Assembly: GCA_035514415.1 (NCBI GenBank)
Contig: DATKBC010000116.1
Coordinates: 1-34,585 of the forward strand
Source: Pleomorphomonadaceae bacterium
GTDB lineage: Bacteria; Chloroflexota; Limnocylindria; QHBO01
Direction: 5' to 3'
Length of the DNA stretch: 34,585 bases
Numbering within the stretch: the first letter of the stretch is position 1; every line of letters starts with the position of its first letter. Of this stretch, positions 1-34,585 are shown in pieces. The translations under genes were made by a program, and so were the position numbers. The notes under the pieces were generated by a model, which had not been told where the DNA came from, searched no databases, and saw only the letters and a list, made by a program, of their open reading frames with translations.

Positions 1-1017
1 CTGACCGACCGCCAGGCGCTGGCCGAGCTGTCGGGACAGGTCCACGCGGCGTCGGACGCGTATCGGCGCAGCCTGGGCGTCCCCGCCCCGGCGGGGAGTC
101 CCGGCATCCAGCTGTCGACCCTGATCCCGTCGTGGATCCCGCTGCGCCCGCCATCGGTCCACCTGGTGGCCGAGTCGGACGGGGCGCTGATCGGCTCGTG
201 CCGGGCTATCACCGAGCCGCACCGCGACGACTGGGTGATCATCGCGCTGGACGCCGCCGACGGGCCGATGGCCGGCGAGGTGCGCTGGGCACTCCTGGAG
301 GCCCTCATTGGGGAAGGGGCCAAGCGCGACGTGGCGCGCTATCACGTGGCCTGCGCCGACGTGCCCGAGAACCTGCAGCTGTTCGGGACGGCCGGCTTCA
401 TGGCCTACGCGCAGGAGGAGATCCTGTACCGCCCGGCCGAGGAGCCGGGGAGCAGCGGACGGAGCTGGCTGCGCCGCAGCTTCCGGAATCGGCTGCCGAG
501 GCGGGCAGCCGTCGCCGCGGACATCACTCTCCAGCCCGCCGGGGCGCCTGACGCGTGGCACCTGTTCGACCTGTGGAGCCACTGCACCCCGCCCGCCATC
601 GCGCGGGTGGAGGACTACCGCGCCGCGGATTGGGAATCGGCGGGCCACGAGGCCATCGTCCCCCGCTCCAGCCTGAACCCCATCCTGCACTTCTCCGCCG
701 TCAGTGCCTGGCTGGCGCCACTCGACCAGCGGGCCGGCGGGTTCGCCCAGCACGGGGCCAGCCGGGTGGGCCCGCACTACCTGCGCTTCCTGATCCGTGA
801 GGGGACCGACGGGGCCGCGCTGCTGAATGCGGTCCTGGGGCGCCTGCCCGCGGACGCGCTGGCCGCCGGGATCCTGGCTCCGGTGCGAACATACGAGTCG
901 GCGGGACTGCAGGCCGCCGCGGACGCGGGCTTCGCACCGGTGGGGCGCGTCACCCTGCTGGTACGCGAGGTGCGGGCCACGGCCCGTCAACCGGCGATGG
1001 TGCCGGCGGTCAATTGA
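1..1017 (+). CDS. GNAT-like acetyltransferase-domain protein, 5' end outside window
   Basis: Frame 1 is open from nt 1 ([13 protein letters not shown]...), so the listed ORF 166..1017 starts at an internal GTG. The segment [17 protein letters not shown]...VIIALD...[19 protein letters not shown] resembles a GNAT core. The C-terminal ~170 aa are unassigned. The stop at 1015-1017 overlaps the next start (TTGA). Confidence 0.45.
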
Positions 1018-2741
1018 GTCGGCAACGGAGCGCGGAGGAACGCGTGGCGAAACTCGAAACCACCGACGACCTCGAGGCCCTGCTGGGGGCGCTCCCTCCG
1101 GAGATCATCGAGCGCGTCCGCGGCCTGGGGTCGCGGGCCGACCTGCTGGAAGTCGTCCTGGACCTCGGCCGCCGGCCGGAAGCCCGCTTCACGCACGGTG
1201 AGGAGCTTCTCCTGGAGCGGGAGGTGACCGAGGCCGACATCGGCTGGGTCGTCGACCGCATCGGCGCCTTCGGCGACGACAACCGGGCCGGCATCGAGCG
1301 CACCCTGCATCGGATCAGCGCCATCCGGAATCGGTCCGGCAAGGTGGTGGGCCTGACCTGCCGCATCGGGCGGGCCGTGTTCGGGACCATCGACATCATC
1401 CGCGACATCGTGGAGTCGGGGCAGAGCCTGCTCATCCTGGGCCGGCCGGGCATCGGCAAGACGACCATGCTGCGCGAGGTGGCCCGCGTGCTTGCCGATG
1501 ACTTGGGCAAGCGGGTGGTGGTGGTCGACACCTCCAACGAGATCGCGGGCGACGGGGACATCCCCCATCCGGGGATCGGTGACGCGCGGCGGATGCAGGT
1601 CCGGACCCCCACCGAGCAGCACGCGGTGATGATCGAGGCGGTCGAGAACCACATGCCCGAGGTCATCGTCATCGACGAGATCGGGACCGAGCTGGAGGCG
1701 GCCGCGGCACGGACCATCGCCGAGCGGGGCGTCCAGCTGGTGGGCACCGCCCACGGCAACACCCTGGACAACCTCATGCTCAACCCGACCCTGTCCGACC
1801 TCATCGGCGGGATCCAGACCGTGACCCTGGGCGACGAGGAGGCCCGCCGGCGCGGGACCCAGAAGAGCGTGCTGGAGCGCAAGGCGCCGCCGACGTTCGA
1901 CGTGGTGGTCGAGATCGTGGAGCGCGACCGGGTCATCGTGCACCGCAGCGTGGCCGAGACGATCGACGCCATCCTGCGCGGCCACATGGTGCCGCCCGAG
2001 TCGCGCTGGCGGGACGAGGCCGGCGAGGTGCGTGCCGCGACCAAGTACGACTACCGGATCCACGAAGCCGCCTCCAACAGCTCGATGTTCGTGACTCCCG
2101 AGCATGGCGGACACGGCACGTTCACCCGGCGCAGCGGCCTGTCGGGGCTGCGGCCGCTCCCCGGCGGGCGGGGCCAGGGGTCGATCGAGGAAGCGATGCT
2201 CGCATCGGACGTGTCATCGGATGCGGCCCAATCCACCACCGTACGTGAGCGCGAAACGCGCGTGGCGAGCATGCGGCCGATGGCCGTGTTCCCGTACGGG
2301 GTCAGCCGCAAGCGCCTGGAGCAGGCGGTTCGGGAGCTGGGCGTGCCGGTCACGGTGGCCCGCGAGCTGGATGAGGCGGACGCGGTCATCACCCTGCGCA
2401 CCTACTACCGTCGCAAGCCACCGGCTCTGCGCGACGCGGAAGCGGGCGGCACCCCGCTCTTCGTGCTCAAGACGAACACCCTGCTCCAGATGGAGTCCAT
2501 GCTCGCCAACCTGTACGAGCTGGAGGCCAATCCACAGGAAGCCGCCCTGCGGGAGACGGCGGAGGCCATCGGCCTGGTGCAGGAAAGCGGCCGATCGATG
2601 GAGCTGGCGCCCCAGAACGCCTACGTGCGGCGTCTCCAGCACCAGATGGCCGAGCAGCACAACCTCATGAGCCGCTCGCGGGGCAGCGAGCCGAACCGTC
2701 GGGTTCAGCTCCTTCCCGACGAGGGGCGCGCCTGGCGCTGA
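1014..2741 (+). CDS. AAA-type ATPase of the SpoIIIAA/Ycf45 family, probably with a C-terminal R3H-like nucleic-acid-binding domain
   Basis: Walker A is GRPGIGKTT and Walker B is VIVIDEIG. Family-typical blocks are [25 protein letters not shown] and VGTAHGN. The start is TTG 1014 (overlapping the upstream stop) or GTG 1044. Confidence 0.75.
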
Positions 2742-2748
2742 ACGCACG

Positions 2749-3393
2749 ATGAGCCGCGGCGCGAACCGCGGCGTGTTCATCACCCTGGAGGGTCCCGAAG
2801 GCAGCGGCAAGAGCACCGCCGCCCGCCACCTGGCCGAGTGGCTCCGCACCGAAGGCGTGCCGACGACCCTCACTGCCGAGCCGGGGGGCACCCCGGTGGG
2901 CGAGGAGATTCGGAGGCTCCTGCTCCACATCCGATCCCTCTCGGACGACCTGGATCCCAAGGCCGATGCGCTGCTGTTCGCCGCCGGCCGCGCCCAGCAC
3001 GTGGAGCGTCGCATCCGCCCGGCCCTGTGGCGCGGGGAGTGGGTGGTCTGCGCCCGCTACCTCGACTCGTCCATGGCCTACCAGGGCGGGGGCTATGGCC
3101 TGGACATGGACGAGCTGCGGGAGCTGCAGGCGTTCGCGACAGGCGGCCTCAAGCCGGACCTGACCATCCTGCTGGACGTGCCGGTCGAGATCGGCCTGGG
3201 GCGCAAACGGCGCGACCGATGGAACCGGTTCGAGGACACCGAGAGCGCCGTCTTCTTCGAGCGCGTGCGACGCACGTACCTCGATCTGGCCGCCGCCGAG
3301 CCGGACCGGTACCGGGTCCTGGACGCCTCCGGATCGGTCGACGACACCGACGCAGCCATCCGCGAGCTGGTGGCGCCGCTGCTGCATGGGTAG
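2749..3393 (+). CDS. tmk: dTMP (thymidylate) kinase
   Basis: The P-loop is FITLEGPEGSGKST. Other matches are TAEPGGTPVGEEIR, the DRY-like block ARYLDSSMAYQG, and a LID-region Arg-rich stretch. Confidence 0.9.
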   Translation: MSRGANRGVFITLEGPEGSGKSTAARHLAEWLRTEGVPTTLTAEPGGTPVGEEIRRLLLHIRSLSDDLDPKADALLFAAGRAQHVERRIRPALWRGEWVVCARYLDSSMAYQGGGYGLDMDELRELQAFATGGLKPDLTILLDVPVEIGLGRKRRDRWNRFEDTESAVFFERVRRTYLDLAAAEPDRYRVLDASGSVDDTDAAIRELVAPLLHG

Positions 3394-3408
3394 GGCATAC
3401 TGCGGCCG

Positions 3409-3738
3409 ATGAAGCTGGTCACCGCCGTCGTGCACAGCGAGGACGCCGGAGCCCTCGTCGACGCCCTGCTCGAGAAGGAGTACCGCGCCACCCGGCTGAA
3501 CTCGTCGGGCGGGTTCCTCAAGCAGGGCAATGCCACCATCCTGATCGGGTGCGAAGACGACCAGGTGGACGCGGTGCTGGCTCTCATCAGCGCCAACTGC
3601 CACGCCCGTAAGCAGTTCGTGAACCCCATGCCCCCGATCATGGAGCCGGGCGAGTTCTACATGCCCTACCCGGTCGAAGTGGAGGTCGGCGGGGCCACCG
3701 TCTTCGTCCTCCCCGTCGAGCGCTTCGAGCGCTTGTAG
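3409..3738 (+). CDS. darA: PII-like cyclic-di-AMP receptor (DarA/PstA, YaaQ family)
   Basis: The protein is 109 aa. MKLVTAVV...TRLNSSGGFLKQGNATILIG...YPVEVEVGGATVFVLPV closely matches my memory of B. subtilis DarA. It sits immediately after tmk, as in Firmicutes. Confidence 0.85.
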   Translation: MKLVTAVVHSEDAGALVDALLEKEYRATRLNSSGGFLKQGNATILIGCEDDQVDAVLALISANCHARKQFVNPMPPIMEPGEFYMPYPVEVEVGGATVFVLPVERFERL

Positions 3739-3752
3739 CAGGACCGATACCG

Positions 3753-4361
3753 ATGAGCGCGCCGCCGCGCGCCTGGGTGGACGAGCTGGAGTTCGGCGCA
3801 CCGGACGTGGTGGCCGTCTGGCGCCTCATCGATCCAGCCGATTTCAGCAAGGACTACTCGGCCACCCGCGCAGAGTTGAGCCAGCGCGCGGGTGCCGGCA
3901 GCGCCCCTCGCGTGCTGGCTGAGCAGGAAGCCATCGCCGACGCGCTGGAGGCGATCCTGGCCGAGATGCCCGATGAACTTCTCCGGGCGCCCGGCGGAGA
4001 GGCGGACTGGAACGTGGCGCAGGCGTTCGCCCATACCACCGGGTCCCGGCGCTATCTGGCTGCCGCTGCCGCCATGGCGGCCCGAGGCGAGTGGCCGGAT
4101 CCTCCGCCGGTCGTGACGCCCGGCATCCCCGGTCCGGCCGATGCCGACCGCGAGACGCTGCTCATCCTGCTGGGGAAGAGCCGCCGATCGATGACCCTTT
4201 CCACGACGGCGATTTCCGGCCACGAGACCGATCCCTGCCCGCTTGACCATCCGCTCATCGGGACTCGGCTGCTCTGCGGCGAGTGGCTCCTGTTCTGCGG
4301 CGTCCACGACCTCATGCACCTCGAGCAGCTCCACGGCCTGCTGGACCGCGCCACCGAATGA
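3753..4361 (+). CDS. DinB-superfamily (DinB_2-like) metal-binding protein
   Basis: It has a helical-bundle-like composition with a WNVAQAFAH block and a C-terminal CGVHDLMHLEQL His pattern typical of DinB-fold proteins. This is weak, by-eye evidence. Confidence 0.4.
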   Translation: MSAPPRAWVDELEFGAPDVVAVWRLIDPADFSKDYSATRAELSQRAGAGSAPRVLAEQEAIADALEAILAEMPDELLRAPGGEADWNVAQAFAHTTGSRRYLAAAAAMAARGEWPDPPPVVTPGIPGPADADRETLLILLGKSRRSMTLSTTAISGHETDPCPLDHPLIGTRLLCGEWLLFCGVHDLMHLEQLHGLLDRATE

Positions 4362-5485
4362 GCGGAGGCGCACGCCCCGCGCCGCTGGTCTTGATGGGTG
4401 CTCCCGCGGCCGACGATGCACCGTTTGGGTCGTACGCGGCGGTCCTCGCCACCGGACGGCATTTGCTGGCCGCGGAGCTCAGCCAGCGGCTGGCCCGCCA
4501 GGGCGCGGCCGTCCAGCTCATCCCGCCGGTTGAGGCAGGCCCGTTTCATTGGGGATCCTGGTACGCGGGCGCGGCCCGTGCCGCTCTGGACGAGGCTGGG
4601 GACCGAGTGGATGCACTCGGCTGGGTTGGCGCCGGGGCCCTCGCCCTGCTCGCGGATGAGGGGTTAGACACCCTTCTGAGCCCGATCGCCGGCGAGGTGG
4701 TCACCAACAACCGCTTCAGCTCCGATGCCTTCGTGGTGGCCGGCGACCTATCGGAGGCGCTCGGAGTACTGTCAGGACTGGGAGCCGACAACAGCGCCCC
4801 GCGGGCGCTGGAAGCGGCCGGCTTCACGATCCGCGACCTGTCGGACGCCCCGTGGACCCGGTTCGACGTCGACACGCCGCTCGATCTGGCCCTGCTCCGG
4901 CTGGCAACTCGCCTCCCCGGCACCCGGGCGCTGGATTCGGCGATCTCCGCCTTCCTCGAAGGCGCACAGATCCCGGGCGGCCGCCCGCTCGCGATCCCAC
5001 GCGTGGATGAGGTCTTCACTGTCCTGCGGAATCGAAACGCGGAGCTGGTAGTGGCCGGCCGCGTCCCGTCGAGCTCGTTCTCCTACCTCGAGGAGCAGGC
5101 CGCCTGCCGGGTCCGCCTCTTCGTCGAGGAGCGCGGAATGCGGGCGGCACCTGCCAACCGCCCCCGGTCGCTCCTTGCCGATTGGGTCACAGAGAGTGGT
5201 GCCGCGTCCCTTGTCGAGCGGCTCATGGACCTGGGCAACGCGGTCATCATCGACACCCGCGTCATCATGGCCGCCCTCGTCGGGTCCGCGGACCCGGCGG
5301 TTTGGCCGGCGCCCGAAGACCGATTCGCGTCCGACCTCGCCGACCCCGCCCACGTGAGCGCTGAGTGGCTCCGCGAGCTGACCACGGCCGCCGCGGCCGC
5401 TTCGGTCCCGTTCCTGCTGGGCGCCCACACCCTGGTCAGCGACGGCCTCCGCATCCTCACCGACGCCTCTTGGCTCGGGCAATAA
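4358..5485 (+). CDS. Hypothetical protein, possibly with an N-terminal MobA/CofC-like nucleotidyltransferase-fold domain
   Basis: I chose the ATG at 4358 because it forms an ATGA overlap with the upstream stop. The ORF-track start at 4283 would overlap by 79 nt in an Arg/Pro-rich stretch. The motif FDVDTPLDLALL resembles the D-x-D-T-P-x-D-L block of MobA-like NTP transferases. The function is unknown. Confidence 0.5.
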   Translation: MSGGARPAPLVLMGAPAADDAPFGSYAAVLATGRHLLAAELSQRLARQGAAVQLIPPVEAGPFHWGSWYAGAARAALDEAGDRVDALGWVGAGALALLADEGLDTLLSPIAGEVVTNNRFSSDAFVVAGDLSEALGVLSGLGADNSAPRALEAAGFTIRDLSDAPWTRFDVDTPLDLALLRLATRLPGTRALDSAISAFLEGAQIPGGRPLAIPRVDEVFTVLRNRNAELVVAGRVPSSSFSYLEEQAACRVRLFVEERGMRAAPANRPRSLLADWVTESGAASLVERLMDLGNAVIIDTRVIMAALVGSADPAVWPAPEDRFASDLADPAHVSAEWLRELTTAAAAASVPFLLGAHTLVSDGLRILTDASWLGQ

Positions 5486-5513
5486 GAGGCAGCCGAGTTC
5501 GTGCTCGAAAGGC

Positions 5514-5541
5514 TTGCCTGATAGACTCTGATCAGTAGATT
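5514..5541 (+). promoter_or_regulatory. Candidate sigma70-type promoter for the nuo operon
   Basis: TTGCCT (5514-5519), a 16 nt spacer, then TAGATT (5536-5541). It lies in the only AT-enriched stretch between the upstream stop (5485) and the nuoA start (5591). Confidence 0.3.
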
Positions 5542-5552
5542 TGATCCGCATT

Positions 5553-5571
5553 GCGGGCCGTAGCGGCCCGC
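5553..5571 (+). other. Perfect 8-bp GC hairpin in the nuoA leader
   Basis: The sequence is gcgggccg-tag-cggcccgc. No U-tract follows it. It lies between the candidate promoter and the nuoA ATG. Confidence 0.5.
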
Positions 5572-5590
5572 TCGAGCGAGCACAACGACG

Positions 5591-5950
5591 ATGGACCAGA
5601 CCGGACTGCTCTATGTCCTGGGATTCGGCTTCGCCGCGACCACGTTCGTGTTCGGGACGATCCTCTTCTCGTGGTTGATCACCCATCGGCGCAAGCAGGC
5701 GCAGAAGGGGCTGCCCTACGAGTGCGGGATCGACACCATCGGAGACACCTGGTCCCGGTTCGGACTGGCGTTCTACCTGTACGCCCTGCTGTTCGTGGCG
5801 TTCGACGTGGAGATCATCTTCATCTACCTCTGGGCGATCGTGATTCGCGACATCACGCTCACCGGCATGATCCTGATGGGCATCTTCCTGGTGGTCCTGA
5901 TGTACGGCGAGTTCTACGCCTGGAAGAAGGGTGACCTGAAATGGCGATAA
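5591..5950 (+). CDS. nuoA: NADH-quinone oxidoreductase subunit A
   Basis: The protein is 119 aa with 3 TM segments. Characteristic blocks are GLPYECGID and [20 protein letters not shown]. Confidence 0.9.
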
Positions 5951-6570
5951 CAACCCCTCCCAAGGCCGACGAGCCGATCGTCATCCCCGATGCCGCCGGC
6001 GACGACCCGCTGCTGTCCGAGTTCGGGATGGAAGCCCACCCCCAGGGCGGGTTCCATGGCCTGCTGGAGGTCATCCCCACCCGGGCCGACTACATCCTGG
6101 ACCTCATCCGGGCCAACTCGCTGTGGCCGCTCCTGTCCGGGCTGTCGTGCTGCGCCATCGAGATGATGAGCACCGCCACCAGTGTCAACGACGTGGACCG
6201 ATTCGGGATGTTCCCCTTCCGCGCCTCACCCCGCCAGGCCGACGTCCTGATCGTGGCCGGCACGCTGACCACCAAGATGGCTGGGCCGCTGGTCCGGCTG
6301 TGGGCCCAGATGCCTGAGCCCAAGTGGTGCGTGGCCATGGGCACCTGCACGACCAGCGGCGGACGCTTCAAGCGCTCCTACAGCGTTGTCCAGGGCGTGG
6401 ATCGGGTCATGCCGGTTGACGTCTACGTGCCGGGTTGCCCGCCAAGACCCGAGGGCCTGATCTACGGGTTGATGAAGCTCCAGGAGCTGGTCAAGCAGCG
6501 TCGCGGCCAGTGGGCCACCTACGCCGACCGGGGGCCGGACCTGCACTCCTGGGAAGGAGACGTGCGCTGA
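5941..6570 (+). CDS. nuoB: NADH-quinone oxidoreductase subunit B (cluster N2)
   Basis: Motifs are [35 protein letters not shown] and VPGCPPRPE. Confidence 0.92.
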
Positions 6571-7145
6571 GCGCACCCGCCGCGGCGGGCCCGCTGGTCC
6601 GGCTGCTGAGCGACCGGCTCGCCGACGCGGCGAGCGACCTGTGGACCGACGAGGACACGGTGGAGATCCAGGTTCCCCGCGACAAGATCGTCGAGTCGCT
6701 CCGCACCCTGCGCGATGACGCGGACTTCGGCTTCTTCTTCCTGGCCGATGCGGCCGCGGTCGACTACGGGGTCGGCAACTGGTTCGAGGTTGTCTACCAC
6801 CTGTACTCGGACCGCCACCCCACCTGGCTGCGGGTCCGGGTCAAGGTCGACCGCGAGAATCCCGTGACGCCCACCATCACCTCCCTGTGGGAGGGGGCGA
6901 TGTTCCACGAGCGCGAGATGTACGACATGATGGGCATCGTCTTCGAGGGCAACCGCGACCTGCGGCGGATCTACATGTCGCCCGACTACCGGTCCTTCCC
7001 GCAGCGCAAGGATTTCCTGCTCCCCGATGACGCCGCCGATTCCGCGGCGGCAGGCAACCGCCCGCTGGAGCGGCCCGAAACGTGGGACCTGAGCAAGCTG
7101 GAGGACGCGGCCGCGCACCGCGACGAGCCGGGAGGCCCGGTGTGA
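6567..7145 (+). CDS. nuoC: NADH-quinone oxidoreductase subunit C (start uncertain)
   Basis: Motifs are [40 protein letters not shown] and RKDF. The start is ambiguous. CTG 6567 lies 6 nt after the SD GGAAGGAGA and overlaps the nuoB stop. GTG 6510 and TTG 6435 would overlap nuoB by 61 or 136 nt. There is a C-terminal hydrophilic tail of about 40 aa. Confidence 0.8.
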
Positions 7146-8416
7146 CGACCACCAAATCCCGTCCGGCGCCGGAACAGCCCGGCGAGGAGCCGCGCGTCCC
7201 GGACCCCATTGCCCTGGACGCCATGGCCACCACCGCGCCGCGCCAGGAGTTCTTTGGCTTCGACATCGTCCCGCCGCCGGACCGGCCCCCGCAGACCGAG
7301 CGCGAGATGGAGGTCTACACCCTGGGCGACGGGGAGATGCTCGTCAACATGGGCCCCCAGCACCCGTCCACCCACGGCGTGATGCGCCTGGTGCTCAAGG
7401 TCCGTGGCGAGGTGGTCATCGACATCGACCCCGTGCTCGGCTATCTGCATCGCGGGATCGAAAAGCTGTGCGAAGAGGCGACCTACACCACGGTCCTGAC
7501 CTACGTCGACCCCATGGACTACATGTCGGCCATGCACAACGAGCACGCGCCGGCCATCGCGTTCGAGAGGCTGTACGGGATCCAGGCCCCGCGCCGGGCG
7601 GAGTACATCCGGGCCCTGGTGGTGGAGCTGAACCGGGTGTTCAGCCACGGGCTGATGATGGGCTTCCTGGCGCTCGACATCGGCGGCCTGACCCCCATCC
7701 TGTACGGCTTCATCAACCGCGACGAAGTGGTGGAGATGCTGGCCGCCATCTCCGGTCAGCGGATGCTGTTCAACTTCTTCCGGGTGGGCGGGGTGAATTT
7801 CGACACCAACGACGAGTTCATGTCGCGCCTGGGTCGCTGGCGAGCCAACGTCCTGGACAACATCGAGATGAACGAGAAGATCCTGACCGAGAACGAGATC
7901 TTCCGGGCTCGGACCAGGGGCATGGGCACCCTGACCGGGAAGCAGGCCATCGATCTGGGCGTCAGCGGCCCCAACCTGCGGGCCAGTGGCGTGCCGTTCG
8001 ACGTCCGCAAGGCCCACCCGTACTGCATCTACAACGAGCTTGAGTTCGACGTCATCACCCAGACTGAGGGCGACACCTACGCCCGCTACATGCAGCGCAT
8101 CGCGGAGCTGAAGCAGTCCATCCACCTCATCGACCAGATCGTGGACAAGATGCCCCACGGCCCGGTCCAGGCCCAGGTGCCGGGGATCATCCGCCCTCGC
8201 CCGGGACGGGCCTACGCGGCCATCGAGTCGCCACGTGGGCTGTACAGCGTGTACGCCATCAGTGACGGCGGCCCCAACCCGTATCGGTTCCGGATGCGCG
8301 ACCCCAGCTTCATCAGCCTCCAGGTCATGCCCAAGCTCATGCCCGGGCACCTCATCGCCGACACCATGGCGATCATGGCCAGCCTGGATCCGATCATGGG
8401 CGGCGTGGACAAGTAG
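7142..8416 (+). CDS. nuoD: NADH-quinone oxidoreductase subunit D
   Basis: Motifs are NMGPQHPSTHGVMRL, GYLHRGIEK and ESPRGLYSVY. GTG 7142 overlaps the nuoC stop (GTGTGA). An alternative start is ATG 7223. Confidence 0.9.
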   Translation: MTTTKSRPAPEQPGEEPRVPDPIALDAMATTAPRQEFFGFDIVPPPDRPPQTEREMEVYTLGDGEMLVNMGPQHPSTHGVMRLVLKVRGEVVIDIDPVLGYLHRGIEKLCEEATYTTVLTYVDPMDYMSAMHNEHAPAIAFERLYGIQAPRRAEYIRALVVELNRVFSHGLMMGFLALDIGGLTPILYGFINRDEVVEMLAAISGQRMLFNFFRVGGVNFDTNDEFMSRLGRWRANVLDNIEMNEKILTENEIFRARTRGMGTLTGKQAIDLGVSGPNLRASGVPFDVRKAHPYCIYNELEFDVITQTEGDTYARYMQRIAELKQSIHLIDQIVDKMPHGPVQAQVPGIIRPRPGRAYAAIESPRGLYSVYAISDGGPNPYRFRMRDPSFISLQVMPKLMPGHLIADTMAIMASLDPIMGGVDK

Positions 8417-8425
8417 GCGGCCGAG

Positions 8426-9445
8426 ATGGATCCGGCGACCATCGAGAGTCTGCTCGGCGTCGGCCGTTTCGTGCTGGCCACCACCCTATTGCTGCTGCTG
8501 ACCGTGCCGACCGCGTTTATCGTGGGCCAGCTGGAGCTGAAGATCATCGCCCTCATGCAGCTCCGCTATGGCCCCAACCGGGTCGGCCCGCGCGGGATGT
8601 TCCAGAGTGCGATCCACGGCTTCAAGATCCTGGCCAAGGAGGACCAGACGCCGGATCGAGCCGACGTGCCGGTATTCACCCTGGCGCCGTGGATGGTGTT
8701 CATGGCGGCCGCCATGAGCATGCTGGTCATCCCGTTCGCCCCCGGGTTGGTGGCCTTCGACTCCGACATCGGCGTCATCTTCTTCTTCGCCATCATCGGT
8801 CTGTCAGTGGTCGGGATGCTGGTCGCCGGCTGGGCGAGCTACAACAAGTACGCGCTGCTGGGCGGGCTGCGGAGCGCGGCCCAAATGGTCAGTTACGAGA
8901 TCCCGTTGACCCTGTCCATCGTAGGGGTCGTGGTCCTGACCGGGACGTTGTCGTTCACCCACATCGTCGAATGGCAGCTGGAGCACGGCTGGGCGGTCAT
9001 CTGGCAGCTGGTCGGCTTCCCGATCTTCTTCATCGCCGCGGCCGCGGAGATCAACCGGACCCCGTTCGACATGGTGGAGGCCGATTCGGAGATCGTGGCC
9101 GGCCCGTTCACCGAGTACTCGGGGATGCGATTCGGCTTCTTCTATTTTGCAGAGTACGTCGCACTTTTCATCATGTGCGGCATCCTGGTGACCCTTTTCT
9201 TCGGCGGGTGGCTGGCGCCGTGGCCGTTCCCGGCCCAGCTGGACGGCTTCGCCGGCACCGTGTACGGCCTGTTCTGGTTCTTCCTGAAGACGTACTTCTT
9301 CGTCTTCGTCGCCGTGTGGGTACGGGCTACCCTGCCCCGCGTGCGAGTCGATCAGCTGAGGGGCATGGCCTGGAAGGCGCTCCTACCGCTGGCGCTGATC
9401 AACTTGTTCGTGACCGCCGCGGTGGTCCTGATCTTCAAGCTGTGA
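8426..9445 (+). CDS. nuoH: NADH-quinone oxidoreductase subunit H
   Basis: It is a polytopic membrane protein. Motifs are RYGPNRVGPRGMFQSAIHGFKILAKED, FAEINRTPFDMVEADSEIVAGPFTEYSG and FFFAEY. Confidence 0.92.
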   Translation: MDPATIESLLGVGRFVLATTLLLLLTVPTAFIVGQLELKIIALMQLRYGPNRVGPRGMFQSAIHGFKILAKEDQTPDRADVPVFTLAPWMVFMAAAMSMLVIPFAPGLVAFDSDIGVIFFFAIIGLSVVGMLVAGWASYNKYALLGGLRSAAQMVSYEIPLTLSIVGVVVLTGTLSFTHIVEWQLEHGWAVIWQLVGFPIFFIAAAAEINRTPFDMVEADSEIVAGPFTEYSGMRFGFFYFAEYVALFIMCGILVTLFFGGWLAPWPFPAQLDGFAGTVYGLFWFFLKTYFFVFVAVWVRATLPRVRVDQLRGMAWKALLPLALINLFVTAAVVLIFKL

Positions 9446-9454
9446 CGAGCTGAC

Positions 9455-10303
9455 ATGGCGATCCCCGGCTCCGGCCTGCTCACCGGCATGGGTGTCACGC
9501 TGCGCAACCTCTTCCGCCCCAAGGTGACGCAGCAGTACCCCGAGGTGCGCCCCGCCATGGCCGAGCGCTGGCGAGGGCGGCTGGACCTCATCTACGACCC
9601 GTTCGGCGAGCACAAATGCGAGGTCTGCTTCCAGTGCGCCATGGTGTGCCCGGTGGAAGCCATCGACATGAGCGGCTTCGACTCGCAGGGCAACAAGATC
9701 CGATACGGGCTGCCCGAGATCTATGACGAGCGTCGCGATCCGAACGCCTTCCGGCGGGCCGGCCTTCCATCCAGACCGATGCGCAACGCGGCGCGATGGG
9801 AGGAAGCGGTCGACACCGCCTGGGTGGACCAGGTCATCGATGGGTTCGGCGGACGCCCCGAATCGCTGGTCGCCATCTTCGGCGCGGTCCAGACCCGATA
9901 CGGGTACCTGCCCGAGCCGGCGCTGCGCCGGATCAGCGACCGGATGACGATCCACTGGGCCCAGGTCTTCGGGGCGGCGGGGCTGGGCGGCTTCCGGCTG
10001 CTGCCCACCGAGGGGCACCTGGTGACCGTGTGCGACTGCGCGGCGTGCCGCTTCGCCGGCGGCGACAAGCTCCTGACAGCTCTGGAGGAGGAACTGGGCA
10101 TCGGGGCCGGTGAGACGACCGATGACGGCGCGTTCACCCTGGAGACCGATGCGAGCGTGGGAGCGGGGGCGATTGCGCCGGCGGTGCGGATCGACACCCT
10201 GGTCTACGGGCCACTCAACGTGGACGAGGCGCGCCACCTGATCTACGCCCGGCGGGCGGAAAAAACCCGCGCCAGGAAGGCCGGCGCCGAGGCGCGCGCC
10301 TGA
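9455..10303 (+). CDS. Fusion protein: N-terminal half of NuoI (one 4Fe-4S Cys motif) joined to a NuoE-like thioredoxin-fold domain with incomplete Cys ligands
   Basis: Residues 1-95 are NuoI-like: GVTLRNLFRPKVTQQYPE, RGRL, then C55-x2-C58-x2-C61-x3-C65-P and VEAIDM. No second Cys motif follows. Residues ~120-265 are NuoE-like: RYGYLPEPALRRIS, VTVC193DC195AAC198RFAGG, LGIGAGETTDDGAFTLE and APAVRID. Confidence 0.75.
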   Translation: MAIPGSGLLTGMGVTLRNLFRPKVTQQYPEVRPAMAERWRGRLDLIYDPFGEHKCEVCFQCAMVCPVEAIDMSGFDSQGNKIRYGLPEIYDERRDPNAFRRAGLPSRPMRNAARWEEAVDTAWVDQVIDGFGGRPESLVAIFGAVQTRYGYLPEPALRRISDRMTIHWAQVFGAAGLGGFRLLPTEGHLVTVCDCAACRFAGGDKLLTALEEELGIGAGETTDDGAFTLETDASVGAGAIAPAVRIDTLVYGPLNVDEARHLIYARRAEKTRARKAGAEARA

Positions 10304-11649
10304 TGGCGGCCGGCCTCTCCCCGCAGATCCGGATCCTCCCCGGCGGGGAGCAGCGCCTGCTGGCCGGGATCGGGAAGCTGGACGCCGAGTCGCTGGCTGC
10401 GTACCGCAAGGCCCATGGCTACCGCGGCCTGACGCGCGCCATCACCAAGCTCTCCCCGGACCAGGTCATCACCGAGATCTTTGCGTCCCGCCTCCGCGGC
10501 CGAGGCGGCGCCGGGTTCCCGGTGGCCGACAAGTGGCGCGCCAGCCGTTCCGCGCCCGGCGAGCGGAAGATCGCGATCGCCAACCTGATGGGCGCCGACC
10601 CGACCTCGCTGGGTGACCGCGCGCTGGCCGAGGGCAACCCGCACCTCGTCCTGGAGGGGCTCATCATCGCGGCCGCCGCGGTGGGCGCCTCCGAGGCCAT
10701 CCTGGCCGTGCGCCGCGACTGGATCGCGGCCATCGAGCGCCTCCGCAAGGCGGTGGCGGATGCCGAGGCCGCGCACCTGGCGGGCTACCTGATCCAGGGC
10801 ACCGACGTGTCGGTCCAGGTGTCGGTGTGGGAAGGCTCCGGCGCCTACGTGGCGGGGGAGGAAACCGCCCTCATCCACGCCCTCCAGGGCGACCGCGGCA
10901 TGCCGCTCATCCGACCGCCGTACCCCGCCGCGCGCGGGCTGTGGGGCGTCCCGACCCTGGTCCACAACGGCGAGACCCTGGCCCACGTGGCCTGGATCCT
11001 GGGCCACTCGGCAGCCGATTTCGCCAAGGTCGGGCCGGAGGAGTCGCCCGGCACCAAGCTGGTCACCATCGCCGGGGCGGTGCGCAACCCAGGCCTGGCG
11101 GAGGTGGCCATGGGCACTTCGGTCGCCGATATCGTCAAGCTGGCCGGCGGGTCGACCGGGACGGTGAAGGCCGCGTTCGTGGGCGGGCCGGGAGCGGGCG
11201 CGCTGGCAGCTGCCGAGCTGTCCTCCACGGGCTACGAATATGGCGCCCTGGGCGCCGCCGGCGCCCATATCGGTTCCGGATCGGTCCTGGTCACCGACGC
11301 CGCCACCTGCATGGTGGCCACGGCCCGCTTCCTGCTGGACTACTCCGCGCGCGAGGCGTGCGGAAAGGCTGTCCCGTGCCGGATCGGCCCGTTGCGCCTG
11401 GTGGAGACCCTGGACCGCATCCTGGCCGCCACGCCGCGTCCCAACGACCTGATCCTTCTGCGCGAGCTGTCGGCCAAGATCGCGGACACGGCCCTGTGCC
11501 GCCTCGAGTCGCTTGCCCCCAGGCCCATGCTCACGACCCTGGACCGCTTCGCGGACGAGTACCGCGCCCACGCCGAGCGGGGGGTCTGCCTGGCCGGCTC
11601 ATGCAAGACGGACCCGGTCGCCCCGCTGCTCGCGCCGCTGGCGTCATAG
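10303..11649 (+). CDS. nuoF: NuoF-like (51 kDa-type) flavoprotein subunit, divergent
   Basis: Motifs are RLRGRGGAGFP, GSGAYVAGEETAL, RPPYPAARGLWGVPTLVHNGET, SPGTKLVTIAG and C353-GK-A356-VP-C359...C399. The ATG overlaps the upstream TGA (TGATG). Confidence 0.75.
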   Translation: MAAGLSPQIRILPGGEQRLLAGIGKLDAESLAAYRKAHGYRGLTRAITKLSPDQVITEIFASRLRGRGGAGFPVADKWRASRSAPGERKIAIANLMGADPTSLGDRALAEGNPHLVLEGLIIAAAAVGASEAILAVRRDWIAAIERLRKAVADAEAAHLAGYLIQGTDVSVQVSVWEGSGAYVAGEETALIHALQGDRGMPLIRPPYPAARGLWGVPTLVHNGETLAHVAWILGHSAADFAKVGPEESPGTKLVTIAGAVRNPGLAEVAMGTSVADIVKLAGGSTGTVKAAFVGGPGAGALAAAELSSTGYEYGALGAAGAHIGSGSVLVTDAATCMVATARFLLDYSAREACGKAVPCRIGPLRLVETLDRILAATPRPNDLILLRELSAKIADTALCRLESLAPRPMLTTLDRFADEYRAHAERGVCLAGSCKTDPVAPLLAPLAS

Positions 11650-11659
11650 GATTGGACCG

Positions 11660-14059
11660 ATGACCTTCGCTGGCGGCAACGGCAACGGGAAGGGCAACGG
11701 CTCCGGCAACGGGGGCATGATCGGGGCGTTCGAGGACTACGCCCCCATCTGGCCGGTGGTCCCCGGCACGCGCAAGATCACGGTCACGATCAACGGCCGC
11801 CAGGTGCAGGCCGAGGAAGGGCAGACCATTCTCCAGGCCTGCCGCGTGCTGGGGCTCGAGATCCCGACCCTGTGCTACGAGCCCAAGCTGTCCCCGTACG
11901 GGGCCTGCCGGATCTGCGTGGTCGAGGTGGAGGGCCAGGACAACACGCCCATCTCGTGTGGCACCCAGATCACCGAAGGGATGGTCATCACCACCCACTC
12001 GGAGCGGGTCATCGAGAACCGCCGCCTGGTGCTGGAGCTGATCTTCTCCGACCACGACGCGTACTGCCTGCCGCCCCGCCAGTTCAAGTGCCCCACCCGG
12101 GTCGACATCCCCGGCTACCTGAAGGCCAACTCGGAGGGCAACTGGGAAGAGGCGACCCGCATCCTGAAGCGGTCACTCCCCTTCCCGGCAATCCTGGGCC
12201 GGGTGTGTCCCGCGCCGTGCGAGACCCACTGCCGGCGCGAGGAAGTGGACACCGCCATCGCCATCCGCGACTCGCATCGGTACTGCGCCGACCGCGTGCT
12301 GGAAGTGGACGCGCCGGCCCCGCTGCCGTGGCCGAAGGAGTCGGACACCGGTCGCCGGGTGGCGATCGTGGGTTCAGGGCCGGCCGGCATGACGGTGGCC
12401 TACTACCTCCAGCTGCGCGGGCATCACTGCGACGTGTTCGAGGCCGATCCCGAGCAGGGCGGCATGCTTCGCTACGGGATCCCCGAGTACCGACTGCCCA
12501 AGGGCTGGATGGACCGCGAGTTGAACCACGTGTGGGAGCTGGGCGCGACCTTCAAGCCGAACATGCGCCTGGGCCGCGACTTCCACCTGGCCGATCTGCT
12601 GGACCAGGGCTACGACGCCGTCTTCGTGGGCACAGGCTGCTACAAGTCGAACGAGATGGGGATCCCCAACGAGTTCGCCGACGGGACCGTCAACGCGCTG
12701 GAGAACCTGTACAACAGCACGCGCGGGGTCCTGGTGCCACGCCTCAAGGGCGCGCGGGTGGTCGTGATCGGCGGCGGGTTCACGGCCATCGACTGCACCC
12801 GGACCTCCCTCCGCCAGGGCGCGAAGTCGGTGACGATCGTCTACCGCCGGGACCTGAAGGACATGCCGTCCCAGGACGAGGTCCACGAGGCCATCGAAGA
12901 GGGGGCCACCGTCATCTTCCAGGCCGCGCCGGTCCGGGTGGTGACCGATGCAAAGGGTCAGGTGACCGGAGTCGAGTTCCAGAAGATGCACCTGGGCGAG
13001 CCCGATGAGAAGGGCCGGCGACGGCCGGAACCCATGCCCGGCACCGAGTTCATCGTCGAGTGCGACACGGTCCTGGGGGCCATCGGCCAGGGACCGGAGC
13101 TAGGGTGGATCGACTCCGAGCCGGAGGAGATCCGCTCCGGGCTGGAGGTCAGCCGCCAGGGGCGCCTGGTGGCCGATGCGAACACATTCCGCACCGGCGT
13201 TCCTCAAGTGTTTGCCGCCGGCGATGTGAACCTTGGCGCAACCACCGTGGTGGAGGCCATCGGCGACGGGCGACGCGCCTCCTATGCGATGGATTACTGG
13301 CTCCGTGGCCACGACCTGGACGACCCGCAGGTGCGACGCATCGTGTCCGAGCCGCAGCCCTCGTTCCTGACCATCGTGCCCTTCACCGACGACGTGAAGG
13401 AGCCCCAGGCGGTGATGGGCAAGCTGGGCGCTGAGGAACGCCGCACGAACTTCGAGGAGTACGAGCACGGCTATACCCACGACCAGGCCATGGGCGAGGC
13501 CGCCCGCTGCCTCCAGTGCACGTGCGAGGCGATTGGCCACTGCGACCTGCGCGAGGCGGCCATCGAGTACGAGACCACCCTGAACATGACGATCGACGAG
13601 CGGTCGATCCAGGACAACCCGTATGTCGGCATCAACCACGGCTACGGCCGGGACGAAACCCACTCGTTCATCCTGCGCGACTACTCGCGCTGCATTGACT
13701 GTGGCCGATGCGCCCAGGTGTGCAAGGACATCGTGGGCGCCGGGTGCTACGACTTCATCGGCAAGGGCTTCGACTCGCTGGTCACCACGGCCGACTACGT
13801 TTCGCTTAACGAGACGCCATGCGTGTCATGCGGGCGCTGCGCGGAGACCTGCCCGGTCGGAGCGCTCATGCCGCGACCACGCATCCTGGAGACCTACCAG
13901 CTCGACGTGAGCCGCTGCATCTTCTGCGGCATCTGCGCCGACGCGTGCCCTTATGACGCTCTGCGCTGCGGCCCGGAGTTCGAGTTCAGCGAGTACCAGC
14001 GCGACCTTCCCATGCTCGACATCCTCGAGATGTCCGACCGGGAGCGCCCCACCCGCTAG
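11660..14059 (+). CDS. Multi-domain Fe-S flavoprotein: 2Fe-2S and NuoG/hydrogenase-type N-terminal Fe-S domain, interrupted by a GltD-like FAD/NAD(P)H domain and ending in the C-terminal half of NuoI
   Basis: The start is ATG 11660, 11 nt after the nuoF-like stop. The ORF-track start at 11513 overlaps nuoF by 137 nt. The N-terminus is a GNG-rich tail. The 2Fe-2S motif is C72-x10-C83-x2-C86-x13-C100, followed by H132-x3-C136. GltD-like blocks are CPTRVDIPGYL, GRVCPAPCETHC, VAIVGSGPAG, VVIGGGFTAIDC, IVYRR and FAAGDV. Then come C617LQCTCEAIGHC628, RCIDCGRCAQVC and CVSCGRCAETCPVGAL. The last ~60 aa are YQLDVSRCIFCGICADACPYDALRCGPEFEFSEYQRDL, a NuoI C-terminal signature. Confidence 0.75.
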   Translation: MTFAGGNGNGKGNGSGNGGMIGAFEDYAPIWPVVPGTRKITVTINGRQVQAEEGQTILQACRVLGLEIPTLCYEPKLSPYGACRICVVEVEGQDNTPISCGTQITEGMVITTHSERVIENRRLVLELIFSDHDAYCLPPRQFKCPTRVDIPGYLKANSEGNWEEATRILKRSLPFPAILGRVCPAPCETHCRREEVDTAIAIRDSHRYCADRVLEVDAPAPLPWPKESDTGRRVAIVGSGPAGMTVAYYLQLRGHHCDVFEADPEQGGMLRYGIPEYRLPKGWMDRELNHVWELGATFKPNMRLGRDFHLADLLDQGYDAVFVGTGCYKSNEMGIPNEFADGTVNALENLYNSTRGVLVPRLKGARVVVIGGGFTAIDCTRTSLRQGAKSVTIVYRRDLKDMPSQDEVHEAIEEGATVIFQAAPVRVVTDAKGQVTGVEFQKMHLGEPDEKGRRRPEPMPGTEFIVECDTVLGAIGQGPELGWIDSEPEEIRSGLEVSRQGRLVADANTFRTGVPQVFAAGDVNLGATTVVEAIGDGRRASYAMDYWLRGHDLDDPQVRRIVSEPQPSFLTIVPFTDDVKEPQAVMGKLGAEERRTNFEEYEHGYTHDQAMGEAARCLQCTCEAIGHCDLREAAIEYETTLNMTIDERSIQDNPYVGINHGYGRDETHSFILRDYSRCIDCGRCAQVCKDIVGAGCYDFIGKGFDSLVTTADYVSLNETPCVSCGRCAETCPVGALMPRPRILETYQLDVSRCIFCGICADACPYDALRCGPEFEFSEYQRDLPMLDILEMSDRERPTR

Positions 14060-14290
14060 CCGATCAGCTCGTCGCGAGCGGGCGTGATCCGATTCGAAGC
14101 ATCCGAAGGATCGCGTAACTGGCCCGGGGCCGGATGCGCGGGCTGCAGCGTCAGGAGGAGCCCGCCAGCCACCCAAACGCCGAGCACCAGCCCTGCCGCC
14201 AGACGAACGATCACCCGCCCAGTCTGTTAGGAGGTGCCCGTACGTGCCTCGCGGCGGGCGGGGCACCCCAGCGGGTATCCTCGCCCCTCT

Positions 14291-14695
14291 ATGACGGATC
14301 TCCCCCAGCAGCCGATCGAGATGATCCTGCTCCGGCAGCTTTCGGAGCACCTGTCCATCCCGATGTGGGTCATCGACGCGGAGGGCGATCTCGTCTTCTT
14401 CAACGAGGCGGCCGAGCCCACCCTCGGCGTACGGGCCGACGACGTCGACCAAATGCCGTTCGAGACCTGGACCACCTCCTTCCGCCCTCGGGACGAGTCG
14501 GGCAATCCGCTGGCGGCGGAGGAGCTGCCCCCGGTCATCGCCCTGCGTCGGGGAGAACCGGCGCATGCCACGCTCGAGATCACCGGTGGGGACGGGGTCG
14601 CACGCCGGATCGGCGTCACGGCCTTTCCGCTGACCGGCGGGCACGGCAACATCATGGGCTCGGTGACCATGTTCTGGGAGTCCCCCGAGGCGTGA
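14291..14695 (+). CDS. Stand-alone PAS-domain sensor protein
   Basis: The protein is 134 aa. IPMWVIDAEGDLVFFNEAAEPTLG...RRIGVTAFPL...GSVTMFWE has the PAS beta-sheet pattern. I chose ATG 14291 because the GTG 14234 extension has no SD and an Arg/Pro-rich composition. Confidence 0.6.
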   Translation: MTDLPQQPIEMILLRQLSEHLSIPMWVIDAEGDLVFFNEAAEPTLGVRADDVDQMPFETWTTSFRPRDESGNPLAAEELPPVIALRRGEPAHATLEITGGDGVARRIGVTAFPLTGGHGNIMGSVTMFWESPEA

Positions 14696-15537
14696 TCGTC
14701 CGCCTGTGGGGGACGCGCGGGTCCGTGGCCGCCGCAGGGCCCCAGACGGCTCGGTACGGCGGCAATACGGCCTGCGTCGAGGTGCGCGGCGACGACGGGT
14801 CGCTGCTCGTCCTCGACGCGGGGACGGGCATCCAGCGCCTGGGCGCCGAGGTCGCCCTGGAGGCGGGGCGGATCGACATCCTGCTTACCCACCTCCACAT
14901 GGACCACATCCAGGGCCTGGGCTTCTTTGCCCCCATCTTTCGCCCCGGCTGCGAGATCCACATCTGGGGCCCGCCCTCGCCGACCCTCCACCTGCGGGCG
15001 CGCCTGACCCGGTACCTTTCTCCGCCCCTGTTCCCCATCCGGCTGCGCGACCTGCGCGCTAATTTCGATTTCCACGACGCGCCCCAGGAGCCGTTCCGCA
15101 TCGGTCCGTTCACGGTTCGAGCCGACGAGGTCATCCACCCCGGCGCGACCCTCGGCTTTCGGGTCAGCGAGAACGGCCGTTCGCTGGCCTACCTGAGCGA
15201 CCACGAGCCGGCGCTGGGCACCGGGGACGGCGATGGCGACACGTCCTGGGTGAGCGGGCTGCGCCTGGCGCGCGGGGCGGACGTGCTCATCCACGACGCC
15301 CAGTACACGACCGAGGAGCGCGCCGAGCGGCTGGGCTGGGGCCACTCCTCGTTCGCCGAAGCCATCGCATTTGCCCGCCGCGCGCAGGTCGGCAAACTGG
15401 TCCTGTTCCACCACGATCCGGCACGAACCGACGACCAGATGGACGTCCTGGCCATGGCCGCCGGGGACCTGGCCGCGTCCACGGCCAACGGCCTGCAGGT
15501 GACCGCCGGGCGCGAGGGCGATCAGCTCTTGCCGTAG
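14692..15537 (+). CDS. MBL-fold metallo-hydrolase (Lactamase_B_2-like; phosphodiesterase-type HxHxDH motif)
   Basis: GTG 14692 overlaps the PAS stop (GTGA). Motifs are VRLWGTRGS, YGGNTACVEV, LLVLDAGTG, THLHMDHIQGLGFF, LIHDAQY and LFHHDP. Confidence 0.75.
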   Translation: MIVRLWGTRGSVAAAGPQTARYGGNTACVEVRGDDGSLLVLDAGTGIQRLGAEVALEAGRIDILLTHLHMDHIQGLGFFAPIFRPGCEIHIWGPPSPTLHLRARLTRYLSPPLFPIRLRDLRANFDFHDAPQEPFRIGPFTVRADEVIHPGATLGFRVSENGRSLAYLSDHEPALGTGDGDGDTSWVSGLRLARGADVLIHDAQYTTEERAERLGWGHSSFAEAIAFARRAQVGKLVLFHHDPARTDDQMDVLAMAAGDLAASTANGLQVTAGREGDQLLP

Positions 15538-15544
15538 AATCGGT

Positions 15545-15568
15545 CACGGCCTCTGGAGCGAGGCCGTG
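15545..15568 (+). terminator. 9-bp stem-loop between the MBL gene and nuoJ (terminator-like, no U-tract)
   Basis: The sequence is cacggcctc-tggagc-gaggccgtg, a perfect inverted repeat 8 nt after the MBL stop. It is followed by tgagcgc, with no T run. Confidence 0.3.
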
Positions 15569-15601
15569 TGAGCGCTCGGTCTCGAACGGGGAGCCTCGAC
15601 T

Positions 15602-16111
15602 CTGGACATCTCGACCGTCCTCTTCGTGGTGCTCGCCGCCGGCGTCCTCGGCGGCGGCCTGGCGGCCGTCCTGCTGCGGAACGTGATCCATTCCGCGGTG
15701 GCCATGATGGTCTCCTTCGGAGCCCTGGCTGGCACCTACGCGCTGCTGGGCGCGCCCATCGTGGCCGCTGCCCAGGTCCTCATCTACCTGGGCGCGATCA
15801 GCGTCCTGATCATTTTCGCGATCATGCTGACCCAGGCCGGAGACGCGAACCTGCCGGCGCCATTCCAGCGCCAGGCGCCGGTCGCAGCCCTGGTCGCCAT
15901 CGGGATCGTGGCCCTCGTCGGATGGGCCTTGCTCCAGACCGACTGGCCCAACCCCAGCGTGATCATCCCGGTCGAGCTCGACGACCTGGCAGCCGCCGTC
16001 TTCACCGACTACGCGCTGCCGTTCGAGATCGTGGGCTTCCTGTTGCTGGCGGCCATCATCGGCGCCATCTACCTCGCCCGCCGGCCCGAAGAAGACGAGC
16101 GGATGAACTGA
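15602..16111 (+). CDS. nuoJ: NADH-quinone oxidoreductase subunit J (start uncertain: CTG 15602 or GTG 15626)
   Basis: Motifs are LRNVIHSAVAMM and AAQVLIYLGAISVLIIFAIMLT. The SD GGGGAG (15588-15593) lies 8 nt before CTG 15602, and there is no SD before GTG 15626. Confidence 0.85.
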   Translation: MDISTVLFVVLAAGVLGGGLAAVLLRNVIHSAVAMMVSFGALAGTYALLGAPIVAAAQVLIYLGAISVLIIFAIMLTQAGDANLPAPFQRQAPVAALVAIGIVALVGWALLQTDWPNPSVIIPVELDDLAAAVFTDYALPFEIVGFLLLAAIIGAIYLARRPEEDERMN

Positions 16112-16114
16112 CCG

Positions 16115-16423
16115 ATGGGCCTCGACGGCTACCTGTTCCTGTCGCTCGGCCTGTTCGGGATAGGAGCCTTCGGCTTCCTGGCCCGGCGCAACGCGATCAT
16201 GATGCTGATCTGCATCGAGCTCATGCTGAACGCGGTCAACCTGGCCCTGGTGGCCTTCAACGCGTTCGACTACTACGCCACCGATGACGCCGGCGCCGTC
16301 TTCTCGCTGCTCGTCATGGCCGTCGCGGCAGCCGAGGCGACGGTGGGCCTGGCCCTCGTCATCGCGATCATCCGCACCCGTCAGACCGCCGAGGTCGACG
16401 ACTACGCCGATCTGAAGGAGTAG
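16115..16423 (+). CDS. nuoK: NADH-quinone oxidoreductase subunit K
   Basis: The protein is 102 aa with 3 TM segments. Motifs are LARRNAIMMLICIELMLNAVNLALVAF and AAAEATVGLALV. Confidence 0.9.
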   Translation: MGLDGYLFLSLGLFGIGAFGFLARRNAIMMLICIELMLNAVNLALVAFNAFDYYATDDAGAVFSLLVMAVAAAEATVGLALVIAIIRTRQTAEVDDYADLKE

Positions 16424-16427
16424 CGCG

Positions 16428-18677
16428 CTGGACCTGCAGTCGCTCGTCGCCCTCATCCCGGCCCTGCCGCTGGCCGGCTTCCTGTTCGCGGTGCTGGTTG
16501 GGCCGCGCTTCGACCGGATTCCGAAGCACGCCGAGCACGGTGAGGAGCACGGTGCGGAGCACGGTGCGGGGGCAGGGCACGACACGGGCGGCGACGCACA
16601 TGACCCCCACGACGCGCCCGTCGACGAGTCCGGGTTCCGCAGCGTCCCGACCGAGGAGGAGCAGCGCGAAACCTCGCCCCACCGGGGCCACGCCGACGAC
16701 CTGGCCAACGCCAACGGGGCCGACGGAATCATCCCCGACGAGCTGAACGACGGGCGCGGGCAGCCCGGCCATGTGACGCCCGGCGGGTCGCGGCCGGTCT
16801 ACCGCTCGTGGTGGGTCCCGGTGGCTCTGGTGGCCGCGGCCTGGGCCGCTTCGATGGCCATCTTCGCGTCGGTCATCTTCCAGGGGGCGGAGTACCACGT
16901 CACGGTCTACGACTGGATCGTGTCGGGCGATTTCCGGATCGAGATCTCGTTCTTCGTGGACGCGCTGACCGCGGTCCTCCTGCTGGTGGTCAGCACGGTC
17001 GGCCTGCTGGTCCACGTCTATTCGATCGGTTACATGGACGGCGACCGCAGCGTGTGGCGCTTCTTCGCCTACCTGAACCTGTTCATGTTCAGCATGCTGC
17101 TGCTGATCCTGGCCGACAACTTCCTGCTCCTGTACGTGGGCTGGGAGGCAGTCGGCCTGTGCTCGTACCTCCTCATCGGCTATTGGTACAAGAAGCCGTC
17201 GGCGGCGGGCGCAGCCAAGAAGGCGTTCATCGTCAACCGGGTCGGCGACTTTGGCTTTGGGCTGGGCGTGATCCTGATCTGGACCCTGCTCGGCACGCTG
17301 ACCTTCGAGGGCGTCTTCGCCGGCATCGGCGGGCTCGAGGGCTGGCAGATCACCCTCATCGCCCTGCTTCTGTTCGCGGGTGCGGTGGGCAAGAGCGCCC
17401 AGTTCCCGCTCCACGTCTGGCTGCCCGATGCCATGGAGGGCCCCACCCCGGTCAGCGCCCTCATCCACGCCGCGACCATGGTCAACGCCGGCGTCTACCT
17501 CGTGGCGCGCGCCAACCCGATCTTCGCCGAGGCGCCGACCGCCATGTGGGTCGTCGCCATCATCGGCGCCTTCACCGCCATCTTCGCCGCCGCCATCGCG
17601 CTGACCCAGAACGACATCAAGAAGGTGCTCGCCTACTCGACCGTCAGCCAGCTGGCGTACATGTTCTTCGGGCTGGGGATCGGGGCCTGGGCGGCGGCCA
17701 TCTTCCACCTGCTGACCCACGGGTTCTTCAAGGGTCTCCTGTTCATGGCCTCGGGATCGGTCATCCATGGGGCCGGCGGGGAGCAGGACATGCGCTTCAT
17801 GGGCGGCCTCCGGGAACGCATGCGCTGGACGTACGGGACCATGGTCGTGGGCGCCCTGGCGTTGGCCGGGATCCCGATCTTCGCGGGGTTCTTCAGCAAG
17901 GACGAGATCCTGTCGGAGGCCTTCGCCCGTGGCTACCCGATCTACTGGGCGGTGGGCATCGGGGTTGCGTTCCTGACTGCGTTCTACACGTTCCGCATGA
18001 TCTTCATGACCTTCCACGGCTCGTGGCGCGGGCCAGCGGCCGCCTGGAAGCACGTCCACGAGAGCGCACCGACCATCGTGGCGCCGCTGGTCATCCTGGC
18101 CGTGCCCACCGCGCTGGCCGGGCTGCTGCTTGGCATCCCGCCTGAGGGCGGCACCATCCACCTGTGGCTGGAGGAGGTCTTCGCCGGTGCCGAGGGGCTC
18201 GGCGCCGGCATCCAGCCCGGATCCATCCTGGCCGAGGCCAGGGAGCATGGGGAGGCGCACGGCTTCGAGCTGCTCGGCCTGGGCGGGCTGCTGCTGCTGG
18301 CCGGGGCGTCGGTCGGCCTGGCCGGGATCCTGCTCGCCCGGCGCTGGTACGTCCAGGATCCCGAGGCGCCGGCGCGCTTCGTGCAGCGCATCCCATTCGG
18401 GCTGGGGCCGGGCATGTATCGGGCCAGCCTGAACAAGTACTACTTCGACGACCTGTACCAGCTCGTCTTCTCCCGCGGCGGCGTGGTGCTCTCCAACGCC
18501 CTGTGGTGGTTCGACGTGAAGGTCATCGACGGGGCTGTCAACGGCGTCGGCTGGCTGGCCCAGCGCCTGGGCGGCGGGTTGCGCCGGTCCCAGACCGGTC
18601 GGGTCCAGAACTACGGGTTGGGGATCGCGGCCGGGTTGGTCATCGTGCTGCTGGTCTACGCCACGGTGGTGCGCTGA
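16428..18677 (+). CDS. nuoL: NADH-quinone oxidoreductase subunit L with a ~100-aa His/acidic-rich insertion after TM1; probable CTG start
   Basis: Motifs are WEAVGLCSYLLIGYWY and HVWLPDAMEGPTPVSALIHAATMVNAGVYL. The conserved TM1 (LVALIPALPLAGFLFAVLVG) lies upstream of the first ATG/GTG/TTG at 16491. The frame opens at 16416. CTG 16428 sits 7 nt after the SD GAAGGAG. Confidence 0.85.
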   Translation: MDLQSLVALIPALPLAGFLFAVLVGPRFDRIPKHAEHGEEHGAEHGAGAGHDTGGDAHDPHDAPVDESGFRSVPTEEEQRETSPHRGHADDLANANGADGIIPDELNDGRGQPGHVTPGGSRPVYRSWWVPVALVAAAWAASMAIFASVIFQGAEYHVTVYDWIVSGDFRIEISFFVDALTAVLLLVVSTVGLLVHVYSIGYMDGDRSVWRFFAYLNLFMFSMLLLILADNFLLLYVGWEAVGLCSYLLIGYWYKKPSAAGAAKKAFIVNRVGDFGFGLGVILIWTLLGTLTFEGVFAGIGGLEGWQITLIALLLFAGAVGKSAQFPLHVWLPDAMEGPTPVSALIHAATMVNAGVYLVARANPIFAEAPTAMWVVAIIGAFTAIFAAAIALTQNDIKKVLAYSTVSQLAYMFFGLGIGAWAAAIFHLLTHGFFKGLLFMASGSVIHGAGGEQDMRFMGGLRERMRWTYGTMVVGALALAGIPIFAGFFSKDEILSEAFARGYPIYWAVGIGVAFLTAFYTFRMIFMTFHGSWRGPAAAWKHVHESAPTIVAPLVILAVPTALAGLLLGIPPEGGTIHLWLEEVFAGAEGLGAGIQPGSILAEAREHGEAHGFELLGLGGLLLLAGASVGLAGILLARRWYVQDPEAPARFVQRIPFGLGPGMYRASLNKYYFDDLYQLVFSRGGVVLSNALWWFDVKVIDGAVNGVGWLAQRLGGGLRRSQTGRVQNYGLGIAAGLVIVLLVYATVVR
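16533..16568 (+). repeat. 3 x 12-nt tandem repeat inside nuoL encoding (EHGE/A)3
   Basis: The three units are gagcacggtgag, gagcacggtgcg and gagcacggtgcg. Units 2 and 3 are identical, and unit 1 differs from them at one position. Confidence 0.9.
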
Positions 18678-18678
18678 C

Positions 18679-20205
18679 ATGAGCGGCCTGCCGGTGCTGT
18701 CGCTGATCGTCTTCACGCCGCTGCTGGGCGTGGCGGCCCTGCTGTTCGTGCCGGGCGCCAACCATCGGCTCATTCGCTGGGTGGCCCTGCTGGCGGCCAT
18801 GGGAAGCCTGGGCTTCAGCCTGTTCCTGGTGGGCTACGACCCGGCTGGAGCGGAGTTCCAGTTCCGCGAGGACCTTTCGTGGATCAGCGCGTTCGGGATC
18901 CGCTACCAGCTGGGCGTGGACGGCATGAGCGGGGTGCTGGTGCTGCTCACCACGGTCCTGAGCGTGGTCAGCATCCTGTACTCCTGGGGGCCGATCCAGA
19001 TGCGGGTCAGGGAGTACTACGCCGCCATGCTGCTCCTGATGGCCGGCATGCTCGGCGTGTTCGTGGCGCTCGACCTGTTCGTGTTCTACGTCTTCTGGGA
19101 GCTGAGCCTGATCCCGATGTACCTGGTGATCGGGATCTGGGGCGGTCCACAGCGCATCTACGCCACGGTGAAGTTCGTCATCTACACCCTGGTCGGCTCG
19201 CTCCTCATGCTGGTCGCCATCCTGGCCGTGGTCATCGCCCATGCCAACCTCCCGGGCGGGACGTTCACGTTCAGCTACGAAGCCCTGCGCGGCGCCCCGT
19301 TCCCCCACCTGCTCCAGGCCGGCGCGTTCATCGCGTTCGGGCTGGCATTTGCCATCAAGGTGCCGATGTGGCCCTTCCACACCTGGCTGCCCGATGCTCA
19401 CGTGGAGGCCCCGACCGCGGGCTCCATCATCCTGGCCGGGGTCCTGCTCAAGCTGGGGGGCTACGGGTTCCTGCGCTTCAGCCTGCCGCTGCTGCCCGAT
19501 GCGGCCCAGTCCTTCGCGCCGCTCATGATCGGCCTGTCCCTGATCGCCATCATCTACGGCGCGCTGGTGGCCATGGTCCAGCCCGATCTGAAGAAACTGA
19601 TCGCCTACTCGAGCGTCTCGCACATGGGGTTCGTGATGCTGGGCGCGTTCGTCTTCAACACCCAGGGCCTGCAGGGCGCCATCTTCCAGATGGTCAGCCA
19701 CGGGATCACGACCGGGGCCCTGTTCCTCCTGGTGGGAGTCATCTACGAACGCACCCACGACCGGCTGATCAGCCACATGGGCGGGCTCAACGCCCGCATG
19801 CCGGCCTACGCGGCGATGTTCGGGCTGTTCACCTTCGCCAGCATCGGCTTACCGGGGCTGTCGGGGTTCGTGGGCGAGTTCCTGGTCATGCTCGGCGCGT
19901 TCCAGTACTCCCCGTGGGTGGCAGCCTGGGCCATGCTGGTGGTGATCGCCAGCGCGGTCTACATGCTCTGGATGTTCCAGCGCGCGTTTTTCGCGGTCCC
20001 CTCGGACTGGATGCGGCGGGCCTGGGGCGGGTTGCGTGACCTGACCCGCGTCGAATGGCTGTCGCTGGCCCCGCTGGTGTTCCTGGTCGTGGCCCTGGGC
20101 GTCTACCCGGCCCCCGTCCTGGAGGCCACCGCGGGGCCGGTGCAGCGCATCCTCGAGGCGGTTCAGAGCGCTGCGGGGCTCAACCTGATCGCATGGCCAT
20201 GGTGA
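18679..20205 (+). CDS. nuoM: NADH-quinone oxidoreductase subunit M
   Basis: Motifs are FVFYVFWELSLIPMYLVIGIWGG, HTWLPDAHVEAPTAGSIILAGVLLKLGGYG and AYSSVSHMG. Confidence 0.92.
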   Translation: MSGLPVLSLIVFTPLLGVAALLFVPGANHRLIRWVALLAAMGSLGFSLFLVGYDPAGAEFQFREDLSWISAFGIRYQLGVDGMSGVLVLLTTVLSVVSILYSWGPIQMRVREYYAAMLLLMAGMLGVFVALDLFVFYVFWELSLIPMYLVIGIWGGPQRIYATVKFVIYTLVGSLLMLVAILAVVIAHANLPGGTFTFSYEALRGAPFPHLLQAGAFIAFGLAFAIKVPMWPFHTWLPDAHVEAPTAGSIILAGVLLKLGGYGFLRFSLPLLPDAAQSFAPLMIGLSLIAIIYGALVAMVQPDLKKLIAYSSVSHMGFVMLGAFVFNTQGLQGAIFQMVSHGITTGALFLLVGVIYERTHDRLISHMGGLNARMPAYAAMFGLFTFASIGLPGLSGFVGEFLVMLGAFQYSPWVAAWAMLVVIASAVYMLWMFQRAFFAVPSDWMRRAWGGLRDLTRVEWLSLAPLVFLVVALGVYPAPVLEATAGPVQRILEAVQSAAGLNLIAWPW

Positions 20206-20212
20206 GAACGGC

Positions 20213-21664
20213 ATGAACGACCCCGCCGCCCTGTACGCGCTGCTTCCCGAGGCGGTCCTGGCCATCTCGATCCTGGTGATCATCACCGTCGACCTTTTCC
20301 TGGCGCGGGAGCGCAAGTGGCTGCTGACCCCGCTCACCGTGGCTGGCCTGGCGGCCACCGCGCTGGCCATCGCCGCGGTCTGGAACACCCCGCCCGGCGG
20401 GGCGTTGGCGGGAGGGGTCTACACCGTCGACCGGCTGTCCCTGGTGCTCAAGCTGACGGCGGTCGGTATCGGTCTGTTGACCACCATGTTCGCGCCGGGC
20501 TACCTGGTCGTCAGGCGCCTGCCGCTGGGCGAGTTCAACGCCATCCTGCTGTTCTCCACCCTGGGCATCTTCGTCCTGGCCAGCAGCGCCGATCTCATCA
20601 CCCTGTTCCTGGGCCTCGAGCTGATGGTCATGCCGGCCTACCTGCTGACCGCTTTCCACAAGACGGATCGGTTCAGCAACGAGGGCGGGCTGAAGTACTT
20701 CCTCCTCGGATCGTTCGCGAGCGCCATCCTCCTGTTTGGGATCGCCTGGACCTACGGCCTGACCGGCTCGACCGTGTTCAGCGAGATCGCCGAGGTGTTC
20801 TCGGACGGGTTGATGAACGGGGCAGTGCTGGTGGCGATCGGCTTCCTGACCGTGGGCGCGACCTTCAAGGCGGCCGCGGTGCCGTTCCACTTCTGGACCC
20901 CGGACGCCTACCAGGGCGCCCCGACGCCGATCACCGGGTTCCTGTCGGTAGGCCCCAAACTGGGCGCCTTTGCCCTGCTGCTGCGCCTGTTCAGCGAGGC
21001 GCTCGGACCCCTGCGCGCCGACTGGCTGGACGTGTTCGTGGTCTTGGCGGTGGTGACCATGACCTTCGGCAACGTGGTGGCCCTGACCCAGACCAACGTG
21101 AAGCGGATGCTGGCCTATTCGTCGATCGCCCACACCGGCTACATCCTGGCCGGGCTGTCGGCGTTCGCGGCAGCCAGAGATCCACAGGTTGCCACCCAGG
21201 CCATCGAGGCGGTCGTGTTCTACCTGGTCGGCTACTCGGTGATGAACATCGCGGCCTTTGCCGTGGTCGGCATGTTGCAGCGTGACGTGCGCCGGTACGG
21301 TGGGTTGGGCTCGTTCGCCGGCCTCGCCGGGCGCCAGCCGGCGCTGGCCGCGGCCATGACTGTCCTGCTCCTGTCGCTGACCGGTATCCCGCCCACGGTC
21401 GGGTTCTTCGCCAAGCTGTACGTCCTGCTGGCGTCGGTCGACGCGGGCCTGGCCTGGCTGGCAGTGGCCATCGCACTGAATGCCGCCCTGGCCGCGTTCT
21501 ACTACCTGCGGGTCGTCGTGTACATGTACATGCGTGACCCGGAGGCCGAGCCGGCGGAGGTGGAGCGCTCCGGCGTAGGTCGCCTGGCGCTGGGCCTCAG
21601 CGTGGCCGGCGTGCTCCTGCTCGGCATCTTCCCAGGCATCCTGCTGGGGTGGCTGCCGGCTTGA
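20213..21664 (+). CDS. nuoN: NADH-quinone oxidoreductase subunit N
   Basis: Motifs are LGLELMVMPAYLL, PFHFWTPDAYQGAPTPITGF and AYSSIAHTGYIL. Confidence 0.92.
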   Translation: MNDPAALYALLPEAVLAISILVIITVDLFLARERKWLLTPLTVAGLAATALAIAAVWNTPPGGALAGGVYTVDRLSLVLKLTAVGIGLLTTMFAPGYLVVRRLPLGEFNAILLFSTLGIFVLASSADLITLFLGLELMVMPAYLLTAFHKTDRFSNEGGLKYFLLGSFASAILLFGIAWTYGLTGSTVFSEIAEVFSDGLMNGAVLVAIGFLTVGATFKAAAVPFHFWTPDAYQGAPTPITGFLSVGPKLGAFALLLRLFSEALGPLRADWLDVFVVLAVVTMTFGNVVALTQTNVKRMLAYSSIAHTGYILAGLSAFAAARDPQVATQAIEAVVFYLVGYSVMNIAAFAVVGMLQRDVRRYGGLGSFAGLAGRQPALAAAMTVLLLSLTGIPPTVGFFAKLYVLLASVDAGLAWLAVAIALNAALAAFYYLRVVVYMYMRDPEAEPAEVERSGVGRLALGLSVAGVLLLGIFPGILLGWLPA

Positions 21665-22341
21665 CCACACGCCGTGCCAGCGGGCTGGCGCTCCCACTGA
21701 CCCTCGCCCTGCTGGGCGTGGTCCTGATCCTGGCCGGCCAGCTGCCGCTGGACGAGGGCGCGCGGCCAAGCCTGGCGCCGATCGCGACCCCCACCCCGGT
21801 GGCGGGAACCCAGACGCCCGGCGCCACTCCCTCGACGGATGGCACGCCTGAATCCACCCCCGAAGTCACGCCGATCCCCAGCGACTGGGTGGCGACCCAG
21901 ATCCAGATCGAGTCGGTGGGCGTCAACGTCCAGGTCCTGCGGCTGGCGCCCGGCGAGCCCCTCGGCGTTTGCTGCGCCTACCTGCTCCCGCAGACCGCGG
22001 ACCCCGGCCGCGGGACGAACTCGTACATCGTGGCCCACGCCCTGCAGCCGCTGTTCATCGGCCTGTGGAACGTCCAGCTTGGCGCCGAGGTGCGGGTCCT
22101 GATGTCCGACGGCCAGGTCCTCCACTACCGGGTGACCGAGATCCACCCCAACGTATCCTGCCCCGACCCGGACGCCGAACCGATGCCCAACCCGCCCTTG
22201 GACCTCCTGTATGCGGGCCCGGGTTGCGAGGAGGGTGGCCGCTGGACGGCAGCCACCGACCACGAGCGCTTGACGCTGCAGACCTCACAAGGCTTCAACC
22301 GCAACTGGGGCGAGCTGGTCGTCGTTGCCCTGCCCATCTAG
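21649..22341 (+). CDS. Membrane-anchored sortase-fold protein with Ser in place of the catalytic Cys
   Basis: It has an N-terminal TM segment (LALPLTLALLGVVLILAG) and a Pro/Thr-rich linker. Sortase-like blocks follow: IQIESVGVNVQV, PGRGTNSYIVAHALQPLF..L.LGAEV, YRVTEI and ERLTLQTSQG...ELVVVA (canonical TLxTC...R..V.A). The start is GTG 21649 or TTG 21661, which overlaps the nuoN stop. Confidence 0.4.
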   Translation: MAAGLTTRRASGLALPLTLALLGVVLILAGQLPLDEGARPSLAPIATPTPVAGTQTPGATPSTDGTPESTPEVTPIPSDWVATQIQIESVGVNVQVLRLAPGEPLGVCCAYLLPQTADPGRGTNSYIVAHALQPLFIGLWNVQLGAEVRVLMSDGQVLHYRVTEIHPNVSCPDPDAEPMPNPPLDLLYAGPGCEEGGRWTAATDHERLTLQTSQGFNRNWGELVVVALPI

Positions 22342-22358
22342 CCCCGATCTTCAACCCC

Positions 22359-23054
22359 TCAGAGGTCGCGACGCAGGAAAAGGAGCGCCGCCACGCCCCA
22401 GAGGAGCCCTGCCACGGCCATGCACAGGCCGATGGCCTGGAGGCCGATCGTGATCGGCCGATTGGCGGGGTCCATTCCGGCCACCAGCCAGTAGCCGCTT
22501 GCGGCATGAACGGCCGCATCACCCAGCATGACGAGCGGCACCGCCACGATCACGGCTAGCCCGATGACCGCCACCATCGTGACCCGGACCGGAGCGTAAA
22601 CCGCGACGACCAGCCCCGCTGCCGACAACGGCAGCCCCGGAGCGGCCGCGGCGACCAGGATCACGGCAACCGCAATTGCGTCCGGCGCCTGGAGCAGGGC
22701 GAGCGGCAGGGCCAGGCCGGCCAGGATCCCGGCCAGGACGAAGGCGACCAGCACCGCGAGCGCTGGCAACACGAACCAGGCGCCGACGAGCGCCGTTCGG
22801 GGCACCGCGCGGACCACCAGCCACGCGGCCGCGCCCGATCTGATCTCCTCGGCGAAGCCGGAACCCACCAGGGCCGCGCTCAGGACCGCGGCGGTCGCAA
22901 GGCCAACCGCGAGGGCGATGCGACCCGCCTCCCGTGACCCGGACTGGCCATCGACGATGACCGCGACGAAAGTCGCGATTGCCGGCAGGGCCAGGATTCC
23001 CAGCAGCCGGAGCTGGATCCACAGCTGGCGGGCGACGTGGATGGTGAGGATCAC
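22359..23054 (-). CDS. Polytopic membrane protein, ABC-2-type permease-like partner of the upstream ATPase-like gene
   Basis: The protein is 231 aa with about 6 hydrophobic segments. Its start overlaps the upstream stop by 4 nt. Confidence 0.55.
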   Translation of the reverse strand: MILTIHVARQLWIQLRLLGILALPAIATFVAVIVDGQSGSREAGRIALAVGLATAAVLSAALVGSGFAEEIRSGAAAWLVVRAVPRTALVGAWFVLPALAVLVAFVLAGILAGLALPLALLQAPDAIAVAVILVAAAAPGLPLSAAGLVVAVYAPVRVTMVAVIGLAVIVAVPLVMLGDAAVHAASGYWLVAGMDPANRPITIGLQAIGLCMAVAGLLWGVAALLFLRRDL

Positions 23055-23824
23055 GAGACGAGGTCTGCCAATGCGGTCAGACCGCGGAGGGAGAGGGGCA
23101 GACGCTGCGCGTCCAGCTCGCCAATCGGGGCGTGGAGGGTCACGCGTCCGTCGCGGATGAGGATTACGCGGTCCACGATGCCGCCCTGCTGGGCGGGATA
23201 GCGACTGGCGATCAGCACGGTTCGCCGCTCGCCGGGGATGCGGAGCAGCCGCAGCCGATCGGGTGGGGCAGCCGCGCGCAGCGGCTCGTCCAGGAGGAGC
23301 ACCTCGGGATCCGGAAGGAGAGCGGCCGCCAGGGCGGTGCGTTCAAGGATGATGCGCCCGGCGTGCTGCAACGGGCGGTCGCGGATGGCGCCCAGCTGAA
23401 AGTGCTGCAGGGACTCCTCGATCCGCCGCTGCCGGTCCGGACCGTCGATCCCGGACAGGCGGGCAGCCAGGTCCAGGCTCTCGGCCGCGGTCATCCACAG
23501 CGGAATGCCCGGATCCGCTCCCACGAACCCGATCCTCCGCGCCCAGCCCTCGGGAATCGCCGACCCGCGCTGGAGGCCGGCCAGGGTCACCGTGCCGCGA
23601 TCCGCTCGGGCCAGGCCGGCCATGATCCGCAGCAGGAGCGATGGCGCCTCAGCGTCAACCCCGGCCAGCAGGGCACGCGTCCCGACCGGCACGGCGAGCT
23701 CGATCCCGTCCAGGAGCGGCTGATTGCCAACCCGACGGGCGAGGTCGTTGACCTCAACCCCCACCGGCCGCAGTCGACCGGCAGCCGGCGACGACCACAG
23801 CGCGTCCGGTGTGGAGGTCGGCAT
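23051..23824 (-). CDS. ABC-ATPase-like protein with degenerate catalytic motifs
   Basis: The ABC fold is recognisable: VEVNDLARRVGNQPLLDGIEL, LLLRIMAGL, GTVTLAG and VLLLDEP. Walker A reads GVDAEAPS instead of GxxGxGKS/T. The Q-loop Gln is absent (VGADPG). The signature motif reads LQHAGRI instead of LSGGQ. The H-loop reads ASRY. Confidence 0.6.
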   Translation of the reverse strand: MPTSTPDALWSSPAAGRLRPVGVEVNDLARRVGNQPLLDGIELAVPVGTRALLAGVDAEAPSLLLRIMAGLARADRGTVTLAGLQRGSAIPEGWARRIGFVGADPGIPLWMTAAESLDLAARLSGIDGPDRQRRIEESLQHFQLGAIRDRPLQHAGRIILERTALAAALLPDPEVLLLDEPLRAAAPPDRLRLLRIPGERRTVLIASRYPAQQGGIVDRVILIRDGRVTLHAPIGELDAQRLPLSLRGLTALADLVS

Positions 23825-23863
23825 GGCTCGACTCTAGCGCGTCAGCGTTCGAGCCGAGCGCCT

Positions 23864-23891
23864 TGACACCTTCGAGTGGTCGTAATAGGAT
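23864..23891 (+). promoter_or_regulatory. Candidate promoter for the ArsR/PI-lipid operon in a divergent intergenic region
   Basis: TTGACA (23864-23869), 16-17 nt, then TAGGAT (23886-23891). It is the most AT-rich patch in the window (23881-23935). Confidence 0.3.
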
Positions 23892-23952
23892 AAGCATGGA
23901 CTTATATAAAGACCTCCTTACCTATCCACCTCAAGGAGCCCGTACGACACAC

Positions 23953-24318
23953 ATGACCCTGCAGCCCGCCGACTCGATGGCCACCCGCGACCTTCGCCTG
24001 CTGCGCGACCTGTACCGCGCCCTGGCCGACCCCACCCGGCTGCGGATCTGCGCGATCCTGGGCGAGTCGGGACCCCTTCCCGTCAATGAGCTGTCGTCCC
24101 GATTCGGGTTGTCCCAGCCGCTCATCAGCTGGCACCTCCGGATCCTGCGCACGGCCGGGCTGGTGGAGATGCGGCCCCACGGTCGCGAGAAGCTGTGCGC
24201 CCTGCGGCCCGCCGCCTTCGCGGCGCTGACGGCCGCCCAGCAGCGCCTGGTGGCAGGTGAGCTTAGGCTGGCCGCCACCCAGGGGTTGGATGCCGGAGGC
24301 GTGCTGCGTGTCCGCTGA
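23953..24318 (+). CDS. ArsR/SmtB-family transcriptional regulator
   Basis: Motifs are ALADPTRLRICAIL, PVNELSSRFGLSQPLISWHLRILRTAGLV and R.HGREK. I preferred ATG 23953. The codons between the alternative ATG 23896 and 23953 are A/T-ending and atypical for this genome. Confidence 0.8.
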   Translation: MTLQPADSMATRDLRLLRDLYRALADPTRLRICAILGESGPLPVNELSSRFGLSQPLISWHLRILRTAGLVEMRPHGREKLCALRPAAFAALTAAQQRLVAGELRLAATQGLDAGGVLRVR

Positions 24319-24982
24319 GCACACGCCGCGCGGCGACGCGCCCCTGTCGGACCGGCTCAAGGCGGCCGGGCGTGCCGCCGTGGCGCCGATCGTGAACGTC
24401 CTGGCCGCCGCCGGCGTAACGCCCAATTCGGTGACCGTTGCCGGCCTGATCCTTTTCTCTGCTTCCTCGCTCCTGATCTGGCAGCGGTCCCTGCTGTTGG
24501 GCGCGGTGTTCCTGACCATCGGCGCGAGCCTTGACGCCATTGACGGCGGCCTGGCCCGGGCGCGGGGCGGAGGCACGCCTTTCGGGGCCTTCCTGGACAG
24601 CACCCTGGACCGCACCGGCGAAGCCCTCGTGTACCTCGGCATCGTCGCGTTCTGGCTGGATCGGACGGCGCAGCCCTTCGTGCCGGTCATGCTGGCCGCC
24701 CTGGCCCTGAGCGGCTCGTTCCTGGTCAGCTACTCGCGGGCCCGGGCCGAAGCCGTCGGATTCACCGCCTCCAACGGCCTGGCGCCCCGTCCCGAGCGTT
24801 TGATCATCCTCATCCTGGGCCTCGCCCTGGCCGGGCTCGGCTACCCCATCGCCCTGCCGGTGGCGATGGGACTCATCGCCATCCTCGCCTGGGTGACCGT
24901 TGCCCAGCGCATTTTGAACGTTCGTCAGCAGGCGGCTTCCGCCGCCCTGCCTGCCCCCATCGGTCAAGACAAGGAGAGCTGA
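24290..24982 (+). CDS. pgsA1: CDP-alcohol phosphatidyltransferase, PgsA1-type phosphatidylinositol-phosphate synthase
   Basis: The CDP-OH-P motif is [40 protein letters not shown]...[11 protein letters not shown] closely parallels my memory of mycobacterial PgsA1. The start is ATG 24290 or GTG 24308, and either overlaps the ArsR 3' end. Confidence 0.85.
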
Positions 24983-24987
24983 ACATC

Positions 24988-26196
24988 GTGGCCACCAACA
25001 GCAAAATCGCCTCGAATGGGCGCAACGGGAAGCGGCGCTCGGACGGCAAGGTCCGGGTCGCCATCGTGGGCGTGGGCAACTGCGCCTCGAGCCTGGTCCA
25101 GGGGCGCTACTACTACGAAAACGCCCGTGTCGGGGACCAGATCCCGGGCCTCATGCACGTCGACCTGGGCGGCTACCACATCCGCGACATCGAGTTCGTG
25201 GCCGCGTTCGACATCGACAAGAACAAAGTCGGCAAGGACCTGTCGGAGGCCATCTACGAGGCACCCAACAACACCTATGTCTTCCAGCAGGTGCCCCATC
25301 TGGGCGTCAGCGTGAATCGGGGCATGACCCTGGACGGACTGGGCAAGTACCTGTCCCAGGTGATCGAGAAGGCGCCCGGCCAGACCTCCGACGTGGTCGG
25401 CATCCTGCGCGAGCGGGAGGTCGACGTCATGGTCTCCTACCTGCCGGTGGGCAGCGAGGACGCCACCAAGTGGTACGTCGAACAGGCTCTCCAGGCGGGT
25501 GTCGGATTCATCAACGCCATCCCGGTCTTCATCGGTCGTGAGGCGTACTGGCAGCGGCGCTTTGTCGAGCACGGCCTGCCGATCATCGGCGACGACATCA
25601 AGAGCCAGGTGGGCGCCACGATCACGCATCGGGTCCTGACCCGGCTGTTCATGGATCGCGGAGTTCGCGTCGATCGCACCTATCAGCTGAACTTCGGGGG
25701 CAACACCGACTTCCTGAACATGCTCGAGCGCGAGCGGCTGGAGTCGAAGAAGATCAGCAAGACCAACGCGGTGACGTCGATGCTCGACTACGAGCTTAGC
25801 GCGGACAACGTCCACGTCGGACCGTCGGACTACGTGCCGTGGCTCAAGGACCGCAAGTGGTGCCACATCCGGATGGAGGGCCCCACCTTTGGAGATGTCC
25901 CGCTCAACGTCGAGCTCAAGCTCGAGGTCTGGGACTCGCCGAACAGCGCCGGCGTCATCACCGACGCCATCCGCTGCGCCAAGCTCGGCCTGGACCGCGG
26001 CTTGGCCGGGACCCTGGTCGCCCCTTCGTCGTACTTCATGAAGTCGCCGCCAATCCAGATCCACGACGACGTGGCCCGGGAGCGGGTGGAGGCCTTTATC
26101 CGGGGCGAAGACAATGAGACCCTGGATGGCACGGAGGCGCCGCGCCCGGCGCGGGCCAAGCGAGCCCCGCGCGCCAAAGCGGCCGCTCGGCGCTGA
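24988..26196 (+). CDS. ino1: myo-inositol-1-phosphate synthase
   Basis: Motifs are [35 protein letters not shown] and [10 protein letters not shown]. The start is a GTG. Confidence 0.92.
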
Positions 26197-26219
26197 AGGG
26201 CGCGGAAAGCGTCCCGCCC

Positions 26220-27227
26220 GTGACCGCTGAGGGAAGCGCGACTCGCGCTCGGGCGCGGCAGCATGCCGCGCGTGGGGGCGAGCGACGGCGTGAGCGACTC
26301 GCGTACTGGGGCTACCGAGCGGCCGAGCGCGCCCTGAGCGCCCTGCCTCGCCGCCTGGTGCTGCCGGCAGCGGCAGCGCTGAGCAACGGCGCCTATGACG
26401 TGTCCGGCGCCAAGGGCGCCGTGATCCGGGGCAACATGGCCCAGGCCCTGGGACTGCACGTCGACGACCCCCGCGTGTCGCGCGCCGCGCGCCGCGCGTT
26501 CCAGAACTACGGCCGCTACCTGGCCGAGGTCATGCGGCTGCCGGCCATGGACCCGGTCGAGGCCCGGCAGCGGGTCACGTTCCATGGCTGGGAGGACCTG
26601 GCCGCCGCGCAGGGCACGGAGGGCAAGGGGCTCCTCATCTGCGCGGTCCACGTGGGCGCCATGGACCTGCTGGCCCCGGCCTTGATGGTCGAGGGCGAGA
26701 AGATCAGCGTGGTGGGCGACGACACGACCTACGGGCGGCTGTACGACCACCTGGCGGCGGTGCGCGGAAGGTTCGGCGTGCAGGTCATCGGGTGGCGCAA
26801 CCTGCGCCGCCTGTTCAAGGTGCTCCAGAACGGCGGCAACCTCGCCCTCCTGTGCGATGGGGCCTACCGACCCGGCGACGTTCCGGTCGAGCTGCTGGGA
26901 GCTCCCACCACGTTCCCAGCCGGGCCGGCGGTGATCTCGGCTCGGACCGGTGCCGCCATCCTGCCCATCGGCGCGCGGCGGACCGATGACGACCACCTGG
27001 AAGCGTGGGGATACCCCGTCATCCGTGCCACCAGCACGGAGCCGGCCGAGGTCTACCGTGCCACCCAGGCCCTGGCCGACGCCCTGGGCCAGGTCATCGG
27101 CGGCGACCCGGGCCAGTGGTACATGTTCCGCCCGGTATGGCCGCAAACCGACGCCGACCGCGCCGCTGCGGCAGCGGCGTTGGGGCGGGCCCGTGGGGGC
27201 GAGGACTGGACCATCAGCGGCCGATGA
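26220..27227 (+). CDS. Lysophospholipid (LpxL/HtrB/PatA-like) acyltransferase, copy 1
   Basis: Its HX4D box is AVHVGAMD. The family-typical N-terminal block is RGNMAQALG...AFQNYGRYLAEVMRLP. It sits in the PIM gene context. Confidence 0.7.
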   Translation: MTAEGSATRARARQHAARGGERRRERLAYWGYRAAERALSALPRRLVLPAAAALSNGAYDVSGAKGAVIRGNMAQALGLHVDDPRVSRAARRAFQNYGRYLAEVMRLPAMDPVEARQRVTFHGWEDLAAAQGTEGKGLLICAVHVGAMDLLAPALMVEGEKISVVGDDTTYGRLYDHLAAVRGRFGVQVIGWRNLRRLFKVLQNGGNLALLCDGAYRPGDVPVELLGAPTTFPAGPAVISARTGAAILPIGARRTDDDHLEAWGYPVIRATSTEPAEVYRATQALADALGQVIGGDPGQWYMFRPVWPQTDADRAAAAAALGRARGGEDWTISGR

Positions 27228-28162
27228 GCCTGCGCCCGGGCGGCCTGGTCCTGCGTGCCGGCCTGGAGCTGGGAGACGCGCTGGTCGGCCTGCTCCCGGA
27301 TCGCGCGGCCTATGCCCTGGCGGACATGCTCGGGTTGGCGTGGTACCGATTCGCCGCGGCGCGACGCCGCCTGGTGGCGGCCAACCTGGCTCGCGTGATC
27401 GCAGCTTCCGGCGGACAGGTCTCCGGAAAGGAGCTTCGGCGTCTGGTGCGCGCGGCGTTCGTGGCCCATGCGCGCTACTACCTGGAGGTGGTCCGTCTGC
27501 CGCGCCACGGCCGCCGGGATATCGACAAGATGCTGGTGCTTGACGACGCGGCGGGCTTCGAAGCACTGGCTCGGACGGGCGGCGTCATCGGCGTGTCCGC
27601 CCATTTCGGCAATTTCGAGCCTGCGGCCATCTGGCTTGCGTCGCACGGCCTGCGCTGGCTGGCCCCCATCGAGCGCATCGAGCCGCCGGAGCTGTTCGCC
27701 TACCTGCGCTCGCGGCGCGGCGCGGGCAGTGTGGGAGGCGAGATGGTGCCGCCTCCGGCGGGTCGTCGCGTGCTGAGCGCCCTGCGCCACGGCGAGGTGG
27801 TGGGCATCGCCGCCGACCGCGACGTCCTCGGGAGCGGTCGCGAGGTGAGCTTCTTTGGCCATCCGGCGCGGGTGCCAGATGGACCGGCCACGCTCGCCGT
27901 CCTGACCGGCGCCCCGGTGGTGGTTGGCACGCTCCGCCGCACCGCCCCGAATCGCTTCGCGGCCCGCACCGACCTGGTGGCGTGGACCCCGACCGGCAAC
28001 CGTGGGTCCGACGTGGCGGCCCTGACCCAGCGCATCACCGACGTCCTGGCCGATCACATCGCCCGGGCGCCCGAGCAATGGTGGGGCGCCTTCCAGCCCA
28101 TCTGGGCCGATCTGAGGCCCGGACAGCTCCCCGATCTGCTGGCTGACGGAGGCCGATCATGA
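27224..28162 (+). CDS. Lysophospholipid (LpxL/HtrB/PatA-like) acyltransferase, copy 2
   Basis: It has an ATGA overlap with copy 1. Motifs are AANLARV...AFVAHARYYLEVVRLP, an HX4E box SAHFGNFE, and the C-terminal PEQWWGAFQPIW. Confidence 0.7.
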   Translation: MSLRPGGLVLRAGLELGDALVGLLPDRAAYALADMLGLAWYRFAAARRRLVAANLARVIAASGGQVSGKELRRLVRAAFVAHARYYLEVVRLPRHGRRDIDKMLVLDDAAGFEALARTGGVIGVSAHFGNFEPAAIWLASHGLRWLAPIERIEPPELFAYLRSRRGAGSVGGEMVPPPAGRRVLSALRHGEVVGIAADRDVLGSGREVSFFGHPARVPDGPATLAVLTGAPVVVGTLRRTAPNRFAARTDLVAWTPTGNRGSDVAALTQRITDVLADHIARAPEQWWGAFQPIWADLRPGQLPDLLADGGRS

Positions 28163-28908
28163 GCCGATCGGAACCCCGAAGCGGGGCGCGCGGCATGGCC
28201 GATCTCCATCTCCACACCCTGTACTCCGACGGCACCGCGCGCCTGGTGGACCTGCTCGACTGGGTCGAGCGGCGGACGAGCCTGGACCTGATGGCCATCA
28301 CCGACCACGATCGGATCGACGGCGCCCTCCGCGCGCAGGCCATGCATGCCGCGGCCGACTACCACTTCGGGCTCGGGGTGGGCGAGGAGATCACGACTCG
28401 CAGCGGTCACCTGCTCGGCCTCTTCCTGACCAGGCCCATCCCGCCCTTCCGCTCGGTGACCGAGACCGTGGAGCGGGTCCACGACCAGGGCGGCCTGGCC
28501 GTCGCGCCCCACGCCCTGGGCATCTTCCTGTCGCTCGGCCGCGGTAGCCTGGTCCGCCTGCAGACCGATCCACGTCCCGAACGCCACCTCGACGCGGTGG
28601 AGCTGATCAATCCCAGCCTCGGCGGGCGGCTGCGTCACTCGGCGCTGGCCGAGCTGAACGACGAGCGGCTCCATCTCCCCGGCATGGGCAACTCGGACGC
28701 GCACGTGCTGGAAACGGTGGGCAGCGCCTGGACCAGGTTCGACGGCACGACCGCCGAGGAGTTCCGGGCCGCACTGGCGGCCGGCGCGGTCGAGGCGGTC
28801 GGCCGCCACTGGAGCACCGGCCATAACGCGGCGGTGTACGGCCGTCAGCTGATGGCCAAGGCGCGCAAGCTGCGGCATACTCTCCGCCCGTCCGGAGAGT
28901 GGCGATGA
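28159..28908 (+). CDS. PHP-domain metal-dependent phosphoesterase
   Basis: Motifs are ADLHLHTLYSDGT, MAITDHD, VAPHA and GNSDAH. It has an ATGA overlap with the upstream gene. Confidence 0.8.
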   Translation: MSRSEPRSGARGMADLHLHTLYSDGTARLVDLLDWVERRTSLDLMAITDHDRIDGALRAQAMHAAADYHFGLGVGEEITTRSGHLLGLFLTRPIPPFRSVTETVERVHDQGGLAVAPHALGIFLSLGRGSLVRLQTDPRPERHLDAVELINPSLGGRLRHSALAELNDERLHLPGMGNSDAHVLETVGSAWTRFDGTTAEEFRAALAAGAVEAVGRHWSTGHNAAVYGRQLMAKARKLRHTLRPSGEWR

Positions 28909-30116
28909 GCGTGATTGAGGCTCCCGAGGCCGCCCGCATCGACGTCCGCGCGGAGCCGACCGGCCCGACCATCCCGCGGGCTCCGCTGAAGGTCGGGATC
29001 GTGAGCCCGTATGGCTTCCCGCATCCCGGCGGGGTCAACGAGGCCGTCCGGCACACCTACGAGGAGCTCCGCTCGCTGGGCCACGACGCCTGGATCATCA
29101 CCCCCAAGTACGGTCCGGAGCGAGACAGCGAGGGCCACGTCATCCGCCTGGGCACCGGGTGGGCGGTGCCCAGCAATGGCAGCGTCGGCCGCCTGACCAT
29201 CGGCTGGCGGCTTCGGCCCCGGGTCCGGGACCTGTTGGCGGCCCATCGGTTCGACGTCCTCCACTTCCACGAGCCTTTCGTCCCATTCCTGTGCCCCGTG
29301 GCATTGCGCGAATCGAAGACCGTCAATGTCGCGACGTTCCACGCGTTCGGTGGCTTCTCCCCGTCCTACTGGCTCGGACGCCGGGCAGCCTCGGGTCTGG
29401 CCGCGCGCCTGCACGGGCGGATTGCGGTCAGCGGCGCGGCCCGCCATTTCATTGGCCGTTACTTCGAGGGCGATTACCGGATCATCCCCAACGGGGTCGA
29501 GATCGAGCCGTTTGCCAGCGCCGAGCCATTCGATGAGCTGCGGGACGGGACCCTGAACATCCTGTTCGTGGGTCGGATGGAGGACCGCAAGGGCATGTCC
29601 TACCTGCTGCGCGGCTACCACCGGCTTCGCAAGCGCCATGTCGACGCGCGCCTGATCGTGGTCGGCGAGGGCCCGCGGCTGCGCGAGTACAAGCGCTACG
29701 CAGCGACCCGCCGCATCCGCGACGTCGAGTTCGTGGGCCACGTGTCCCAGGCGGCCAAGCTGCGCTACTTCGCCAGCGCCGATGTCTTCTGTGCCCCATC
29801 CACCGGCCAAGAGAGCTTCGGGATCGTCCTGCTGGAAGCCATGGCCGCCGGCCTGCCAATCGTGGCCTCGGACATCCACGGCTACAAGAACGTCGTCTCG
29901 CGCGACGTCGAGGGCTACCTGGTCGAGCCCAAGAACCCGCGCGCCATCGCGGCGGCGCTGTACAAGCTGGCCAATAATCCGGATCTTCGGCATCGCATGG
30001 GCGAGGCTGGCCGCGCAAAGGCCGAGGACTACTCGTGGGAGCGCGTCACCGAGATGCTGGTGGCCTACTACCACGAGGTTCGCGACCGCGTCCTCGCGGA
30101 GCGGGTCGCCTCCTAG
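28905..30116 (+). CDS. pimA: GT4 glycosyltransferase, PimA-like phosphatidylinositol mannosyltransferase
   Basis: LKVGIVSPYGFPHPGGVNEAV parallels the PimA N-terminus. The GT4 EX7E region is QESFGIVLLEAMAAGLPIVASD. ATG 28905 overlaps the PHP stop, and an alternative start is ATG 28899. Confidence 0.75.
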   Translation: MSVIEAPEAARIDVRAEPTGPTIPRAPLKVGIVSPYGFPHPGGVNEAVRHTYEELRSLGHDAWIITPKYGPERDSEGHVIRLGTGWAVPSNGSVGRLTIGWRLRPRVRDLLAAHRFDVLHFHEPFVPFLCPVALRESKTVNVATFHAFGGFSPSYWLGRRAASGLAARLHGRIAVSGAARHFIGRYFEGDYRIIPNGVEIEPFASAEPFDELRDGTLNILFVGRMEDRKGMSYLLRGYHRLRKRHVDARLIVVGEGPRLREYKRYAATRRIRDVEFVGHVSQAAKLRYFASADVFCAPSTGQESFGIVLLEAMAAGLPIVASDIHGYKNVVSRDVEGYLVEPKNPRAIAAALYKLANNPDLRHRMGEAGRAKAEDYSWERVTEMLVAYYHEVRDRVLAERVAS

Positions 30117-31102
30117 CCCACCTCGAACGGCCGCCGGTAGGCCGTGAACTTCTCCGTCACTGCGAAACCGTTGTCGGTGTAGACCCCCAACGCTCCGGTC
30201 TCGTTGTTGGCGTCGACGCCGAGGATCCCCTCGGCCATGCCCCGCTCGCGCAGCAGGGCCAAGGAGCGCGCGACGAGCGCGTGAGCCAGCCCCCGACCGC
30301 GCCACGGTCGGCGGGTGAAGACCGAGTCCAGCCAGCCGCGCTCGACCCCCAGCTGGCGGTTCGCATCGGCATAGATCGCGTTGATGACCGCGCCGGCGAT
30401 CTCGTCGCCGTCGAAGGCCACCACGTGCAGGGACGGGTCGAAGCTCGACTCTTCGGACCAGCGCGCAAACGCCGTGTCCGAGGCGTCCACGCCGCCCCAG
30501 TGGTCGAGGAACGCCTCACTGTCGGCCAGGAACAGCCGATGCGCGTCCTCGCGGGACACCGGCCGGACCTCGAGCCCCTCGGGGAGCGGCAGGTCGGCGA
30601 TCGGGTGGGCCAGGTTGCGGGTCATGTGGAAGAACCAGCGCGCCGCCTGATACCCGTTCTGCACGTACAGGGCGTGGGCGCCCTTGTCCGTCTCCGCGGC
30701 CCAGCAGCCGGCCACCCGCGGCCGATCGACGTCGTGGCCGGCAGCCACCTCCACAATCCGCTCCCGCGCCCGGGCGAACAGCACGGAACCAACGCCCTGC
30801 CGCCGCCAGACCGGATCGACCTCGCCCCAGGATCGGTACTCGCGCAGACCGTCGTTGGTGTCGATCCACTCGACCTTGGCAAAGCCCACCGTCGTCCCGT
30901 CAACCTCGGCCACCACCAGGTCGTGGGCCGGGTCGCACTTCTCGTCGGGGCGCAGCTCCAGGGTCATCTGCTCCACGGTCAGGCGGTCGCTGATCTTGTC
31001 AACGGCCTCGGCATCGTTGGTGATGCGGGTAAGGACCGGGATGTCGCTCTCCCCAGCGTACGGTCGCAGCCGGACCTGGACATCGGTCAACTTCGAGCTC
31101 AT
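30113..31102 (-). CDS. Tandem-GNAT N-acetyltransferase (MshD-like two-domain architecture)
   Basis: There are two acetyl-CoA-binding blocks, VDPVWRRQGVGSVLF and TRRPWRGRGLAHALV. It is the last gene of the minus-strand ABC operon. Its stop overlaps the pimA stop (CTAG). Confidence 0.65.
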   Translation of the reverse strand: MSSKLTDVQVRLRPYAGESDIPVLTRITNDAEAVDKISDRLTVEQMTLELRPDEKCDPAHDLVVAEVDGTTVGFAKVEWIDTNDGLREYRSWGEVDPVWRRQGVGSVLFARARERIVEVAAGHDVDRPRVAGCWAAETDKGAHALYVQNGYQAARWFFHMTRNLAHPIADLPLPEGLEVRPVSREDAHRLFLADSEAFLDHWGGVDASDTAFARWSEESSFDPSLHVVAFDGDEIAGAVINAIYADANRQLGVERGWLDSVFTRRPWRGRGLAHALVARSLALLRERGMAEGILGVDANNETGALGVYTDNGFAVTEKFTAYRRPFEVG

Positions 31103-31103
31103 G

Positions 31104-31904
31104 TCAGCCCACCCGCTTCAATCTGCCGGTGCGCTTCGCGTAGCGCTCGGCGCGCCCGAAGGCCCACAGGCCGACGGGGATGAAGACCACCGCCATGATC
31201 AGCAGCGGCCACACGTCATGCAGCAGCGCGCCCACCGACGTTCCGTTGATGAGCCCCTCGCGCACGGCGTCCAGGACGTACGTGGCCGGACTGAAGTTGC
31301 TCAGGAACTGCATCCACTCGGGAAGGATCTCGACCGAGTAGTACACCCCGCTGATCAGCAGCAGGACCGACTGCAGGACGAACGTCATCTGCGCCCCGCG
31401 CTCCACGTACATCAGCGGCAGGATGGCGGTCATGATCCCGATCCCGATGAACGAGAACGAGCCCAGGACCATGAACACACCGGCCGTGACCAGGTCCGCC
31501 TGGGCCAGATCCAGGTCGAAGAACAGGGCCAGCACGACGAGCATGACCACGGTGTGGCTCAGCCCGTAGGTCACCGCGAAGATCGTCGAACCGAGCATGT
31601 GGGTCCAGCGCCGGATTGGAGCCATGAACGTGTACTCCAGGGTCCCCTCCCAGCGCTCCCAGGCCACCGTCTCGGCGATGAAGCTGAACAGGATGGAGAG
31701 GTAGTTCCAGAAGATGGCGCCGACCACCAGCGTGAGCAACAGCACCTGATCGTTCTGAGACTGCCCGATGAGGGCGACCGCCAGGGCGCCCGCCACCGAG
31801 TACACCAGGAAGGCGACTTCCCAGCCCCAGTAACGCTTGGTGAGGTTGAAGTTCCGCTCGACGAAGGCGTACGAGGCCCTCAGCTCGCGGGTCAGGATGG
31901 CCAT
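31104..31904 (-). CDS. ABC-2 type transporter permease
   Basis: The protein is 266 aa with about 6 TM segments. It is immediately adjacent to the ATPase stop. Confidence 0.7.
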   Translation of the reverse strand: MAILTRELRASYAFVERNFNLTKRYWGWEVAFLVYSVAGALAVALIGQSQNDQVLLLTLVVGAIFWNYLSILFSFIAETVAWERWEGTLEYTFMAPIRRWTHMLGSTIFAVTYGLSHTVVMLVVLALFFDLDLAQADLVTAGVFMVLGSFSFIGIGIMTAILPLMYVERGAQMTFVLQSVLLLISGVYYSVEILPEWMQFLSNFSPATYVLDAVREGLINGTSVGALLHDVWPLLIMAVVFIPVGLWAFGRAERYAKRTGRLKRVG

Positions 31905-32810
31905 CTACTCGTCCTCTTCCGGTTCTTTTTCCTCGACGTCGTCGTCCAGCGACCGTCCGGTGAAGGTCATGAACACGCTTTCCATGGTCGGCGGCTGGCC
32001 GTGCTCTGCGGCGACCATCGCCATCAGGCCGGCCGGGGTGTCCTCGGCCACGATCCGCCCGTCGTTCAGGATCGCGATGCGGCGGCACAGGCGCTCCGCC
32101 TCGTCCAGGTCGTGGGTGGTCAGCACGATCGTGGCGTCGTGGTTGTCGCGCACGTCCTCGATGAAGGTCTGGACGTCCAGCTTGGACCGCGGATCCAGCC
32201 CCGTGGTGGGCTCGTCCAGGAGGAGCAGGATCGGGCTGGTCAGCAGGGCGCGCGCGATGGCCACCTTCTGCTGCATACCCCGGCTCATCTGCTCAAGTGG
32301 GCGGGACAGGCGCTTCTCGGAGATTCCCAGCCGGGCCAGGATCCTGATCGCCTCGACACGCGCGAGTTTCGCGTCCATGCCGTACAAGCGAGCGGCGTAG
32401 ATCAGGTTCTCGAACGGCGACAGCTTCTTGAAGAAGGCCGCGTCCACTGACACGCGGTTGATGAGGCGCTTGACGGCCATCTCGTCGCGCTCGATGTCGT
32501 GGCCGAAGATCTCCACCCGCCCGGTGTCCAGTGTCAGCAGGGTTGAGAAGAGCCGGATGAGGGTCGACTTGCCGCTCCCGTTGGCGCCCAGGATTCCATA
32601 GATCTCGTTTCGCTCGATCTGGATCGAGACGTCGTTGATGGCCACCACCGGCCGCTTCTTTCGGCCCACGTGGAAGCGCTTGCTGACGTGCTCAGCCATG
32701 ACGGCCAACGGCAGCATCGGCTCGGGCAGCACCGTCTGCGGCGTCTCCACGGTCGCGGTGGGGCGCTCGTCGGTCACCGTCTTCTCCTGTGGGCTGATTC
32801 CGGTCTGCAT
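31905..32810 (-). CDS. ABC transporter ATP-binding protein (intact motifs)
   Basis: Walker A is GANGSGKST, the signature motif is MSRGMQQK, Walker B is LLLLDEPTTGLD and the H-loop is TTHDL. The tail is acidic (DDDVEEKEPEEDE). The N-terminal ~35 aa are uncertain because internal Met codons exist. Confidence 0.85.
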   Translation of the reverse strand: MQTGISPQEKTVTDERPTATVETPQTVLPEPMLPLAVMAEHVSKRFHVGRKKRPVVAINDVSIQIERNEIYGILGANGSGKSTLIRLFSTLLTLDTGRVEIFGHDIERDEMAVKRLINRVSVDAAFFKKLSPFENLIYAARLYGMDAKLARVEAIRILARLGISEKRLSRPLEQMSRGMQQKVAIARALLTSPILLLLDEPTTGLDPRSKLDVQTFIEDVRDNHDATIVLTTHDLDEAERLCRRIAILNDGRIVAEDTPAGLMAMVAAEHGQPPTMESVFMTFTGRSLDDDVEEKEPEEDE

Positions 32811-33190
32811 CTGGAGTTCCTTCTGGTTGGACCGATGTGTTCAGCTGGACCGATGCGGGCCGGGCACAAAAATGCCGTGGTCCGGATCGGTCCCACGGCT
32901 GGGGTCTGGTCGGCGGCGGTGCCGCCGGATCTCAGCTGGTCGCGGGCGCAGATCTCCCGTTTCGCGGGGCGCTGAGCGTGCAGGTCATGGCGATGCGGCT
33001 CCTCGTTGCGAACGGGAAGGATGGCGGGTGGCGGCCACACCCGGCGTTGGTCGCCGGCGGAGTCTACGGGCGACGATCCGACCATGTCAAGAAACGGGCG
33101 GGGGGTAGGGTTGCCGTCGGTGGAACGGCCGCGTTATCGACCTTCCTCGACGAGGTCATCGCGGCCTGACAGATGCGCGAGGCTCTTGAC

Positions 33191-33219
33191 ACGAGTCATA
33201 TATTCACCAAATGACTCGT
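33191..33219. promoter_or_regulatory. Perfect 9-bp inverted repeat (candidate TetR operator) spanning the TetR start codon
   Basis: ACGAGTCAT (33191-33199), 11 nt, then ATGACTCGT (33211-33219). The right arm begins with the ATG. TTGACA lies at 33186-33191 and TATATT at 33199-33204. Confidence 0.5.
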
Positions 33220-33828
33220 ATCGCCAATCCCACGCAGCGTGCCTATCGGAGTGACCTTCGGGCCCAGCAGGCCGAGGAGACGCGGTCCCGGATCCTGGAC
33301 GCGACGCAGCGGGTCATCGCGGCCGGCGTGGCGAGCATCTCGATTCCCGGCGTGGCGCGCGAAGCAGGGGTTTCGATCCCCACCGTGTACCGCCACTTTG
33401 GGACCAAGCGGGACCTGCTGGCCGCGGTCTACCCCCACATGGTTCGCCAGTCGGGCCTCTCCGAGCTGATCGCTCCGCGCAACATGGAGGACTTCGGCCA
33501 GATGGTTCGCCAGCTCTTCGGGCGCATGGGGTCATTCGACGAGATGAGCCGGGCGGCGCTATTCAGCCCCGCGGCCGACGAGGTCCGCCGGATCAGCATG
33601 CCAGAGCGGATCGCTAAGAGCCGCGCCTTCGCCCGGCTGGTGGCGCCGGGGGCCAGCCCCGCTGACCTGGAACGCATCACCCGCATCTTCGTAGTCCTCA
33701 CCAGCTCGGCGGCGATGCGGATCTGGCGCGACCACCTGGGCTCCTCGGTCGACGAGGCGGCCGACGACATCGTCTGGATCCTGCGCGCTGCGATCGCCAC
33801 GGCCCAAGGGAGGAAGGCACGTTCATGA
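33211..33828 (+). CDS. TetR/AcrR-family transcriptional regulator
   Basis: The N-terminal HTH is TRSRILDATQRVIAAGVASISIPGVAREAGVSIPTVYRHFGTKRDLL. Confidence 0.88.
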   Translation: MTRIANPTQRAYRSDLRAQQAEETRSRILDATQRVIAAGVASISIPGVAREAGVSIPTVYRHFGTKRDLLAAVYPHMVRQSGLSELIAPRNMEDFGQMVRQLFGRMGSFDEMSRAALFSPAADEVRRISMPERIAKSRAFARLVAPGASPADLERITRIFVVLTSSAAMRIWRDHLGSSVDEAADDIVWILRAAIATAQGRKARS

Positions 33829-34585
33829 ATCCGAGCGCACTCCGACAACTCCGAGATGTTCGCATGGCCGATGCCGCCCAGGTTGGCGGCAAGGCCGCCA
33901 GCCTGGGGGACCTGATGGCGGCGGGAGTCCGGGTCCCCGAGGGGCTGGTCCTCACCGCGGATGCCGCGGAGATGAGCACCAGCGAGCGCGGCGCCCTCCT
34001 CCGAGCTGGCGCCGCGGACCTGGGGAGCGGGCCGTTCGCGGTCCGCTCCAGCGGCGTCACCGAGGACGGCGCCGAGCATTCGTTCGCCGGGATCTATGAG
34101 ACGGTGCTGGACGTGGCGCCCGACGACCTGCCGGAGGCCTCGGACCGGGTGCTGGCTAGCGCCCGCGCCGCCCGCGTCGCGCAGTACGAACCGTCCGGCA
34201 CCGGGAAGATCGCGGTCATCGTCCAGCGCATGGTCGCGCCGGCAGCCGCCGGCGTGGCCCTGACCGCCGACCCGATCAACGGGGATCGGTCCACCTCGGT
34301 GATCACCGCGGTGCGAGGCGTTGGGGACCGCCTGGTGTCCGGGAACGCGCTCGGCGACGAGTGGGTGATCCGTGGCCGCGAGGCCACCGCCCGCCGGCAG
34401 CCGGAGCAGGCGCTCGACAAGCGGCAGGCCCTGGCCGTGGCCCGCGAGGCGCAGCGCATCGCGGCCGCGCGCGGGACCCCGCAGGACATCGAGTGGGCGA
34501 TCGACGCCGCTGGCGCGCTGTGGATCCTCCAGGCGCGGCCGATGACCGCGCTGCCGCCCGATGTCTCCTGGGCGGCGCCAGCGCC
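33825..34585 (+). CDS. PEP/pyruvate-binding (PPDK_N, ATP-grasp) domain protein of the PEP synthase / rifampin-phosphotransferase family, 3' end outside window
   Basis: It is absent from the ORF track because the frame has no stop before the window end. I translated it by hand. Motifs are MNPSALRQL..DAAQVGGKAASLGDLMAAGVRVPEGLVLT, FAVRSSGVTEDGAEHSFAGIYETVL, IAVIVQRMV..AAGVALTADP and DIEWAID..GALWILQARPMT. ATG 33825 overlaps the TetR stop (ATGA) and is preceded by GGGAGGAAGG. Confidence 0.8.
   Translation, partial: MNPSALRQLRDVRMADAAQVGGKAASLGDLMAAGVRVPEGLVLTADAAEMSTSERGALLRAGAADLGSGPFAVRSSGVTEDGAEHSFAGIYETVLDVAPDDLPEASDRVLASARAARVAQYEPSGTGKIAVIVQRMVAPAAAGVALTADPINGDRSTSVITAVRGVGDRLVSGNALGDEWVIRGREATARRQPEQALDKRQALAVAREAQRIAAARGTPQDIEWAIDAAGALWILQARPMTALPPDVSWAAPA

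Follow-up and report, generated by a model that had tools for sequence, protein, structure and literature searches.

Gene order at the locus

The stretch of DNA analysed here (the window, 34,585 nucleotides) carries a cluster of nuo genes, and all features described below lie on its forward strand. The genes nuoA (5591-5950), nuoB (5941-6570), nuoC (about 6570-7145), nuoD (about 7142-8416) and nuoH (8426-9445) were assigned from the Pfam set Oxidored_q4, q6, Complex1_30kDa, Complex1_49kDa and NADHdh, and NuoB retains intact N2 ligand motifs (CC...C...CP). An intact nuoI is absent between nuoH and nuoJ, both in the window and in all 80 loci compared. Instead, three open reading frames are found: ORF1 (9455-10303), in which NuoI's N-terminal half is joined to a NuoE-like domain; ORF2 (10303-11649), which is NuoF-like; and ORF3 (11660-14059), a StnC/NfnA-type protein with the C-terminal half of NuoI at its end. 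The cluster is completed by nuoJ (15626-16111), nuoK (16115-16423), nuoL (16491-18677), nuoM (18679-20205) and nuoN (20213-21664), assigned from the Pfam set Oxidored_q3, q2 and Proton_antipo_M/N. An earlier note on this DNA had described the three ORFs as tightly coupled, and this is seen at both junctions: cTGATGg at 10301-10305 holds the overlap of ORF1 with ORF2, and the ORF2 stop at 11649 is followed by the ORF3 ATG at 11660. ORF1 starts at 9455, behind the nuoH stop at 9445. The plain 11-gene order proposed in the same note had to be given up, as two genes are interposed between ORF3 and nuoJ, one for a PAS-domain protein (14291-14695) and one for a protein with a metallo-beta-lactamase fold (14692-15537). 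The latter was found in the six nearest loci only, and the distance between ORF3 and nuoJ ranges from 157 to 5175 bp (41 loci); the two genes are variable cargo and probably do not belong to the enzyme. The neighbours of the cluster in the window are housekeeping and lipid genes, with no lithotrophic context seen.

The split of nuoI is common to the whole class Limnocylindria (Chloroflexota), which comprises soil and freshwater bacteria, and was found in at least 334 species genomes. The order nuoABCDH-ORF1-ORF2-ORF3-...-nuoJKLMN is conserved: the cassette occupies the proper place of nuoI in 80/80 loci, ORF2 and ORF3 are adjacent in 72/72, and nuoH-ORF1-ORF2 is found in 74 of 78. ORF3 has the second highest median identity (86%) after NuoB (89%), and ORF2 has the lowest of the cluster (69%). 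Deeper lineages of 27-38% identity keep the same split, which is common to L088, L085 and L081, although in L081 the GltD domain is carried by the NuoF-like protein instead. Even with such rearranged inner domains, every lineage seen has the two halves of NuoI as the outermost parts of its cassette. That the locus is an assembly chimera or a decaying pseudogene has a negligible probability. The window alone has lost an otherwise invariant ligand (C140R), and ORF3 is frameshifted in some long-read loci. Against this, 80 independent assemblies, among them long-read contigs of 0.7-2 Mb, share one architecture and the same junctions, and the architecture is that of 334 genomes stemming from many different studies and platforms; the coupling between the ORFs is tight, and all parts are under purifying selection (dN/dS 0.03-0.24). 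For the family as a whole, recurrence and selection refute this explanation, in agreement with the earlier note's argument against a pseudogene.

NuoI on two polypeptides

The N-terminal half comprises ORF1 residues 1-95 (9455..9739) and covers positions 1-73 of the NuoI model TIGR01971 with 54.7 bits. In the profile search, residues 9-83 match positions 1-72 of 121, and the best matches of this half are NuoI models throughout. It contains the N-terminal segment GVTLRNLFRPKVTQQYPE and the first cysteine motif, C55xxC58xxC61xxxC65P, after which no second cysteine motif was found in ORF1. The TIGR01971 match and the cysteine pattern thus bear out the earlier claim that ORF1 starts as NuoI and breaks off before the second motif. 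The four cysteines and the proline are invariant (81/81 sequences), and the dN/dS of this half is 0-0.17.

The C-terminal half comprises ORF3 residues 738-799 (13871..14059), with the motif C753xxC756xxC759xxxC763P followed by GPEFEFSEY. The end of ORF3 reads ...YQLDVSRCIFCGICADACPYDALRCGPEFEFSEYQRDL..., and an entire dicluster domain (CxxCxxCxxxC / CxxCxxCxxxCP) stands immediately before it. In the profile search, positions 71-112 of the 121 of NuoI are covered by ORF3 residues 741-782. When the last 61 residues were searched alone, the top seven matches were all NuoI models (51 bits) and generic ferredoxins reached at most 25 bits; the tail is therefore specific to NuoI and extends past the second motif, as had been proposed. 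Five comparisons gave a dN of 0 with a dS of 0.28-0.53, and the NuoI cysteines are invariant throughout both halves. Searched domain by domain, the halves are complementary on the NuoI profile, with no overlap between the parts they match. Joined in silico, they give a single TIGR01971 match over positions 1-112 with 110.1 bits, and residues 8-127 of the rejoined protein align with TYKY/NuoI chains (E about 1e-23 to 1e-24). A single-sequence AF2 model had a pLDDT of 36.7.

Two separate pieces of NuoI are thus produced, one as the N-terminus of ORF1 and one as the C-terminus of ORF3. In a 2x[4Fe-4S] ferredoxin fold, each motif contributes to both clusters. Because both clusters need both motifs, reassembly is the natural inference, and the two halves would pair to build N6a and N6b. 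It is very improbable that the motifs stay unpaired, with an intact NuoI from elsewhere serving the membrane complex and ORF1-3 forming a separate soluble Stn-like enzyme inside the nuo cluster. A lone CxxCxxCxxxCP motif cannot complete a cluster pair, the halves are found together, one at either end of the cassette, in every lineage seen, and the cassette takes exactly the place of nuoI in 80 of 80 loci. What speaks for unpaired motifs is the POR-linked relative L083, an example of the module in the service of other partners. There, a half-ferredoxin motif is found at the N-terminus of the NuoE-like protein and the other half behind the dicluster domain of the StnC-like protein, with NuoI models the best match for both. 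However, this version lacks the NuoI-specific N-terminal segment (profile positions 1-35) that ORF1 keeps. Further differences are a PorB-like TPP subunit fused onto its C-half, a cluster that adjoins POR genes and not nuo genes, and a complete BfuB of 634 aa that includes 2Fe-2S and Fer4 domains. The POR-linked relatives L083 and L084 are to be compared with Por-Bfu (PMC9304861).

The inserted module and its relatives

In ORF1, a linker of residues 96-124 (9740..9826; dN/dS 0.08-0.17) follows the NuoI half, and a similar ERR..ALRRSGRPVP stretch is present in homologues of 38-51% identity. It leads to a NuoE/StnA-like thioredoxin-fold domain at residues 125-282 (9827..10303; PF01257, E 4.6e-25), of which residues 125-263 match 2Fe-2S_thioredx of the NuoE type and for which NfnC, StnA and HydC are the best PDB matches. 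Its three invariant cysteines are C193, C195 and C198, and the second cysteine pair is replaced by a mostly acidic residue (D/E/N/S234) and G238, leaving just two canonical cysteines at the 2Fe-2S site. ORF2 (448 aa), a flavoprotein core of the NuoF/StnB type, matches Complex1_51K, SLBB and NADH_4Fe-4S, and is without the N-terminal 2Fe-2S and C-terminal ferredoxin domains of BfuB. It aligns solely to residues 106-524 of the 584 of StnB (8oh5_B; 376 bits, against 258 bits for Nqo1), and therefore has no B3/B4 ferredoxin domain. Its B1/N3 motif, C353-G-K-A356-V-P-C359...C399, forms a three-cysteine cluster in which A356, at the position of the second cysteine, is invariant (71/71 sequences). 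A loop reading NLMGADPT, in contrast to NADEGDPG, is likewise conserved.

ORF3 matches Fer2_4, Fer4_20, Pyr_redox_2 and the dicluster domain, and its residues 38-763 align with StnC/NfnA (E 1e-146 to 1e-168). A G/N-rich N-terminus and a [2Fe-2S] Fer2_4 domain (residues 1-114; 11660..12001; PF13510, E 1.4e-21) are followed by a GltD/NfnB-like domain (residues 132-550; 12053..13309), assigned from Fer4_20, Pyr_redox_2 and the StnC/NfnA alignment. The Fer2_4 cysteines C72, C83, C86 and C100 are invariant (54/54 sequences). The GltD-like domain holds two [4Fe-4S] sites of the family (H132-x3-C136-x3-C140-x3-C144-P; C183, C187, C191 and H206), an FAD motif (G237xGxxG) and an NADP-type motif (G371xGxxA with Y395-R-R), read as in related enzymes (PMC7483475; PMC10482914). 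Further on lies an extra [4Fe-4S] motif, C617-x2-C620-x-C622-x5-C628 (13508..13543), a CxxCxCx5C motif typical of StnC/NsoC (PMC7483475). The complete 2x[4Fe-4S] domain of the hydrogenase/NuoG type (residues 671-737; 13670..13870; Fer4_Nqo3/Fer4_7 and TIGR02512 positions 2-77) has its cysteines at 678, 681, 684 and 688 and at 721, 724, 727 and 731-P, with a dN/dS of 0-0.05. The insert had been described as NuoE-, NuoF- and NuoG-GltD-like; the domains agree, but it is more precisely Stn/NfnABC-like (Bfu family) than generically NuoEFG-like.

The Stn/NfnABC (Nfn-Bfu) bifurcating transhydrogenases (Sporomusa ovata StnABC, PDB 8OH5; 9BOV; and 9N5U, which was deposited as NfnA/B/C) share with the insert the order of NuoE-like, NuoF-like and GltD-in-NuoG genes. 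ORF3 shares their HxxxCxxxCxxxCP (in its family form), CxxCxCx5C, FAD and NADP motifs and R278 (StnC R239); ORF2 matches StnB/NfnB best and the ORF1 domain NfnC/StnA. In contrast to these enzymes, half of NuoI stands here in place of the FdhF-like C-terminal domain of StnC and the other half forms the N-terminus of the NuoE-like subunit, ORF2 is without the 2Fe-2S and B3/B4 domains, B1 has three cysteines and the 2Fe-2S site two canonical ones, the ligand Lys170 is His206, and the module lies within a nuo operon while Stn is soluble. With canonical 14-subunit complex I (NuoA-N; Nqo1-15 in T. thermophilus, and E. coli) the locus shares all membrane and Q-module genes in the usual order, the N2 motifs, an input module homologous to NuoE/F/G and a rejoined NuoI that aligns end to end. 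It differs in that NuoI is on two chains, the nuoEFG-like genes are inside nuoI and not between nuoD and nuoH, there is an FAD/NADPH domain of the GltD type, the N5-type His motif is merged with the GltD insertion, and the molybdopterin-like NuoG domain is missing.

In the predicted Nuo-Bfu complex I of the Geobacter type (Schut et al. 2022, PMC9304861), a Bfu-related module encoded mid nuo cluster likewise takes over from the canonical N-module in a proton-pumping complex I. However, all 14 of its subunits are separate, its NuoI is intact, its BfuB is complete (including the ferredoxin-type domain) and it has no GltD domain, as opposed to the split NuoI, GltD domain and degenerate BfuBC core found here. 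Alternative input is also found in 11- and 12-subunit relatives, namely cyanobacterial NDH-1 (ferredoxin) and Fpo (FpoF), and in Mbx-like clusters, where a GltD-like protein takes the place of NuoI (PMC3144371; PMC4758237). They likewise use the NuoI-type subunit as docking point for an alternative donor, and with the Mbx-like clusters a GltD-type flavoprotein on a complex-I-like module has a precedent. In all of them, however, the subunit is separate or wholly substituted, and none has NuoI divided on two polypeptides flanking the input module. No description of a split-NuoI complex I turned up in the literature searched.

A proposed route for electrons

We favor, with a probability of roughly 60%, a working respiratory complex I with an stnABC/nfnABC-like operon inserted in nuoI, including a route for NADPH. 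Judged by its sequence, the insert is a descendant of Stn/NfnABC (Bfu-family) transhydrogenases with a dismantled bifurcating core. The operon would have entered nuoI at the loop that separates its two cluster motifs, with the frame kept on either side, and each N6 cluster would be ligated by both chains, bolting the input module to the quinone module. Electrons would enter mainly as NADPH, perhaps also as NADH, at the FAD of the GltD-like domain, whose motifs suggest specificity for NADPH. From there they would travel through both [4Fe-4S] clusters of the GltD type, then through the CxxCxCx5C and [2Fe-2S] clusters, and on through the dicluster domain. Stn itself uses the path FAD-C7-C6-C5-C4-C3-B1-FMN, with C2/C1 an unused branch toward the FdhF-like domain (PMC10482914). 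The C-half of NuoI replaces precisely this domain, and the exit would be by the branch that dead-ends in soluble Stn, through two-chain NuoI to N2 in NuoB and on to quinone, powering proton pumping. The ligands of this path in ORF3 are all kept across the family. In canonical complex I, the exit from NuoG to NuoI passes the His-ligated N5 cluster. The N5-type motif of ORF3 is merged with the GltD insertion, and docking must therefore be unlike that in known complex I. ORF2 and the NuoE-like domain would be remodelled remnants of the bifurcating core, serving as a scaffold and/or a side branch in which a second NADH/FMN site may lie behind a cluster that is probably of the 3Fe-4S type, and the enzyme would not bifurcate to soluble ferredoxin. 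Because both are still under purifying selection, they may do more than scaffold.

It is conceivable, though unlikely, that the enzyme still bifurcates or confurcates as a 'Nuo-Nfn-Bfu', with the FMN, B1 and C1 of ORF2 and the ORF1 domain as a flavobicluster, and with the NuoE-like domain swinging electrons to N6a/N6b in place of B3/B4 and ferredoxin. Such a machine would couple NADP(H), NAD(H) and quinone to proton pumping. Its appeal lies in the bifurcating ancestry of the insert, in the C-terminal domain of the Stn/NfnABC NuoE-like subunit, which shuttles between FMN and the clusters on the ferredoxin side (PMC10482914; PMC12018979), in the conserved linker tying the NuoE-like domain to NuoI, and in the Nuo-Bfu enzyme, a prediction made on independent grounds (PMC9304861). 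All four cysteines of the 2Fe-2S site are moreover kept in the distant versions P0142, P0147 and L081, and L081 has a canonical B1 and FMN loop. In Limnocylindria, however, the 2Fe-2S site has neither cysteine of the second pair, B1 has its invariant alanine, the FMN loop is altered, and the terminal BfuB domains are missing. Deletion of the 2Fe-2S cluster abolished bifurcation in Stn (PMC10482914), and NADPH oxidation needs no bifurcation with quinone as a high-potential acceptor.

Improbable as well is a complex that runs mainly in reverse, or as a membrane-coupled transhydrogenase, with proton-motive force and quinol yielding NADPH (and NADH) for biosynthesis. Complex I is reversible, the NADP-type domain is the most conserved part of the insert, and NADPH is the physiological product of Stn/Nfn enzymes (PMC7483475). 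Yet the sequence gives no sign of direction and the window no lithotrophic setting. The split NuoI would be a conserved way to wire electron input to complex I. The window itself has Arg140 (codon CGC, 12077..12079) where all 53 orthologues have cysteine; this position corresponds to the cluster ligand C104 of StnC, and with the change the second cluster along the proposed path has one ligand fewer.

The nuo cluster and its divided NuoI

The window has a G+C content of about 70% and carries, in a single cluster, a complex I set in which NuoA, B, C, D, H, J, K, L, M and N all have Pfam matches. On the forward strand, nuoA (5591-5950), nuoB (5941-6570), nuoC (ending at 7145), nuoD (ending at 8416) and nuoH (8426-9445) are followed by three coupled genes: ORF1 (9455-10303, 282 aa; N-terminal half of NuoI and a NuoE-like domain), ORF2 (10303-11649, 448 aa; NuoF-like) and ORF3 (11660-14059, 799 aa counted from the ATG at 11660; a StnC/NfnA-like protein with the C-terminal half of NuoI). 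Further downstream on the same strand lie nuoJ (15626-16111), nuoK (16115-16423), nuoL (16491-18677), nuoM (18679-20205) and nuoN (20213-21664). The order of the ten nuo genes recurs in 80 related loci, and the N2 ligand motifs (CC...C...CP), including GCPPRPE, are found in the NuoB translation. The junctions are as tight as had been claimed, with 9 nt between nuoH and ORF1, an overlap of ORF1 and ORF2 (cTGATGg) and 10 nt between ORF2 and ORF3. The previously given 11-gene order nuoA-B-C-D-H-I-J-K-L-M-N is too simple for this window, since two genes that break the cluster between ORF3 and nuoJ (14291-15537) had been overlooked: a PAS-domain gene (14291-14695, 134 aa) and, overlapping it, a metallo-beta-lactamase-fold (MBL) gene (14692-15537, 281 aa).

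No single polypeptide of the cluster carries both CxxCxxCxxxCP motifs of NuoI; the first motif is in ORF1 and the second in ORF3, 4.2 kb apart. From profile searches, ORF1 residues 9-83 correspond to positions 1-72, and ORF3 residues 741-782 to positions 71-112, of the 121 positions of TIGR01971, the NCBIfam model of NuoI. When the first 100 residues of ORF1 were scanned alone, NuoI models ranked first with 54.7-59.2 bits (TIGR01971: 54.7 bits, positions 1-73). For the last 61 residues of ORF3, seven NuoI models led, with generic ferredoxin models at 25 bits or less, and the TIGR01971 match (51.0 bits, positions 71-112) extended beyond motif 2 into the GPEFE region. The C-terminal 60 aa are thus not a generic Fer4 stretch that leaves the post-motif positions of NuoI uncovered, and the claim of a split NuoI survives on this point. 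Rejoined in silico, the halves gave one unbroken match to positions 1-112 of 121, at 110.1 bits against the curated cut-off of 113.05 bits. In a PDB search, mitochondrial TYKY and E. coli NuoI aligned to residues 8-127 of the rejoined protein (E 4e-24 to 1e-23), with the ORF1/ORF3 junction located in the inter-motif loop. Judged from the separate and rejoined scans and from this alignment, the two pieces are complementary and non-overlapping in sequence. A single-sequence AF2 model of the rejoined protein (143 aa) was unusable (pLDDT 36.7, pTM 0.24).

Conservation was followed in 81 ORF1, 71 ORF2 and 54 ORF3 sequences, each set comprising the window and its orthologues. All eight Cys and both Pro of the NuoI motifs are kept, invariant in ORF1 (n=81) and present in 51-52/54 ORF3 sequences, where the non-invariant positions belong to frameshifted long-read loci. 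Three loci (L011, L045 and L072), on apparently long-read MFD (Microflora-Danica-type) MAG contigs, have ORF3 frame breaks near the NuoI C-terminal half, presumably indel errors, and give rise to the majority of the non-Cys entries in the conservation counts.

The C-terminal motif of ORF3 was also considered as a Molybdop_Fe4S4 (N7-like) remnant of StnC, to whose residues about 686-699 it is loosely aligned by phmmer. This was rejected because of the CxxCxxCxxxCP motif type, the lack of a PF04879 match and the NuoI score that includes post-motif positions.

In public databases, the ORF1 homologues P0001-P0120 are named 'NADH:ubiquinone oxidoreductase subunit E' or 'NAD(P)H-dependent oxidoreductase subunit E' with only PF01257 recorded, and no Pfam match to a NuoI-type domain exceeds the threshold. 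Annotation pipelines run on these genomes will therefore report that nuoI is absent.

Distribution, selection and distant relatives

Database searches returned 549 relatives of ORF1, the best 120 of which are all full length with 73-90% identity; those among them that carry a name are Candidatus Limnocylindria or Chloroflexota. In a species-level scan with one genome per species, 334 genomes contained an ORF1 relative; among the best 80 loci are some on long-read contigs of 0.7-2 Mb and one on the 2.09-Mb chromosome OY969424.1. By tblastn, nuoH, ORF1 and ORF2 are contiguous in 74/78 loci and ORF2 and ORF3 in 72/72. In 41 loci nuoJ lies downstream of ORF3 at a distance that varies from 157 to 5175 bp. 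The content of this gap varies: the MBL gene is limited to the six nearest relatives, and the gap of locus L013 contains an oppositely oriented ECF sigma factor (L013 18640-19206) and ORFs with no Pfam match.

Median identity across loci places ORF3 (86%) among the most conserved proteins of the cluster, alongside NuoB (89%), and ORF2 lowest (69%). Nei-Gojobori dN/dS between the window and five relatives was 0.03-0.15 for ORF1, 0.08-0.24 for ORF2 and 0.07-0.09 for ORF3, with 0.06-0.23 for nuoD, nuoH and nuoL. Within the NuoI C-terminal half, dN was exactly 0 at a dS of 0.28-0.53 in the same five comparisons. Recurrence in genomes, synteny and purifying selection exclude an assembly chimera or a pseudogene for the family as a whole, in agreement with the earlier note, which had argued against decay. 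The note's observation that NuoI is divided with a redox module between the parts is confirmed; its interpretation of these parts as halves of one NuoI flanking an electron-input module is supported and made sharper. An alternative, ranked lower, is that the halves do not pair and that the complex relies on an intact nuoI at another site in the genome.

An exhaustive search of 50%-identity representatives detected full-length ORF1-like fusions down to 27% identity. Locus L088 (ORF1 homologue 38%) has the layout nuoD-nuoH-[NuoI-N+NuoE]-NuoF-like-[StnC-like+NuoI-C]-nuoJ-nuoK. Locus L085 (27%) has the same layout with an ORF3-like protein ending in YTLDVSRCIFCSECVEVCPHNAL, and in L082 (37%) nuoABCDH precedes the fusion. 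Locus L081 (35%; G+C 49%; variant genes at L081 1321-6023) reads nuoH-[NuoI-N+NuoE]-[NuoF+GltD, 1048 aa]-[HoxU-like+NuoI-C, 265 aa]-nuoJKLMN, so that the inner domains are rearranged with the NuoI halves still outermost. Both of its halves are NuoI by profile (60.8 and 49.5 bits), its NuoE-like site has four Cys, and its NuoF-like protein combines an N-terminal 2Fe-2S domain and a fused GltD with canonical CSKCVPC and NAEEGEPG motifs. This variant is rare: the 265-aa architecture was found in two protein clusters only among 5.8 billion searched, the other matches being ordinary NuoG/FdhA-like proteins. The split-NuoI variant is conserved across the class and recurs in deeper lineages. A further distant fusion, P0136, lies on a 1.3-kb contig that offers no gene context.

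A relative outside complex I occurs downstream of POR genes in L083 (1804-7726) and L084. In L083, the NuoE-like protein begins with a half-ferredoxin motif, and the other half motif stands at the end of a 1060-aa StnC-like protein, fused to a PorB-like TPP subunit. Top scores of these halves are to NuoI models, not PorD, which suggests that a split NuoI-like plug with its Stn module may be a portable cassette.

The Stn/Nfn-like module between the halves

In the domain searches, the three proteins matched NuoI, NuoE-like, Complex1_51K, Fer2_4, Fer4_20 and Pyr_redox_2 profiles. ORF3 begins with a Fer2_4 [2Fe-2S] domain, followed by GltD-type Fer4_20 and Pyr_redox_2, a CxxCxCx5C site, a complete hydrogenase/NuoG-type 2x[4Fe-4S] domain (residues 671-737) and the NuoI C-terminal half. 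Residues 38-763 match the solved structures 9bov_A (E 8.5e-168), StnC of S. ovata (8oh5_C; 9e-146) and NfnA (9n5u_A; 1.6e-138), and the protein continues for 36 residues beyond the stop of the StnC alignment. It combines the 2Fe-2S domain, GltD insertion motifs, FAD and NADP motifs and dicluster domain of a StnC/NfnA protein. The FdhF-like/molybdopterin C-terminal domain of the S. ovata type is absent, with no Molybdopterin or Molybdop_Fe4S4 match in ORF3. NF009454 (PRK12814, putative NADPH-dependent glutamate synthase small subunit) matches residues 39-691 with 549.9 bits, below its cut-off of 916.

At an offset of +36, StnC H96/C100/C104/C108-P corresponds to ORF3 H132/C136/C140/C144-P and StnC C147/C151/C155 to C183/C187/C191, while R239 corresponds to R278. 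StnC Lys170, an unusual ligand of the FAD-proximal cluster (PMC10482914), is replaced by His206, which is invariant. The Cys of the [2Fe-2S], dicluster and CxxCxCx5C sites are kept. ORF3 also carries the FAD motif G237xGxxG, the motif G371xGxxA, of a type associated with NADP (PMC7483475), and Y395-R-R, so that specificity for NADPH is predicted.

The ligands of ORF3 are invariant in 53-54/54 sequences, with one exception in the window itself. Codon 140 (12077-12079) is CGC, encoding Arg, where 53/53 orthologues have Cys; it lies within the otherwise invariant 21-residue stretch SDHDAYCLPPCQFKCPTRVDI. The position equals StnC C104, a [4Fe-4S] ligand of the second cluster after FAD. C140R reflects a sequencing or consensus error, or else this strain has a defective NADPH path. 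The N-terminus of ORF3 (11660-11716) is a low-complexity stretch, GGNGNGKGNGSGNGG, poorly conserved in orthologues; the first 20 residues are G/N-rich, and the true start could be the in-frame ATG at 11717 instead of 11660.

ORF2 matches Complex1_51K, SLBB and NADH_4Fe-4S and scores 376 bits against StnB (8oh5_B) versus 258 bits against T. thermophilus Nqo1. A BfuB-type protein has, in addition to these three domains, a C-terminal ferredoxin-type domain (PMC9304861, PMC12018979). ORF2 lacks this 4Fe-4S domain (B3/B4): its alignment covers StnB residues 106-524 of 584 and ends where the ferredoxin domain begins. GRGGAG and GEET are kept, and the FMN loop reads N-L-M-G-A-D-P-T, conserved as such, in place of N-A-D-E-G-D-P-G. 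The B1/N3 motif (window 11359-11379, residues 353-359) is C353-G-K-A356-V-P-C359...C399, with Ala in 71/71 sequences. Patterns of the form CxxXxxC...C usually mark [3Fe-4S] sites, and a [3Fe-4S] cluster is predicted here. Three-Cys versions of this motif occur in three separate lineages: CGKAVPC in Limnocylindria, CGKTIPC, with Thr at the second Cys, in the NuoF-like protein of L088 (L088 3766-5091), and CGRCIPG in that of L085 (L085 2811-4217).

ORF1 residues 125-263 form a NuoE-type thioredoxin-like 2Fe-2S fold by profile search, with 9bov_C, HydC (7p5h_C), NfnC (9n5u_C) and StnA (8oh5_A) as best structural matches. The closest solved relatives of all pieces of the insert are therefore Stn/NfnABC-type subunits. 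In the NuoE-like site (window 10031-10168, residues 193-238), the canonical pair C193 and C198 and an extra C195 are invariant, and the second Cys pair is replaced: position 234 (n=81) is D in 49 sequences, E in 14, N in 7, S in 5 and Q in 4, and position 238 is Gly in 81/81. Intermediate states in distant relatives (four Cys and an extra Cys in P0209, three Cys and Asp in P0171) hint at ligand swapping, not simple loss.

In Bfu enzymes, bifurcation is defined by a flavobicluster of FMN, B1 and C1, with exit via B3/B4 (PMC12018979). Here B1 has A356 in place of its second Cys and C1 has only C193 and C198 of its four canonical Cys, so that, as far as motifs can tell, the flavobicluster is remodelled and the ferredoxin exit lost. 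The remodelled ORF2 and NuoE-like parts are still under selection, and we propose for them a role as side branch and scaffold, which they would fill without bifurcating. That the enzyme still bifurcates, with the tethered NuoE-like domain feeding NuoI, is ranked lower.

Proposed origin, electron path and significance

In the simplest history, a stnABC-like operon truncated at its 3' end would have been inserted once, in frame, into the part of nuoI that encodes the loop between the motifs. Each of the clusters in a 2x[4Fe-4S] ferredoxin fold is bound by three Cys of one motif and the Cys-Pro of the other. ORF1 and ORF3 would thus have to pair for N6a and N6b to form, and both clusters would be inter-chain, jointly held by two different proteins.

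In Stn, electrons pass along NADPH-FAD-C7-C6-C5-C4-C3-B1-FMN, while C2 and C1 point to the inactive FdhF-like domain and have been termed a non-functional remnant (PMC10482914). ORF3 differs in having the NuoI C-terminal half in place of this domain. By combining the Stn path with this replacement, we propose that electrons would enter from NADPH through FAD, the two GltD clusters, the CxxCxCx5C cluster and the 2Fe-2S cluster, and would leave through the dicluster domain to N6a/N6b, N2 and quinone. The dead-end Fe-S branch of soluble Stn would thereby gain a function. With the N5-type His motif fused into the GltD insertion, the N-module would have to dock on the Q-module in a way unlike that of known complex I. 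This NADPH-to-quinone direction is preferred over operation in reverse, producing NADPH, which is ranked lower.

A more far-reaching reading, to which we give only about one chance in eight, hard-wires flavin-based bifurcation of the Bfu type to complex I, making the enzyme a proton-pumping transhydrogenase linked to quinone, with a split NuoI that is fed twice and acts as a portable plug. Two sources would then feed electrons into the two-chain NuoI, the mid-potential Fe-S wire of ORF3 and a swinging NuoE-like domain tethered to the NuoI N-terminal half, and N6a/N6b would take the role that ferredoxin has in soluble Stn/Nfn. In L083, pyruvate:ferredoxin oxidoreductase would have taken up the same plug, a split NuoI-like ferredoxin.

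Complex I is among the best-studied bioenergetic enzymes, and how it acquired its electron-input module is an open evolutionary question. The variant offers a new solution, in which the connecting subunit is cut in two to receive an NADPH module of the Stn/Nfn type. It also links complex I with the Bfu enzymes and predicts an NADPH-fed proton pump with a peripheral-arm docking geometry unlike every solved complex I. Nuo-Bfu, Por-Bfu and Mbh-Bfu enzymes have been predicted (Schut et al., 2022; PMC9304861), the Nuo-Bfu differing in that its 14 subunits are separate, its NuoI is intact and a GltD domain is absent. Mbx-like clusters with a GltD-like protein replacing NuoI (Degli Esposti, 2015; PMC4758237) and the 11-, 12- and 14-subunit forms of complex I (Moparthi and Hägerhäll, 2011; PMC3144371) have been surveyed, and none of these three papers describes a split NuoI. 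In the full-text literature searched for split or fused NuoI, Limnocylindria complex I, Nuo-Bfu and electron-input modules with GltD, subscription journals lying outside it, no description was found of a complex I with its connecting Fe-S subunit split by a Stn/Nfn-derived NADPH module. Limnocylindria are common members of the soil and freshwater metagenomes from which the MAGs come, and a natural split ferredoxin domain is a possible guide for engineering.

Elsewhere in the window, a sortase-domain ORF (21649-22341) lies on the same strand as nuoN and overlaps its end by 16 nt. A cluster at 24257-30116 resembles one for phosphatidylinositol/PIM synthesis, with genes for a CDP-alcohol phosphatidyltransferase, a myo-inositol-1-phosphate synthase, a lipid A-type acyltransferase, a PHP-domain protein and a GT4 glycosyltransferase.

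Follow-up and report, generated by a model that had tools for sequence, protein, structure and literature searches.

P0001, a 799-residue protein encoded in the 34,585-nucleotide stretch of DNA analysed here (the window), is probably a derivative of NfnA/StnC through which electrons enter a variant respiratory complex I, and would pass them from NADPH to cluster N2 and on to quinone; we give this reading a probability of about 60%. A NADPH-transhydrogenase subunit is here fused to half of NuoI, and therefore the soil bacteria that carry it probably feed NADPH into a proton pump. Both the nucleotide preference for NADPH at the FAD site and the delivery of electrons to quinone are predicted from sequence. 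The features concerned are the following:

5591-9445, + strand: nuoA (5591-5950), nuoB (5941-6570), nuoC (to 7145), nuoD (to 8416) and nuoH (8426-9445)
9455-9733, + strand: N-terminal half of NuoI in P0124 (residues 1-93), with the single motif C55-x2-C58-x2-C61-x3-C65-P
9800-10246, + strand: NuoE/NfnC-like thioredoxin-fold domain of P0124, fused to the NuoI N-half (Pfam 2Fe-2S_thioredx, E 5e-25)
10303-11649, + strand: NuoF/NfnB-core-like flavoprotein of 448 aa, without Bfu-type end domains, N3/B1 motif CGKAVPC...C
11660-14059, + strand: ORF of P0001 (799 aa), NfnA/StnC-like FAD/NADPH iron-sulfur subunit fused to the C-terminal half of NuoI
11771-12001, + strand: [2Fe-2S] domain of P0001 (residues 38-114; Cys72, 83, 86 and 100; Pfam Fer2_4, E 1e-21)
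12053-12067, + strand: H132-x3-C136, first half of the His-ligated 4Fe-4S site (A3 of NfnA, N5-type), aligned to StnC H96/C100
12074-12304, + strand: Fer4_20 region, two GltD/NfnB-type 4Fe-4S sites (A6, A7), with C144, R181, C183, C187 and C191
12077-12079, + strand: codon CGC for Arg140, a Cys (TGC) in every relative
12356-13270, + strand: FAD and NAD(P)H dinucleotide folds (residues 233-537; Pfam Pyr_redox_2, E 2e-26), with GSGPAG, GGGFTAID, VYRR and AAGDV
13508-13543, + strand: return segment C617-x2-C620-x-C622-x5-C628, recognised by motif, alignment to solved relatives and conservation
13670-13867, + strand: NuoG/hydrogenase-type ferredoxin-like domain, motifs C678.. and C721.. (A2 and A4 of NfnA; Pfam Fer4_Nqo3, 671-736)
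13880-14056, + strand: C-terminal half of NuoI in P0001, C753-x2-C756-x2-C759-x3-C763-P followed by the NuoI-type tail PEFEFSEYQRDL
15626-21664, + strand: nuoJ, nuoK, nuoL, nuoM and nuoN (membrane arm), as ORFs; the same genes are Pfam-labelled in relatives

The ATG start of P0001 is at 11660, and homologues likewise start with MTF. Residues 38-763 align to the solved NfnA 9bov_A with an E-value of 8.5e-168 (phmmer) and 38% identity (Foldseek), and the E-value with StnC 8oh5_C is 9e-146 (phmmer), far beyond chance. The top solved relatives were 9bov_A, 8oh5_C and 9n5u_A, and Foldseek put the same structures first. A preliminary description of this DNA had read the interval 12053-13543, which spans exactly codons H132 to C628, as a GltD-type module set inside an iron-sulfur domain, and this was borne out by the Pfam layout and by the alignment to solved NfnA/StnC. 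The motifs quoted for it (CPTRVDIPGYL, GRVCPAPCETHC, VGSGPAG, IGGGFTAIDC, IVYRR, FAAGDV and C617-x2-C620-x-C622-x5-C628) were all found in place. What did not hold is the picture of a NuoG with an acquired insert: the interleaved domain order is not new, but is the architecture already described for NfnA/StnC of the solved Nfn-Bfu/Stn transhydrogenases (PDB 9BOV/9BP5, 8OH5/8OH9 and 9N5U; PMC11829005, PMC10482914, PMC12018979). It is the genomic context of P0001, not its interleaving, that appears new. As a NuoG, the protein scores 101 bits with TIGR01973 against a cut-off of 470, its N5 motif H-x3-C-x2-C-x5-C is split by ∼480 residues, and Pfam NADH-G_4Fe-4S_3 matches by just its first 17 of 40 positions (residues 121-137).

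Like NfnA/StnC, P0001 runs from a [2Fe-2S] domain and H-x3-C through a NfnL/GltD-like FAD/NADPH module with two 4Fe-4S clusters back to the His-ligated cluster, and in both a two-cluster ferredoxin-like domain follows. Identity is 36-38% across ∼725 residues (Foldseek), with every ligand kept. The [2Fe-2S] domain is the counterpart of cluster A1 of NfnA and N1b of NuoG. Pfam Fer4_20 covers residues 139-215 (E 3e-19), and R181 stands at the position of StnC K170, a cluster ligand (PMC10482914). From its motif spacing, the return segment would supply A6 and the His-ligated A3 with two Cys each, i.e. H132-x3-C136 would be completed by C622 and C628. The module of the GltD/NfnB type between these two points is ∼480 aa long, and its homology to the NADPH-oxidising NfnA/StnC supports the earlier suggestion that it is a genuine FAD/NAD(P)H site.

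Downstream, the ferredoxin-like domain aligned to CILCGLCIRVC and CISCGQCADICP of 9bov_A, and Pfam Fer4_Nqo3 and Fer4 diclusters covered residues 671-769. The two CxxCxxCxxxC motifs announced after the return segment are indeed present, but there are three of them, at C678, C721 and C753. The Mo-pterin C-terminal body of NuoG is missing, as the preliminary description had it: Pfam gave no molybdopterin-domain match in P0001, which ends at residue 799. NfnA/StnC, in contrast, end in an inactive Fdh/NuoG-like domain of ∼450 aa that carries cluster A5, where P0001 has half of NuoI; the alignments to 9bov_A and 8oh5_C end at about residue 700 of their 1172-1178. AlphaFold2, run with 25 and with 110 sequences, was confident for the GltD core and the 2Fe-2S domain (pLDDT 85-98 in the FAD/NAD(P)H part, residues 233-537), and gave pLDDT below 50 for residues 621-799, the Fe-S tail and NuoI half, with either number. 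Foldseek matched NfnA, StnC, NfnB, GltD and DPD; NfnB and GltD are among the families that had been proposed for comparison.

The Fe-S chain of this GltD-like subunit is intact across the family. Cluster ligands are invariant in ∼200 relatives of P0001, save rare single-locus exceptions in the 2Fe-2S and the C-terminal motifs: the 2Fe-2S Cys are kept in 63 of 64 clade A loci, in all loci of clades B and C and in 120 of 120 Thermoleophilia proteins, and H132-x3-C136 is invariant in ∼200 sequences. The YRR motif does not vary within clades A and B of Limnocylindria, and occurs in ∼110 of 120 Thermoleophilia sequences. At a dS of ∼0.5, dN/dS was ∼0.08 for P0001, the lowest of seven operon genes compared, and 0.16-0.24 for the NuoF-like gene.

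One position of this genome's copy departs from the family. Residue 140, presumed to be a ligand of the middle cluster A6 when it is a Cys, is Arg here and is non-Cys in 0 of ∼200 relatives, so that R140 was rejected as a family feature. The nearest genome, L007 (96% identity), has Cys, and a T at 12077 was read in all metagenome contigs covering the site. These came from four runs of DNA and four of RNA-Seq libraries, three of the latter labelled metatranscriptomic, and the runs contain relatives, not demonstrably the same strain. Since the middle cluster loses a ligand through C140R, the copy could be a recent loss-of-function allele, or the codon an assembly consensus error, with the NADPH path impaired in this genome only. 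We hold this to be unlikely: the remainder of the gene is intact and strongly constrained (dN/dS 0.07 against L007), and clusters with three Cys can still work.

As the preliminary description had it, the chain ends in a NuoI half: the C753 motif is of the NuoI type and matches the NuoI profile. Of the 121 positions of this profile (TIGR01971), 1-72 are covered by P0124 and 71-112 by P0001; in the same way, residues 8-91 of M. smegmatis NuoI (8e9g_I) are matched by P0124 and 84-127 by P0001. The two halves are complementary, and we therefore conclude that NuoI is split. A NuoI has two CxxCxxCxxxCP motifs and an N-terminal docking region in one polypeptide; here there is one motif per chain. 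No intact nuoI was found in the window, where only three CxxCxxCxxxCP motifs occur, and the P0124 ferredoxin motif is invariant in 71 loci. The four ferredoxin motifs of the two proteins could pair alternatively, as C721 with C753 and C678 with the P0124 motif, and either pairing requires completion in trans.

The operon reads nuoABCDH-[NuoI N-half::NuoE-like]-[NuoF-like]-[P0001::NuoI C-half]-nuoJKLMN, with no canonical nuoEFG in it, and the nuoB product has the N2 cysteines. The order nuoD-H-[I_N::E]-F-[C::I_C]-J-K was found in 88 of the 88 loci with enough flank, Thermoleophilia included. Relatives of P0001 gave at least 582 hits in species-representative genomes, mostly of Candidatus Limnocylindria. 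Thermoleophilia have such relatives too, and both are abundant lineages of soil and fresh water. A search for cultured carriers among the Thermoleophilia clusters returned MAG records only; transcripts of relatives were found in three metatranscriptomes. In the tree, the three NuoI-fused clades grouped together (SH-aLRT 100) in a nested position within the StnC/NfnA-type proteins.

The sequences of the trio are nearest to NfnABC/StnABC, as expected also if it were a soluble Nfn/Stn-like enzyme merely co-encoded with an 11-subunit complex I, its NuoI-like ends being ordinary ferredoxin domains and a separate nuoI lying elsewhere. This we consider very improbable. The ends cover the NuoI profile complementarily, including the N-terminal docking region and the specific C-terminal tail, and the cassette sits exactly at the place of nuoI, between nuoH and nuoJ, in every locus examined of three clades. 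With its odd number of ferredoxin motifs, P0001 needs a partner motif. It also lacks the Fdh-like domain, which in StnC serves for the tetramerisation and stabilisation of soluble Stn (PMC10482914).

By sequence, NfnC/StnA and NfnB/StnB are nearer relatives of the NuoE-like and NuoF-like proteins than the complex I subunits are. The top solved relative of the NuoE-like domain of P0124 is NfnC 9bov_C, and the NuoF-like protein scored 376 bits with StnB, aligning to its residues 106-524 only, against 258 with Nqo1. Both partners are degenerate in this genome's clade, as had been supposed, with cluster cysteines lost. In P0124, S234 and G238 stand in place of the second 2Fe-2S Cys pair, whereas BfuC has a [2Fe-2S] cluster; the domain is still under purifying selection. 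Compared with the bifurcating BfuB, the NuoF-like protein lacks the N-terminal thioredoxin-like and C-terminal 2x[4Fe-4S] domains and one B1 cysteine. The second Cys of N3 is Ala in 59 of 59 clade A members, which leaves a 3Fe-4S-type motif, and Thr in 10 of 12 of clade B; the N1a ligands are lost. Its nucleotide pocket has diverged (NLMGADP, HNGET), the acidic NADE-x-EPG block having become NLMGADP. A pseudogene was ruled out, as the altered motifs are fixed in 59 of 59 clade members and dN/dS is 0.08-0.32. Given these losses at N3, at N1a and over part of the pocket for the nucleotide, we take the pair to be either a scaffold or an altered second entry point for electrons.

Purifying selection acts on the NuoF-like gene, whose product retains the FMN loop GRGGxG(F/Y)P and the GEET motif, so NADH may remain a donor, or even the main one. 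NADH at the NuoF-like FMN would then be the main source of electrons for quinone, and the GltD-like FAD a side port exchanging with NADP(H), transhydrogenase-like or NADPH-producing. FAD and FMN sites are joined by one chain in Nfn/Stn, and in the relatives from Thermoleophilia NuoF is a complete BfuB-type protein in which none of the four N3 cysteines is missing, both of which speak for such an arrangement. We nevertheless regard it as unlikely, given the substituted N3 cysteine, the altered acidic block and the absent N1a ligands of the window's clade, and the fact that of the three soluble-module proteins compared the NuoF-like one is the least conserved and the GltD-bearing subunit the most.

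Returning to NADPH as the donor, the path would be as follows. NADPH would reduce the FAD, as suggested by homology and by the YRR 2'-phosphate motif; in the soluble Nfn-Bfu/Stn, NfnA/StnC oxidises NADPH at the FAD and sends the electrons down the Fe-S chain (PMC11829005, PMC10482914). They would then go from A7 to A6, to the His-ligated A3 and to A2, a route shown experimentally in NfnABC and StnABC (same references). From A2 they would proceed along the A4 branch. The A2-A4-A5 branch of the soluble enzymes is a dead end towards the inactive formate-dehydrogenase-like domain (PMC11829005, PMC10482914); in P0001 the C-terminal half of NuoI takes the place of this domain. Together with the N-half on the NuoE-like protein, it would rebuild the two-cluster N6a/N6b domain over two chains, from which electrons would reach N2 in NuoB and quinone and so drive the proton pump. 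The NuoF-like and NuoE-like proteins would dock as in Nfn/Stn. A stronger version is tentative and, in our opinion, rather doubtful: that one capture of the three genes of a Nfn-Bfu/Stn cassette into the nuoI of an 11-subunit enzyme created a new class of complex I, the respiratory entry in Limnocylindria and Thermoleophilia, with the clade's NuoE/F-like proteins as non-catalytic scaffolds, i.e. a strictly NADPH-driven pump with N6a/N6b ligated across two polypeptides.

Complex I is a reversible enzyme, and no sequence feature fixes a direction here. Quinol and the proton-motive force might reduce NADP+ at the FAD site, yielding NADPH for biosynthesis. Nfn/Stn are reversible as well (PMC10482914), and Mbx-type complexes are proposed to reduce NAD(P)+ via a GltD-related flavoprotein at the place of NuoI (PMC4758237). 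We find this quite improbable: the nuo operon, with its full membrane arm, is the only one seen in these loci, which fits a respiratory role, and heterotrophs have cheaper routes to NADPH.

How does this operon, read as an NADPH-driven complex I, compare to known systems? NfnABC and StnABC are electron-bifurcating enzymes, with NADPH-dependent reduction of NAD+ and ferredoxin, and are encoded by operons of three genes in anaerobes, whereas the genes here are part of a nuo operon. With canonical complex I (T. thermophilus 4HEA, E. coli 7AWT, M. smegmatis 8E9G) it shares homologous folds for all parts of NuoEFG and NuoI, the gene set of the Q-module and membrane arm (nuoA, B, C, D, H, J-N), the N2 cysteines and the access to N2 through NuoI-type clusters. 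It differs by the absent Mo-pterin-like NuoG body, the extra GltD-type flavin site, the halves of NuoI on two fusion proteins instead of a single chain, and the place of the input genes, between nuoH and nuoJ instead of nuoD and nuoH. Electrons probably leave the NuoG-like part via A4, where canonical complex I uses N5. A complex I of 14 subunits with a BfuABC module, Nuo-Bfu, has been predicted (Schut et al. 2022, PMC9304861) and is reported from Deferribacteres, Proteobacteria, Planctomycetes and Nitrospirae. It too has a Bfu-family module feeding a proton-pumping Nuo complex, and the BfuB-type NuoF of the Thermoleophilia relatives is a further likeness. However, Nuo-Bfu has the standard nuoA-N order, which the P0001 operon departs from, an intact NuoI, a NuoG-type BfuA (A1-A5) and no GltD/NADPH module.

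Mbx-like complexes (Degli Esposti 2015, PMC4758237) have, like P0001, a GltD-related NAD(P)H flavoprotein at the NuoI position. They are of the Mrp/Mbx type, ferredoxin-oxidising and found in anaerobes, without NuoG-, NuoE- or NuoF-like parts or a split NuoI (PMC4758237), and NAD(P)+ is there the proposed acceptor, whereas we propose NADPH as a donor. Our literature search returned no paper with the layout of the P0001 operon, the nearest being Nuo-Bfu (2022) and GltD at NuoI in mbx-like operons (2015).

In textbooks, complex I is an NADH dehydrogenase whose input module, NuoEFG, is fixed and whose NuoI is a single chain. That different input modules can serve the 11-subunit core is known from FpoF of F420H2 dehydrogenase and from the ferredoxin-dependent cyanobacterial NDH-1; their input proteins are unrelated, and NuoI/FpoI/NdhI is there one polypeptide. 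If our reading is right, the core would have gained a nucleotide-oxidising head in a second, independent way, and for hundreds of uncultured species of soil and fresh water, models of redox balance and energy yield would shift. The complex would also offer a natural system in which to test the modular rewiring of Fe-S chains, as the dead-end branch of a soluble enzyme turns into a productive exit.

The names that these proteins bear in databases are 'formate dehydrogenase major subunit', 'glutamate synthase beta-like' and 'FAD-dependent oxidoreductase'. A formate dehydrogenase major subunit was rejected, P0001 lying below the family cut-offs and having no Mo-pterin domain. A glutamate synthase small subunit was rejected as well: NF009454 (GltD / PRK12814 'putative NADPH-dependent glutamate synthase small subunit') gave 550 bits against a cut-off of 916 and TIGR01317 217 against 448, with no gltB in the window and nuo genes on either side. 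Annotators should be warned that the current labels of P0001-type proteins mislead.

P0001, the FAD/NADPH Fe-S subunit of the operon, was assigned a start at the ATG at 11660, since its homologues share the MTF... N-terminus. The preliminary description had placed a GltD-type module inside a NuoG-type Fe-S domain at 12053-13543, which is exactly the stretch from the His132 to the Cys628 codons of P0001, and all the motifs that it quoted were found in the protein. The features of the operon are the following.

5591-5950, nuoA
between nuoA and nuoH, nuoB, nuoC and nuoD
8426-9445, nuoH
9455-10303, P0124, 282 aa, NuoI N-half plus NuoE-type thioredoxin-like domain
10303-11649, NuoF-like protein, 448 aa
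11362-11379, N3/B1 motif C-G-K-A-V-P-C...C of the NuoF-like protein (residues 353-359 and residue 399)
11660-14059, forward strand, P0001, 799 aa
P0001 residues 38-114, Fer2_4 [2Fe-2S] domain (Pfam)
P0001 residues 121-137, first 17 of 40 positions only of the NuoG His-ligated cluster motif (Pfam)
P0001 residues 139-215, Fer4_20, cluster domain of DPD/GltD (Pfam)
P0001 residues 233-537, FAD/NAD(P)H fold (Pfam)
P0001 residues 671-769, NuoG-type and generic 4Fe-4S dicluster domains (Pfam)
past P0001, downstream of a PAS gene and an MBL-fold gene, nuoJ, K, L, M and N

A Pfam search detected no molybdopterin domain in P0001, in agreement with the missing Mo-pterin-type body reported previously. Past the segment where the chain returns to NuoG-type cysteines, three CxxCxxCxxxC motifs are present (at C678, C721 and C753), and not two as first counted.

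Residues 38-763 of P0001 align with three solved proteins, NfnA of Caldicellulosiruptor saccharolyticus NfnABC (9bov_A, E 8.5e-168), StnC of Sporomusa ovata StnABC (8oh5_C, E 9e-146) and NfnA of Thermococcus sibiricus (9n5u_A, E 1.6e-138). The same three were the top Foldseek hits of its AlphaFold model, in which the Fe-S tail has no usable predicted structure, and NfnB, NfnI-L, GltD and DPD ranked below them. The interleaving of the GltD module with the NuoG-type domain is thus real, but it is not unique to P0001: judging from these end-to-end alignments, it is an architecture already known from solved proteins. In the NfnA/StnC structures, FAD oxidises NADPH and electrons pass through clusters A7-A6-A3-A2-A1-B1 to reach FMN in the B subunit, while A4 and A5 form a dead-end branch off A2, leading to an inactive formate-dehydrogenase-like domain (PMC11829005; PMC10482914). 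By its motifs, P0001 would keep A1, A3, A6, A7, A2 and A4, whereas in the place expected for the start of the Fdh-like domain and A5, a CxxCxxCxxxCP motif leads into a NuoI-type tail.

This tail matches positions 71-112 of the NuoI profile TIGR01971, in line with the NuoI half named in the preliminary description. The other half was found in P0124, whose N-terminus covers positions 1-72 of the 121 of the profile, the remainder being the NuoE-type domain. Aligned to NuoI of M. smegmatis, these pieces span residues 8-91 and 84-127. The entire window holds only three CxxCxxCxxxCP motifs, and the motif search found no intact nuoI within it. Because P0001 carries three ferredoxin motifs and its neighbour P0124 one, the two dicluster domains need one completion in trans. 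With C678 and C721 paired as A2/A4 by homology to NfnA, C753 is left for the motif of the NuoI N-half; the alternative pairing of the four motifs (C721 with C753, and C678 with the P0124 motif) also requires completion in trans. NuoB has the CC...C...CP cysteines for N2.

Scanning species-representative genomes yielded at least 582 relatives of P0001. Candidatus Limnocylindria (Chloroflexota) MAGs make up nearly all of the matches listed, the best being 96% identical, and a closed Limnocylindria chromosome, OY969424.1 (2.09 Mb), encodes a 93% identical protein. Besides the window's clade and a sister Limnocylindria clade, a third clade, 40-47% identical, is made of Thermoleophilia (Actinomycetota) MAGs. 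No cultured carrier was identified, the Thermoleophilia clusters checked giving MAG records only. The order nuoD-H-[I_N::E]-F-[C::I_C]-J-K, where I_N::E is P0124 and C::I_C is P0001, was conserved in every one of the 88 loci whose flanks were long enough to show it. In a maximum-likelihood tree, to be read with caution as it is a quick LG+G4 run, the NuoI-fused proteins of the three clades form a single clade (SH-aLRT 100) inside StnC/NfnA-type proteins, which is consistent with one origin. Four Thermoleophilia MAGs (L005, L006, L087 and L088) have the split-NuoI layout together with a complete bifurcation-type core in the nuo operon.

The partners of P0001 could have derived from a modified NuoEFG. 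However, the NuoF-like protein reaches 376 bits against StnB and 372 against NfnB, and only 258 against Thermus thermophilus Nqo1, and the nearest relative of the NuoE-like domain is NfnC. We therefore ruled out this source and assign the trio to an Nfn-Bfu/Stn ancestry. The E and F parts had been described as degenerate, and the motif changes are confirmed in the window's clade, whereas the Thermoleophilia counterparts are canonical. In the former, NLMGADP replaces the acidic NADE-x-EPG block of the NuoF-like protein, (Q/H)N(A/G)ET replaces NNVET, and the NuoE 2Fe-2S site has D/E/N/S and G where its second pair of cysteines would be; the FMN loop GRGGxG(F/Y)P and GEET are kept. In the sister clade, Thr stands for the second N3 Cys in 10 of 12 sequences, and NuoE has kept one of its two late cysteines. 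In Thermoleophilia, the cluster and nucleotide motifs of E and F are all canonical: the E domain retains its four 2Fe-2S cysteines, and F is of the full BfuB/HydB type (620-638 aa), with N-terminal thioredoxin-like and C-terminal dicluster domains. From Thermoleophilia through the sister clade to the window's clade, the Bfu-type module goes by degrees from full to reduced. All 59 window-clade sequences have CGKAVPC...C as their N3/B1 motif. Classical 3Fe-4S sites, as in succinate dehydrogenase and 7Fe ferredoxins, have the pattern Cys-x2-(non-Cys)-x2-Cys plus a remote Cys. As the motif matches this pattern, N3, next to FMN, may have changed type rather than been lost. In two relatives, the NuoF-like gene has an in-frame stop (L002:8557-9924, TEC*PEE instead of TEWSPEE) or the NuoI_N::NuoE gene an internal frameshift (L004:7783-8615); either change could reflect a faulty assembly or sporadic decay of the E/F parts.

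Conservation of P0001 was surveyed in 80 locus-derived and 120 Thermoleophilia sequences. All proposed ligands (Cys72/83/86/100; His132, Cys136/622/628; Cys140/191/617/620; Cys144, Arg181, Cys183/187; the three ferredoxin motifs) were invariant, with rare single-locus exceptions, mostly gaps, at 2Fe-2S or C-terminal motif positions. The FAD GxGxxG and G-D motifs were likewise invariant. All Limnocylindria sequences surveyed and ∼110 of the 120 Thermoleophilia ones have the YRR pair past the second Rossmann strand, which aligns with the same YRR in the NADPH-specific StnC and NfnA. Arg181 occupies the position of the Lys170 ligand of StnC, where a K170R variant retains about half of the activity (PMC10482914). 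Within the window's clade, mean identity to the window is ∼86% for P0001, 79% for NuoD, 78% for NuoH, 75% for I_N::E, 72% for NuoJ and 69% for the NuoF-like protein. P0001, I_N::E and the NuoF-like gene are all under purifying selection (dN/dS of 0.08, 0.11-0.15 and 0.16-0.24 respectively, at dS ∼0.5). Of the seven genes compared, P0001 shows the strongest constraint, here and at greater divergence, and the NuoF-like gene shows the weakest among the soluble-arm subunits of that comparison.

One ligand position differs in this genome: residue 140 is Arg (CGC, 12077-12079), and Cys in all ∼200 relatives. By motif logic, Cys140 would be a ligand of A6, the cluster in the middle, with A7 on its FAD side and A3 beyond it. 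In all contigs that cover the site, position 12077 is T; they were drawn from eight runs, four of metagenomic DNA and four from RNA-Seq libraries, of which three are labelled metatranscriptomic. Since these contigs come from relatives, they do not decide between the two explanations of Arg140, an allele of this strain or a consensus error of the assembly.

From homology, fusion logic and conservation, we infer the following function for P0001. Electrons would travel from NADPH to FAD, A7, A6, A3 and A2, a route demonstrated in the homologues, then through A4 to N6a/N6b, in a domain that P0124 and P0001 would build with their NuoI halves, to N2 and quinone. The former dead-end branch of NfnA would thereby become the exit, and the A1-B1-FMN branch would lead to the NuoF-like subunit, which may be a second (NADH) entry or a scaffold. 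The quinone of both host lineages is probably menaquinone, with which, speculatively, a lower-potential NADPH pool would add driving force; a related argument was made for Nuo-Bfu in a survey of the Bfu family (PMC9304861). That survey predicts soluble Nfn-Bfu and 14-subunit Nuo-Bfu complexes in other phyla, but in Nuo-Bfu the BfuA is of the ordinary NuoG type and NuoI is intact, whereas the operon described here has an NfnA-type subunit and a split NuoI. In mbx-like operons, a GltD-related flavoprotein replaces NuoI (Degli Esposti 2015, PMC4758237). Our literature search found neither a description of an NfnA-type subunit fused to half a NuoI in a nuo operon, nor any work on Limnocylindria complex I; with most subscription journals outside the search, this is no proof of novelty.

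Contigs 88-99% similar to the window cover the operon in two rhizosphere metatranscriptomes and one ice metatranscriptome, which hints at transcription in relatives, DNA carry-over being possible. Coverage is densest over P0001, also the most conserved gene of the operon, and contig depth is no expression measure.

The window's clade has a Gly/Asn-rich low-complexity N-terminus in P0001 (residues 5-19, 11672-11716, GGNGNGKGNGSGNGG), and the sister clade a C-terminal extension of 60-90 aa ending in His/Gly-rich repeats, e.g. GHGDGHAHDGHDHG (alignment columns 836-920), which P0001 lacks. P0001 and nuoJ are separated by two genes of the same strand (14234-15537), for a stand-alone PAS protein and for an MBL-fold hydrolase. 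Within the clade, the length of this gap varies from ∼0.2 kb to more than 6 kb, and in L002 a VanZ-like gene lies there too; the sister clade and Thermoleophilia have no such gap. Finally, the NuoL ORF starts with a hydrophilic His/Asp/Glu-rich stretch (16491-16800, EHGEEHGAEHGAGAGHD...) ahead of the first conserved helices, which is unusual for NuoL.
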